A stretch of 64,000 bases of DNA from Isurus oxyrinchus (lineage: Eukaryota), in contig JANJGN010000036.1 in assembly GCA_026770705.1 (NCBI GenBank), positions 1,488,001 to 1,552,000 of the forward strand, written 5' to 3'. The position numbers were made by a program, and so were the translations under genes. Shown here piece after piece: positions 1 through 64,000 of the stretch (positions are counted from its first letter, which is position 1; every line of letters starts with the position of its first letter). The notes below the pieces were generated by a model. It had not been told where the DNA came from, searched no databases, and was given only the letters and a program-made list of their open reading frames with translations.

Positions 1-249
1 AGTGACAGAGAGATAGAGTGAGACACAGAGACAGAGAGAGGTTGAGAGGCAGAAAGATGGGGTGAGAGAGAGAGAGAGGAACATAGTGACAGGGAGATGG
101 GGTTTGAGAAACAGAGAAGGCGAGAGAAACAGAGAGACAGTGAGAGGGTAGTAGGTGTTGGGCATAGACATGGCGTGAGACACAGAATCAGAGAGACGAG
201 TCAAGGAAAGGCAAAAGCGACCGAGAGAGAGAGAACTGACGTAATGGAG

Positions 250-505
250 TAAGAACCATCCTCAATATTTAAAATGGAGGCAGACACCTTCTCCATCTTT
301 AAAACGGAGGGAGATTCCTTCTCCATCGTTAAAACTGAGGGAGATCCATTTTCCATCTTTAAAATAGAGGGAGACGATATCACTTTTCCATCTTTGCAAT
401 AGAGGGAGATCCCTTGTCCATTTTTAAAATGGAGGGAGATCCCTTCTCCATTTTTAATATGGAGGGTGATCCCTTCTACATCTTCAAAATGGAGGGAGAT
501 ATCTC
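250..505. repeat. 30-bp quasi-palindromic minisatellite (ATGGAGGGAGATCCCTTCTCCATCTTTAAA)n
   Basis: About 8 units; further arrays at ~15100-15320, 21820-21860, 25300-25380, 27730-27830, 32460-32700 and 34510-35010. Confidence 0.9.
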
Positions 506-829
506 TATCTCTGTCACGTTGAAAGTACTAATGTCCCTTTCGAGAGAATACAGCTCTGTCATAAATGTCCCAGTGCTGTGGGCCACAGATAAATTGGCCA
601 CTGTGAACAAACCTAAACTGGTTAACTGGTATTTGGGGATTTGTCTTACAGAATCTGAGAGAGGCAGAGAGAGGAAAAGAGAAGGCGCAGAACGAGGTAA
701 TTTTAAAGAGAGAGACACAGAACGAGAGGAGATGAAGAGGCAGACATCCAGATTTTCCAAATCCATTTGACGTGTTAGGCTCTGCCTCCACGGAAGGAAC
801 GGGAACTGGAGGAAGCCTTTGACCCTTTG

Positions 830-1260
830 ACCCTTTATAGCCAAGCCTACTATTCAGCAAGTTCTATTCTGATCTCCTAACTCAGCTCCACTTTTCCGCG
901 CTATTCCCTGATCCATTGATTCCCCTAGTGTCCAAAAGTAGATCGATATCAGTTCCTTGTACGAGTACAAGCAAAGACATTTGTCTTTTTGTCTATATTT
1001 GCAACCAACGTAAATAACGTCACACTTCCCCACATTATCTCCCTTCAGCCACCTTTCTGGCTACTTACTTAAACTGATTATATCTCTTTGCAGCCTCTTT
1101 GTGTCCTCTTCACAGTTTGCATTCCCACAGAGCTTTACATTGTCATCAAACCTAGATATATTAGTTTTGGTCTCTTCATCTATGTCATTTAAAGTGATTG
1201 TAAATAGTTGAGGCGTTCGCACTGTTCCTTTCCATAGTCCACATGACACACCTTCCAGCT
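830..1260 (-). mobile_element. CR1-type LINE RT/3' fragment
   Basis: PQLFTITLNDIDEETKTNISRFDDNVKLCGNANCEEDTKRLQRDI (degenerate FADDTKL). Confidence 0.8.
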
Positions 1261-1519
1261 TGAAAGTGCCCAGGTATGATTTGAACACAACCCTATATAA
1301 TTGCCATAATACTTCCTTACTTTTACATTCCAACGCCCTTGCAAATGAAGACTGACATAGTATTTGCCAAAATATTGCTGAACTGAATGTTAACTGCCTG
1401 TGATTCGTGCACATGGGCACTCAAAAATGCCTCTGAATGCCAACAATGACTGGCCCCTAAACTTAAAAAAAATTCTGCTTTTCCCTTCTCCCCATTGCAT
1501 GATTAATTGTTACACAGGA

Positions 1520-1850
1520 TGACAAAGGACGTACAACAGAGAAACAAGCGATTCTGCACGACCAGTCCAAACTGGTCTTCATTCTCCAAACCAGCTTCCT
1601 CCATTTTTTCTCGTTTAAATCTAAAAATAACAACCACACTTTTCCCTCCAATAGTTGTCTAATTTCCAGGAAAACACTTCTACTATTCACCCCAACCACT
1701 CCCTCTGGTAGTGACATCCACATTCTCACCACTTTCTGGGTAAAGATGTTTCTCTTGAATTTTCTTTTGCATTTATTAGTTACTGTCTTATATTGATGAC
1801 CTCTAATTATGCTCTTTGTTATGGGAAGAAACATTTTATCTGAAGATAAC
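1520..1850 (-). mobile_element. CR1-type LINE 3' end fragment
   Basis: RGHQYKTVTNKCKRKFKRNIFTQKVVRMWMSLPEGVV, the CR1 ORF2 C-terminal motif. Confidence 0.75.
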
Positions 1851-2017
1851 GCACACAGTTGACGGTGGGTTGAGGGAGTGACACCTTTAAGACATGTGAT
1901 ACCCTGGGCCCGTCTGGAGATCTCTGTTCTCGGTAGACTTGCCCTTATTACCTCGACTCCACTTTCCTGTTTTATCTCCATATGATTTGGTTCCTTGTTC
2001 ATCCTCTCTCCCCCCAC

Positions 2018-2172
2018 AGTAGGTGTCTCTGTTCACAGTCAGTCCCTCTATCGCAGGTGTCTCAATTGACAGTTAGCCCCTTTACCGTAGGCACCCTTGT
2101 TCACAATCACTTCCTCTAAATTAGGTGAATGTTCACAGTCAGTCCCTCTAAAGTAGGTGACTGTTCACAGTC
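2018..2172 (+). repeat. ~33-bp minisatellite (AGGTGTCTCTGTTCACAGTCAGTCCCTCTA...)
   Basis: About 5 degenerate units. Confidence 0.75.
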
Positions 2173-3489
2173 TGCAGAAGGTGAAAGGCTCTATCAAATC
2201 TCTCTTAATCTTCTGTGCTTTCAGGAAAGAAACACTGTTTTTCAAGTCTGTCCACACTACTGACGTTCCTCATTCATGGAGTCAAGCAGGGAAATCACAT
2301 CTAACCCATCTCCAATGCCTTGACAATTCCCGAGAGTGTGGGGACATATTTGAACACAAAGCTGCATTTTTGGACTAGCCAGTGTTTTACAAAGGTTTCA
2401 CGTAGCTTCCGTGCGTTTTTGTATTCAATTCCTCTACTATTTAGAGACAAGGGATCTTTTTTGTTTTTGAAGAAATCGCCTTTGTTTAGCCAGCCACGTT
2501 CAAAGCTGCCGCATACAGTGTCTATTAAAATGAGGAGGAATTTCTCCTGTCAGATTGTCGTTCATGTTTATTCCTGTATCTTATTTTAAAATTGCAGCAT
2601 TTATTTTCATTGCCTTTCCATAGGTTCATAACAAAATGTTTCACTTAATTCTTCTGTTTTAAAAGTGATCTGCTACGTGTCTGCCTCTGCACTCTTGAAG
2701 TCCATTGCTTATCATCTCATCATGTACTGGACTCGCGAGTGTTGTATCTTTTGAAAAAGTTACAATTATGCCTTTGCAACAGATTCCAGGTCAGTGTTAT
2801 GCACAAAATACTGTCCCCATGGGAAGTCCTCTGTCTATTTCCATCGATATAAGAAATAACTGTTTACTATTCTCTGTTTTTACCATTACCAATCTTGTAT
2901 CCATATTGCTGCTCTTCCTTTCACCTATTGTTTTGCTAATTAGTCGCCTATGTGTGATGATACCCTGCGGGGCTACAGAGCAGTGAAATGCAACGTATTT
3001 CATCAGTACCTCAATGATGCCTTCTGCTTTTGGAAAGTCTCCTTGTGGATCCTGAGGTTCAGTGCGCATTAGAGCCAATGTTCTGCCCTGAATGCTTCTC
3101 CTGTCAGGAAGTGTCAGCGTCAGCACTGACTAAGTTAATAATAAATCTGTTGTGCTACAGAAACGTGAGTTGTCGAATGCAGAGATGTGGATTCATTGAT
3201 ACACCTCACCCTGAATCATTGCGATAATGCTCTGAAATCCTGCTTCACATTTTAAATTGTTCTGCCTCCCCAAAATACACATTTCATAATAAAATGTCAT
3301 GAATTTGTCCCAATCATCAATGACACAAAATTTGATTCATCAAACACTTTTTAAAAAATCCCTCCTGCATTTGGTTTCGCAGATGATTGGCTTCACTTTG
3401 TAATTAAATCTTGGCAGGAAACACTGCTGATTTGGAGTGAAAAGCCGAGGAGAACAATGGGAAATTAACATCGGAACAGGAGGAGGTGT

Positions 3490-3842
3490 AATGGATAGAG
3501 TGGAAGTATAAAAATATTTCCCTCGATGGAGAATTCTAGAACCAGGGGACATATCTTGAATCTATGTGGCAGAAGGTGTAGGGGGGAACCTGAGGAAGAA
3601 CTTTTTTTATGCAGAGGGAAGTGGGTGTCTGGAATTAACTGCCCAAGTTGGTGGTAGAGGCAGAAACGTTAAACTCTTTTAATAAGTGCCTGGATCTGCA
3701 CTTAAAGTGCTGTAAGCTGCAGGGCTATGGACCGGGTGCAAGAATGTGGGATTAGTAAGGGCACCTGGGAGTCCTCGGGCTGGCATGGACAAGATGGGCC
3801 GAATGACCTTCTGATGTGCTGTACCTTTTCACTGGTTCTATG
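3490..3842 (+). mobile_element. CR1-type LINE 3' end
   Basis: TCTAGAACCAGGGGACATA...GTCTGGAATTAACTGCC...GATGGGCCGAATGACCTTCT, typical CR1 3' UTR. Confidence 0.75.
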
Positions 3843-5830
3843 TATTCAGCCCATCAAGCATGCTCCACCATTCAATTCTATCATGGCAGATGATCCACTT
3901 CAATGCCTTTTTCCCGCACTATCCCCACATCCCCTTTTTTCATTGGTATTTAGAAATCTGTCAATCTCTATTTGAAACATACTCACTGACTGACCTTCCA
4001 ACTCCCCCTGGGTTGGGAATTGTAAATTTTCAGAACCACGGGAGTAAAAAGGAAAACTTAAATATCCTATTTTTTTTTCCAAAGTGGCTTCCCACTTATT
4101 TTGAAACAGTGTCTCCAGGTTCCAGATTCCTCAACTATCTTTGATTTGTCTGTGCTGTGTACACTTTTAACTATTTTGTAGGATGCATTGAGATCACCTC
4201 TCATTATTCGAAGCTCCAGAGAACACATGCCATGTTTCACGAAAATCTCCTCATTGAATCGTCCTGTTACCCCGGCAACAAGTCTGCCGAACATTGTTTA
4301 CACAATTTTTATGGCAGTAACATTCCACCCAAGGTAAGAGGACCAAAACTGCACACACTACTCCAGGTGAGATATAACCAACCTTCTAAACAATTGAAGC
4401 AATAATTCATTACTCCTATACTCAAATCCTCATGTGATACAGGCTAACATTCCATTAGCCTTCCTAATTGCCTGCTGCCCCTAAATGTGAGCCTTTAGGC
4501 ATAAATTGGATGGTACAACTGCACATTCAAATCTCTTAATATTTAAGAAATACTCAGCAAATCTTTTCCTCCAAGCAAATTAGATGACTTGACATTTTTT
4601 TCCAAATGCTAATCTACTTGCCGTGTCCTTGCCTGCTCACCAAGTCTAACCAAATCATCATGAAGCCGCTTTGCCTCTTCCTCACAACAAACATTCCACT
4701 TAGCTTCGTGAACTTTGAAATATTAAATTCGGCCCCAGATCTTGCTCACACTGCAGCCATGAACTGACAGTGAGATCAAACCAAATTGCGCCTATTTGTG
4801 TCTTTATATCATCTACCTTCTTGCGAATGTTGCGTGCATTCAAGTAGAGAGCCATTAAGTTTGCGTCTTTCACATTATTCCACATTCTAAGTTAAATTGA
4901 TGGTCCCCTTCGTTCACCTGCCTTCTAATTTCACTTGCCAATTTTTAACTTCCCATTACGGGCTTGATGTCCTTCCAGATTGACTTATCCCTCAGGTCCC
5001 CATCTCCCTGACAAGCTAGTTTCAAACCTCCCCAACAACATGAGCAAATCTACCTGTCAGGATATTAGGGCCGATCCTGTTAAAGTGTAATCCGTCCAGC
5101 TTGTACAGGTCCTAGCAGCCCCAGAACCAGTCATAACGCCTCAGGAGTCTGATTCCCTGTCTCTTACACCAATTCTACAGCCACCTATTTAATTGATCAG
5201 TCCTTCCATCACGTCGCACTGGGAGCAATACTGAGATTAATACTCCAGAGGTCCTCTTTATAATGTCCTTCCAAAATTACTAAAATCTGCTTTCAGGACC
5301 TCTTCACTCTTCCTTCCTATATCGTTGGTACCAATGTGGATGATGATCGCTGGCTGTTCGCCTTCCCCCAGAAGGATGCCCTACAGCTGCTCGTGGCATC
5401 CTTGATCATGCCTCCCTGGAGTAGCGTTTACTGCCACAAAAACGCTTGTCTGATTCTCTGGCTGTAGAATCCTCCATAAGCATTGCTCTTCCACTCTCCT
5501 TCTTCCCCTGCCCTGCAGATCAGCCACTTGTGCTGCCATAAATTTTGTTCTTGTTACATTCCCCTGAAAATCCATTTCCCTCAGAGCATCCAAAATGAAA
5601 AAAAAAAAGTTTAGAAAGCAAGATAGATTCAGGGAACTCCTGGACTGCCTGCCTGGCTCTCTCAGACTCTCTTAGACTGACTGGCGGTCACCCACTCACT
5701 CCCTGCCTGTACGCTCCGAACCTGCGGCCTGATAAGCCCACTAAACCTGCTACCCACCCAGTTTTCTGCACAACAGTGGCTTCAGTCAGCACTGGCCTTC
5801 TGAAACCCAGCTCTCAAGCCTCTGCAGAAT
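3843..5830 (-). mobile_element. Internally deleted CR1 LINE (ORF1 esterase, APE start, RT C-terminus and 3' end)
   Basis: Minus strand: HIGTNDIG (SGNH esterase of ORF1, ~5315-5340); ALYLNARNIRKKVDD (APE start, ~4810-4855); SLELRIMRGDLNASYKI (~4175-4225). Confidence 0.75.
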
Positions 5831-6911
5831 AAAACTTAACTTCTACTTTATGGAATAATGTTACTTAAATGCTAAATCAAAGGGTAAAACAAGGGAAACA
5901 ATCTCCGCTTAGATAGAAATTAATGCTTTTAACTCTCTCATTCATCAGCTCTCAATGCGGAGTAAAACAGTACTGAGGAAGGGTCTTTTTAACACTCCAT
6001 GAAAAGCAGCTAGTTCAATCTTCTTAAAACCAGATTCATAATTAAGTAGCTGAAACTCCCAGAGAAATTGAATAACTCTGCATAGGGAGGGGGAAAGCAA
6101 CATTATGGATCCTACTCCTGATCAGAGAGAGTTTGATACTTCACAGTTTGAGTGGCTCTTTCTGAAGCACTAAACGGTCGTTCAAATTTGGCAGAATATT
6201 TTTAAATGACAATTTGCCTTTCCATTGCTTCATATTAATTTGTGTAGTTCCCCCTTGCAAACCCCGTGAGACTTGAGTGACGGCAGGGTCAGAAGTTTCT
6301 GGGGCACAAGGACACATGCAGGAGCCAGCTATTCAGCCCCTCAAGCCCACTCCACCAAGCAATATGATCATGGCTGATCTGGTTGTTGTTTCAGCTCTAC
6401 TTACCTGCCTACCCCCATAAAACTTCACTCCCTTGTAAATCAAGCATATATCTAACTCAGCTTTACAACATAGCCAATGGACCAGGCTCCACTGCTGGCA
6501 GTTGAATCCCTACCTAATTTCTAAATTGTGACCCCTAGTCCGGTCTTCCCCCGTAAAGGGAAACATTCCCGCAGCACATGCCCTGTCAGATCCCACCTCC
6601 CCCAACCCCCCCCCCCCCCCCCCACCCCCCACCCTCCTCCCCCCAACAAGAATATTATATGTTTCAATAAGGCTCTGTCCTGACTCCCAATCTGCCGGGT
6701 GTACATCTCAATGTCTCCACACTTTGAGTTTTGATTCGTCTTTCTAAAAATGAGATTCAAACTAATTTGTTTCAATTACTTGGGGGCCAAAGGGAAATGC
6801 ATTGAATTCTTCATAGATGGGTTGGCTGGAGATATTAATTTGAAACCAAATGAATATTTGTTAAATAATTATGTAACAGTGAAGTGAGATAATCTTCAGG
6901 GGCGGCAGTAA

Positions 6912-6912
6912 T

Positions 6913-6997
<85 letters not shown>
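6912..6997. repeat. (TA)n microsatellite upstream of the IgL promoter
   Basis: Visible directly; another (TA)n at 47534-47582. Confidence 0.95.
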
Positions 6998-7001
<4 letters not shown>

Positions 7002-7155
7002 TCTATATATGCAAAAATCTTAGAAATATTGGAATCTTCCCAAACCAGAAATTCCAATTGCAGATTAAACATTTTAACAATAATTTTACCAGCCAAAAAA
7101 AAAAAAAATTCGAAATGTAAATTTGCCTGCACCGTTTCCCTGGCCGCTCCCACTC

Positions 7156-7176
7156 ATTTGCATTCCGCTTAATAAA
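7156..7176 (+). promoter_or_regulatory. Ig light-chain promoter: octamer ATTTGCAT plus TATA-like TTAATAAA
   Basis: ATTTGCAT at 7156-7163, in the orientation typical of IgL promoters, ~120 bp upstream of the leader ATG; AATAAA at 7171-7176. Confidence 0.85.
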
Positions 7177-7281
7177 TGGAGCTGGAGTGTCCGGTATAAC
7201 TGGCACTGGAACCGGAGCCGCTCTCGGAGTTGACAACAAGCGGTGCAGTGGGAAATTTGGGCAGGCGCTTCTCCAGAGGAA

Positions 7282-7330
7282 ATGGCTCCAGTGCTGCATC
7301 TCTTGTGGGCTCTGCTGCTCCATCTAACAG
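7282..7330 (+). pseudogene. IgL leader exon (MAPVLHLLWALLLHLT-G)
   Basis: Hydrophobic signal peptide of 49 nt ending in phase 1 at CAG|GTCAGA; intron 7331-7477 ends in a pyrimidine tract and AAG. Confidence 0.92.
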
Positions 7331-7477
7331 GTCAGATATTAGGGAAGCGGGTTTTGATAACAGAGAATCCGCTAAATGCCGAGAACGGTCCGGTTTAAGA
7401 CCCATGTTTATTGATGAATTAACGACAGTTTTGCTCCTGGTTACTGAATGTTTTCTTCTGTCTCTATTTAATTGAAG

Positions 7478-7787
7478 GTGTTCTGGCGGTTCTCGTCCTC
7501 AATTAGTCCACAATTTCCGACTGAGTCTCCGTTGGTCAGACCGCCCGATTACAGTGCGAGATGCAGAACGGGAATGTGGGTAGCTACACTGTGCGCTGGT
7601 ACCGGCAGCGAACCGGAGTTGCTCCAGTCTGGGTGTTACAGCACAAGACAGATGGGAGCGTCTCTCGAGGCACCGGCTTCACTGACCGCTTCGAACCTTC
7701 GAGAGACACCTCCAGGAACAATTTCATTCTGACCATTGGAAGCCTGGAGTTCGGTGACTCCGCCGTCTATTACTGTCAGCTGGGGAG
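7478..7787 (+). pseudogene. IgL V segment, sigma-cart (type I/NS5)-like, pseudogenised
   Basis: Translates GVLAVLVLN*STISD*VSVGQTARLQCEMQNGNVGSYTVRWYRQRTGVAPVWVL...DRFEPSRDTSRNNFILTIGSLEFGDSAVYYC. Conserved Cys (7555), WYRQ and DSAVYYC (Cys 7774). In-frame stops TAG 7504-7506 and TGA 7522-7524. Confidence 0.93.
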
Positions 7788-7815
7788 CACAGTGAGACAG
7801 AGCCATACAAAAACT
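7788..7815 (+). promoter_or_regulatory. V recombination signal sequence, 12-bp spacer
   Basis: CACAGTG (7788-7794) + AGACAGAGCCAT (12 nt) + ACAAAAACT (7807-7815). Confidence 0.95.
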
Positions 7816-8134
7816 GTATGTAGAAAACCGCTCAGAATTACAACAGCAGCTGGAAAGTTCCTGGCCGAGAATATGTCATCAACTTCCAAGTTGTTCCTTG
7901 TGTAAGTTCCTGAGAAACATAACTGAGATTCCAAGGGTTAATTTACATTTTCTCCATCGCAGTTCTCAATATTACCCTCTTGAGTAACGATGAATATTAT
8001 CAGGGTTTCGCGCTATTTTTGAAATATCTCTCTTGTCCTCTGTACTCCAGCCCATGTGAAAGGGAAAATGTGACAGAAAATGTGATAATATAGAGGTTAT
8101 TAATATTTCATCCTGTACTTTTGCCCGCAGCCTG

Positions 8135-8173
8135 AGTTTTAGGTGACCCGTCCGATTACACTGCCGCTCTCTG
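8135..8173 (-). promoter_or_regulatory. Degenerate J recombination signal, 23-bp spacer
   Basis: On + strand: AGTTTTAGG (8135-8143; consensus GGTTTTTGT) + 23 nt + CTCTCTG (8167-8173; consensus CACTGTG), directly abutting J. Confidence 0.75.
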
Positions 8174-8210
8174 CAGATATTCGGAGGTGGGACTGCCTTG
8201 AATTTTCGGA
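8174..8210 (+). pseudogene. IgL J segment (QIFGGGTALNFR) with mutated splice donor
   Basis: FGxGT motif at 8180-8194; ends in phase 1 and is followed by ATAAGT (8211-8216) instead of GTAAGT. Confidence 0.9.
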
Positions 8211-9511
8211 ATAAGTGATTCCCCCTCTCTTTCCATCTTACATTGTTTCAATTATTATTAATTTAGAAGCGACTTCATTCTCCAGCGGATGTCAAATCCC
8301 CATTTCGTGAATGTTGGATCAGGTCAATTTATATCCAGAATTGTTAACTGAGTCAGACATGGAATTTAACTGCACCGGGAGAAAATAATGAAACAGAGAA
8401 TCAGAGTCAAATTATGAATTAAATTATGAAAGAACAGGCTGCTAGAAAGGCAGGTGGATGTAGATTCTATAAATACTTTCAAAAGTGGAAGTGGATAAAG
8501 ACTTGAAGGGGAAAAATTGAAGGGCTTTGCAAGCAGAGGCGGTGAGTGGGACTACTTGCAAAGCTCTTACAAGAACTAGCAGAGGCTTGAGGAGCCGCAT
8601 GACCTCTTATTTCGATGGGTCAGCCTCTATTTTTTTGATTTTCTTCCAGAGCCTTCACCGCCCCCCAAGGCACCCAAAAGCTAAATAAGCAACGAACTAT
8701 TATTCACCTAGTCACTGTTACAATGTCAGCAAAGGGATTTAGAGATTGGACAGGGAATTATGGAAATAAGAAGTTGTTGGAACACGTGAATTAATCAATA
8801 ATTCAAGTTAAAGTCAAAATGATTCGTGATTGACTTTTGACGTCCAGTCCGATTTCAGATCAGCGGGATCTATGTATTAATGAGATTTTTTCTCACTCAC
8901 ACACGCACAGTTCACAGTGTTCTGTATCTTACAGAACCCTCTCTCTCTCTTTCTTTCTGTCTCTCATAGTCTCCCCCCACCCCCTTCGTCTCTCTATCTC
9001 GCTTTCTCTCTCTCTCTCACACACACACACACTCAGGTCAGAATATCTTTGAGTACACTTTCTCTCGTCCCTCTCTCACATACGCAAAGTTCACAGTGTT
9101 CTACATATTACAGAGCTCTGTTTGTCTTTCTCGCTTTCTTTCCCTCTCATTCTCTCCCCTCTCCGTCTCTCTCTCTCTCACACACACACACATACACGCA
9201 CACACAGGTCTCTGTGTTCTATACATTAGTAAATTCTCTCTCACAGACACAGAGACGCACACACACACATAGACAAATTTGTTATGAGTTTGAATGAATT
9301 TTATTTCAAAGACCCAGACAGGTCAGTCTCCTATATAGTAAGGAATCTCTCCATCTCTCTATCTCTCTCTCATTCTCACACACACACACAGCCGCACACA
9401 CGTCAGCATTTTCTCTGCGTTAAGGGGCATTCTCCCCCCTCTCTCTCACAAACGTACAGGTCAGAGTGTTCTTTATATTAATATATTTTCTGTACTCCCT
9501 CACACACACAG

Positions 9512-9840
9512 GTACTGAGGATCGAAGGCCATCCGTCATTCTTCTTCCTCCTTCCTCGGAAGAGATAGATTCAGGCTCGGCCACTGTGTCCTGCCTGGTG
9601 AGTGACTTTAAGCCGGGTTTCGTGCGGGTCCTCTGGAGTGTGGATGGCAAAGAGACAGACAGCGGAGTGAGAACAAGCGTCGTGTCCGCGGATAGCGATC
9701 AAACCTACAGCCTGAGCAGTTACCTGAGAGTCCCAGCCACTGACTGGAAGAAGGGCTCCAGATATTCCTGCAGTGTCAGTCACGGCTCCCTGAACTCACC
9801 CCTTCTCAACACCATCAGCTTCAGCGATTGCTCACTCTGA
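9512..9840 (+). CDS. IgL constant exon, sigma-cart-like, open frame
   Basis: Acceptor ACAG at 9508-9511, phase 1. TEDRRPSVILLPPSSEEIDSGSATVSCLVSDFKPGFVRVLWSVDGKETDSGV...YSLSSYLRVPATDWKKGSRYSCSVSHGSLNSPLLNTISFSDCSL*. Both C1 cysteines, the Trp and the near-terminal interchain Cys are present. Confidence 0.95.
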
Positions 9841-10146
9841 GAGACTTTTGTTGGAGTTAGAGTTTCATTTATTCATGTTTCATGTAATTCCGCAGAAGAT
9901 TCCATGTGTGCAAAACGTGCCTCTTTTTTACAGCAATGTAGTGGCTGTGGCAATGTCAGGTTTTGGCGAACAACCTGAATGTTGAATGAAATCGGAAGCG
10001 AGTGAAATGAGTGTCCGACTTTGTGATTCGAAATATCCTGTCGAATTGTCCCCAGGAACCTATGTGTAAATTCTCTCTGCTTGTAGGATGGGAATAAATT
10101 CCCTCTTTAGACAACGACCATGTACTGTTTGTGAACAGAAGCTCTG

Positions 10147-10152
10147 AATAAA
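10147..10152 (+). terminator. Probable IgL polyadenylation signal
   Basis: AATAAA ~310 nt after the C stop codon. Confidence 0.6.
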
Positions 10153-11799
10153 CATGAAATACAGCCATGAAGTTAGAGTTCTCCATTATTATCCAACACT
10201 TAAAGGGACATTGAGAGGACCAATACAAAATAATGGCAGCTCAGGCAATAATACATAGAATTATATAAAAGAGAAATAGGGAAGTATGTGTCTATGCGTC
10301 CGCCTCAACCTCTCCCTGGGGAGGTAATTCCACATTCTAACCCACTCTCTGGTTTAATAAGTTTCTCCTGAATTCCCCATTGGATTTATTAATTTTAAAG
10401 ACATGTCTCCTGGTTTTGGACGTCCCCCTTATCAAGAGAGTATTTTCTCTCTATTTATCCCTTTAATTTTTCCCAAATGCTCAAAATCTCTCTCATATCC
10501 TCCCGTAATAATCCCCAGATCAGTGAAGCCAAACTATCCAACTCCCCCTCGTAATTTAAACCATGGACTCCCAGTAACACGATGGTTAATCTGCGCTGCG
10601 CCCCTTCCAATTGATACTTTATGTAATGAGTTGTCGGGAACTATACACAATCTTTCCGATCATGAAGGTTTTAAGAGGGGCGGGGGAAAGGACGACCAGG
10701 TAACCACAGACCTCTCAGTGTATCGCCAATTGTGGGGGAGCTTTTAGAATCTGTCATTAAGGATAGGGTGGATGGAGTCTTCAGCAATGTGAACTGAGCA
10801 GTGCACGCCAGTACAGTTTGTTAAACGGAAATCTTGTTTGTTTGATGTGATTGTAATTCTGAAGGAGATTACTGATCAGACAATGGGATTTCCATGGAAG
10901 TTTCTCCTCACTGTCCGTCCGTCCATAAGTCTTTCTCTCTGTCACTGTAGTTCTCTCTTTCTCTCCCCCCTCACCCCATGCCTCACATTCACCCCCTTGT
11001 CTCTCCCTCTCCATTTCTAACTCAATATCTCCTTCCTTCTCTGTGTACCTCTCCCCTTCTCTCTCTCTATCACTCTTTCTCTCTCTCTCTCTCTCTGACA
11101 AGTTGCGAACATGTGCAGTAAATACAATTAAAGCAGATTGAGAATATTGTTTCACAATTGTTATTGCCACACATCCAAAATGAGGTGAGAGAAAAATTTT
11201 AAAGATCAGACAAAGAAATGGTGAGAGAGATACAGCCCGAGAGGGTGAGCGAGAGACAGAGAGCTAGTGATGGAAGGATACTTGCATTTTCAAGAAGGAT
11301 TCCATAAGGTGCCTGACGAAAGGTTGTTAAACAGGAAAAGGGCTCATACTGTGACAACTTGGTCAAATCAGCCCTGATGCTGCTAAATTTCAGGGAATAC
11401 AACCCGAGACTGTGCAATCTCACTTTGTCGTTTTAACCTTGGAATCCAGGTCTCATTCTGGCAAAGCAGCGTTGCACTCAAAATTTCTACACTGTCCGTG
11501 GAGTGTCGGATTAACCAGGATCATTCACTTTCACCCGGACCAGGCTCAAGACTCACCTGTCTCACTCTGTGAGACGCTCCTGTATCACTTGCCTTATTGT
11601 AGTCGGAGGTCGTATTTGGGAGAAGAGCAGGTACAAGCGATTTGAATGACTGCTCATGTGGAGGATAAGCACCATGCATCTATCAAAGAATCAGAACAAA
11701 CCAGGAAGAATCAAACAAGAAAACTCGTGTTCAATTTGTGAGCCCTGTTTTGTGGAATGCTTTTGTTTTGGGTGAGAATGTTGCCATCAAGTACCCCCA

Positions 11800-12320
11800 G
11801 AGATGGTGCAGCACGAGGTTTAATATAGAGTAAATCACCATTTGCACTGTCCCCATCACCAATCCCAGGACAGGTATAGCACGGGATTAGATATAGAGTA
11901 AAGCTCCCTTTACACTTACCCCATCAAACACTCCCAGGTCAGGAACAGCACGGGGTTAGATACAGAGTAAAGTTCCCTCTACACTGTACCCATCAAATTA
12001 TCCCAGGACAGGTAAAGCACGTGGTTAGATACAGAGTAAATCTCCTTCTACACTGTCCCATCAAAGATTTCCCGAGCAGGAGCATCACACGGTGAGTTAC
12101 AGACTTAATTTCCCCTAACAACCTCATTTCAAAAACTTCCAGGATAGGGATAGTACAGAGTAAAGCTCTCTCTGCAATCTCCCATTTAAAAATGCCAAGG
12201 ACAGGTACAGCACACGTAAGAAACAGAGAAAAGCTTTCTCTTCACTGTCACATTAATGCACAGGAACAGCACAGGGTTATACAGAGGTCAAGCTCCCTCT
12301 ACACTTTCCCATAAATTGGT
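11800..12320 (+). repeat. ~69-bp satellite (CCCTCTACACTGTCCCCATCAAACACTCCCAGGACAGGTACAGCACGGGGTTAGATACAGAGTAAAGCT)n
   Basis: Tandem units; also at 13440-13970, 17050-18190, 18770-18890, 21550-21650, 28350-28560 and 32230-32460, and inverted at ~58780-59000. Confidence 0.9.
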
Positions 12321-14085
12321 CTAGAATATTAAGGAAGTCTTGGTTTGAAGACACAGGAATTTGGTTTAAAAATGACCACATGAAACAACTTAAAATGGCG
12401 AAATGATGTATGCAGTGGCAGACGGGAGTGAATCATTCCATCCAAGAGATTTTCTTTCGTTTCAAATTCAGTTTTACAACCTTAAAGAAAACAGTATTTT
12501 AATTTACAACAGCCGAATGTGGGTCTTCATAAATTCGTGCTTTCAGGGTCAGTCCTGTTTTCCAGATTTGAACACATTGTGAACAAGACTCACACCTTCA
12601 ACTCAGTGGTTAGCTGCCATTTTACCTTTTGTATTTTATAATCTCTTTGCTTCCTTCATGTGTCTGAAGAATTGGTATTTAGCCAGACAGTGTGGAAGCT
12701 TTTAATTGTCTTGGGGCACTTACTGTAAACAGTTTATCGCAACGGGACATCATTGAATTTGCTGATAAATAAATCAAAAACCGGCATGATCATTCAAAAA
12801 CCCCATCTCCACTTTCTGCAAAGATAACTCACATTTCCACAATACAGGAATTCCTGAAGGAAAAATGTTTTTGATAGATTACCCTCATGCAATCGCTAAC
12901 AGCTTTCAGGATGAACTTTGCAGGACAACCGCCCAACATTAAATTGGAAAGACATTGAAAGCAACACCAAAATGTAACTACAGCATTCTCTGCTTTATGC
13001 ACCCACTTTAACATCGGACAATTTATTTCATATTGCCTCTCCTCAGTCTAACATTCAAAATGGTTCACGACATATATCACAATATTCATTTTATCCTTCT
13101 ATGAGTCTATCCATTTCACCAGAGTGACTATATCCTCCTGAATACTGCTACTATTCTCTTTACTGTTTAATACATTGTCACTTTGGGAGACATCTGCAAA
13201 CTGTGAAGTGATGCCCTATGAACACAGGACCAGTTCATTTTTATATAACAGAAAAAACTGTGCCCCTGATATGAACCACTGTGGAATAGGACGCCGGACC
13301 TCCACCAAATCTGAAACAATCGTTATCGACTACAGTATGTTCTATCTCTGAGACAATGTCACATAAACTCTGCCATCACCCCTTTAATAACTGTTCAAAT
13401 ATGAGACATTATCTCCTCCAGATGATGATATCACAGACCTCTCATTTTCCACTGTCCCATCAAAATTCCCTGCACAGGTATAGCACAGGTTCGATACAGA
13501 GGAAAGCTCTGTCAGTCCAAACTGTTCTGTGAAACTGTCCCAGGACAGATAGAGCATGAGATTAGATACAGAGTAAATCTCTATCTAAACTGTCTCCATC
13601 CAACACTCTCAGGAGATCTACAGTATGGGTTTAGTTACAGAGTTAACCTCTCTGGATAAAACACTCACATGGCATGTGCAGCACAGTGTTAGATACAGAA
13701 TGAAACTCCATCTACACTCTCCACTTAAACACTCCCAGGGATGTTATAGCATGGGATTACATACATGTAAAATTGCCACTAACCTGTGCACATCGAACAC
13801 TCTCAGGCCAGGAACAGCAACGGGTTAGAAGCAGCATAAAAGCTCTCTGAACTGTCCCCATCAAACACTCCCAGGACATATACAGTAGAGGGATAGATGA
13901 GAGTAAATCTTACTCCACAGTCTCCCCATTAAACACTCACAGGACAGGGACAGCACGGGTTAAATACAGAATGCAGAGGGGAGGGGTGGGGGGATGAGGT
14001 TGTGTTTAATTTGAATTCTTTAGATGTCTTCACCAGTTAGGGCAGGAATTCGTAGGGGACTGGGAGATACGTCAGAAACACGACA

Positions 14086-14229
14086 NNNNNNNNNNNNNNN
14101 NNNNNNNNNNNNNNNNNNNNNNNNNNNNNNNNNNNNNNNNNNNNNNNNNNNNNNNNNNNNNNNNNNNNNNNNNNNNNNNNNNNNNNNNNNNNNNNNNNNN
14201 NNNNNNNNNNNNNNNNNNNNNNNNNNNNN
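14086..14229. other. Assembly gap (N)
   Basis: 144 N. Confidence 1.
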
Positions 14230-15948
14230 CACATACACACTCACAGACACACACACACATACTGTACAATGCACTCTGCCACCCATTCTCTGTCACCGTG
14301 AAAATATTTTCTCTTCATATTTAAATCCAATTTTGGATTAAAAGGGACAGGGAAAGGGAGAGGGTGAAAAAGAGAGAGAGACCGAGAGACAGGGCGGGAG
14401 AGAAGGACAGAGCGAGAATGGGGAGAGAGATGGGGTGAGAGGGAAACGGAGGCAGAAATACGGGATGAGGGATGTATAGACAGAGAGGGACAGGGAGAAG
14501 TGGTGAGAGAGAAAGGGAGGCAAAGAGGCAGGGTGAAGGAGAGAGATAAAGAGAGGTGATTAAGTGACAAAAGAGACGTGGTGAGAGAGACCGAGAGAGG
14601 GGGGAGTTTGACAGCTAAAGGAGTGAGGTGAGCTAGAGAAAGAGAAACAGAATTAAGGGGTTAGGGTGGCAGAGAAATGGGGCAGGAGGGAAAGAGAGAG
14701 AACGAACGAGACAGGACGAAAGGGAGAGACAGAGCAGGAGTGAGAGAGAGGAAGGGGCAAGAGGTAACTAAAGACAGAGAGACATGCAAGAGAGAAAAAA
14801 GAGATGGGATTTGAGTGAAAGATTGGGCAAGAGGGATAGATGCACATACAAACGGGGCAAGACAGAGAGAGAGGCAGGGCGAAAGAGAGAAAATGTGTTG
14901 GGATGAGAGAGACATAAACGGACAGTGAGAGAGAGAACATGGATGGCACGAGTGAGAGAGGGAGACAAGGGGTGAGAGAAGACAGAGATGTGCGGTGAGT
15001 AGTGAGAGAGAGAGTCATGGAGTCGAGAGGAGCTAGAAGATATAGTGAGAGAGGGAGAAAGAGAGAGAGAGGGGGGACGAAAGGGAGAAAGAACCACCCT
15101 CAACATTTAAAATGGAGGATGATCCCTGCTCCATCTTTAAAATGGAAGAGATCCCTCTTCAAAAATAAAAGGAAGGGAGATCCCTTAACCAGGTTTGAAA
15201 TGGAGGGCGATCCCTTTTACATCTTCAAAATGGAAGGAGATTCCTTTTCCATCTTTAAAATGCAGTGAAATCCCCACTTCACTTTTATGATGGAAGGGAA
15301 TCCCTTCTCCGATACAAAATGATACCCTGCATGCTGAGCTTGACAACATTTACAGCATTTCCAAAGTCTAACGCACATTGTTGCCTGTATTGTGTGAATG
15401 CAGCTGTGAAGAGGTTTAAAGTTTTAAACATCAGACAGGGAGATGCTGAGAGAGATACAGTCCGAGAGGCTGAGCGAGAAACAGAGAGATAGCGACGGAA
15501 GGATACTTGGAGTTTCAAGATTGATTCCACAAGGTGCCTGATGAAAGGTTGTTACTCGGGAAAAGGGCTCATACTGTGACAGCTTGATCAAATCACCCCT
15601 GTTGCTGCTAAATTTCAGGCAATACAATCCGAGTTCATGCAATCTCACTTTGCAATTTTACCCTTGGAATCCAGGTTTCATTTTGACAAAGCTGCGATGC
15701 AATCAGGCTGTCTAAACTGTCCCTGGAGTGTCGGATTAACCCAGGTCACTCACAAACACCCGGCTCAGACTCAAGACTCACCTGTCTCACTCACTGAGAC
15801 GCTCCCATATCACTTGCCTTATTGTAGTCGAATGCCATGTTTGGGAGCAGGACAGGTACACCGGATTAGGACGACTGCTCACGTAGACGATAAGCTCCAG
15901 GAATCTATCAGAGAATCAGAACAGACCAGGGAGAATCAAACAAGTTAA

Positions 15949-16122
15949 GTCCTAACAAAAACAAAAACAGAATTACCTGGAAAAACTCAGCAGGTCTGGC
16001 AGCATCGGCGGAGAAGAAAAGAGTTGACATTTCGAGTCCTCATGACCCTTTGACAGAACTTGAGTTCGAGTCCAAGAAAGAGTTGAAATATAAGCTGGTC
16101 TAAGGTGTGTGGGTGGGGGGCG

Positions 16123-16154
<32 letters not shown>

Positions 16155-16969
16155 GGGGGGGGGTGTGGTTGTATGGACAAACAAGCAGTGATAGAAGCAG
16201 ATCATCAAAAGATGTCGACAACAATGGTACAAAAGAACACATAGGTTGGTGATATTATCTAAACGAATGTGCTAATTAAGAATGGATGGTAGGGCACTCA
16301 AGGTATAGCTCTCGTGGGGGTGTTTTTTTTTAATTTTTTTTATATATAATGGAAATAGGTGGGAAAAGGAAAATCTTTATAATTTATTGGAAAAAAAGGA
16401 AGGGGGAAACAGAAAGGGGGTGGGGATGGGGGAGGGAGCTCACGACCTAAAGTTGTTGAATCCAATATTCAGTCTGGAAGGCTGTAAAGTGCCTAGTCGG
16501 AAGATGAGGTGTTGTTCCTCCAGTTTGCGTTGGGCTTCACTGGAACAATGCAGCAAGCCAAGGACAGACATGTGGGCAAGAGAGCAGGGTGGTGTGTTAA
16601 AATGGCAAGCGACAGGGAGGTTTGGGTCATTCTTGCGGACAGACCGCAGGTGTTCTGCAAAGCGGTCGTCCAGTTTACGTTTGGTCTCTGCAATGTAGAG
16701 GAGACCACATTGGGAGCAACGAATGCAGTAGACTAAGTTGGGGGAAATGCAAGTGAAGTGCTGCTTCACTTGAAAGGAGTGTTTGGGTCCTTGGACGGTG
16801 AGGAGAGAGGAAGTGAAGGGGCAGTTATTGCATCTTTTGCGTGGGCATGGGGTGGTTCCATAGGAGGGGGTTGAGGAGTAGGGGGTGATGGAGGAGTGGA
16901 CCAGGGTGTCCCGGAGGAAGCGATCCCTACGGAATGCCGATGGGGGTGGGGGGGGGGGGTGAAGGGAAG
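15949..16969 (-). mobile_element. 5'-truncated Penelope-like retroelement (GIY-YIG endonuclease end and 3' region)
   Basis: ORF 16440-16769: FTCISPNLVYCIRCSQCGLLYIAETKRKLDDRFAEHLRSV...ACHFN. It interrupts a duplicated block. AGTTAA is repeated at 15943-15948 and 16970-16975. Confidence 0.9.
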
Positions 16970-18463
16970 AGTTAACTCATGTTCGATTTGTGAACCATGC
17001 TTTGTGGAATGTTTTCGTGTTGGGTGTGTTTGTTGCCATCAAATACCCCCAGAGATGATACAGCACGAGGTTAAATATAGAGTAGATCTCTGTTTGCACT
17101 GTCCCATCAAACATTCCCAGGACAGGTACAGCACGGGGTCAGATACAGAGTAAATCACCCTCTACACTGTCCCCATTAAACACTCCCAGGTTGGGTACAG
17201 CACAGGGCTAGATACTGAACAAAACTATCTCTACGCTGACCCATCAAACATTCACAGGACAGGGACAGCGCAAGGTTGAATACAGAGTAATGCTCCCTCT
17301 AAGCTATCCCCATCAAACACTCCCAGGGCAGGGACAGCACAGGGTTTGTTTAAGAGTAAAGCGCCTTCTACAATTTTCCCATCAAACACTCCCAGGTCAG
17401 GTACAGCACGAGGTTAAATACAGAGTTAACACCCTGTAAACTGTAACATCAAACACTCCCAGGACATGTCAGGTACAGCACGCTGTTGGATATGGAATAA
17501 AGCTCTCGCTACACTGTATATTCGAATACTCCCCTGGTTGATAAAGTCAAGGGTTAGGGACATGTTAAAGTTCTCTTTTGATGCTTACTGATAATTAGTC
17601 CCTGGAGGTTTACAGCACATGGTTATGTACAGCGAAAATCTCCCTCTGCACTGTCCCACCATTCACTCCCAGTGCAGGAACAGCACATGGTTAGTAACAA
17701 AATAAATTTCCCTTTACAATCTCCTTTCCAACACTTCGAGGAACGGGAAAGTACAGAGTAAAGCTCTCTCAACTATCTCCCATTCATACACGCCCAAGAC
17801 ACGTAAGAAACTGGGTAAACCTTACTCTTCACTGTCCCATCAGAGACTTGCAGTAGAGAAACAACACCACTTTATATAGAAGGTCCAGCTTCTTATACAC
17901 TTTCCCTTCAATTACAGAGTAAATTTCCCTTCACAATCTCCTCTGAAACGTTTGCGGGACAGGGACAATAAAGACTAAGGCTCCTTCTACATTGTCCCTA
18001 TCAAAAACCCCAGGAAAGGTACAGTACAGAATAAAGCGCCATCTACAATCTCCCATTCAAACATGCCCACGACAGGTGCAGCACATCAAAGAAACAGAGT
18101 AAACCTTCCTCTTCACTTTCCATCAGACACTTGCAGAAGAGGTACAATACAGGGTTATACTGAGCCCCAAACTCCCTTTATACTGTTCCAGCAACTGGTG
18201 TTCAATATTAAGGAAGACTTGCTGTGGTAAAACAGAATTTTGGAGTGAAAATGGCCACCATAAACCAACTCAAAATGGCCAAATCATGTATGTGAAGGCT
18301 TCCAGAGTGCCGGAGAGAGCAACAGTGACACACTCACACATGCAGACAAACACACACACACAGACACACAAACACACATACACACACACACTCATTGGCA
18401 CAACCACAGATGCACACAGAAAGAGGTACACGCATACATAGGCACACACAGAATGAAACAGAT

Positions 18464-18630
18464 NNNNNNNNNNNNNNNNNNNNNNNNNNNNNNNNNNNNN
18501 NNNNNNNNNNNNNNNNNNNNNNNNNNNNNNNNNNNNNNNNNNNNNNNNNNNNNNNNNNNNNNNNNNNNNNNNNNNNNNNNNNNNNNNNNNNNNNNNNNNN
18601 NNNNNNNNNNNNNNNNNNNNNNNNNNNNNN
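18464..18630. other. Assembly gap (N)
   Basis: 167 N. Confidence 1.
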
Positions 18631-20022
18631 CAGCGAGGAATAGAGGCACATTTGGATTTATGAAAGGCATCAGATCAGGTCGGTCATTGAGTTGAAAATT
18701 TAAAAGTGACTCAGCATCAACTACAATTGGTGAGGACAGTTCCAACTACCCACAATCCTTTGTGTTTAGAAGTTATTCCCTCTACACTGTCCCCATCAAA
18801 CACTCCTAGGACAGGTACAGCACGGGGTTAGATATAGAGTAAATCTCCCTCTACATTGTCCCCATCAAACACTCCCACGACAGGTGCAGCTAGATGGCGT
18901 CTGGTTGGATTATATGTACAACAACGGACACCCGGGAGAGAGTTACAGACTGGAATCTAATCAAAGGGTTCGGGTGTTTTATGTATAGAATAACAGATAC
19001 CCGGGAGTGAGTTACTGGCTGAAATCTAATCGAGGGGTTCGGGGTGGTTTATATTTAGAAAAACAGATACCCCGGACTGAGTTACTGACTGGAATCTAAT
19101 CGAGAGGTTCGGGGTAGTTTATATATAGAATTACAGACATCCGGGAGTGAGTTACAGACTGGAATCTAATCGAAGGTATCGATGGGGTTTACATATAGAA
19201 TGGAAGATATCCGGTAGTGAGTTACAGATGGGAATCTAGTCGAGAGCTTTGAGGGGTTTATATATCGAATAACAGATGCCCGGGAGTGAGTTACAGAGTG
19301 GAATCTAATCGAGGGATTCGGTGGTGTTTGCACATAGAATGATTGGTTCAAATCACGAACCATTGAAAATATCATTTTTCTTGTGATGTGCTGAAATGCA
19401 GGTTACAGAGGCTGATTGATATAATGTGTAGTGTGAGTTGTGAACCAGTTTTACCCCATCGATCACATTTAATTTCTCATTGTAACGATTTGAAGTTTTC
19501 TTTGTCTTGGCACAAATGGGCAGGGTCTCCCAAGTCTTTTAGATCCTCACTGTTGCCAGCATTTCATCATTTATAATATAATCTGTTCCATCTTTTTTAA
19601 TGTGAGCGGCCACACATTTGTTTACAATGAAATCCATCTTTCTCTACTTCAGACATTCACTTAAGGTGTTCATATCGCTTTGGACTTTTAAGCTTCCAGC
19701 TACAATGCTGACAATGCTGCCTCTTTTCGTGTCCTTAGCAAACTTGCGACATTCTATCGCACATTCTTAAATTGTTAATAAAAACAGAGAAACTGAGACA
19801 CTCACACTGGATTGCAGCAGCAGAAGGAATGTGAATCATTCAATCCCGGAGGTTTCTAACTCCAGATTAAATTTTACAAAATTCACATCAGCTAATTGCG
19901 GGATTGGAACCTACTGCTTTCTGAATCATTAGCCAAGCTTCACAGATTAATACATCAAAACTGACATTCTGAAACAAGGAGAGGGCCCCACAACTTCAAT
20001 TCTGTGATTCGGTGGCATGTTC

Positions 20023-21103
20023 TAAGACCATAAGATCATAAAACAAGAGAGCAGAAATTAGGTCATTCGGCCCATCGAGTCTGCTCCGCCATTCAATCAT
20101 GGCTGATAGGTTTCTCAACCCCATTCTCCCCCCTTCGCCCCGTAACCTTTGATCCTCTTACCAATCAAGAACCTATCTATCTCGGTCTTCAATACACTGA
20201 ATGACTTGGCCTCCACAGCCTTCTGTGGCAATGAATTCCATAGATTCACCACTCTCTGGCTAAAGAAGTTTCTCCTCATCTCTGTTCTAAAAGGTCTTCA
20301 CTTTACTCTAAGGCTGTGCCCTCGGGTCTTAGTCTTCGATTAATGGAAACATCTAGCCCACCTCCACTCTATCCAGGCCCATCAGTATTCTGTAACTTTC
20401 AATCAAATCCCCCCCTCATTCTTCTAAACTCCATCGAGTCTAGACCCAGAGTCCTCAAACGTTCCTCATATGTTAAGCCTTTCATTCCTGGGATCGTTCT
20501 CGTGAGCCTCCTCTGGACCCTCTCCAGGGCCAGAACATCCTTGCTGAGATACGAGGCCCAAAATAGTTCACAATATTCTAAATGCCGTCTGACCAGAGCC
20601 TTATAACCCTCAGCAGTATATCCCTGCTTTCATATTCAATCCTCTCGAAATAAATGCCAACATTGCATTTGCCTTCCTAACTACCGACTCAACCTGCAAG
20701 ATAACTCTAAGAGAATCCTGGACTAGGACTCCAAGTCCCTTTGCACTCCATATTTCTGAATTATCTCCCCATTTAGAAAATAGTCTATGCGTCTATTCTT
20801 CCTGCTGAAGTGCATGACCTTAATCTTCCCCACGTTGTATGCCATCTGCCACTTCTTTGCACATTCTCCTAAGCTGTCCAAATCCTTCTGCAACCTCTCC
20901 GACTCCTCAATACTACGTGTCCCTCCACCTATGTTTGTATCATCTGCAAACTTAGCCAGAATGTCCTCCGTTCCTTCAGCTAGATCAATAAAGTATAAAG
21001 TGAAAAGTTGTGGCCCCAACACTGACCCCTGCTGAACTCCACTGCAGAACTGGCCTCCATCCTGAGAATGTCCCTCTTCTCTACACTCTCTGACTCCTGC
21101 CAG
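20023..21103 (-). mobile_element. CR1 LINE 3' portion inserted into a duplicated block
   Basis: SGVQQGSVLGPQLFTLYFIDL..AKFADDTNIGG..LQKDLDSLGECAKKWQMAYNVGK; tail repeat TAAGACCATAAGATCATA; absent from the paralogous block at ~27060. Confidence 0.9.
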
Positions 21104-22343
21104 ACATGACTTGTATCTTAAAATATCTCTGCCCCCTTCATGTGTGAAGACTTGGGAAATGATGCGGACATTGGGAAACCATTTCATTCTCTCAGGACAT
21201 TTCCTGAGAGAATTTCATTGTCCCGAGGCAGTTACAGTAAACGGTTCCTGAAAATAACATCATTGAAATTTGCTCATTAGTCAACCAAAACCTGATTTTC
21301 CATACAGACTCCCTGGCGCTACACCTTATTGCTTCAAAGATAATTCACATTTCACAATGTAGGAAAGTGTGAATGCAAAAATTTTCTTCACACGTTTCCA
21401 TAATATTAAGGCTCACAATTTTCTGGGTGAAATTTTCAAGAACACATTCATCAAATGACAGATTTCCAGCTCCAAATGGAAGCTTCAAGGTACAGAAAGT
21501 GGCACAGAAATGAAACCTCCGATTTATGTGTTTCTGCATCCGATATTGGACAGCTTGGGTTTAGATACGGAGTAAAGCTCCAACTAAACTGTCCCCATCA
21601 AACACTCCCAGGACAGTTACAGCACCGGATTAGATACAGAGTAGAGTTCCCTTAATACTTGAGTTATAAAATTAAAAAGCGTCATTCTCCTTTGAATTAG
21701 AGTTGAAATTAAAAAACAGTGATCAAATTAAAAGTTCATCAGCTGGAGAAAAGGTGACAGCTCCAAATATTTTTCTGCATGCCTCGGTATAAAAACCATT
21801 ATCCTGTGACATATCCTTTCCCCATCTTTAAAATGGAGGGAGATCTCTTCTCCATCTTTACCACTGTTATCCAATCTCTTCATTTCCATGATTGTCTTGA
21901 AGCCTTTCAGCAAATCACCCCTTAACCACGATTCCAGTGTTTCAGAGTGAAGCTTTGACTACACTGTTTATCAAACACTCCCAATCCAATTACAGTATGG
22001 TGTTTGATACAGAGTCAAATTCAAAAAGTGTGCTTCAAGGATAACGGGGGATACACAGGCTGAAGGTTTTGGGAAAGGGATGAAAGGGGGGATGTGATAG
22101 AGACCTTTTTAAATCTGCGAGTGTTAATGACCCGGAACCCGTGGACAATGCGTTGTGTCGGGGATGAATGTTTGACCAGTGTCTCCATAGCTGTGTCTCT
22201 GTCACATTGAAAGAACGATCGTCACATTTGTGAGGAACGAGCTCTGTGATAAATGTCCCAGCGCTGTGGGAACATAAAATGGTCACGGTGATCAAACCTA
22301 AAATGGCTGCCTGGTGCTTGCGGATTTTTCTTATGGAATCGGC

Positions 22344-22374
<31 letters not shown>

Positions 22375-24142
22375 GAAGCAGAGTGAGGGAATATTAAAGA
22401 GAGAGAGACACAGAGCGAGAGGGGATGAAGAGGAGGACGGTGAATGAATGATTGAATTGGTCACGGCACTGGGACATTTATGACTGAGTTGATTTATGGC
22501 AAACTTGTGGCATTCTATCCAGTTATCTTAAACGGTTATGAAACAGAGAAACTGAGACACACACATGGGCTTTTCAGCAGCAGACATAATGTGAATCATT
22601 TCGTCCCGGAGGTTTTTACTTACAAAGTTAGTTTTAGATAATTCAAGACTCAAATTCACAACAGCAATGTGTGGGACTGAACGCCCGGGTCCTTCAATAT
22701 TCCAGGGAATACACAATGAATTTAAATCCCCATATTTGTCTCTCTGTCACGTCTAAAGTGTTAATGTTATATCACTGAGGGGTCACTCTGTCATTAATGT
22801 CCCAGTGCCGTGGGAACATAAAATGGTCACTGTGAACAAACCTAAAATGGCTGCCTGATGTACATGTAACTCATATAGATTCTCAGAGGAAGAGAGGCAG
22901 GGAAAGAATGCACAGAATGCGTGAATGGAAATAGAGACTCTCAGACCGAGTGGGGGACCGAGTGCCAGAGAGTGAATAAATGATATTGGTCATAGCGCAT
23001 GGAAAGAAAGGCAAATTAACCCTTCAGCCCTGTTCTGGCATTCAATAAGATCCTGGCTGACCTGTGATCTAAACCATTTGTTTCATTTCTCTGCACCCTG
23101 TTAGGTAACATAAACCGATGAACGTCAGATTCATGCATGAACAAGTGGCTGAGCATCAATTTCCATTCATGTGAGAGAGTTCCAAACTAATAACACATTT
23201 GTTTTTTTTTTAAAGTTTTTATTAGCTTCTCTCCTGAAATTCTTAATTTCTAAACATCGTTGAAAAACCATTGCTCCAAAGCCGAGACTCCCCAAACTGG
23301 CGGAAATAATTACTTTTTACCAACCCTGTGCTTCCATTGTAATCCTGAAATATTTCATCAAATCACCCCTCACCTAAATTCCAGGGTAAAGCTTCATCCA
23401 CACTGTACAACAAACACACCCAACACAAATACATTATGGATTATGGGGTTCGATAGAGAGAACATTCCCCCTGCTCTGTCCCATCAGACGGGCCCAGGGA
23501 AGGGGCAGCACAGGGAGAGATCCCAAGCAAAGATAGGGCCTATTGCGTGATAAACAGAGAAATGGCCGTGTGCAGTCCAAGCAGAGGCCGGGTGAAGTGT
23601 AGCATTCGCAGAGACATGGCCGCGTGTTATATCAACCTAGAGATTGTCTAGTGTAGTAAAAACAGAGACATGGTCTAGTACAGTCAGAATAGGACCAGGT
23701 TGTTCCTCAGAAACCATTGAAGGCAGGGACAAAATCAATTGTGTGAGGCATTTCTCATGACTCCTGATTTTATGAGGAGAGGATTCATATTTTCTTATGA
23801 GGAAAGGTAGGACCGGCTGTGCCTGTATCCATTAGAGTGTAGAATTTGGAGAGGTGATCTTACTGAAACATATAAGATCCTGAGGGGACTTGACAGGGTC
23901 GACGTGAAGAGGATGCTTCCCATTATAGGAGAGACTCGAACTAGGGACCAAGTTTAAAAATATTTTCAAACAGTTTCAAAAATGGACACAAAGCTCCAAT
24001 TCACACTCAGTGATGCAGCCTATCAACAAAGGGAATTTTTAAAAAAAATATGAAAATGTGTACAAAACACAGCACACCCCAAATGATGATGATTCCAATA
24101 TCAAACACAGAAGGAGTGTAAATTTCAATTCCATCCCATGTA

Positions 24143-24725
24143 ATCACACTGCCCCAGCAATCACATCCTTCCTATAGTGTGGCTCCCAAGACTGTACACA
24201 ATACTCCAGCTGAGGTCTAATTAGTGTCTTATATAAATTCAGCATAACATCCCTGCTCTTGTACTCTATGCCCTTATTAATAAAGCTCAGGATACGATCT
24301 GCTTTTTGAATAACTCTCTCAACCTGTCTTGCCACCTTCAATTATCTATGCACATATGCACCCTTACAAAACTACACCCCTAATTTCGTTTTGTCTGTCC
24401 ATGTTCCTCCTACCATAATGCATCACCTCATACTTCTCCACATTGAACATCATTGGCCACCTATCTGCCCACTCTACCAGCTGGTCAAAGTCCTTTTGAA
24501 ACTCCACACTGTCCGCCTCACTGTTTACAATTCTCCTAAGTTTTGTGCCATCCACAAACGCAGAATTTGGCCCCTGCATACCAAGATCTAAAGCATTTAA
24601 ATACATCAGGAAAAGCAAAGGTCCCAATACTGTCCCCTAGTGAACTCCACTACAGTCCTACATCCAGACTGAAAAATACCCATGAACTATTACTCTCTGT
24701 TTCCTCTCCCTCAGCCAATTCTGTA
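24143..24725 (-). mobile_element. CR1 LINE RT fragment
   Basis: GPLLFLMYLNALD..FVDGTKL..WADRWPMMFNVEK; GIEYKSRDVMLNLYKTLIRPQLEYCVQSW. Confidence 0.85.
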
Positions 24726-25389
24726 TCCATGTTTGATTGGTCTCACTCGTCTACCTTTTACCTGAGACCCTAATAATATTTTCCATTCAGTTTCACATCC
24801 GATTTTGTCTCAAAAGAGGCTGGGAGAGAGAGAGAGAGAGAGAGAAAGTGAGAGAGAGAGAGATGGGACGAGAGTGGGACAGAGATAGAAAGAGAGCGAC
24901 AGAGAGATGATGTGAGAGGGAGAGAGATGTGGGCGACAGAGATAGGAGCAGAGCAACGGAGGTAAGGAGTGAGAGAGAGAGAGATAGCGGGAAATAGCCG
25001 ACGAGAGACTGGGTGAGATAGAAAGAGGGCTGGGGCGAGCAAGTAAGCTAGAGAGAGGAAAAAGAGCGAAAGAAAAAGAGATGAGGTGAGAGAGAGGGAC
25101 ATGAAGAGAAGGGAGCGAGAGTAGGGTAAAGAGGTGGTGACAGAGAGAAACAGATAAATGTGGTAGAGTGGCAGACAGATGGGTTGGGAGAGAGAAGGAA
25201 AAAGACGGGATGAGAGAAAGAGAAAGTGCAGGGGTAAACTGAAAATGTTCAACAATTTTTAAACATTATTGAGTTTAAAGAACAACATCCTGTGATATAA
25301 AGCTTTTCCATGTTTAAATTAGAGGGCGATCCCCTCTTTGTCTTTAAAATAGGGGTAGAGCCCTTCCTCAACTTGTGATATGGAAGTGC

Positions 25390-26380
25390 TGGAATCTAAT
25401 CGAAGGGTTCGGGATGGTTCATGTATACAATAAAAGATACCTGGGAGTGAGTTACAAACTGGAATCTAATCGAGGGGTTCAGGTGATTATATATACAACA
25501 ACAGATACACGGGAGTGAGTTACAGACTGGAATCACGTCGAGGGGTTCGAGGTTGTTTATACATACGATGACAGATACCTGGGGGTCAGTTACACACTGA
25601 GATCTAATAGAGGTGTTCAGTGTGGTTTATATTTTGAATTACAGGTACCCGGGAGTGAGTTACAGAATGAAATTAAATCGAGTGATCCGGGGTGTTTTAT
25701 ATATAGGGTAAGATACTCGGGAGTGAGTTACAGACTGGAATCTAATCGAGGGGTTCGGTGTTGTTTATATATAGAATTAAAAATATTCAGGTGTGAGTTA
25801 CAGACTGGCATCTAGTCGGGGTGTTCAGGATAGTTTATATATAGATTAACAGATACCCGAGAGTGAGTTACAGGCTGCAATTTAATTGAGGTGTTCGGGT
25901 GATTTATACGTAAATCATATGTAGATAATATATATAGGATAACATAAGCCCGGGAATCAATTACAAACTGGAATCTAAACGAGAGGCTTAGGGGTGGTTT
26001 ATATGTAGGATAACATATATCCTGGAGTGAGTTACTGACTGGAATCTAATCAAGGGGTTCAGGGTGGTTCATATATGGAATTACAGATACGCGGGAGTGA
26101 GTTACAGTGTGGAATCTAGTCGAGCTTGTTCAGGATATTTTAGATATAGATTAACATATACCCGGGAGTGAGTTACAGGCTGGAAACTAATCGAGGAGTT
26201 AGGGTGCTTTATATATAATCATGTAGATATAATATGAATTGAATAACAGATATCTGTGACTGAGTTGCAGACTGGAACCTAATTGAAGGTTTCGTGGTGC
26301 ATTATATATAGAATAACAGACACCCAGGAGTGAGTTACAGACTGGAATGTAATCGAGGGATTCGGTAGGGTTTGTACATG
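25390..26380 (+). repeat. 70-bp satellite (CCGGGAGTGAGTTACAGACTGGAATCTAATCGAGGGGTTCGGGGTGGTTTATATATAGAATAACAGATAC)n
   Basis: About 14 units; second array at 18930-19340. Confidence 0.92.
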
Positions 26381-28589
26381 GAATGATTGGTTCAAATCAC
26401 GAACCGTTGAAAATATAATTTTACTTGTGATGTGCTGAAGTGCAGGTTGCACAGGCTGATTCATGGAATGTGTGGTGTGAGCTGTTAGCCAGCTTTATCC
26501 AGAAGATGATATTTAATTGCTCTTTGGAACTAATTGATGTTCTCTTAGCCTTGACAAAAATGGAAAGTGTCTCCCAAGTCTCTTTTGACCCTCACTGTTT
26601 GCAGCTTTTCACCATTTATAATGTAATCTGTTCCATCCTTTTTAAAGTGAGCGGCCACACAGTTGCCTACAATGAAATCCATCTTTCACTATTTCACCCA
26701 TTTACTTAAGGCGTTCATATCTCATTGGATTTGCAGCTTCCAACTACAATGATGTCAATGTTGCATCTTTTTGTGCCATTTAGCAAACTTTTGGCATTCT
26801 ATCGCATTATCTTAAATCATTCATAAAAACAGAGAAACTGAGACACACACAGGAGCTTTCAACAGCAGACGGAATGTAACTCATTCCATCCAGAGGTTTT
26901 TAATTCTAGATTCAATTTTAGAAAATTCATAATTCAAATTCGCAACATCCGGGATTGGAAGCTTCTGCTTTCTGAATCATTAGCCCAGGTTCACAGAATA
27001 AAACATCAAACTGACATTCTGGAGCAGGAGAGGGCCCCACAACTTCAATTCTGTGATTCTCTGGTATCTCGTGATCTGTGTCTTACAATATATCTGCCCC
27101 CATCATATCTCTGAAGACTAGAAAAGTTATTCAGACATTGGGGAACCTTTTAATTCTCTCAGAACATTTACTGTGAACAACTTCTGAAGCGTTTCATTGT
27201 CTCAGGATATTTACAATAAACGGTTATGCAAAGCGCATCATTAAAATTCACTCTTTAATCAACCAAAACCTGATTGCCCTTTCAGACTCCCTGGACGGAC
27301 ATCCTATTGCTTCAAAGATAACTCATCTTTCACAATGTAGTACTGCGCGAATGCATACACTTTCTGCACACATTTCCACAATACTAAGGCTCAGACTTAA
27401 CATTGTGAAATTTTCAAGACAATATTCATCAACAGACAGGTTTCCAGCTCCAAATGGAAGCCTTTAGATACAGAAAGTGACACAGAAATGAAAAATCCGA
27501 TGTATCTGTTTCTGCATCCGTTATCGGACAGCATGGCTTTAGTAAGAGGGTAAAGCTCGCAAAACACTAGAGTTATGAGATTAAAAAGTGTCATTCTACT
27601 TTGAATACGAGTTCAAATTAAAAACAGTGCTCAAATTAAAAGTTCGTCAGCTGGAGACAAGGGTAAAGCTGCAAATATGTTTCAACATGCCTCGGTGTAA
27701 AAAAATATTATCCTGTGACATAACCTTTTCCCATCTTTAAAATGGAGGGAGATCCCTTCTCCATCTTTTAAATGAAGGGTGATCCCTTCTTCGTCTTTAA
27801 AATGGAGGGAGATCCCGTCCCCGTCTTTAAAATGTTTCCCTGCATATTAAATGTGACAACATTTGCAACATTTCCAAAATCTAACACACATTGCTATCTC
27901 GTTTGTGTGAATGTAGCTGTGAAGAGGTTTACAATTTTAAACACCAGACAGAGATACAGCGAGAGAGATACAGTCCACGAGGGTGAGCAGGTGAATGAGA
28001 GCTAGTGAAGAGACGATATTTGGATTTTCAAGAATGATTCCATAAATCTCCACAGGAAAAGGACTCATGCTTTGACAACTTGATCAAATCATCCCTGATG
28101 CTGCTAGATTTTAGGGAATAGAACCCGAGTTTGTGCATCTCACTTTGTAATTTCACTCTTGCAATACAGGTCTCAATCTGGCAAAGCTACGATGCAGTCA
28201 AACACTCTAAACTGTTCCTGGATGGATAAGCACCACGAAGCTATCAGAGAATCAGAACAGGCCAGGGAGAATCAAACAAGGAAACTCATGTTCAAATTGT
28301 GAGCCCTGCTTTGGGGAATGCTTTCGTGTTGGGTGAAAATGTTGCCATCAAATACTCCCAGAGATCATTCAGCACAAGGTTTAATATAAACTAAATCTCC
28401 GTCTGCATTGTCCCCATCAAACACTCCCAGGACAGGCACAACACAGGTTGAGATACAAATTATATCTCCCTCAGCACTGTTCCCATCAAACACTGCAGGA
28501 GAGCTACAGCACGGGGTTTGATACAGGGTAAATCTCCCTCTACACTGTCCCCCGAAAGAGACATCAGTGACCGGACAGCATCGATTATT

Positions 28590-29215
28590 ATTAGGGACAG
28601 AGAACACCAATGCAAGGAGGTTATGTTGAGCTTCTTTGAGCCACGAGTTAGGCCTCAGCTCGATTAATGTGTCCTGTTCTGGGTACCACACTTTAGGAAG
28701 TGCGTGAAGTCACTGGGCAGAGTGCAGAAAAGTTTCCCGAGCATGGTTCCAGGGATGAGTAACTTCAGTTACAGAGATAGATTGGAGAAGTTGGGGCTGT
28801 TTTCCTTGGGGAAAAGATGGATGAGTGGAGATTTGATAGAGGTATACAAGATACTGGTGGTGGGGTTTTTGTCACACACTGGTTAGTGTCCCTTCCGCTG
28901 AGCCAGCAGCTCTGGGTTCAAGTCCCACTCCAGGGCATGATGGCCGTGGGAGATGTGTTCATAACATGGCCAGACAGGTTGATTATCAGCCCGGAAATTG
29001 TTCCAATATGTCTGATGGCAGGCAGTAAGATTGGGAGAGTCTGCTGATCAGCCAGAACCTGCAGAAGGCAATGGCAAACCAGTGCAGCACCTTGTCAAGC
29101 ATAACCATGAAGCAAGACATGGAGGTCCAAGGACATCTTCGGACCTGATACCTGAAGAGAGAGAGTTTCGCTATCATGAGGGGTGTGGACGGAGTTGATA
29201 TGGAGAAACTATCTG
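28590..29215 (+). mobile_element. CR1 LINE fragment interrupted by a SINE
   Basis: RVQKSFPSMVPGMSNFSYRDRLEKLGLFSLGKRWMSGDLIEVYKI; the LINE resumes at ~29173 (ATCATGAGGGGTGTGGAC). Confidence 0.8.
28853..29170 (+). mobile_element. tRNA-derived SINE with RTE-like tail
   Basis: A-box-like TGGTTAGTGTCC, B box GGTTCAAGTCC at 28915-28925, and 3' GAAGGCAATGGCAAACCAG motif. Confidence 0.65.
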
Positions 29216-32200
29216 TGTGTATTGAGTAAGACAACATATGCAGCATTTGGTAAGGAAATATAGACAGCAAAATATATTGTATGAATACAGCCTTGAAATA
29301 TCCAGCCAACAGACACATACGCACTCAGGTATATAAATAGAGACAGACAGACGCACACACACAGGAGGGAATAATTCCCATACGTCACATATCTGTTACG
29401 CTTCCTCAGGTCTGGGAATGAAAACTCTCCTCAGTATTCCAGGTTGGTCTCAGCAAAACACTTGCAGCAAGACGTCGTTACTCTTGTATTCCAATCCCTT
29501 TGCAATAACAGCCAACACTTCATTTACCTTCCTCCTGATTAGCTGTTCCTGCATGTTAACTTTCTGCGTGATTTCTGTACAAGGACATCCAAATCCCTCA
29601 GAAGATAAATATATAAAGAAGTATCTGCTAGGGAGGTGTCTAAAGATTCAATAGGATCCTTCAAAAGGAGAATAGGATAAATCATTGAATGAGAATAATA
29701 TGCAATATTAACGGGGAAAGATTGTGGCAGTAAGACTAAAGGGATTCCTCCTCAAAACCGCTAGCATATCTGGTTGGGCCGTATAGCCGCCTCCAGTGCA
29801 GGACTATTCTATAATTCGATCGGTGACCCTTTTCCAATCACTTTTATTTACATTTACACATACTTGCTTCAGGTACAGTTTGTGAATTAAAAAACCCTGT
29901 TTTTCACGTATCCACTCAGCCTTTTCCCTCTGCTCTCTCCAGACGGAATTAACTACATGGCAGCAAGAAACAAACACGAAACATGGATTTCAGGAGAGAA
30001 AACTTTCACCTGATGTTCTTCTCGGTGGATTCCCTGACCCCGGAGATGGCATTGCAGGTTTACAGAAAGTAACAACTCACGAATATAAGGCACAGAATTG
30101 GAATAAAATAGATACACGAAAGATGAAAACTTTCTGTTAGTCAGCTGATTTCAGAAAAGAGAGACAGACAGACACAGAGTCAGAGAGACACAAAAGCAGG
30201 ATGAGATTGTGTTGTACATGTTTCAGAGCTGACACTGAGACACACGAGATGTACAGGAGCTGATGGGATTGAATCATTCTCTTTTAGCTGAAGTTTACTG
30301 GGAATGAACAGATGTTGGCACTGAGGCACCCAAAGCAATAGCTTGCATTTAGGTAGCGCCTCGATTGGAACTGTCTGAAGATGCTTCACAGGACCCTTAT
30401 CATGAAACATTTAACTGGGAAGCACAGGAGAGTTTAGGGCCACGTGCCCAAAAGTAAAGTCCAAGGGGTTGGTTTCAGGAAGTGTCTTAATGGAGGAAGG
30501 GAGGTATTGAGACGGTGAGGTTTAGGGATGGAAATCCACAGTTAGAGCCCGGGCAGTTGAAGGCATGGTCGCAAATGGTGAAATGAATTACAGACATTCA
30601 GGAAGCCAGAATTTAAGGAATACTAATATCGGAGGATGATGGTATTGGAGGAGACAGGTAGGAGTCTTTTACAGAAATCTGTTCAAAACATCTAGCAACC
30701 TTTGTGTAATGAAATATTTCTTACTGTCAATCTTGAAAAGGATTCAGACTATTGTTAAATTTTTACACTATGATCCTAGTCCGAGACTCCAATACCTGCA
30801 AGAAGCGTTTCTATCTATCCAACCTATCAGTTCCCATTATGCTGCTGAAAAGTTTGATCAATTCGCCCCTGATCCTTCGAAATTCCAGGGAATACAAACC
30901 TCATTTGTGTTAATAAACCTCTTTGTAATTTAACCCTCACTGTCCAGGTATCATTCTGATAAATCTACATTGACACAAATGGACAGGGATTTTCCAAGTC
31001 TCTTTGGACCCCCACTGTTTCCAGCTTCTCACCATTGATAAAGTAATTTCTTCTAATCCATGTTTCTCTATTTTTTCCAATTAACTTAAGACATTCATAT
31101 CTCTTTGTCATTTGAAGCTTCCAGCTACAATGCTGACAATGCTGCCTCTTTATGTGCACTTTGGCAAACTTGTGGCATTCTATCCAGTTATCTTAAATCG
31201 TTTATAAATACAGGGAAACTGAAGCACACACGGGCATGCAGCAGCAGACAGAATGAGAATCATTCCATCCTGGAGCTTTATTCATTCCAGATTCAATTTT
31301 AGAAAATTCAGTATTGAAAATCACAACAGCAAAATGTGGGATTGGAACGTGATGCTTTCTAAATCACTAGCCCAGATTTACAGATTAAGCTATAAATAGT
31401 CACGTTCTGAAATAGAAGAGGGCCTCACAACTTCAATTCAGTGATTCTCTGACATTGCATGTTTTGTAAATTACAATCTCTCTGCCTGCTTCATGTGTCC
31501 GAAGATTTGGAAAGTCATTCAGAAATTGGGAAACCATTTCATTCTTTCGGGACATTTCCTGTGTACAGCTTCTGCAAAGAGACACAATTCACAGCTTCTG
31601 AAATCAACTAAACCCGGTATCTCCATTCCAACACCCTTCTGTCTGTCTAAAGAGAACTCACAATTCCACTATGCAGGACTGTCAGCTTTTGTCGCCTTCC
31701 CAAATACCATTGTTAACAGTTTCTCATGGATGACAGAAGTAGCTTCAACTGTTAGATTTTGAGCTCCAAATTGAATCTTTAAGATATAAAAATAAAATTG
31801 AAACCCAGATCTCTCTCCACCCATTTAAAGCTGGTCCCATTTAGATTATACAGCCTCTCCTCAGCCTTTCTTCCAAAATGCATCACTTCACATTTCTCAG
31901 CATTGAAGTTAACTGTCATGTGTCTGTTTCATTTCAATCTCCTCTGCACCCCCTCACGAATCCAAATGTTGGAGATGTATAAAATGGTCAGGGGCTTAGA
32001 TAGACTGGATGGCAATGGCCATTTCCCCTGGCAGCGAGGTCAATAACAATAGATTGAATGTAAATGGTGGCAGGATGAGAAGGGAATTGGGGAGTAATAT
32101 TTTCACCCAGAGGCTGGTGGGGAACTGGGACTCACTGTCTGAAAGGGTGGGAGAGGTAGAAACGCTCATCATATTTAAAACATTGGAATATGCATTGCAG

Positions 32201-32954
32201 GAATAACTTCTCCATGTCTAAAAGTTCCCATCACACTCTCCCAGCGAGGGTACAGCACAGGTTTAGATACTGAATAAATGTCAAACTACACTGTCCCCAT
32301 GAAACACTCCCAGGACAGGTACAGCATGGGGTTAAATACAGAGCAAAGCTCCATTTAAACTGTCCCCATCAAACACTCCCAGAGGTGATCCAACACGAGG
32401 TTAGATACAGAATAAAGCTCCATCTACACTGTCCCATTAAACATTCCCAGGCAGGAGGGTGATACCTTCTCTATCTTTAAAATGGAGGGACATGTCTTCC
32501 CCATATTTGAAATGGAGGGAGATCCCATCTCCATCTTCAAAATGGAGGGAGATCCCTTCTCCAGCTTTAAAATGGAGGGAGAGCCCTTCTTTATCTTTAA
32601 AATGGAGGGGGATCTCTTCTGCATCTTTGAAATCGTGGGAGATCCCTTCTTCATCTTTAAAATGGTGGGAGATCCTTTCTCCAACTGTAAATGGAGGCAA
32701 GTCCATTCCCTAACTTGTGCTTTGAAAATACTGGAAAATACAATGGAGAAAAGAGGAAAGCTTATTTGAGAAATGAAGAGAACCTGCGTGTGTATCACAT
32801 GATGGTCACCTCACAGAAGGAGGCCATTCAGCCAATCGAGCTGTTGACTCTCTGCAAATGCAGTTTCATTGGTTGCACTGGTCTGCCCTTTCCCCATAAC
32901 CCTTTAAATATTTTCCTTTCAGCCTCACATTGAAATCTGGTTCAAAAAAACTGG

Positions 32955-35900
32955 GGAAGAGAGAGAATGAGAAAGAGAGAGAGAGAGAGAGAAAGGATAG
33001 ACATAGAGAGGGAAAAAGCGACTGAGGGACTGGGCTAGAGAGAGTCAGAGAAAAGGTGGAAGAGGGAAGGACAGAGAGCAACCGAGAGATGGGGTACGAG
33101 AGAGAGGGAGGGAGAAATGGGGAGAAAGAGAGACAGCGTGAGACAGAGACAGGGTTGGAGAGGGTGAGAGATGTGGCAAAAGAGAGAGGGGCAGTGAGAC
33201 GGGGCGAGCCAGAGTGGTAATGAGACGGGGCGAGGGAGGGAGACTCGAGAGAGAGAGGGACAGAGAACAACAGACAGACGGGGTGCGAAAGGCGCAGAGG
33301 CAGGTGAAAGGGATACAAAGTGAGACCGATAGAGATTGCCACAGAGAGAGAGGTTGCAAGAGAGAGAGAGAAAGACAGTGAGAGACGGAGAGAGAGAGTG
33401 TGTGAGGGACAGGGAGCAACACAAAGACGAGGCGAGAGAAAGGGAGAGACAGTGTGAGAGAGAGGGGTAGAGATGGGGTGAAAGAGAGAGAGAGAGAGAG
33501 AGAAAGACGGGGTGAGAAAGAGAGAGCCAAAGAAATGAGATGAGGGAGAGAGATGCAAAGAGATGTGAGCAAGTGAAAGATGAAGAGATGGGGTGAGAGA
33601 GAGAAAAACATTGAACTGGGGAATAGAGGGAGTAACTTAGAGAAAGGTAGGTCAAGGAGGAGGCATGGAAAGAGAGAGCAACAGAGGGATGTGGTGAGGA
33701 AGAGAAACAGTTTGGAAGAGAGAAGGACAGAGAAGAACAGAGAAATTGGGTGCGGGAGAGAGGACGAGGAATGGGGTGAAAGAGAGACAGAGAGAGACAG
33801 GGTGAGAGAGAGTGAGAGAGACGGCAAGAGAGAGAGAGGTGGGCTGCATGGGAGAGAGACGTGGCACTATAGAGATAGAGTGAGACCGACAGAGGCTGCA
33901 ACATAGAGACGGGTTGCAACGGAGACAGAGAGACAGATTGAGACAGAGAGTGTGACAGAGAGACGTGGTGCACGAGAGAGAGATCAAGTGACAGACAGTG
34001 AAGCCGAGATGGTCGATAGAGAGAGGGAGGGGTGAGAGAGAAAGCAGGTCAGAGAAATGGGGTGAGAAAGAGACAGGAAGAAAGGGGAGTGAGTGAATGA
34101 TAAAGAGGTGGGGTGAGAGAGAGTAAAACAGTGAGATGGGATGAGAGAGACAGGGAGATGGGGTGAGAATGACAGAGAGATGGGCCGAGATAGAGTGTGA
34201 AAGAGACAGAGCTTGATTGAGAGACAGGGAGACTGAGCAAGAGAGAAAAGGAAGTGAGGTGAGAGCGTTTTATGCAACAGAGAGTGAGATAGGTTGAGAA
34301 AGAGAAAAAGTTCTGGGTTGACAGAGGAAGACACAGGTGGGTAAGAGCGAGAAAGGGACAGCGTGTGAGAGAGAGAGCGAGGCAGAGTGATAGGTTGAGA
34401 GGGGAAAAAGAGATGGGGTGAGAACGAGAGTCAGAGCAATGGGACAATTGAAGGCAAAGGAAGTAGGGACAGAAAGAAAGAGAAAGAGATGTGTAAGTGG
34501 AGCAAGACAGGGAATGGAAGGAGATCAATTCCACATCTTTAAAATGGAGGGAGATCCCTGCACTCTCTTTAAAATTGATGGGATCCCTCCTCCCTCTACA
34601 AAATGGAGGGGGATCACTTCTCCACCTTTAAAATGAAGTTAGATCGCTTTCCCACCTTTTAAATGGAGGGAGATCCCTTCTCCATCTTAAGAATGGAGAG
34701 AGATCCTTTCCCCATCTTTGAATTGGAGGAATGTCACTCCTCACTCTGCAAAAGAGAGAGGGACCACTTCTCCATCTTTAAACTGGAGGGAAATCTCTTC
34801 TTTTTTAAAATGGAGGGGTCCTGCTCTCCCCCTTTAAAATGGAGGGAGATCCCTACTCCATCTTTAAAATTGAAGGAGACACCTCTCCATCTTTAAAATG
34901 TAGGGAGATCCCTGCTACATCCTTAAAGTGGAAGGAGATCCCTTCTCCATCCTTAAAGTGGAGGGAGATGACTTATCCATCCATAAAATGGAGGGAGATC
35001 CCTTCCCCAACTTGTGACGTGTAACTGCAGGAACCTACAATGGAGGAAAGATTAAAGCTTATTTGAGAATGAAAACATAACCTGTGTGTGTAGCACAGAA
35101 CGGTTACAGCACCGGAGGAGGCCATTCAGCCTTTCGAGCTACTGTCGACTCTCTGCCAGTGCAGTTTTGCTTCCCACACTTCTCCATCCTTCCCCAGTAA
35201 CCCTGCAAAAATTTTCCCCTCAGCCTCACATCCAATTTGTGCTCAAAAAATATGGGATGAGAGAGAGGGACAGAGAGAGAGGGAGCAAGACAGAATGAGA
35301 GAGAGAGAGACAATATCAAACAGAGAGGTAGAGAGAAAGGGAGAGAGCGAAAGAGTGAGAGGGAAAGGGAGAGAGAGAGAGAGAGAAAGAGATCTGGACA
35401 GAGCAAGAGAGAGGAAACGAGAGACAAAGACAAAGAGAGGGAGACAGTGAGAGAGAGACAGAAACCGGGTAAGAGAGAGGGACGGAGAGGGAGAGAGATT
35501 CAGAGTGTGGGAGAGAGGGAGACAGAACAATAGAGAGACAGGATAAGAGAGAGCATCACAGGGCAAGGGAAAAAGACAGGGAGCGACAGAGAGATGGGGC
35601 TGAGAGTGAAAGAGAGACGAGGCAAGAGGGAGAGGGCACGAGGGTTACAGAGGCCTGAGGTGAGAGAGACAGAGTGAGAGAGAAGGACAGAGAGCAACAG
35701 GGAGCCAGGGTAAGGGAGAGATGGGGCGATAGAGAGAGTGGGACAGAGGGCGAGAGAGAGACGGGGTGAGAATGAGGGATTGACAAACGGTTTGAGAAAT
35801 GATCTCCATCCTCTCTCACCATCAATCTCTCATCCAAAAATAGAGAGAGCATCAGGAAAGAGAGAGCGTGAGAGGGGCAGAGAGAGTGTGGGGGTGTGGC

Positions 35901-37038
35901 TGAGAGAGAGTGTGGAGGAGGCAGAGAGAGTGTGGGGGGTCAGAGAGAGTGTGAGGGACAGAGAGTGTGAGGGGGAGGTGGGAGAGTGAGTTTGGGGGGT
36001 AAGGGAGAGCGTGGGAGGGTAGAGATAGTGTGGGGGTGGGTGGGAGAGAGAGCGTGGGGGTCAGAGAGAGTGAGGGGGTGGGTGCGAGAGAGATTGTGGT
36101 GGGGTCAGAGAGAGTGTGGGCCACAGAGAGAGTGTGGGAGTGCAGAGAGAGTGTGGGGTGGCGAGAGAGTGTGAGAAATTTTGTTTGAGAGGGTTTGGAT
36201 GTTAGGGGAATTGTGTGTGAGAGGGATTGTGTGAGAGTGAGAGCATGTGTTGGTGAGAGCGAGAGAGAGATTGTGTGTGAGAGACTGTATGTGAGAGATT
36301 GCAGGAGTGAATTTGAGAGTGGGAGAGTGTGTGAGTTTGTGTATCAGAACGTATGCGTGTGTAAGAGTTTGTGTGCGTGTGTGTGAGACAGAGAGGGAGA
36401 GAGAATGCGTGTGTGCGTGTGTGAGGGAGAGAGAGAGAATGTGTGTGTGTGAGTGTGTAGGGAGAGAGAGAATGTATGTGTGAGTGTGTAGTGAGAGTTA
36501 GAAAATGTGTGTGTGTGAAAGAGAGAAATATGTGTGAGTGTGACTGTGTGTGTGAGGGTATGTGTTTTGTGTGTATGTGAGAGACAATGTATGCGTGTGT
36601 GCCTGAGAGGCTGTTTGTGTGTATGTGTGTGTGTCTGCGTGTATGAGAAAGAATGTATCTGTCTGAGTATGTGTACGTGTGTGTGATAGAGAATCTGTGT
36701 TTGTGAGAGAGAGAATTGCATGTGCGTGAAATAGAGAATATATCTGTGTGAGCATGTCTGTCTGTGAGAGGGTATGTGTGTGTGTCTGCGTGTATCAGAA
36801 AGAATACACCTGTGTGTGTGTTTGTGAGAGAGTCTGCATGTGTGAGTGTGATAGAGATAATGCGTGTGTATATGTATGTGAGGGAGAATATATCTATCTG
36901 TGATTGTGACTGTGAGTGTGACTGTGTGTGTGTGTCTATGTATGAGAAAGATTACATCTATGTGGGTGTGTTTGTGTTAGAGTCAGAATATGTGTGTTGA
37001 TGTGTGTGAGAACGAATATATCTCTGTGAGTGTGCCTT

Positions 37039-37095
<57 letters not shown>

Positions 37096-38473
37096 CTATG
37101 TATCAGAAAGAGTACATCTGCCAGTGTGTGTTTGTGTGCATGAGAAAGAGTATACCTGTGTGTCTGTGTTTGTGTGAGGGAGAAAATGCGTGTGTTTGTG
37201 TGTGTGGAAAAGAATCTATCTGTGTGTGAATGTGTGTGTGTCTGAGGTTGTGTATGTGTGTGTCTGCGTGTATGAAAAATAATATATCTGTGCGAGTGTA
37301 TGTGTGAGGGAGAGAGAATGGGTCTGACTGTGTCTGAGAAAAAGAGAGAATGTGCGTGAGGGAGAAAACATCTGTGAGCGAGACTGTGTATGTGAGGGTA
37401 TGTGTTTGTGTTCATGAGAGATAGAGAGAGAGAAAATTGGTGTCAGTAAGAGAGAGTATATGTGTCCGTTTGAGTGTGACAGTGTGTGAGTTTGTGTGTT
37501 GTATGTGTCTGTGTGAAAGAGAGAGAGAGAGACAATGTTCTTGTATGTGTCCAAGGAGGAGAATTTATCTGTGTGAGTGTGACTGTCTGTATGTGATGGC
37601 ATGTCTGTGTGTGTGCCGGTGTGTGAGAAAGAATATATCTGTATGTGTCTCTGTGTGTGAGAGAGAAAATACATCCGTGTGAGTATGCCCGCATGTGTGT
37701 GAGAGAGAGAATATGTGGGTGTGTGCGTTGTGTGCATGTCTGTGTGTGTTTGTGTGTGACTGTGTGTGTGTACGTGTGTGAAATAGAAAATGTGAGAGAG
37801 AGAAAATATCTGTCTGAGTGTGACTGTGTGCGTGTGTGTGTTTCTGTGCGAGTGAGAGAGAGAATGTGTGTGCATGTGTGCGTGTTTGCCGGTGTATGAG
37901 AAAAAATATACCTGTGAGGGTCTCTGTGTGTGAGAGAGAAAATATATATCTGTGTGTGTATGCCCACATTTGAGAGAGAGAGAGAATATATGTGTGTGCG
38001 TGCACTTGAATGTCTGTATGTGTGTTTGTTTGTGTGTTTGCATGTGTGAGAGAGAAAATGTGTGTGAGAAAGAGAGTATGCCTGTGTGAGCATGACTGTG
38101 TTTGTGTGTGTGAGAGTGGGAGAGAGTATGTGCGTGACTGTGCGTGTGTGTGAGTGACTGCATGTTTGTGAATGTGTTTGTGTTTGTGCTGGAGGGAGAG
38201 AGAATTGGTGTTTTTTAAGACAGAGAATGTGTGTGCATGTGAGAGAGAATGTATGTATCTGTGTGAGTGTGACTGTATGTGTGTGTGTGCGTGTGTGTGT
38301 GCATAAGTATGAAAAAGATTATGTCTTTGTGAGTGTGTGGAAGAGGGAGTGTGTGTGTGCATGAAAAATAATATATCTTTCTGGTGTTTTTTGGGTGGGG
38401 GAACGTGTATGTGTTTGCGTGCATGTGAAATAGAAAATCTACCTGTGTGAGTGTGACTGTGTGTGAGAGGCTA

Positions 38474-38505
<32 letters not shown>

Positions 38506-38610
38506 CTTGTCTGCGTGTATTAGATAAAATATATCTGTCTGAGTATGTGTGCGTGTGAGAGAGGGACTGTGTGTGTTTATGTGTGAATATATCTGTGAGC
38601 ATGACTGTCT
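32955..38610. repeat. Long GA-rich then GT-rich low-complexity tract
   Basis: Degenerate (GA)n 32955-36180, interrupted by the minisatellite, and (GT)n 36200-38610. Similar GA tracts at 1-230, 14345-15090 and 24820-25230. Confidence 0.95.
34510..35010. repeat. Largest array of the 30-bp minisatellite
   Basis: About 16 units; produces the MEGDPFSIFK repeat ORFs. Confidence 0.9.
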
Positions 38611-41439
38611 GCCCTGTTGCTGTTAACAGTTTCCAGAAATAACTGAAATATTATTCGGCCTCTGTGTGTTTATTGTGCTTTGGGGAAGGGTCACCAGTTT
38701 CACCAGAGTCAACACTGATTTATGAAAGTAAACGTTTCCTTGGCAATTCTGTTGCAACTTTTTTGATGTTTGTGGCTGGCAGGGTGAATAAGGGGCAAGA
38801 GTGGAGGTAGTGCATTTGGTTTCCACGTCAGTTGATGTACCCTGTATCACCGAAACCTACAGAGGTGCAGACCAAGAGCTGCAAAATTGTAATAGATTGC
38901 AGAGCTCTTCACTTCTGGGCCAGCACGGACACACTGTGAATAATGGCTGTAAGGATGTGAAAATAAATTCTCTCGTTTATATTGTTTGTGTTTTAATGTT
39001 TTTTTTGTCTAGGACCAAGAATCCGTGTGAGGAATTGAGAAAACATTCTTGGAAACATAATTAATAAAAAACTTTCAGCAAAATCAAAAGTGTCAGGTTA
39101 AACATTGACAATGTATTGTAGAGGAGTTACAGAGTACAGCAAAGTTTATCTACTCCCATTCTGAACGGGATTACAGTCTGATAACTGAACCAACTGTGCA
39201 CATTGCAGACTGAAATAATCCCCAACTACCATCTCCTGTCGATATCACCATGGGGAATGAGGAGAGAGCTCATGTACAGGGTGAGGTGGTAAAAGAACGA
39301 ATGCAACACCCGATCAATCTGTGCACCCTGTTGCAAACTTCCCCTTAAGGTATTGGTCAATATTCACTCTTCATCAGTCTTTTTGCAGATGCACCCCCCC
39401 CTAGACACCTCCCTCCCCCTGCAACCCCCACCCCCCCCAACACCCACCCCCCCCCCCCCCCCCCACCCCCCGTCCCCGTCCCCGTCCCTGCATTAGGAGT
39501 ACGGAAATCTAACCTGGGAAGAGGAGGAGCAGGGCGCAGAGAGTGAAGACGCCCATTGTCGGCGGCCGAGGCTGTGGCTGAAGTTGTGATTTTCACATTC
39601 GACACTTATTTCTCTGCGGGGTCGGAAGCCTCAATCCAGGCGGGGAACCGGGTGAAACAGTGAAATGCGGAACGCGGAAATTGGGCGCTACCTTTTAAAC
39701 ACAGGCGGTTGGAAAATACAGCAGGAGGTAAACGGTGACTCTGATCTTCCTCTTTACTCGCTCAGCTCCCACACACAGGTCTTGCCTGCAAAGCGATTGA
39801 AGAAGTTCACCCGCTGCTGTATTAAACGGTTTGCAACATATCCTTGTGCCCACTGCAGTCAGCAGCGGCTGTAACTCTGAACAATAAACTGCTGCTTTAA
39901 GGCGGAACACATTCGGCCTTCATAAAGATTGTAGAAATGTTTCGGTTCTTTTGGGGTGTATCAAACACTGGTGAGGTTGGTCCCATTTATTTTATTCTTC
40001 CATTCGTATTTGATAAATCATATTCCGTCTTTGGAAGGGGAGGTTGTGGAAGTTTTGACTCCCTTGGAATTAAGCACAATATGAAAGCTGATGCTTTCAA
40101 AAGCAATTACTGAGCACAGGAGATTTTGACCTTCCGGAATCCCATGTGAGGGCAATGGACTGAGGGCGCGTCCGTCATCTTAATTTAACGTTGAGTGGGT
40201 TGTGGGGGGTGGCGTTTATGCTTTGGTTCTGTTTGATTAAACAAATTGTAACCCCGTTGTTTAGAAATAATGCCGGCAAGTACTTCCTCACAGAGAAGGC
40301 ATTGGAAATCTGCGACCCATTCGTTTTACAGCAGGAAATTGAAACTAGCAAGTTTTTGTTGGGATTGTTGGGCGAGAGAATGGAATTAAGACACAGACCA
40401 AAAACGACATTCCTGAATGGCTGTAGAGGCTCACGGACTCCTCATGTTCCTAGGCTCTGGGACATGGATGGCTGCATCGAACATGTACCCATCCTGGTAA
40501 CATCAGTCGACACATACTGCAAGCTCTATTTAGAGTAAATGTTCTCCTTATTCTAGTTAGCGACTTAGGGTTCCTTACAAAGGATTTCTTTTGCTGGGAT
40601 AATTTCAGGCGTGGAGCTGGCCCGATTTCTGGTCTAATATACACGGACAGGGTTTGCAACGCTTAAAATGAAGCAACAGGACTTCTCTCTGGGATCTCAG
40701 AGCAGTTGTGCAGTTAATGTTGTCCATCTTGGATATTCGAGCCAAAATTATGAAGAAGAGTAGCTAGAAAATATAATAGAGAAAACAGTTAAGGCGTGAG
40801 AGATGTGCAAGTCACTCTGTTAATGCAACCGATTCAGTACTTTGAATTACATACAATGCAAAGCACAGAAGCAGATCATTCGGCCCATTTAATTCTGTCA
40901 CTGTTTATCCTTAAGACAAAGCTTTACCCATTGTTATGAAAGGGCAGATGAGGTGTGCCAGGCAAATCCACGAGGGAAAGTTGGTCGCTCCCTCACAAAG
41001 GCTTCACAATTTGTACGTGTTACGAAATCTGTGCACTGAATTCAGAAGTAAAACGTCCACCAAGGCATTTAGAGATTTTTAAAAAGTAAATGAAAATGTT
41101 CATTAACAAAATGAAAGGTGTCTAGCTCATACATAACGCCACGGTTACGACTGTAATACCTCCTAACAACCCTAATTAACCCGACCCCCCAGTTACACAC
41201 CATTTAAGGCAATGTTCCAAAATAGATGTTACTTTTGAAACAAACTCAGCATTTAACACAATATCCTGGACAGTGGAATTCAAAATTGATTTTCCCCAAC
41301 TTCGGTTTTGTTAAATTGCAGACTTATTGCACAAATCCTTGAGACTTCATTAAGTCTACTTCACACATTCTTGTTAGATCCTACATGGCATGGTGACACA
41401 TAGAATTTTCTTTTCCTTTATATATCTGCCTCCCTTACC

Positions 41440-41780
41440 AATATGTCGAAGAAGGCTTGGTGAGTTCCTGCTGTGCATCTTGTAGATGCTGCACAATTCT
41501 GCTGCTGTGCGTCGGTGGTGCAGGGACTGCATGTTTGTGGATAGGGTGCCAATAAAGCAGTCTGATTTGCCCTCTGTCCTGCATGGTGTCAAGCATCTTG
41601 ATTGTTGTTGGACAAGGCAAGCTGAGAGTATTCAATCACACCCCTGACTCGTGCTTTATAGACGGTGAACTGGCTTTGGGGAATCAGGAGGTGATTCACT
41701 CGCTGAAGGACTCCTAACCTCTGATGCTCTTATTGCCACCGTATTTATATCGCTAGACAAGTTCAGTTTCTGGTCCAAAG
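41440..41780 (-). mobile_element. Old LINE ORF2 C-terminal fragment
   Basis: SLHHRRTAAELCSIYKMH motif. Confidence 0.6.
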
Positions 41781-42259
41781 CTGAAGGGTTTAGGTACATA
41801 CCGGAGTTAAGTGGAACAACCCTAAATGGAACACACTAAAATGTATAATTCAGTTACTGAATGAGAAAAATTAAAGAGGTGAGCTACATCCCAGCCAATT
41901 CAAGAGCAATACTAAGAAACGTAGTGTACCAATTGGTATTTAATTACCGAAGGAGCACTGCAGATTAAAAGGCATCATCGAAACGCCAGGACATCTAGCT
42001 ATAAATAAAATTATGTTTGAAATAACAACGTCTTTAATTGGAATAAAATATGTCTAACCTTCATGATAATGAATTGTGCAGCTCTAATCCAGTCTATGTG
42101 CTAAACATATTCTGCCATAACACGGACTTAATAGGATGTCGTAATATGTTTGTTCCAATTTTGACAAGAAATTATTTTGCAATCGACATATCCCCCATGG
42201 ATCTCTCACATGGTATTAATTAAAGACTCTGCGAATGTACTGATTCAGAGTTTAATTCA

Positions 42260-42371
42260 ATGGAATTGACTGCAGAACGAAAGACTGGTTACTTCACAAA
42301 GAAAATGCTTGAAGCATTTTACGGCATCAGGAAAGTGTACTACACAATCCTTGCCATTATTGGTGTTCCAG
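42260..42371 (+). CDS. GPR139-like class A GPCR exon 1 (N-terminus and first part of TM1); no partner exon on + in this window
   Basis: (MELTAERKTGYFTKK)MLEAFYGIRKVYYTILAIIGVP, phase-1 donor CCAG|GTGAGT. The YYxxLAIIGVP ending fits exon 1 of the two-exon GPR139/142-like receptors I recall as expanded in sharks. Confidence 0.75.
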
Positions 42372-43322
42372 GTGAGTGAGTGAAACTGTTGAAGTCGTTC
42401 AAATACTTCTGAGTAGAGGTTGTGTTTGCTCATGACGTTACCGATTATGTTGTGAGCCGATGTATGGTCACTCTTATGCAGTCATTGGATCAGTTATATC
42501 ATTTCATTCATGCTGAATGGTCCTTGCCATTTTGTTCAATTCACCGAAGCTTGACACAAACAACTGCACTGAAGTCAACATTTCGTTGCATTACCATACT
42601 CCTTCATTTAGTGGAACATCTGCAACTGGTGAATCGAACATTGGTTTAGGCAACTCTCTTAGCAAAGTATGTAGTGAAATTTTCGATGCACGATGTGTGT
42701 CAATTGGCATAAAACACCAGGCACCAGACGGAATATATTTCGCCGTAGAATTTCCAGTCCGTACGGTTCACTAAATGGATTGGAGCAAAAGAGCCCAGTC
42801 TATGTATCACTGGCAGTGTATGTAATTGCACCATTGAGGGACTTCAGTTAATGTGCAGAGACTGTAGAAACTGGCATTGTTGTCTTCAGATAAGAGGAGA
42901 TGAAGGGGGTAGATTTAAACGAGCCGGTCAAAATCATGAGAGGTTACAATAGACTAAATAAGAAGAAACTGGTACTGCTAGCAGATGGATCGCTAACCAG
43001 AAGGACACAGAATGAAGATTTTAATATAAGCGATTTGTTGTGATCTGGAAGGCGCTGCCTGAAAAGGTGATAGAAGCAGATTTAAAAGGAACTTGCAAAA
43101 GGGAAATTAGATAAATGATGATGGAGAGATATGTTCATGGATATTGGACGAAGAGCAGGGAGAATAAGACTAATTACATGCCTCTTTCAAAGGGCCTACA
43201 CTGGAACGACCGCAAGAATGGAATGCTTCTCGGCCTCCTTTTGGATCACGTTTCCCATCAGAGAATCCCAGAAGAAGAATCATTTCGCCGAGCAGCAGTT
43301 TCGAAGTATTTTGTCCCTGTAG

Positions 43323-45943
43323 GATGGTGCAATTCGGCCCTTATTGTTAGCATAATTGTCCTGGTGATGCTCTTGGTCGTTATTTCCATCAGGATTAGTA
43401 AAAGTGGCAGATCAGATGAGGGTTAATATTCATCAGGGATGTTTTTTTTTCTCTATCTGATTCGCTTCTCGCAGTTTTAAATTGCTAATTTACTTTCTGC
43501 TTCCAGGATAACGCGACAAGAGATCCCACAATGAAAATTGAGTAACTGAACCATTTGAAATGTTCACATCGAACAGCATCTCTATATTTATGACTGGGTC
43601 TAACCCAGTTCAACCCCAACAATGATTCCAATGGTATATGCTAACGTTTTTCATGAGCTTTTAAGATTAATACGAACAATTTTCTTCTCAGCTAATTTTG
43701 GCGCCCACGCCAGGATTCACAATACATAACACGTATTTGAAATTTTTGTTCGCATTCAGGTTTAACCTGGGAGAGAGAAGACAAAGACAGCGACAGAATG
43801 AGGAACAAACGGGTAAGTCCCAGTGACATGTTGGCACTGGTTAAATCTCAGTGGGTGGAATAGGAAAAAAGCGTAAGAGCATTTACCGCCATCAAATTGT
43901 TCCACAATCACAGGGCTTTCTCTGGGTCCCATGGCAAATGTCATTTTCTGATTACTAAGGGTGGAAATAATACACCAGTTGGGCAATAGTCGCCAGGCAC
44001 TTTTGGTAGACAATGCTTGTCTATCCATTGGCGAATTTAACTTCACTGAAGTGTTGAGGAAACTTCCGTGTATTGGGCGGACCTCCTGTGGATTGGGGGC
44101 CTGTTGACATTTTGGGGTCATTTTGTGCATTGGCAGAACATTAGCGAATGGTGAATTTGTAAGAATTGTGGAATAGCCAAACAGGTTTAACATTTCAATT
44201 TATAACTTAACCTTTAATAACACAGATGGCCATCGTCAAATAGAGGCAAAGCGAGAACATCGGGATGCAAGACAGGTAAGGTTTTTGAAATTGCTGCAAG
44301 AATATGCAAAAGGTCGTTTTTTTGGGGGGGATAAGAATCAAGGCTTCCCAAGTTGATATTTCATGCGCTTGTCAGAGAGCAGGCCACAGTCTGGAGAACC
44401 TGATTAAAAACAAAAATCCCACTCGCCCTTACAAATGGAACCTGAAAATATTCCCTAGCTCCTCTCCCCATCTGAAAATAGAAAGGAGAGGTCAAACTTC
44501 CACGTAGAATGTCTCCGTCACACTTAACGGTGGAGTTCCAGCAGTTCATATTTTAGATTTCTGCTATTTTCGTTTATGTTTCCATTGAGTCGTACCCCGC
44601 TCGCTCAATTCCCATCTTTTCTTTCCTTCAACTCAACCGAATTCGTACATACATTAGCCAATGGAATTACTGGGAAGATTTGACCAAACCCCGGGGCGTT
44701 TTATAGATAAATCAAAATGTGCTTCTGTTGTAAGCGGGCTAAGAAGGATCAGTTTGCGCAGAAAGTCTGTGCGTATGTGTGTTTGTCTGTGTGTGTGTGC
44801 GCGCGTGTGTACAGAGACTTCAGCACATAGTCTAGGCTGAACATCCAGAGCAAACGTTGCACTGTCTGAGGTGCGGTTTTCGCATGAAACGTTAAACCGA
44901 GGCCCTGTCAGCCCTCTCAGGTCGGGATAAAAGGTGATTCCGTTATTATGGCAAACGGAACAGTGGTGGGATGTTGGAGGAAGCGGTGTGCGAGGGTTGG
45001 GGGTCGGGGACGGGTTCTCTCTGCTTTCCGGTTTCATATTTGATCTCTGAACCAGCACCTCAAAAATAAATGATCTAGCTCATTAATTCATTGCTGTTTA
45101 TGGAGCCTTCAGGTACGTAAGTACTCTACCGCGTTGCTTTGAAAACTAAGGCTTCACGTGAAAAGAGTGGATGTGAAGATTATTAGGTTTCTGCAGTTCA
45201 TCAGAGGGGCTACATAAGCACAAGTCCTTTGATTGCATTTGGGTCATTCTTCTGAATGTGATGAATTCTGTGGGCTCTACTTAATCGTGTAGATGGCACA
45301 TGATGAAACTTAGTAATCGGATTGGCCAATTAACAACAAAGTAATCCAAATGAAATTCATAGACTGGTTATTCAAACTGTTTATTCCCAGTTGCTTTGCA
45401 CATGCTGTTGCTCGGTTGCAAAACATCAATTCAGGCAATTCTTTCAGATTCAAATAGCGGAAAAATTCCTCAATTTGATATAGAGGGCATGTGAAACCCA
45501 TTCAATAGCAACTTTCAAGAAGGAATTATAAACATAATGAAAAGAGAAAATAATGTCAGCGGTAAGGGGCTGACAGGGGTACAGTTGGCCAAACTATGTT
45601 TTTCAAAGAGCTGGTACAGACGCAATTGTCTCAAAAAGCCTCCTTCTGTGCTGTATCATTCTATAATTCCATGTAACGTAGTTGCGAGGGTGGATAATTT
45701 TACTTATCCTTTAACTACTTTTCACTGTTAATGTTTGATATCTCTCCCAGAATCAAGGCGGACCTCTCTACGCCTCCCCGGACTTGACAGCATTGGATAA
45801 CAGATCAAAAAAGAAGGCAGGTCGTAGATGAGGATCGGGCCGTTTTCTCTCTGATGAATTATGGAGGAGACAGGATTTGCCAAAGAAACAACAGACTTCT
45901 GGAAATAAACATGGAGCCAAGGAGACTCCCATCAAAAAATTAA
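43323..45943 (+). pseudogene. Decayed IgSF/SIRP-like receptor gene A: TM exon and four cytoplasmic exons
   Basis: Exons 43323-43421 (WCNSALIVSIIVLVMLLVVISIRISKSGRSDE, phase 1-1), 43507-43541, 43760-43812, 44226-44275 and 45751 onward (NQGGPLYASPDLTAL...). All have AG acceptors and the internal ones GT donors. The last four join in frame; one frameshift at the TM/cyt1 junction. Confidence 0.6.
44820..45230 (+). mobile_element. DeuSINE (SacSINE1-like)
   Basis: CTAGGCTGA...GCACTGTCTGAGGTGC...GTTAAACCGAGGCCCTGTC.GCCCTCTCAGGT...ATTGCTGTTTATGGAGC...GGCTACATAAGCACAAGTC. Inverted remnants at ~52560-52835 and ~62400-62550. Confidence 0.7.
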
Positions 45944-47531
45944 AATTTCCCCGTGCACTGGCCAGAACTTACAAAGACTAGCTCATTTTGCTAAATGTAG
46001 AAGTGGTTTTGAGTATTATTAAGGATATCCTGCCGATATCATTTAATTCAAGTTTGAAAGAAACATTGAGCAAAGACTAAGGACTTTCGTTAGTTTCTCC
46101 GGAATTTTTCTGCTGATTATCTTAGTCCGGTTAGTGACAGGATGTTAATTTCTTTATAAATGTCTGTATGTAAATCAAATAAATTATTCTTAGATTACAA
46201 CAATGCACCAGAGGTTTGTATTGATTAATAAATAATTATAATTAAATGTCATTTGGTTCAAACTACAATTTCTGTTAAACTGACAGTATCAGGCCTTGAT
46301 TGAGATGCTGCTAGATGTGGGTCTCTTTGTCTGAGATGTGATGTGCTTTCTCATTTACTGAATTATAATACAGCGGGAGAGGAACACGGGCAGTGATTCA
46401 GGGAACTTGTGATGTTTCCATTTCATTTTTACACAGTGACGTTTTGTTTATGTTGAACTTTAAACCTATATGTCAGAGATTTACTGTGAGCTTAGTGCGT
46501 TTTTGAGCGAGATTTGCTGTGGAAGGTGGATTGTAGATCTGGCCCTCTTTCCCTCAGAAAGCTGTTGAAGCTTGTATCCATTGCATTTTGTTGCAAAAGT
46601 GTATTAAGAAATCTGGAAACAAGGTGAAAGGGTGCAGTTTTGTACGTGAAGATCAATGTTGTTTTTATATATTTTGGGGACATGGTGGTGTTCCATGAAG
46701 AATTATGTGTGTGTCTGTATGTGTGTGTGTCCATGGCTAATTAAGCTCGGGAATGTCAGTAAAGACGGATAGCCTGTGGGAACTTAGAGGTGAAAGATAA
46801 AGGAGCTGGATGCATGCATTTGTAATTAGAGGCTATGGTGAAGTTATTATAAGTAAATACATTGTTTTTTGTTAAAGGGGATGAGGTATTAAGAAGAGAT
46901 TGTCTTTTCAGAAGCTAATATTTCATAAAGAAATAAAAGGGAGGTAATTAAATTGTATTTGACGTGGATGTGGAAGCAATAGGGAGGCACGAAGGATTTT
47001 TTACTTCGGAAAACCTGAGTTAAAGGGGATGCTTAACACAGTGGAGCACTGGATGAAAGTGGAAAATTGATAATTAACGGACATGCTTAGTTGAGATAAG
47101 ATTGCTGTCTGTGTGTGTGTGTGGGGGGGGGGGGGGGTGGGGGGGGGGGATGCCCTTAGAGCAGCTCTGTGCCGAGAAAAATATGGAATTTGAAGCAGCC
47201 GTCCGATTTCAACACAGAGAAGTATTTGCTTTCAAGCGGGAGACTGTTTCTGTACTTCTTTCGGATTTCCCCAGCAGTCTAGATGAGAGTGAGACATCGT
47301 GTGGTATAGAGTACTAAAGTAGGTTTTCCCTTGGGTAATTATTACTGGAGTTTTACGGTTAGAGTTCCAAAAGGGACCTGCTTCCAAATGAATTAATTGT
47401 GAATTCTGAAAAGCAAGGTTTATTTCGGAAGGATTCCTTGTCAGCCTGCTTCAACTGAAAATTTTATCTTGTGCGATTAAGATTTTTTCCGCTTGTTCAT
47501 AAACCTTTCAGTATAAGAATCGTAAAAGTTA

Positions 47532-47589
<58 letters not shown>

Positions 47590-49574
47590 TATTCTTATGA
47601 CTCGTGAGACAAGTTGCCCTCTGGGATTTCACTTGCTCAGTGAATTACACTCTTTAAGGTTGTAAAATGCACTTTAAAAAGCAATGGTCACAAACCTTAT
47701 TTTTCAATGTTAATGTTTATAATATTGCGTGTATAAAGCAAAGATATTAGGTCACCTCCGTGAAGCATCCTTTGAATTCCACTTACAAATTTAACAATGT
47801 ATTTTAGTGTGAAGACGAAGTTCCATTATTGACGTACACAGTTCAGAGCAAAGGGCTTTCAGTCACTGCTCATGTATTCTGCTTTACAAAATTCAAATTT
47901 ATTTTCAGAACAGAAGCAGGCCATTTAGCCCCTCTGCTCATTCCTGGTCTTTCTGCTCCACACGATCCTCCTCCCACACCCTCTACACCCCAGCAACATA
48001 TCTTCATATTGGTTATGTATTTATCCACCTTCCTCTTAAGTGCATCTTAGCTATTTAAGTCGGCCACTTGCTTTGGTTGCCATTTATGCCTTCTTTCCTT
48101 TCTTCTGGTAGAATTCCTGAATTCGTTTTTGGAATTATTAGTGAATATCAAATGTTGATCTCCTTTAATATAGCTCTGCCTGCAAATGGAAACGTTGACT
48201 CTCTGCCTCAACATTAGAAAGTAACCCTTCAATCTTTTGTTTTGAGGAGAAAAGAGGCCCAGACTGTTCAATCTTGCCTAATATCATAAACTATCAGTTA
48301 TGGTATCATTATTGGAGAATTGTTGCCACTTTTGAACCGCACATATCTGGTCAATAAAGATATCCTGTAACTTGCCATTGCACATTCACTGAGCATACCT
48401 GCACTAAGGATCAAACAGCCTGATTCCCAAATACAATCTTGGGTGTCAAAACGTCTTTAATGGATTCCTAAACTGTACTCTGATGCGCTCATTCCTGTTA
48501 AAGCGCGACACAAAGATACACAATGAACTTAGAAACAACATGGCAGGAAAGTAAAACTATATTGTAACTGAACAGAAAGCTAAGATTCCCGAAAGCCAAG
48601 TTAAATTTGAAACGTAGTCTACTCTGTCAGACTTGTTTACTCTTCAGTTGGTGACGAATCTTCGGGATGTATTGCTCATTATTATTAATAAACGTGAATT
48701 CAGCCGGGAACAGAATTTGAGATGGCTGTCTCTTGGAAATCCTCACACCTCCAGGCTTTCCTCTAATAAGTCCACAACAGAGGAAAATTTCCAATGCGCA
48801 TCAATGGCCGGAAGCATAACTTTAGCTCTCAATATCTTTTGCAATGATACTGTGGGATCCGCAATAAACGCCAACCGAGCAACAAGAGACAGTAAAGCAA
48901 AAGGCAAACAATTATCGTGAGCTACACCATTATCAGCAGGCCGTTCAGTTCTTTGAGCATGTTCTGCCTTTCAAAAGGATCTTTCCATCCATAGTTACAG
49001 ACTTGTCATGTACTCGTGCTCTGGAATGTGTCAGTTCATGTTCCTGATAGAAACTGGATTTTAATTGGTCTTGAAATGGCCACATTTCACATTCAAACGG
49101 CCGAAGGTGCCAACAACTCAATGATACATGGAGGCATTGAGAGCGCCGTTGAGCTCCAGCATCTCCCTGTAAGCGTTTCCTGTCGGCCAATCCCTGGGAT
49201 TCCTTCTCCCGACCACAAGAGACATCCTAGAAAGAGAAACCCGCGGCAAACGATGTCCCAGAAAGCGGGAGCTGCAGGCGGTAGGGAGCAAAAATTTAAA
49301 AATGACCTTATATTTCGGAAGAAATCCAGCAACCCGAGCCTTCTGACTCTTGCACAAGGTTCAAATAGGTACAACACCACCTATAGAGCGCAGCTCGGAA
49401 TGGGCAATCAACGTCTATCTTTTCACTGTAACCAACATAACCAAGCATGATTAAAAAACATTTGAAAATGATTAGATAAGGGAAGGAGATTTTCAAATTT
49501 GAAGATAAATTGATGGATAGATAGAGAGCGACAGTCACATGGACAGTGTGTGAGAGAATGAAAGTGAGAGGGAG

Positions 49575-50200
49575 ACGGATGAATGTATAGATAGATAGTT
49601 AGATAGATAGATAGATACATAGATACATAGATACATAGATGCATAGATGGATATATCGATAGATGTATCGTTAGTTAGATGGATGGATAGCTAGATAGAT
49701 AGATAGATGGATGCATAGATAGATAGATGCCTAAATAGATAAATGTCTAGAAAGATAGATGGATCTCTGGATAGATACATAGATGTTTAGATAGATAGAT
49801 AGGTAGACAGGTAGATAGATAGTTAGATTGATAGATAGATGTCTAGATAGATGCATAGATAGATGACTAGGTAGATAGATAGAGAGATAGATAGATGGGT
49901 ATGTTGATGGATAATTGGATAGATAGTTGGATAGATGGATGGATAGATGAATCACAAGATTGATAGATAGATGGATGGATAGATGGGTCACAAGATTGAT
50001 AGATAGATGGATAGATGGATGGTCACAAGATTGATAGATAGATGGATAGGTAGTTGCATGGATAGATGGATGGATAAGTGGATGGATAGATAGATGGATA
50101 GATAGATGGATGTTTAGATAGACAGATGACTATGTAGATCGATAGATGGATGTCCAGATAGATAGATGGATGTCTGGATAGATAGATAGAATGAAAGAAA
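49575..50200. repeat. (GATA/GATG)n tetranucleotide array; paralog at 59940-60410
   Basis: Visible directly. Confidence 0.95.
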
Positions 50201-50639
50201 GATACATTGGATGCGACCGCGAATTACATAGATATATTTATAATATACAAATGCATCAATACTTACTGGAACCCCAGGCAGGTTCTGTTCGCTGTATAAA
50301 TGTTAACTGTCCACTCGGACACTTCTAGAAAGAACAACCTCTTTTAAATGCGTTAAGCATGACTACACTTTCGCAAATTGGCACTGGCTGTCCTTAACGG
50401 ACCCGTCTATTTATGAGTTCTCACCATATTAATTTACAATAAATTTTTCTCATCGTTTGGCGGCCATGCGTCAAAGTATAATTATCTTATAGCCATCCAG
50501 CGAATTCCTTTATTATTTCATGGGTGAAACCTTATGTGGAGACCGTTTTTCAGGAAGGATATAGATTGCGGTTTTTGCGAGGCTAGTGATATTCTTTGGG
50601 CTGTATATTCACTTCAAATAAATCTTTCAATCGGGTAGC

Positions 50640-51330
50640 AGAGCAGAGGGTGCCCATGTACAGGCACAAAAGTCATTGAAAGTAGTGAGAGGAGATAAAA
50701 AAAATATTTTAAAAAAGGCCCAGCAATGTAAAGTACAAAAGCGACATTCACCCTATATCAAAACCTAGCTTGATCACACTTAGGGTCCTGTGAACATTTC
50801 TGGTCTCCATATCATAAAGAGATTATAGAGACACAGGGAAAGGCACAAAGAAGAAAAATTTTACTGGAAGGATAACAAAACTGAAAGGTGATAACAGTCA
50901 GGGATGTATGAACAGGTTAACTTCTTTTTTGAGAAATGAGTAGACTTTGAGGTGACCTGGTGAATGTTTTTAAGACTATGAAAGAGATTTTCGGGCAGGC
51001 AGAGAGAAGGAATTAGCGTTTCTTTTGAGAAACCAGTACAAAAAGCCATCAATTTTAGGTAGTCGATAATGAATCCAATCGAGAATTCAGGTGAAACATT
51101 TTAACCAGAGTCCGGGGATATTGTGGAGCTCGTTCCCATAGGGAGTGCTTTAGGTGAATTACAGAGAAGGAATAAAGGGTGATGCTGTATAAACACATGA
51201 GGGAGAACGGAACAGAAGGATATGTTGATAGAGGTCAGGTGAGGAGGGGTGGTGGGAAGTGCTTTTGGAGCAGAAACACCAGCATCGAGCCAAATGATAG
51301 AATACAATATTTCGGTGCTGGTAGTTCTAT
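50640..51330 (+). mobile_element. Decayed CR1 3' end (paralogous copy at ~61130-61860)
   Basis: CR1-like 3' sequence; both copies lie inside the 49.5/59.9 kb duplication. Confidence 0.6.
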
Positions 51331-54300
51331 GGAATAGAGATAATGAAATAGAGGAATCGAGAAAGTGTAAACGAAAATTGGGATTTATGTAATCATGTCA
51401 AAATAGCTTACCTCTCTCCATACCCTTAATTCCAAAATACACAGATGGAATTAAAAAATCAGAAAGCTAAACACTGAAATGATGAGATGCATGAGAGCGT
51501 ATTAAGCAGTGAGAAAATGATACGTGGACAAATATAAATGTAGAGATTTAATATACAAAGAAATATTGCTAAGAAATAGGCCATACATTAAATACACAAG
51601 GCAACTGTTTTCAGCTAACTCTCTGAGATGAGAGACTTTCATTTGGAAGATATACACTGGAGATGATTAGATCGACGCATGTACAGAGAGCGCCGCTGCT
51701 CCAAGTTACTTCCAGAGAATTATACAATACCTGATGCCGTAGGTTCCGTTCGGGTCGATTGTTGTGGGCTCGCTCTGTCCCTAGGGCTCCCTCCCGGAAA
51801 TATTCCAGTGGACCGCAAAGGACTCGGGGCGCACACTCTTCGCCAAACACTCCAAACTAACGATTTACATCGAGAGAATTTCAGCTGGAGGCGGAGTTAA
51901 AAGTTCGAATATTGGAGAACTTGATGGGATCGAGCGGTTTGTTTTGATCGCTTTTGGAGATTGATTATTTAATGTGTAAAGTAATCTTAATTTGTATCTG
52001 TGAAGAGCAATTTTGAGCCATTTCCAAACGTAAAGATCATTCCCCTGATCTTCTTAGCTGCAGAGTAAAACATGCCCGAATCACTGGCCTGGGCATCCAC
52101 AATATTCAGAGAACAGAGAGTAGATTCTCGTAAAATTCTCCAGATTATCAACCGGTTTGAGAGTTGTATTCTGCCACAGTGTAAACTAGTCGCAGATGCG
52201 ACCGGTGGTTATTTCTTTCCAGTCCACCGCTCCCTCCCCAACAGCACCAACCAGGCCGTGTCACAATGAATCCTGTTTTACTCCCAAGTGAGAACAGCCG
52301 GAGTCTGGGACAAAACTGCCTGAGATAAAATAACTGAGAGGTGTCACACCAACACGCTGGGTTCTGCTATGGCAGGCAGAGAGAGAAAATATTTGTTATG
52401 AGGAAACGGCCAGAACAGTGAAATATATAATAGATCATTCACTGGTTATTTTACGCTAATGGGGTCAAACGTTGAGGATTAAATTTGAAACAATAACATG
52501 ACCACGACGGAAAGAGAGGCGCATCAAAGACGAAGGAGTGCGGTCTCTGTTGTCACCTGGGAAAATTGGAAGCTGTGACTGCGCACAGCAAGACACACAA
52601 TTTACAACGTGATTATGAGCCAGGTGGTAACTATAATAATGTTTATGGAGGGTTAATATTGGACACAAGGACACGGGGGAACTCCGGCGCCTGACTGCAC
52701 CCCACTCCCCCCACCACCCCCCCCCCCCCCCCCACCTCCCACCCAATCCATCCGTTCACCCGCTAATAGTGGCCCTGGGAATCTTTGCGTCCCAAAAGTG
52801 GCAAACAAGGGGTCTCGGTTTAAGGTATCATCCGATGGATTCGAGAATGTTGACAAGTGATCGCTTCTGATGTGGTTGACATCATTCAGTGCTTAAACAT
52901 AAAGCTAATATTTTAGAATATCGGTATGGAGAAAATTTTCTACTCGGCTGAACTATCTCACTGGGGTTAAACCATCCTGAATGAGGTGTGAAGAAGGCTC
53001 AAAGGTGTAACCAGATGCAGCAACGCAAAGGACATTAAGAAGTTCTTGGTCTCCGATCCCGGGCCAGTTGCTTTGAGATTTGCACCGGCTCTTCGCTCGG
53101 GTGTCTCTGTTCTCAGCTCCGGCCTCGGAAGACGTGGTGAAAATACATATTTGGCGGAAATGATTTGCAACGTTTAAAAATAGCTCACTGGAAAAATCTG
53201 CGCGATGTAAATTTTAGTTGAGGGTTTCCTGTTTACAGCTTAGGAGATCACACACGGGTCTGCCTGCAAAGGGCAACACCCTACGTATCCTGGAAAACAT
53301 GCGTCACAGGCAGTGCACATTACAGGCTTGGGACAACAGGCAGTTGAGCTGAAATGAACAACATTATTGCTCATGAAATTCAAGTGGACAGAGGGGAAAC
53401 GCCCCTAAATAGGAACGTTCTGGTTAATTCACAGAGACAACATTAATTTATGTGGTTTCAACAAAAAGAAGAACAGGTGCAAAAAAGCTAGAAGATGATG
53501 CTAATATTTTAGGGAATCTGTCATCCCGCCTACCTCTCTGTGTCAGAATTACTCCTGTGGTTTAGCGGAGCTTCGGCCATCTGCCCTGTGGTGTTTCTCG
53601 AAAGGTCGACCCTTCTCCGACCCCTTCTTCATCGCACCCCATCAACGTATCATTCTATTCCTTTCTCACTCCTGATTGCCCAATCAATGAATCCCTCCGA
53701 TTCAGCTCGACCACTCCTTGTCACAACGAGTTGTACATTCTCACCACTGTATGAATAAAGAGATTTCTCCAACATTCCTGATTGCATCTACTGGTGATTA
53801 TCTTATACTGATGGCCCCTATTCTTGTCTCTGCCACAAGTTGGAATATTTTCTTTACGTCTACCGTAGGGAGTACATTCATAATTTTAAAGACATCTATC
53901 AGGTCACCCGCACAGCCTGCAATTTTCAAGAGGAAAGAGCCCGAGCCTGTTCAATCTTTCCTGATAATTTTAACCTCGAAACCGGGGAAAACAGTTTCGT
54001 GCCCCAATGCAAACCATGTAATCTGGTGTAAATTAACGAGCATTTTATGATATCCTGAATCATCCAGGTATCGATAATGGGTGGAAAATCGGTAAATAAG
54101 ATTCACTTGCAGAATGATCCACGACTAAAATCTTATGCAATCTTTTGGGCAACACATTTATAGGATCCTCTATCTGATCTGTCTTGAAGAATAAATAATA
54201 CCAGTGAACACTGTCAGAGAACGGTAATCTGCTAAAATCTACAAATCCCTCATTAACGTTTTTGAATCCGTTATCATATATTTCAAACCATTTTACATTT

Positions 54301-54388
54301 GTCTCTGAAGGACTCGTTAATATTCCTTGTCTCAGAGCAGATTAATGATGCACTTTAACGTTTCTCAAACTTCGATATGAATTGAATA

Positions 54389-56537
54389 TGACCTCATCTC
54401 CTCTGGGGATCTTCCTCCCACAGCTTCCAACCTGATAGTTGGCCAAACTCGGACGGCCCGCTTCTATCTCCTACCCAAAATCCACAAACAGAACTGCCCC
54501 GGTAGACCAATCGTCTCAGCTTGCTCCTGCCCCACGGAACTCATTTCTCGTTATCCTGACTCGCTTCTCTCTCCCCTTGTCCAGTCCCTTCCCACCTACA
54601 TCCGTGATTCCTCTGACACCTTATGTCACATCAACAATTTCCAGTTCCCTAGCCCCAACCGCTTCCTTTTCACAATGGATGTCCAATCCCTCTACACCTC
54701 CATCCCCCGCCAGGATGGTCTGAGGGCCATTAGCTTCTTCCTCGAACAGAGGCCCGAACAATGACCATCCACCACTACTTTCTTCCGTCTGGCAGAACTT
54801 GTTTCACACTGAACAATTTCTCCTTCAACTCCTCTCACTTCCTCCAAATAAAAGGTGTGGCTATGAGTACCCACATGGGCCCCAGCTATGCCTGTCTCTT
54901 TATGAGGTATGTGGAACATTCCTTGTTCCAGTCCTACTCCGGCCCCCTTCCACAACTCTTTGTCTGGTTCATCGATAATTACTTCGGTGCTGCTTCATGA
55001 TCTCATCGGGACTTGGAAAAATTTATTAATTTTGCTTCCAATCTCCACCCCTCCAACATTTTCACGTGGTTCCCTTCCTTGACCTCTCTGTCTCAATCTC
55101 TGGTGATAGACTATCCACCAATGTCCATTACAAACCCACAGACTCCCACAGCTACCTCGACTACAGCTCCTCACACCCCGCTTCCTGTAAGGACTGCATC
55201 CCATTCTCTCAGTTCCTTCACCTCCGTCGCATCTGTTCCAATGATGCTACCTTCAAAAACAGTTCCTCTGACATGTCCTCCTTCTTCCTTAACCGAGGTT
55301 TTCCATCCATGGTCGTTGACAGGGCACTCAACCGTGTCCAGCCCATCTCCCGCGCATCCACCCTCACGCCTTCTCCTCCCTCCCAGAAACATTATAGGTT
55401 CCCCCTTGTCCTCACTTATCACCCCACCAGCCTCCGCATTCAAAGCATCATCCTCCGCTATTTCCACCAACTCCAGCATGATGCCACCACCAAACACATC
55501 TTCCCTTCACCCCCCCCCCCATCGGCATTCCGTAGGGATCGCTCCCTCCGGGACACCCTGGTCCATTCCTCCATTACCCCCTACTCCTCAACCCCCTCCT
55601 ATGGTACCACCCCATGCGCATGCAAAAGATGCAACACCTGCCGCTTCACTTCCTCTCTCCTCACCGTCCAAGGGCCCAAAAAGTCCTTTCAAGTGAAGCA
55701 GCATTTCACTTGCATTTCCCGCAAATTAGTCTACTGCATTCATTGCTCTCAATGTGGTCTCCTCTACATTGGAGAGACCAAACGTAAATTGGGTGACCGC
55801 TTTGCAGAGCACCTGTGGTCTGTCCGCAAGAATGACCCAAAACTCCCTGTCGCTTGCCATTTTAACACTCCACCCTGCTCTCTTGCCCACATGTCTGTCC
55901 TTGGCTTGCTGCATTGTTCCAATGAAGCCCAACACAAACTGGAGAAACACCACCTCATCTACTGACCAGGCACTTTGCAGCCTTCCGGACTGAATATTGA
56001 ATTCAACAACTTTAGGTCTTGAGCTCCCTCCTCCATCTCCATCCGCTTTCTGTTTCCCCCTTCCTTTTGTTCTTTTCCAATAAATTATATAGATTTTTCT
56101 TTTCCCACCTATTTCCATTATTTTTAAATATTTTTAAATCTTTTATACTCTCCCTACCCCCACTAGAGCTATACATTGAGGGCCCCACCATCCATTCTTA
56201 ATTAGCACACTCGTTTAGATAATATCACCAACTTTAACACCTTTTGTTCTATTGTTGGTGACATCTTTTGATGATCTGCTTCTATTACTGCTTGTTTGTC
56301 CCTACAACCACACCAACCCCATCCACTTGTCTCTCTCTCTCTCTCCACGCACCCCCCCTCCCCCCCCGCCCCACACACACACACACACACCTTAAACAGG
56401 CTTATATTTCAACTCTTTCTTGGACTCGAATTCAGGTTGTGTCAAAGGGTCATGAGAACTCGAAATTCAACTCTTTTCTTCTCCGCCGATGCTGCCAGAC
56501 TTGCTGAGTTTTTCCAGGTAATTCTGTTTTTCTTTTG
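54389..56537 (+). mobile_element. Penelope-like retroelement (RT + GIY-YIG), 5'-truncated and disrupted
   Basis: RFYLLPKIHKQNCPGRPIVS, TMDVQSLYTSIP, KGVAMSTHMGPSYACLFM, PFLDL..YKPTDSHSYLDYSSSHP and LVYCIHCSQCGLLYIGETKR. GATATGAATTG flanks both sides (54374-54384, 56538-56548). Confidence 0.93.
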
Positions 56538-56974
56538 GATATGAATTGGTTCATTAAGTTCATCAACCAGGTTCTCCGGTGGGAGCAGAGTGAGCGTCTG
56601 ATGAAGCTTCTCCGTTCCTGCCCTCTACCCTTTTTTAGAGCTGAGGAGCTGTGGTTTGGAAGCAGCGTGAGCAGAGCCTCCTTGCAGTGACTCGCCAGGT
56701 AGATTTGCATGGTAAAATTAGGATGTCAACCTATTCAATCAATTCCACCCACTACACGACCCACACCTAAATCACGTGCTCTCGGTGCCTCATCAATTTT
56801 CAGCGCTGTTGGGGAGGCAGTTCCAGGATTTTTACCGAGTTACTGTTGAAGAACGGTGATATATTTCCAAGTGCGTATCGTGAATGGCTTGGAGGGGAAC
56901 TCCCCGGTCGTGGTGTTCCCATCTGTCTGCTGCCCTTTATTATATTGGTGGACAGCAACACTTGGATCCACAAC

Positions 56975-57130
56975 ACAAACAAAGATAGTTGGAAAAACTC
57001 AACAGGCCAGACAGCATCTGTGGAGAAGAAGATTCTGATGAAGAGTCAGGCGGACTCGAAATGTTAACTCCGTCTGCTTCTCCACAGCTGCTGTCAGACC
57101 TGCTGAGTTTGTCCAGCTATTTTTGTTTTT
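56975..57130. mobile_element. Short palindromic non-autonomous element related to the Penelope-like 3' terminus
   Basis: Left arm AAAGATAGTTGGAAAAACTCAACAGGCCAGACAGCATCTGTGGAGAAG is an imperfect reverse complement of right arm CTTCTCCACAGCTGCTGTCAGACCTGCTGAGTTTGTCCAGCTATTTTTG; it resembles 56470-56530. Confidence 0.7.
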
Positions 57131-57151
57131 GGCACAGATCCACACCAGCTC

Positions 57152-58056
57152 TTAGTTATTTTGTTTATTAATGGATTGAATAATTAATATAACCGGATAT
57201 TTCAGCATGCTCTTTAACTGCTGCCTAAACTTAGAATGAGTCGCCCCATAAATAATGATTGCATGCAGCAAATTAAATCCACCAGCATGTATCCAACTTT
57301 TCAAAGCTTATATAAAGACCCTACAGAATTATTGGGATCAGACCCTGTAATGACATGATATAAAAATCAACGATTCTGTCTGTCAACCACAGAAGTAAGA
57401 AACTGCCAGGTATGGTGAAGAGTAAAATCACAGACTTCCTTCTGCTCTCCTTCTCTGCGTCACTGGGAGAATTTCCCTTCCTCTGGCCTCTCAGTCCCTT
57501 ACAACTCGACAGGCAACAAAAACATATCTGGCAGTCAGAACGTTAAAAAGCAGAATTAAAACAAATTGGAACAATGGGGTTAAAAACATATCAAACAAGT
57601 CAAACCAACCCACCGGGGCTCAGTGAAATAACTTGTCTTCATCATACAAAAGAACAGCACTTTCTCGATTGTCTTTCCAGCTTCATATGTAAATTAGGCA
57701 GGAACATTTTTAAAAAAAGAATAGAATGCTGGTTGTTGCTCGAATTGCAACTGCGGTTTTATCGCAATATTTCAGTTTCACATGGCTGCAACAGATATCC
57801 ACATATCTATCAAAGGAGAAAGTGACGGTGAATCAAACAGAACATTCTCTTGCTGCACCAATCAGGACAGCGCGAATAACATACACAGTGGTGATGTTCA
57901 GGAAGCTCATGGGGGATTACTAAAAATGATCTGAAAGAGTAGGATCTCGGTGATAATGACCAGTAGATCGGCCGTTGCCATGGCCACAAGGTAGCACGTG
58001 GTGCAGACGGAGGCCACGCTTTCTGCTGGACAGGGTCATAATCGCTACTAAATTAA
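57152..58056 (-). pseudogene. GPR139-like GPCR exon 2 (TM1-TM7 and tail), multiply disrupted
   Basis: Acceptor (T)9ACAG, then (V)NLVAIMTLSSRKRGL/CTTCYLVAMATADLLVIITEIL...SV*FTVTFSFDRYVDICC...LTPLFQFVLILLFNVLTARYV...ESRRKSVILLFTIPGSFLLLW...IYGATHSKFRQQLKSMLKYPVILIIQSINKQNN*. DRY motif intact; several frameshifts and stops. Confidence 0.88.
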
Positions 58057-59659
58057 CTGTAAAAAAAAACAAGGGGAAAACACTGCACATTATTGATGAA
58101 ACATTCTGCGAGAACCAGGCAGTAAACATGGTGGCCTGGTCAGATGGCTGGGAGTCTCAAAAACATCTTGAAATCTCCTTCAGCCTGCTCATTTCAATGT
58201 TTCGCAGAGTAGGGAGAGGGGACAAGTAGCAGGCTGCATGCAGGAAGCATTATGGCATATACATTATTTTAATAAGGCTGGCAAATTCTATTGTAACCCA
58301 GTTTACGATTTTTCATTGGCCAATTATGATTTCCACACCTCAGATTTGCAGGAGTGGAAAAGAGCTGAGGATAGCTATGGACAAATGGCGTGTATTTTCA
58401 TCACTTATTATTGATCAGCAGGAGCAAAAGTGATTCCAGCCCCACTCGGGTCCACTAAACGCAGTCAGACATCAACATGAAAATTATCTCAAAGATCTCT
58501 GCACAATAGGATTCAGTCATGAGTACCTGTTTTCATTACCAGGCATTGTACACACCCCCTGGATCCAAGATTGGACCTCATTGCCGATAAAGCCTGTTAC
58601 GAAGTCCTCCTCACTTTACTGGAGCACCGAACCAGGAAGTGCCAACCGTGAAGTCGTACTTCATCTAGGATTGTCTATATGGCATTATAAAGTCAGTCTT
58701 AACTAACACTGTAGTTCTGCCTGACCATACGTGTGAACGTTTATTTGACAATATTGCAGTTGCTTCATTCTGTGTTTCAAGCGTGCTGTAATTGTCCTGG
58801 GGTATTCCAGGAGGCAGTGTACAGGGAGCTGAATTCTATATCTAACAAGTGCGGTACCGAGCATATTGATCTTCTATGGGGCATTGTCCACGGAAATTTA
58901 TTCTGTAACTAAGCTCTACTGTACCTACTCTCGAGTGCTTAATGGGGCAGTGCAGACGGGTCATCGCTCTGCATCTAACCCTGTGCGGTACATGTCCTAG
59001 AAGTTTGTCTTTGTTCTGTTAATGATTTGCACAATATCATTAGGGATAGATGCTGCTTGTGGATGAAGTGGGCCACTTAGCAGGAAGAGCGCTATCGAAA
59101 CGAAACATCAAGGTAGTAAACACTGGATCACGTTTGTGGCAAATGGGATAACAGCAGACAACATTTCGGAGGCAGCAGTCAGTGGTCCGTGTATGGATTC
59201 GGGGAAAGGGCAGGACGCTGAGTTCCGGGATGAGCAGGGCATTTCGTAACTTGACCCGTGATGGGAGTGGAAAGGCTGTCCGAAGCAATTCGGGGGCTTT
59301 CTGGACTGAAATAGACAGTTTCGCGTTAGTTAGCGTACTTATCGCTTAAATATTGACCCAGCGTCAGTGTTGAACATGCAATTTGAGAACAAGGCGAAAA
59401 CGTGGGATCACTGGACAAGGTAAGATTTGTGGCTGGTATATTTGCTGTAACTCGTCACTCGCTTTATTATGTTCCCTGACATGGTGGAATCCATACATTA
59501 AAAATCATCAAGGGGGCCAAGGACATGACCCAACCCGAGAAGATTCTTGGGCCTCCCCTGAGGAAGTAGTTGGAGCACATGTGCACACACCATACACAGG
59601 CAGTGTAATTGTAGGGGAATGGCGAGGGATACCTAACATTGCCCACAGTTGGCAGTTCC

Positions 59660-62600
59660 ATAGCTAAGGATCCTATTAAAAGACTGAATGAGGAAACACA
59701 GAACAGTGTGGCAGCTCCCTCTGCTCGGGCATCGGACTGGACTGCGAGCAGAATGAAAGCTATATGGCGAAGGGAAGTAGAAATTTTCTTGAAATGGGCA
59801 TTTGGAAGCACAGAAACTGGCAGCGTTGCAAGTATTGCTCCTTTAATCCGGGAGCACATAGGCCAGCTTTGCATTTTGTTCCCAAACTTCTGTCGGGTAG
59901 CTCTTCGTTTTTTTCTACAATATTAGGATGCTTCAGTCGATAGATGGATAGATTGGCTAGAAAGATAGATACATAAAGAGAGAGAAAGAGAGAGAGGCTA
60001 GATAGATCTATAGGCAGACTGACAGCGACATGGATAGATCGATAGGTAGATAGATAGATAGATATATAGATGGATAGATAGATATATGGATAGATAGATT
60101 GATTGACTTATTATTTGATAGAGCGGTGGATTGATACATTGATTGATCGATAGACATATAGAAAGATAGATAGGTGGATAGAGAGATAGATAAATAGGTA
60201 GATAGATAGACAGAAAGAGAGCTATATATATATATATAATGGAGAGAGCTAGACAAGATAGATAGATAGGCAGACAGTCAGATAAATAAATAAATACTTG
60301 GATGGGACGTCAGATAGGTGGACAGACGGATAGACAGACAGACAGACACACAAATAGATAGATAATTGGAAGGATAGAGAGATTGAGAAGGGTAAATAGA
60401 TAGATCGATAAGCACAACGACGCCATGGAGTGAACTATAGATGCATAGGCAAATTTATTAAAACAAAATAAGATGATGGAACAATACAACAATGTCCAGC
60501 ATAGTGTACGACACAGACTGAGGCAATGAAGGCCTCTATGTTTCTGCTGACTATTTGATAAATTCATTCAAAGCTTTTCTCATTACCCACCTCTCGATCT
60601 TACATCAATTCCAAACTTATCCCAAAATCTCACCGGTATGCAGCACTGCCAACCCTCAACATGAGGGATAGTGATTTCCTCTTGTCTGTATCTGTGCATA
60701 TATCCGTCTTCCTACACCTCTTTCACACTGGACGCATTATTATTTCACTTAAAAATATTGATAGACGTTTGAAGGCCTGTTAGAAATCCATACACGTTCT
60801 ATCTATTGCTTTCTATTGGCCTGTCCATTCCGACACTTCTTGAAAATTAAACCTCTATTAAATGTGTTCAGCATGACAATACTTTCACAGATCGGTGCAG
60901 GCTGTCCATAATGAACCCATATATTCGGAAATGCTCACTAATTCCATTTATAATAATTAATGCTAAGGGTGTGTCCGCCACACATGAAAGACGAAGTAGT
61001 TTACAGTAATCTGGCGGATTTCCTTCTTTGACTTGGATGAAACGCTATTTGGAGACCATTATGCCAGATAAATTAACTTTTGGGGTTTGGGTTAGGCTTT
61101 GTCCGAGGGTGACGGCTACACACATTGGAATATAAGAGTTTAAGTAAGATAGAGGAACAGAGGGTTCTGAGGTGCAGACACGAATATCATTGAAATTGGT
61201 GCCAGAAGATAATAAGGTCAAAAAGATCACAGGCCCACAGTCTGCACATCCCTACATAAATAAGCATGTAAAGGAAGGAAGGCCTTTATTAAACGGATTT
61301 TAAGACTTAGCCTGACAAAACATAGGGTCCTGTGAATAATGCTGGTATCAATATCATGCAAGATAATACAGAGAACGGGGGAAAGTGAAAAAAAAGGTTC
61401 ATTGTACTGATTCAGAAGTGAGAGGTTGTAACATCGGGAAAGTTTGAACAGGCTGCATTCTTTTCTAAAGAAAATAAATGACTGAGGTATGACCCAAGAG
61501 CTTCAAGATTATTAAAGGATTTTTCAGGCAGGCGTAGTCAAGCTCTTTGCACTTTTTCGTGAGTCCAGAGCTCGAAGCGATCAGTATCAGATAATCGCTC
61601 TTAAATGCAAGCAGAAATTGAAGAGAAATCTCTTAACCCAGAGAGCGGGGAGAATGTCGATCTCGCTCCCGCAGGGAATGGTTGCGGTCACTTGCAGGGA
61701 TGGATTTATGGGTGAAGTTGTATAAGCACATGAGTGAGAATGGACGAATAGAATATGTTGATGGGGTGAAATGAAGAGCGGGCGGGAAAAGATTCGTGTG
61801 GAGCAGCAATACCAGCACCGATGAAAAGGGCCGAATGCACTGTTTCCGTGCTGGAAACTCAATGGAGTAGAGGTGATGACTTAGAGAAATTGGGAGAGAA
61901 ATTGGTAAACAGAAAATTAGGTTTTAATTTTATCATTGACGTTTCAAAATAACATATCTCCCTCCATTGACTTTTACACTAAACACACAGATAGATTTAA
62001 AAATTCAGAAAGCAAAACACTGAAGCGATGAGATATATGAGAATGGAGTAAGGGGTCAGAAATTATACAAAGGTACATGATCAGAGAATAGAGACTCCAT
62101 GTGCCGTTAACTTCCCCCGAAAATACACTTGTTAGATGGTTATATTCTGTCACTGTGTAAACCAGTTGCAGGTGCGCCCGGTTTAGACAAGGGGTCCGCC
62201 CCCGCCCCCGCCCCTCCTCCTCCCCAGCACCGTCATCTAAGCCGTGCCATAGTGCACCATGTAGCTACTTCCAAGCGAGAGAATCTGAACCGCCGGAGAC
62301 CGGGACAAAACTGCCTGAGATGCAATAAGTGAGAGGTACAAAAAACAAGACCCTGGGTTTTTTTATGGCAGGGATAGAGAAAATTATTTCCATGAAGAAG
62401 CGGCTACAACAGTGCGGCAGAGGAAACTGCGCAGAACAACACCCACAAATAAGAATGCGCTTGTGACACAAATTATGCCTTTAATGATGTTGATCGCGGG
62501 ACAAAAATGGGCCCCAGGGACACAAGGGGGCGGGGGAACTCTGCTCCCACCCGCGGCCCCCACCACTACCACCCCCCCCTCCCCCCCCACCGCCGCATAC

Positions 62601-63840
62601 ACATATGCACTCACTGGAAAAAGCAGCGCGTTGCACGTTTTAGCTGAGGGTTTCCTGTTTACAGTTTAGGAGACCACACGCGGCTCTGCTGCAAAGGGCA
62701 ACATGCTAAAGATCATGGTAAACACGCGTCACAGAAGGAGCGCAGCCCAGACTGGGTCAAACTGAGGTCAAAAGGCAGTGGTTCTAAATTCAACAACTTT
62801 GCTCTTTATGATATTAGCCTGAAGGCAGGAAAAGTCTCCTAAATAGCATTGTTATTTTTAATTAATCGAGAACAGATTAATTTATTCTGGTCTCAACAGG
62901 AACACAACAGATTGAAGAAACGTGGAATCAGATGCTAATATTTTAGTAACTGTTGGTGTGGCTGTGTGAGTGCGGCGACCCTCTCTGGATCCCGGTTGCG
63001 ACTGAACAGCCCCATCATTTCGTACTCTTCTGTTTGATTTTCCTTCTCTTCATGAGTCATAAAACCCATTGGAAATGCAGGTATACAAAGAGGGTTTTAG
63101 GCCTGCTGCCTCCTATAAAATATGGAACTAGATGCCAGTTTGCACTTTTCAATCCACAAATAGGAAAAATTATGAATGAAAGTGCGAACTAAACGTATAG
63201 CGTATTCTTAACACACCCAAACAAACATGTAACTTGCTTAAAATATCTGTTTCCTAACTTCAGCCATCATCCGATTGAATTCCAGATCCAACACAAGAGA
63301 GGAACTGAACGGCCTTCTCCTTCTCCAATGTGCCTGTCGGATTAGCCATTCAGGGTATTAGGAGGACTGATGTCTGATGGTCGATGAAGCACCGAGTGAT
63401 CAGCTCACAGAATGGTTCGCTGGGTGGGGTCAATGGTGAAGCGGTTGCGAACCCTCTGATTTTTATTCCTTTAAGAAACAGTTGTTTTCCTGCATGTTGG
63501 GGAGGACAGAACCTTGCCCGATATATGAACTGTGCTTAGCAAATAGACGTTTTCCACCTGCATCTTGTAATATTTGTCCCGAAATACTCTCGAAATACCT
63601 GTACATAATGTCTCTTTACTTTAGAATTAGCGATTAGGGAGTGTTTCGATCTGTTCAGGACAAGTATCACAAGGGGATCTGCGGATCAGAGTTTACTCGC
63701 CAAGAAAACTGTCCAGTAATCAGCACACGAAGGGATTCCAGGGCAACTTTTTAAATATTTACGATATTAAAGTTGTTATGGAAATGTATCACATCATCTC
63801 ACAGAAACATCATCTCAAACTTACGTTAGCGTTTGACTGA
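59660..63840 (+). pseudogene. Decayed IgSF receptor gene C (paralog of B)
   Basis: C1-like C-SGI-GL-TASRMKAI-W at 59722-59767 (1-nt frameshift). TM-exon end GYILSLCKPVAGAP|GT at 62180. Exons 62276-62324 (donor ATAAGT) and 62665-62717 join in frame. Candidate tail exon from 63659 reads RVYSPRKL...NIYDIKV. Confidence 0.4.
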
Positions 63841-63844
63841 TCGC

Positions 63845-64000
63845 ATGGTAAAATCCGGCAAAGTCAGCTTGGTTTCATTTAGGGGAGGTCATGCCTGACA
63901 AATCTGTCAGAATTCTTTGAGCAGATATCTAGTAGGTTAGACAAACGAGAGCCAATGGATGTTATCTTCTTGTCTTCCAGAAGTCCTTTGACAAGGTGCC
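63845..64000 (+). mobile_element. CR1 RT fragment running off the window
   Basis: GKIRQSQLGFI*GRSCLTNLSEFFEQISSRLDKREPMDVI. Confidence 0.8.

What the first reader, a model, noticed from the sequence alone, without database searches (positions are those of the whole stretch)
43323..45943. Hidden multi-exon inhibitory-type immune receptor remnant (TM, short cytoplasmic exons, two eroded ITIM/ITSM motifs)
Seen: a hydrophobic TM exon (43323-43421) is followed by exons of 35, 53 and 50 nt and a terminal exon. The last four splice in frame to DNATRDPTMKIE-FNLGERRQRQRQNEEQT-DGHRQIEAKREHRDARQ-NQGGPLYASPDLTALDNRSKKKAGRR*. After a slip in the A-run at ~45810 the alternative frame reads RRQVVDEDRAVFSLM. 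Known: ITIM is (I/V/L/S)xYxx(L/V) and ITSM is TxYxx(V/I), usually paired about 20-25 aa apart in SIRP/PD-1/Siglec-type receptors. Inference: single substitutions (CCT<CTT, CCG<CTG, TTC<TAC) restore LLYASL and AVYSL, so this looks like a decayed SIRP-like or novel shark inhibitory receptor that ORF scanning misses.
Basis: partly seen in the sequence, partly recalled or inferred. Interest (0 to 1): 0.72.

Follow-up and report, generated by a model that had tools for sequence, protein, structure and literature searches.

The report
Headless tail of shark receptor pseudogene
This is the broken back half of one copy of a large shark family of antibody-shaped surface receptors that are likely inhibitory; a recent DNA duplication likely cut off its front end and left it behind the first exon of an unrelated gene, and the family carries one tyrosine motif per chain, not two.

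Summary
They are the 3' half of chain 'A' of a tandem family on this contig (39 other copies fetched, 11 open full-length): leader, single-exon V(J), C1, TM, four cytoplasmic exons. It is not SIRP, PD-1 or Siglec; it resembles PRARP/VJ-C1 pairs (recalled). The scan found this family before on other DNA.

Corrections: the true TM exon ends at 43415 and the next exon is 31 nt (ERDKRSHNE frame). Both donors are mutated here and there is a nonsense codon. There is one tyrosine motif, GPLYASL; Pro at Y-2 is ancestral (34 of 34). The 'second ITIM' lies behind a conserved stop and has Tyr in 0 of 34 copies.

New here: homology ends at 42835, the junction of a ~92-kb tandem duplication (1.3% mismatch, 4-nt microhomology) that puts the tail behind a copied GPR139-like GPCR exon 1. 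The twin tail shares every lesion, so the gene was dead before duplication. The chimera is in frame but stops at 71 residues.

Intact A chains likely pair with a head-to-head chain 'B' (TLYARL); predicted complex 0.67 vs best control 0.01, possibly by Fab/TCR likeness. Verdict: pseudogene fragment.

The parts
42260..42371 (+). Copied exon 1 of a GPR139-like two-exon GPCR gene (37 codons + 1 nt, phase 1); not part of the receptor
   Evidence: Identical to exon 1 of the intact 340-aa GPCR at C36:1620694-1622632; exon 2 of that gene is Pfam 7tm_1, best PDB hit GPR139, E 1.2e-10
42835..42838 (.). Junction of a ~90-94 kb tandem duplication; 4-nt microhomology TGAG
   Evidence: Left side matches C36:1621214-1621272 (100%), right side C36:1436785 onward (98%); found once among 40 scored of 262 candidates; units align over 89.8 kb with 1.3% mismatch; no N at the junction
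43323..43415 (+). TM exon (93 nt; 102 nt in intact copies), membrane-proximal Cys; donor GT>AT, 9-nt deletion
43507..43537 (+). Cytoplasmic exon 1 (31 nt, phase 1 to 2); nonsense TAA at 43509; donor GT>TT
   Evidence: frame matches database proteins
43760..43812 (+). Cytoplasmic exon 2 (53 nt), splice sites intact
   Evidence: donor GT in 37 of 37
44226..44275 (+). Cytoplasmic exon 3 (50 nt), splice sites intact
   Evidence: donor GT in 35 of 37
45751..45831 (+). Coding part of terminal exon; single tyrosine motif at 45763-45780 (family PLYASL, here PLYASP), polybasic end, stop 45829-45831
   Evidence: third-position diversity highest in this frame: 0.10/0.10/0.17; same ending in 13 of 22 database homologues
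45832..46250 (+).
48851..52333 (-). Decayed copy of partner chain B (V, C1, TM and tail remnants), convergent with the finding

Best explanation
The finding is the non-coding 3' half of a chain-A gene of a shark family of non-rearranging V(J)-C1-TM receptors, left headless at the junction of a likely recent tandem duplication. Order of events: (1, shown) the parent copy, now at C36:1.435-1.440 Mb (L011), is broken in its head (frameshifted V, damaged leader donor) and tail (two dead donors, a nonsense codon, Leu>Pro in the motif); (2, shown) the window copy shares all tail lesions, so they predate the copy; (3, inferred) a ~92-kb segment running from the parent's C1-TM intron to intron 1 of a GPR139-like gene was duplicated head to tail through a 4-nt microhomology, likely a replication template switch; (4, shown) the junction sets GPCR exon 1 in frame with the TM exon, but every route that keeps the normal exon order stops at residue 71; (5, inferred) any such transcript would be decayed or give an inert peptide. 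How the intact family likely works (inferred, about 55%): chain A and the head-to-head chain B form a disulfide-linked, TCR/Fab-shaped germline heterodimer on leukocytes; each chain brings one YAxL motif (A: PLYASL, B: TLYARL) that on phosphorylation recruits SHP-1/SHP-2 and damps activation.
For: Family and models: (11 of 39 fetched copies open with canonical sites; a twelfth flagged by the script, L031, lacks the terminal exon). Domains V-set and C1-set. No RSS in 11 of 11 A heads and 11 of 11 B heads, with the IgL RSS found as control. Same exon frame and ending in Heterodontus, Scyliorhinus and Stegostoma proteins. Junction and duplication; tail differs from twin at 28 of 3466 sites, none in the lesions. 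Long stem (0.15) to the window/twin pair. B head-to-head within 3.9 kb in 15 of 36 A copies. Complex of basking-shark A and B ectodomains: 0.67 vs best control 0.01, contacts agree at least 85%, partner pLDDT 78; mark reached by 51 of 78 solved and 2 of 108 mismatched pairs. Distant V-C1-TM relatives in rays, lungfish, bichir, caecilian, frogs, turtles, alligators and lizards mostly end in one YAxL/V motif, often a canonical ITIM. Microhomology duplications that make chimeric junctions: PMC2518615, abstract (yeast).
Against: No read crosses the junction in any call, so a false duplication in the assembly is not excluded. Expression of this locus is unknown. PLYASL fails the strict ITIM consensus at Y-2 and YxxL can also be an endocytosis signal (own knowledge). 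The complex may score by likeness to solved Fab/TCR pairs; homodimers were not tested; the tool did not use the alignments. 21 of 36 A copies show no B leader in the 3.9 kb fetched. No signalling data exist in any call.
Confidence: 0.85

Rival explanations
1. The duplication is an assembly artefact: two haplotypes of the same 92-kb segment laid in tandem, so the headless copy is only an allele of the L011 pseudogene.
For: The units are 98.7% alike; immune clusters are hard to assemble (own knowledge); no read support was obtained.
Against: The junction is contiguous, without N, with a clean 4-nt microhomology between two unrelated introns; many other near-identical copy sets exist in the cluster (tree); 1.3% mismatch plus a 3.5-kb length difference between units.
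Confidence: 0.09
2. The junction made a new working gene: the GPCR promoter and exon 1 splice onto the TM exon to give a 71-residue membrane peptide, or, by the weak donor at 43422 and exon skipping, a 113-114 residue form that reaches the terminal exon.
For: Exon 1 is identical to the intact twin, upstream region differs at 6 of 1039 sites, phases match, TM acceptor intact; in-frame routes exist.
Against: Normal exon order stops at residue 71, upstream of further junctions; longer routes need a non-conserved donor (GT in 3 of 37) and skipping; the motif is YASP; all lesions are inherited from a dead parent; no sign of selection can be seen at under 1% divergence.
Confidence: 0.04
3. One reading: a decayed SIRP/PD-1/Siglec-like receptor with two eroded ITIM/ITSM motifs separated by a frameshift.
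For: A TM exon, short cytoplasmic exons and one YASL-type motif are present; three broken copies (L043-45) and one database model (P0009) run into the downstream frame.
Against: Stop position TGA 34 of 34, Tyr at the second site 0 of 34, Pro at Y-2 34 of 34; 13 of 22 database homologues end at the same stop and none has a second motif; ectodomain is V + one C1.
Confidence: 0.02

Closest known systems
PRARP pair (Fu et al. 2019, PMID 30770416; title seen in the reference list of PMC10751288, paper not held, content recalled) and VJ-C1 genes of Ohta et al. 2019 (PMC6761025, not held)
   Same: Non-rearranging single-exon VJ plus C1, two genes as a pair, one ITIM- or ITSM-like motif per chain, relatives in fishes, amphibians and reptiles; PMC10751288 and PMC11599192 passages list PRARP among joined-VJ genes
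   Different: Dozens of copies rather than one pair; chain A lacks FGxG (LQNGPTLLVG) and has Pro at Y-2; orthology to chicken PRARP not tested; this copy is a headless pseudogene
NITR (bioRxiv 10.1101/2021.06.11.448072, passages)
   Same: Clustered, single-exon VJ, inhibitory, charged-TM and secreted forms
   Different: Second domain is C1-set with three Cys, not the six-Cys I domain
UrIg / UrIg2 (PMC12227049, first three of eight parts read)
   Same: Shark non-rearranging VJ plus C1 domains, auto-annotated as Ig light chain
   Different: UrIg has three C1 and is secreted, UrIg2 nine or more C1; here one C1, TM and a tyrosine tail
SIRP-alpha, PD-1, Siglecs (recalled)
   Same: Ig-type receptor with tyrosine-based inhibitory motif; SIRP also has VJ-C1
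   Different: One C1 and one Tyr motif; no paired ITIM/ITSM on one chain; no C2-set domains

Membership tests
Shark chain-A V(J)-C1-TM family (this cluster) | Exon series 102-31-53-50-terminal with GPLYASL and basic end | tested here: met
   Met as a decayed copy:
Shark chain-A V(J)-C1-TM family (this cluster) | Leader, V and C1 exons upstream; open frame | tested here: not met
   Homology ends at 42835; nonsense and dead donors: a fragment, not a gene
PRARP / VJ-C1 pair | V and J-like G strand in one exon, no RSS | tested here: met
   0 RSS in 11 A and 11 B heads, control found; B has FGNG, A a degenerate form
PRARP / VJ-C1 pair | V-C1 ectodomain (feature recalled) | tested here: met
   Pfam V-set and C1-set above cut-off for A and B
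PRARP / VJ-C1 pair | Two linked genes, each with one ITIM/ITSM-like motif (recalled) | tested here: met
   B head-to-head in 15 of 36 A copies; A PLYASL, B TLYARL
PRARP / VJ-C1 pair | Chains form disulfide-linked dimers (recalled) | tested here: inconclusive
   Predicted complex passes but may reflect Fab/TCR likeness; membrane-proximal Cys in both chains
PRARP / VJ-C1 pair | Orthology to chicken PRARP1/2 (tree, synteny) | not testable with these tools
   Paper not held; none of 20 relatives looked up is named PRARP or is a bird
Canonical ITIM | S/I/V/LxYxxI/V/L (as written in bioRxiv 2021.06.11.448072) | tested here: not met
   Y-2 is Pro in 34 of 34; window also has Pro at Y+3. ITIM-like by homology to relatives with I/V at Y-2
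SIRP / PD-1 / Siglec | Two or more tyrosine motifs on one tail (recalled) | tested here: not met
SIRP / PD-1 / Siglec | V-C1-C1 (SIRP), V only (PD-1), V plus C2-set (Siglec) ectodomain (recalled) | tested here: not met
   V plus one C1
NITR | Membrane-proximal I domain with six cysteines | tested here: not met
   C1-set domain with three Cys (definition)
UrIg / UrIg2 | VJ followed by three or more C1 domains | tested here: not met
   One C1 exon (definition)

The most novel reading that the evidence does not exclude
Probability: 0.35. Interest if true: 0.7.

Novelty: new member of a known kind. Interest (0 to 1): 0.3.

Why it matters
The copy itself matters little: it is a dead fragment. It shows how this cluster turns over (90-kb duplications that carry receptor pairs, an Ig light-chain minicluster and GPCR genes together, and cut genes inside introns). 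The intact family matters more: non-rearranging VJ-C1 membrane receptors bear on the origin of antibodies and T-cell receptors and on what shark NK-like cells use as inhibitory receptors. Databases label them 'Ig light chain-like' or 'uncharacterized', and the paper searches made here returned no paper that describes the shark expansion; the two most relevant papers were not held.

Tried and rejected
RNA: no RNA holder listed for the stretch. Contigs of four runs of another species label were laid: no joint between the exons; one 584-nt contig lies on 45748-45905 with 25 differences and goes on unlike the intron, which fits a spliced relative but shows nothing about this copy. No read-level test of the junction was obtained, so that question stays open. 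A first RSS scan missed its positive control and was redone. Pairing counted from the two capped hit lists gave only 8 of 40, an undercount because both lists are incomplete; replaced by the direct test. Crossover between LINE fragments was considered for the junction and rejected: the right side lies in a common repeat but the GPCR intron has no match beyond 4 nt. Papers 30770416, PMC6761025 and PMC10530332 not held. PMC11372145 has none of six terms searched. Search for a GPR139 expansion paper listed none with the term among 10 shown. No supplements were read; those of PMC12227049 and PMC10751288 could list these genes.

Full report
Setting. The window is G000:C36:1488001-1552000. The V domain of an intact paralogue is 97% identical to a Carcharodon protein, so the host is likely a lamniform shark.

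Observation. A search of the genome with 43250-44320 gave 42 matches among 40 scored of 96 candidates, all on C36 between 0.6 and 4.1 Mb: the window, 39 other loci and two split hits. I fetched the 39 loci and aligned them. Exons are more conserved than introns. The alignment corrects two boundaries. The TM exon ends at 43415 (donor GT in 34 of 37; AT in the window and its twin L011) and has lost 9 nt. In the true frame (ERDKRSHNE, also in database proteins) the window has TAA at 43509.

Motifs. In 34 aligned terminal exons (six left out because the exon did not align) Y-2 is Pro in 34, Tyr is kept in 28, Y+3 is Leu/Met/Val in 32, and TGA stands at 45829 in 34. The supposed second motif has TTC in 31 and Tyr in none. 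Third positions vary most in the frame that ends at this stop (0.10/0.10/0.17). Thirteen of 22 database homologues end GP(L/T/I)YASL...AGRR-like at the same stop, from Heterodontus and Scyliorhinus; a Stegostoma protein does too. So one motif, ITIM-like but with Pro at Y-2, and the window's only lesion in it is Leu>Pro.

Family. Upstream of the tail, paralogues have a 55-nt leader, a 327-nt V exon and a 330-nt C exon, Pfam V-set and C1-set. Eleven of 39 copies are open with canonical splice sites; several of these have lost a V cysteine. No RSS lies in 11 A or 11 B heads, while the same scan finds the IgL RSS at 7788. A second family, B, has at least 40 copies: leader, VJ with FGNG, C1, TM with a membrane-proximal Cys, tail ending TLYARLAF. 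B lies head-to-head within 3.9 kb in 15 of 36 A copies. A and B are 31% identical. A profile search found 36 proteins at E up to 1e-30 and 385 at 1e-10; many are V-C1-TM proteins with one terminal YAxL/V motif. Twenty looked up come from sharks, rays, lungfish, bichir, caecilian, newt, frogs, turtles, alligators and lizards; none is named PRARP. Basking-shark A and B ectodomains gave a predicted complex of 0.67 against a best control of 0.01, contacts agreeing at least 85%, partner pLDDT 78; the mark was reached by 51 of 78 solved and 2 of 108 mismatched pairs. Fab and TCR pairs are solved look-alikes, so this shows likeness more than binding.

Why this copy has no head. Similarity to every paralogue, even the 99% twin, stops at 42835. 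The DNA left of it matches C36:1620234-1621272 at 99%, where the same exon (42260-42371, identical) is followed by exon 2 of an intact 340-residue GPCR (7tm_1; best PDB hit GPR139). C36:1436785-1530838 and 1530835-1621272 align in tandem over 89.8 kb with 1.3% mismatch. The three sequences share TGAG at the junction and nothing more. This is the pattern of a microhomology-mediated tandem duplication (mechanism: PMC2518615, abstract, yeast; transfer to sharks inferred). The twin L011 has its own broken head and all the tail lesions, and the pair sits on a long stem, so the gene was dead first. Exon 1 and the TM exon are both phase 1; all routes that keep the 31/35-nt exon or retain the intron stop at residue 71; two skipping routes through a weak donor reach the terminal exon, with YASP.

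Comparison. Not SIRP, PD-1, Siglec (definitions recalled), NITR (definition) or UrIg/UrIg2. It works like, and probably belongs to, the PRARP/VJ-C1 pairs; that paper was not held, its content is recalled, and orthology was not tested (about 65%). Earlier notes of this scan reached the same family on this contig and in other genomes; they are unchecked AI notes and not counted as support. None shown mentions this junction (one search returned nothing near).

Verdict. Real exons, partly wrong model; a headless pseudogene fragment at a duplication junction (0.85). Interest 0.3: the copy is ordinary decay, the family is interesting but not first seen here.

Noticed in passing
window 7525-9840 (+): Ig light-chain minicluster: V (in-frame stops just upstream of 7525) with a 12-spacer RSS at 7788, a J-like FGGG at ~8180 and a C1 exon at 9424-9840; duplicated with the unit at C36:1586059-1588393.
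   Followed up: partly
window 57356-58040 (-): Broken GPR139-like GPCR exon 2; such GPCR genes are interspersed through the receptor cluster and have many relatives on C21, C44, C59, C127.
   Followed up: partly
window 48851-52333 (-): Decayed chain-B gene convergent with the finding.
   Followed up: partly
L034, L036, L027, L030, L032, L042 TM exons: Arg within or at the start of the TM segment in six broken A copies (and just before it in open L033), a possible activating form.
   Followed up: partly
P0010, P0011, P0020, P0027: Database isoforms that skip the symmetric TM exon, suggesting secreted forms of chains A and B.
   Followed up: no
L038, L039, L040: Three further headless A tails, cut inside the TM exon and preceded by a copy of the family's own downstream sequence.
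   Followed up: no
P0023 (basking shark model): An automated model fuses two B genes across a GPCR-like first exon, so the same interspersion exists in another lamniform.
   Followed up: no
window 16440-16976 (-) and 54381-55965: Retroelement ORF remnants that look Penelope-like (label recalled, not tested).
   Followed up: no
chain A V domain: Extra Cys pair (CQGANC) in the C'-D region of most A copies and an extra Cys (CTC) in the C1 F strand of both chains.
   Followed up: no

What the first reader, a model, noticed from the sequence alone, without database searches (positions are those of the whole stretch)
48648..63840. Tandem array of decayed C1-domain IgSF receptor genes (B and C) sharing architecture with gene A
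Seen: 49.5-53.5 kb and 59.9-63.0 kb are diverged direct duplicates (GATA array, CR1 3' end, inverted DeuSINE, shared unique blocks). Among the clearly conserved unique blocks are exon-shaped ones: a phase-1 exon end (..ILPQCKLVADAT|GT vs ..ILSLCKPVAGAP|GT), an 84-95 nt intron (85 nt in gene A), an exon ending in phase 2 (GTKLPEI/M), and a phase 2-1 exon starting LGDHTR. That exon is 53 nt in C, the same length and phases as gene A's FNLGE exon. Upstream lie C1-like remnants (LECVSS..KLDFNWS*NG; CSKLLPENYTI; CSGIGL-TASRMKAIW). Inference: a birth-and-death cluster of at least three C1-type receptors linked to an IgL cluster, possibly an undescribed shark receptor family.
Basis: partly seen in the sequence, partly recalled or inferred. 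Interest (0 to 1): 0.7.

Follow-up and report, generated by a model that had tools for sequence, protein, structure and literature searches.

The report
Dead copies of shark TCR-like receptors
These are broken copies of a shark gene for a cell-surface receptor built like one T-cell-receptor chain but fixed in the germline; this branch is broken in every copy checked here yet has an intact gene model in horn shark, and it lies inside a very large cluster of likely inhibitory receptors that are predicted to work in pairs.

Summary
B is a complete minus-strand pseudogene (leader, germline-joined VJ, C1, TM, tyrosine tail; family-HMM C1 E 2e-16). C keeps only the promoter and two-thirds of V. The plus-strand 'exons' are the reverse complements of the V exon and the promoter. 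Three of the four proposed C1 remnants give no Ig signal. Gene A is a broken TM/tail stub of the partner subfamily, left at a roughly 92-kb tandem-duplication junction. All belong to a non-rearranging VJ-C1-TM family with about 190 V exons on this contig; 25 of 55 D-type genes sit head-to-head with an A-type gene. Relatives occur in other sharks, rays, lungfish, turtles and sturgeon. It is probably the PRARP family (paper not held). The B/C lineage is broken in 52 of 52 V exons, shares lesions among copies, and has an intact horn shark model, so most copies likely multiplied after the gene died. This scan found the family before on other DNA, including this contig; I did not see the dead-lineage result among the notes returned.

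The parts
53150..53330 (-).
   Evidence: Aligns with the region upstream of the leader ATG in D- and E-type genes and shares an AAAC/GAGGAA (ETS-like, label recalled) motif; 40 listed paralogs, all on C36
53005..53047 (-). Gene B: leader exon, start codon and splice donor lost
   Evidence: Aligns with the 43-nt leader exons of D and E genes; reads KNFLMSFALLHLVT
51998..52333 (-). Gene B: germline-joined VJ exon ending FGNGSKLLFT; several frameshifts and stops, donor lost
   Evidence: Frameshift-aware alignment to horn shark P0061 covers residues 1-111 of 111, score 193 vs shuffles at most 33, opposite strand 25; family HMM E 1.2e-8
51619..51920 (-). Gene B: C1-set exon; 2 stops, 1 frameshift, donor lost
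   Evidence: Score 228 vs shuffles at most 41; family HMM E 2e-16; a paralog's contig from a probable RNA run leaves the alignment at 51619 and continues in D-type TM-exon-like sequence
49180..49290 (-). Gene B: decayed transmembrane exon (approximate ends)
   Evidence: DNA alignment to the D-type TM exon, z 19; the protein-level alignment did not beat shuffles
48998..49058 (-).
   Evidence: EHELTHSRARVHDK vs DEELPDSRPRAQEK, score 29 vs shuffle max 27, weak alone; DNA z 3.5 and expected position
48783..48891 (-). Gene B: last exon and 3' flank; the tail tyrosine is lost (LVARLAF vs LYARLAF)
   Evidence: Score 41 vs shuffle max 19; DNA z 12
49587..51516 (.). Gene B: C1-TM intron with GATA array and old repeats, the main part of the B/C duplication
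62610..62760 (-). Gene C: promoter block; the leader exon is deleted
   Evidence: Aligns with B's promoter, then diverges before the leader; B 52740-53183 has no counterpart in C
62081..62328 (-). Gene C: 5' two-thirds of the VJ exon; a deletion removes the rest of V and all of C1
   Evidence: Alignment runs into post-C1 intron sequence after 'SLYSLIM'; same break in the copy at C36:644.9 kb; no C1 or TM hit with DNA profiles of 51 and 63 paralog segments
59939..62062 (.). Gene C: remnant of the C1-TM intron with GATA array
59350..59930 (.). Cluster-specific sequence with no Ig homology, lying between C-type remnants and GPCR genes; not a C1 remnant
   Evidence: 16 hits, all on C36; no Ig hit in six frames
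43323..45827 (+). Gene A stub: TM (43323-43415), cytoplasmic exons (43507-43537, 43760-43812, 44226-44275) and last exon (45751-45827). No leader, V or C1. TM donor AT at 43416, stop TAA at 43509, donor TT at 43538
   Evidence: Alignment to the intact-looking A gene at C36:625-632 kb; 40 listed paralogs on C36
42835..42838 (.). Junction of a recent tandem duplication of about 92 kb (98-99% identity) that cut gene A between C1 and TM
   Evidence: Window 42835-64000 matches a copy 94 kb upstream; window up to 42838 matches a copy 90.5 kb downstream
57200..58080 (-). Frameshifted GPR139-like GPCR main exon between B and C
   Evidence: 74% identical to an open paralog on C21 that is Pfam 7tm_1, E 9e-21, best PDB hit GPR139, E 6.5e-13
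42305..42371 (+).
   Evidence: Hits at 70-80% on C21, C44 and other contigs that also carry the GPCR main exon
39491..39793 (-). Orphan promoter and leader exon of an E-type family member; its V and C1 are absent from the window
   Evidence: 89-90% identical to E-gene leaders; leader matches basking shark P0056 at 13 of 14 residues

Best explanation
B and C are minus-strand pseudogenes of a non-rearranging VJ-C1 membrane-receptor family, and most of their lineage's copies likely multiplied as dead passengers of duplicated blocks. Shown: B retains all six exons in order, each damaged; C retains only the promoter and part of V; gene A is the broken TM/tail half of the partner subfamily. Shown: intact-looking relatives on the same contig come as A-type and D-type genes, often head to head about 4 kb apart, each with a one-exon VJ domain, one C1 domain, a membrane-proximal cysteine, a TM segment and a tail tyrosine motif. 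Inferred: A and D chains are co-regulated from the shared intergenic region and pair as a disulfide-linked, Fab/TCR-shaped germline receptor that signals inhibition through the tail tyrosines (about 55%). Inferred: B was an alternative D-side chain with a different V domain; it was inactivated early in this shark's lineage and then copied more than 50 times because it sits inside the duplicating A-D cassette. Inferred: the family is the shark form of PRARP (about 70%).
For: B aligns over the full V and C1 of intact horn shark P0061 (XP_067878575.1) on the minus strand only. In a V-domain tree, B, C and 8 other copies group with horn shark P0013 at 98/95 support, apart from D and A. 0 of 52 B/C V exons and 0 of 39 B C1 exons are open, against 45 of 47 full-length D V exons without a stop and 34 of 58 full-length A V exons. 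Shared lesions: a 1-nt deletion near V nt 63 in 20 of 52 copies, another near nt 206-208 in 20 of 52, and TGA at C1 codon 73 in 15 of 23 non-redundant copies vs TGG in 9 of 9 D copies. B C1 divergence is flat across codon positions (0.243/0.240/0.252) vs 0.119/0.094/0.145 in D. 25 of 55 D V exons have a head-to-head A V at 3.6-4.5 kb; random placement gives a mean of 3.5, maximum 11 in 2000 trials. The membrane-proximal Cys is invariant in 17 of 17 aligned proteins. Contigs from probable RNA runs join D-type V to C1 across a GT..AG intron. Predicted A+D complex: 0.56 vs best control 0.01, weak support; contact agreement at least 84%, partner pLDDT at least 77; at 0.60 or under this mark was reached by 5 of 78 solved complexes and by all 4 mismatches that passed.
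Against: No single lesion is shared by all copies, and window B itself has TGG at C1 codon 73 (3 of 23 do), so several independent deaths or gene conversion are possible. Three inverted copies have only one V frameshift. The dN/dS contrast is small (B 0.71, D 0.59). The 52 copies are those I fetched from capped searches, so an intact B elsewhere is not excluded. Many copies fall in 97-99% identical blocks that could be assembly duplicates. 30 of 55 D genes and 49 of 74 A genes have no head-to-head partner within 6 kb. The complex score may come from memory of Fab/TCR structures. The tail motifs (TLYACL/TLYARL, PIYASL/PLYASL) are not canonical ITIMs. No PRARP sequence was available for a direct orthology test. 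P0061 is a predicted gene model.
Confidence: 0.85

Rival explanations
1. One reading: B and C are plus-strand C1-TM-tail genes with the same exon layout as gene A.
For: B/C duplication is real and some GT/AG dinucleotides and the 53-nt length match.
Against: No Ig signal on the plus strand; proposed splice sites kept in 6, 2 and 22 of 52 copies; the same DNA aligns to intact genes on the minus strand; no A-B or A-C exon similarity.
Confidence: 0.02
2. Classic birth and death: B-lineage copies were each functional for a time and died independently, and shared lesions reflect sub-clades or gene conversion.
For: No lesion is universal; three copies have one V frameshift only; dN/dS 0.71 is below 1.
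Against: 0 of 52 V and 0 of 39 C1 exons are open while neighbours are mostly open; identical lesions occur in copies about 24% diverged; flat codon-position divergence.
Confidence: 0.2
3. The dead B/C units persist because they do something: their promoter blocks act as enhancers for neighbouring genes, or their V exons donate sequence by gene conversion.
For: The promoter block is the best-kept part (71% B vs C, 75-84% among listed copies) and survives in C, which lost nearly all else.
Against: Flanking introns are kept at 66-69%, so the excess is small; no conversion tract was looked for.
Confidence: 0.1
4. The family consists of germline-joined IgL or TCR genes rather than a separate innate receptor family.
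For: Best solved-structure matches are antibody and TCR chains; database names say Ig or TCR; IgL clusters are interleaved.
Against: TM exon plus tyrosine tail; V domains form a clade apart from shark TCR V and IgL V, 98/93 (only 6 outgroup rows); the same architecture is found in lungfish, turtles, caecilian, coelacanth, sturgeon, gar and eel.
Confidence: 0.05

Closest known systems
[quoted passage not shown] 2019, PMID 30770416) and Xenopus VJ-C1 genes (Ohta et al. 2019, PMID 31492741). Neither paper was held; titles seen in reference lists; content recalled.
   Same: Two non-rearranging IgSF genes with a one-exon VJ domain (title and passage in PMC10751288). Recalled: V-C1 structure, tyrosine-based inhibitory or switch motif, disulfide-linked dimers, presence in bony fish, amphibians and reptiles. 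The relatives found here have that range.
   Different: About 190 V exons in four lineages (A, D, E, B/C) on one shark contig, with IgL miniclusters and GPR139-like genes interleaved; one lineage broken in all copies checked. Whether those papers already describe the shark cluster could not be checked.
UrIg and UrIg2 (PMC12227049; parts 1-4 of 8 of the main text read, plus passages)
   Same: [quoted passage not shown]
   Different: UrIg has three C1 domains and is secreted; nurse shark UrIg2 has nine; both form homodimers. This family has one C1, a tyrosine tail and two gene types arranged head to head. The paper has no occurrence of 'PRARP' in its main text.
T-cell receptor chains and Ig light chains
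   Same: Leader-VJ-C1 layout, FGxGS J motif in the D/E/B lineages, membrane-proximal cysteine; best PDB matches.
   Different: V and J are one germline exon; long tail with tyrosine; no conserved charged TM residue in the 17 aligned proteins.
SIRP, tapasin-like and NKp30 receptors (features recalled)
   Same: V and/or C1 domains with TM; SIRP-alpha has inhibitory tyrosines.
   Different: One V plus one C1 with a J motif; none of these proteins is among the 60 best PDB hits shown. No direct tree was built.

Membership tests
PRARP / non-rearranging VJ-C1 pair | V and J-like segment joined in one germline exon | tested here: met
   D gene V exon of 339 nt between AG and GT includes FGNGSQL; B V exon aligns 1-111 of 111
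PRARP / non-rearranging VJ-C1 pair | One V-set plus one C1-set domain, then TM | tested here: met
   Pfam V-set and C1-set above cut-off in D, A and P0061; B has both in decayed form; C lacks C1
PRARP / non-rearranging VJ-C1 pair | Cytoplasmic ITIM/ITSM-like tyrosine motif (recalled feature) | tested here: inconclusive
   TLYARL and PLYASL-type motifs conserved in intact proteins but not canonical; tyrosine lost in B; signalling untested
PRARP / non-rearranging VJ-C1 pair | Two linked gene types | tested here: met
   25 of 55 D genes head to head with an A gene vs 3.5 expected; both types on the same-length contig in basking, white and horn shark
PRARP / non-rearranging VJ-C1 pair | Disulfide-linked homo- or heterodimer (recalled feature) | tested here: inconclusive
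   Invariant membrane-proximal Cys; predicted complex 0.56 vs 0.01, weak
PRARP / non-rearranging VJ-C1 pair | Orthology to named chicken PRARP1/2 by tree or synteny | not testable with these tools
   No protein named PRARP among the 25 looked up; papers not held
Ig light chain (rearranging or germline-joined) | No TM or cytoplasmic exons after C | tested here: not met
   TM and two tail exons in D and B
UrIg / UrIg2 | Three or more C1 domains after VJ | tested here: not met
   One C1 per gene
SIRP | V followed by two C1 domains (recalled) | tested here: not met
   One C1 per gene
   All listed hits of three unique blocks are on C36; no repeat library was available

The most novel reading that the evidence does not exclude
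This cluster is a surviving, greatly expanded germline two-chain receptor system descended from the V-C1 heterodimer that the RAG transposon invaded: two chain types head to head, several interchangeable D-side lineages (D, E, B) giving combinatorial diversity without rearrangement, and IgL miniclusters sitting among them as rearranging offshoots. B records the wholesale loss of one chain class in one shark lineage.
Probability: 0.12. Interest if true: 0.85.

Novelty: new variant of a known kind. Interest (0 to 1): 0.47.

Why it matters
B and C themselves are broken and make no receptor. They mark a large shark cluster of non-rearranging, TCR-shaped receptors that databases mislabel as antibody chains. 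One-exon VJ genes are actively sought as relatives of the pre-RAG antigen receptor (PMC12227049), and the candidates described there are homodimers; a paired V-C1 system would be a closer structural match to TCR and Fab and can be tested directly. The dead B lineage also shows that copy number in such clusters can reflect hitch-hiking of dead genes rather than selection for diversity.

Tried and rejected
Plus-strand exon model: rejected. C1 at 42.4-42.8, 48.6-49.4, 59.35-59.93 kb: no signal in 18 frames. I first took the 'LGDHTR' block for B's leader; alignment to D and E showed it is the promoter. Pfam alone barely sees B (C1 E 0.033, V E 0.063) and missed the window's GPCR exon. Expression of A stub: no RNA holder listed. 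Expression of B: four probable RNA runs gave 4 contigs at under 90% identity and no joints; no evidence either way. Rfam 39-64 kb: 0 matches. ESM Atlas on the coelacanth relative gave generic Ig clusters. The D control was contaminated by misclassified copies and was redone with 9 hand-picked D and 23 non-redundant B copies. Five hits were dropped before the count of 52: three D-type V exons and two second fragments. One search was a misaimed search and gave nothing. Literature: searches found no paper describing this shark cluster, but the two closest papers are not held. Seen: PMC12227049 parts 1-4 of 8 and passages; PMC10751288 and PMC11599192 passages only; no supplements, and the supplementary tables of PMC12227049 and PMC10751288 may list these genes.

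Full report
Observation. The window is G000:C36:1488001-1552000 of a 4.98-Gb genome. Self-comparison confirms that 49.5-53.5 kb and 59.9-63.0 kb are collinear direct duplicates at 66-71% identity. Two gaps matter: B 51517-52105 and B 52740-53183 have no counterpart in C. The unique blocks have dozens of paralogs, all on contig C36, so they are cluster-specific and not a dispersed repeat.

Strand. Gene A's TM region has 40 listed paralogs on C36, and these have V and C1 exons upstream. Their C1 matches the window at 51903-51730 on the minus strand (E 5.7e-9). Profiles built from 17 database relatives find, besides the IgL cluster, only a minus-strand V (52136-51999, E 1.2e-8), a minus-strand C1 (51912-51715, E 2e-16) and gene A's TM. 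The proposed plus-strand splice sites are kept in 6, 2 and 22 of 52 copies, the true V acceptor in 42 and the V donor in 25. The 'ILPQCKL' and 'GTKLPEI' blocks are the V exon read backwards; the 'LGDHTR' block is the promoter region; the 'LECVSS' remnant is a tail exon.

Anatomy of B and C. B has leader (53047-53005), VJ (52333-51998), C1 (about 51920-51619), TM (about 49290-49180) and two tail exons. It aligns to horn shark P0061 (XP_067878575.1, 301 aa, leader-V-C1-TM-tail) with scores 193 and 228 against shuffle maxima of 33 and 41. The start codon, the leader, V and C1 donors and the tail tyrosine are lost. C has the promoter and the first two-thirds of V; one deletion removes the rest of V and C1 and is shared with a copy at C36:644.9 kb. 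DNA profiles find no C1 or TM for C.

Gene A. It is the TM and tail of the partner subfamily. Window 42835 onward is 98-99% identical to a block 94 kb upstream, and the sequence before 42838 to a block 90.5 kb downstream. A tandem duplication therefore cut the gene between C1 and TM; whether this junction is real or an assembly product was not tested. The stub also has a lost TM donor, an in-frame stop and a lost second donor. Upstream lies a short exon of a probable GPR139-like gene, and a frameshifted GPCR main exon lies between B and C.

The cluster. Mapping of about 460 kb shows a repeating unit: A and D head to head, then B/C remnants, then the next A tail to tail. Searches list 47 full-length D-type V exons (45 without a stop) and 13 E-type (all without a stop), and 58 full-length A-type (34 without a stop) among 78 matches, all on C36. 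25 of 55 D exons have an A exon head to head at 3.6-4.5 kb; random placement gives 3.5. Contigs from probable RNA runs splice D-type V to C1 across GT..AG. Relatives occur in many sharks and rays under Ig or TCR names. A profile search followed by look-up of 20 full-length hits gave lungfish, turtles, caecilian, coelacanth, sturgeon, paddlefish, gar, bowfin, bichir, eel, Komodo dragon and devil ray.

The dead lineage. In a V tree of 42 rows, ten B/C copies group with horn shark P0013 (98/95), next to a skate protein and the E type, and apart from D and A. None of 52 B/C V exons or 39 C1 exons is open. Two 1-nt V deletions each occur in 20 of 52 copies; a C1 stop occurs in 15 of 23 non-redundant copies; divergence is flat over codon positions. 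Against this reading: no lesion is universal, window B lacks the C1 stop, and dN/dS is 0.71 for B against 0.59 for D. The simplest account is early inactivation followed by passive copying inside the A-D cassette.

Mechanism of the working family (inferred). Head-to-head order, an invariant membrane-proximal cysteine and tail tyrosines suggest a disulfide-linked two-chain inhibitory receptor. The predicted complex of horn shark A and D ectodomains scored 0.56 against 0.01 for the best control, which the tool rates weak; it may reflect likeness to Fab and TCR. Ligand and cell type are unknown.

Comparison and novelty. The closest known kind is the PRARP pair; its papers were not held, so its features are recalled and orthology is untested. 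UrIg and UrIg2 differ in domain number and dimer type (PMC12227049). Earlier notes of this scan reached the same family reading on other DNA and on this contig; they are not independent support. What this window adds is the corrected anatomy and a lineage that is broken in all copies checked here but has an intact model in another shark. Verdict: real feature, wrong strand, broken genes in an interesting but probably already named family; interest 0.47.

Noticed in passing
window 7470-9840 (+): IgL minicluster (V with heptamer-12-nonamer signal, J-like segment near 8190-8210, open C exon). The V has two in-frame stops near its start, so it is probably a pseudogene; a 94-100% twin lies 90.5 kb downstream. 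Isotype not tested.
   Followed up: partly
window 42305-42371 and 43323-43415 (+): The duplication junction puts a phase-1 GPCR first exon upstream of gene A's phase-1 TM exon, so an in-frame chimeric splice is possible; broken donors and a stop would limit it to about 56 residues. No RNA evidence.
   Followed up: no
window 54340-56550 (+): Retroelement with a GIY-YIG hit (E 0.0036), probably Penelope-like; its 3' kilobase is 87% identical to an inverted copy at 15947-16970.
   Followed up: partly
L080, L117-L120 (E-type genes on C36): A further subfamily, 13 V exons at 40-44% identity to D, all without a stop; 4 of 7 sampled C1 exons open; none has a head-to-head A partner within 12 kb.
   Followed up: partly
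G000:C36:1470034-1470132 and 1564171-1564269: A-type genes whose TM contains an arginine (..LNVSRMAAA..), possibly an activating form; both have a stop in V.
   Followed up: no
G000:C36:1555.5-1559.1 kb, just beyond the window end: An intact-looking D-type gene (leader, V, C1, TM open), the nearest candidate working member.
   Followed up: partly
P0061 vs P0005 (horn shark): The B-lineage protein has a distinct V but a C1, TM and tail nearly the same as D-type proteins of that species, suggesting exon exchange or homogenisation.
   Followed up: no
G000:C36 2.0-3.9 Mb: Many hits come in near-identical sets at regular offsets; recent segmental duplication or assembly duplicates inflate copy counts.
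   Followed up: no
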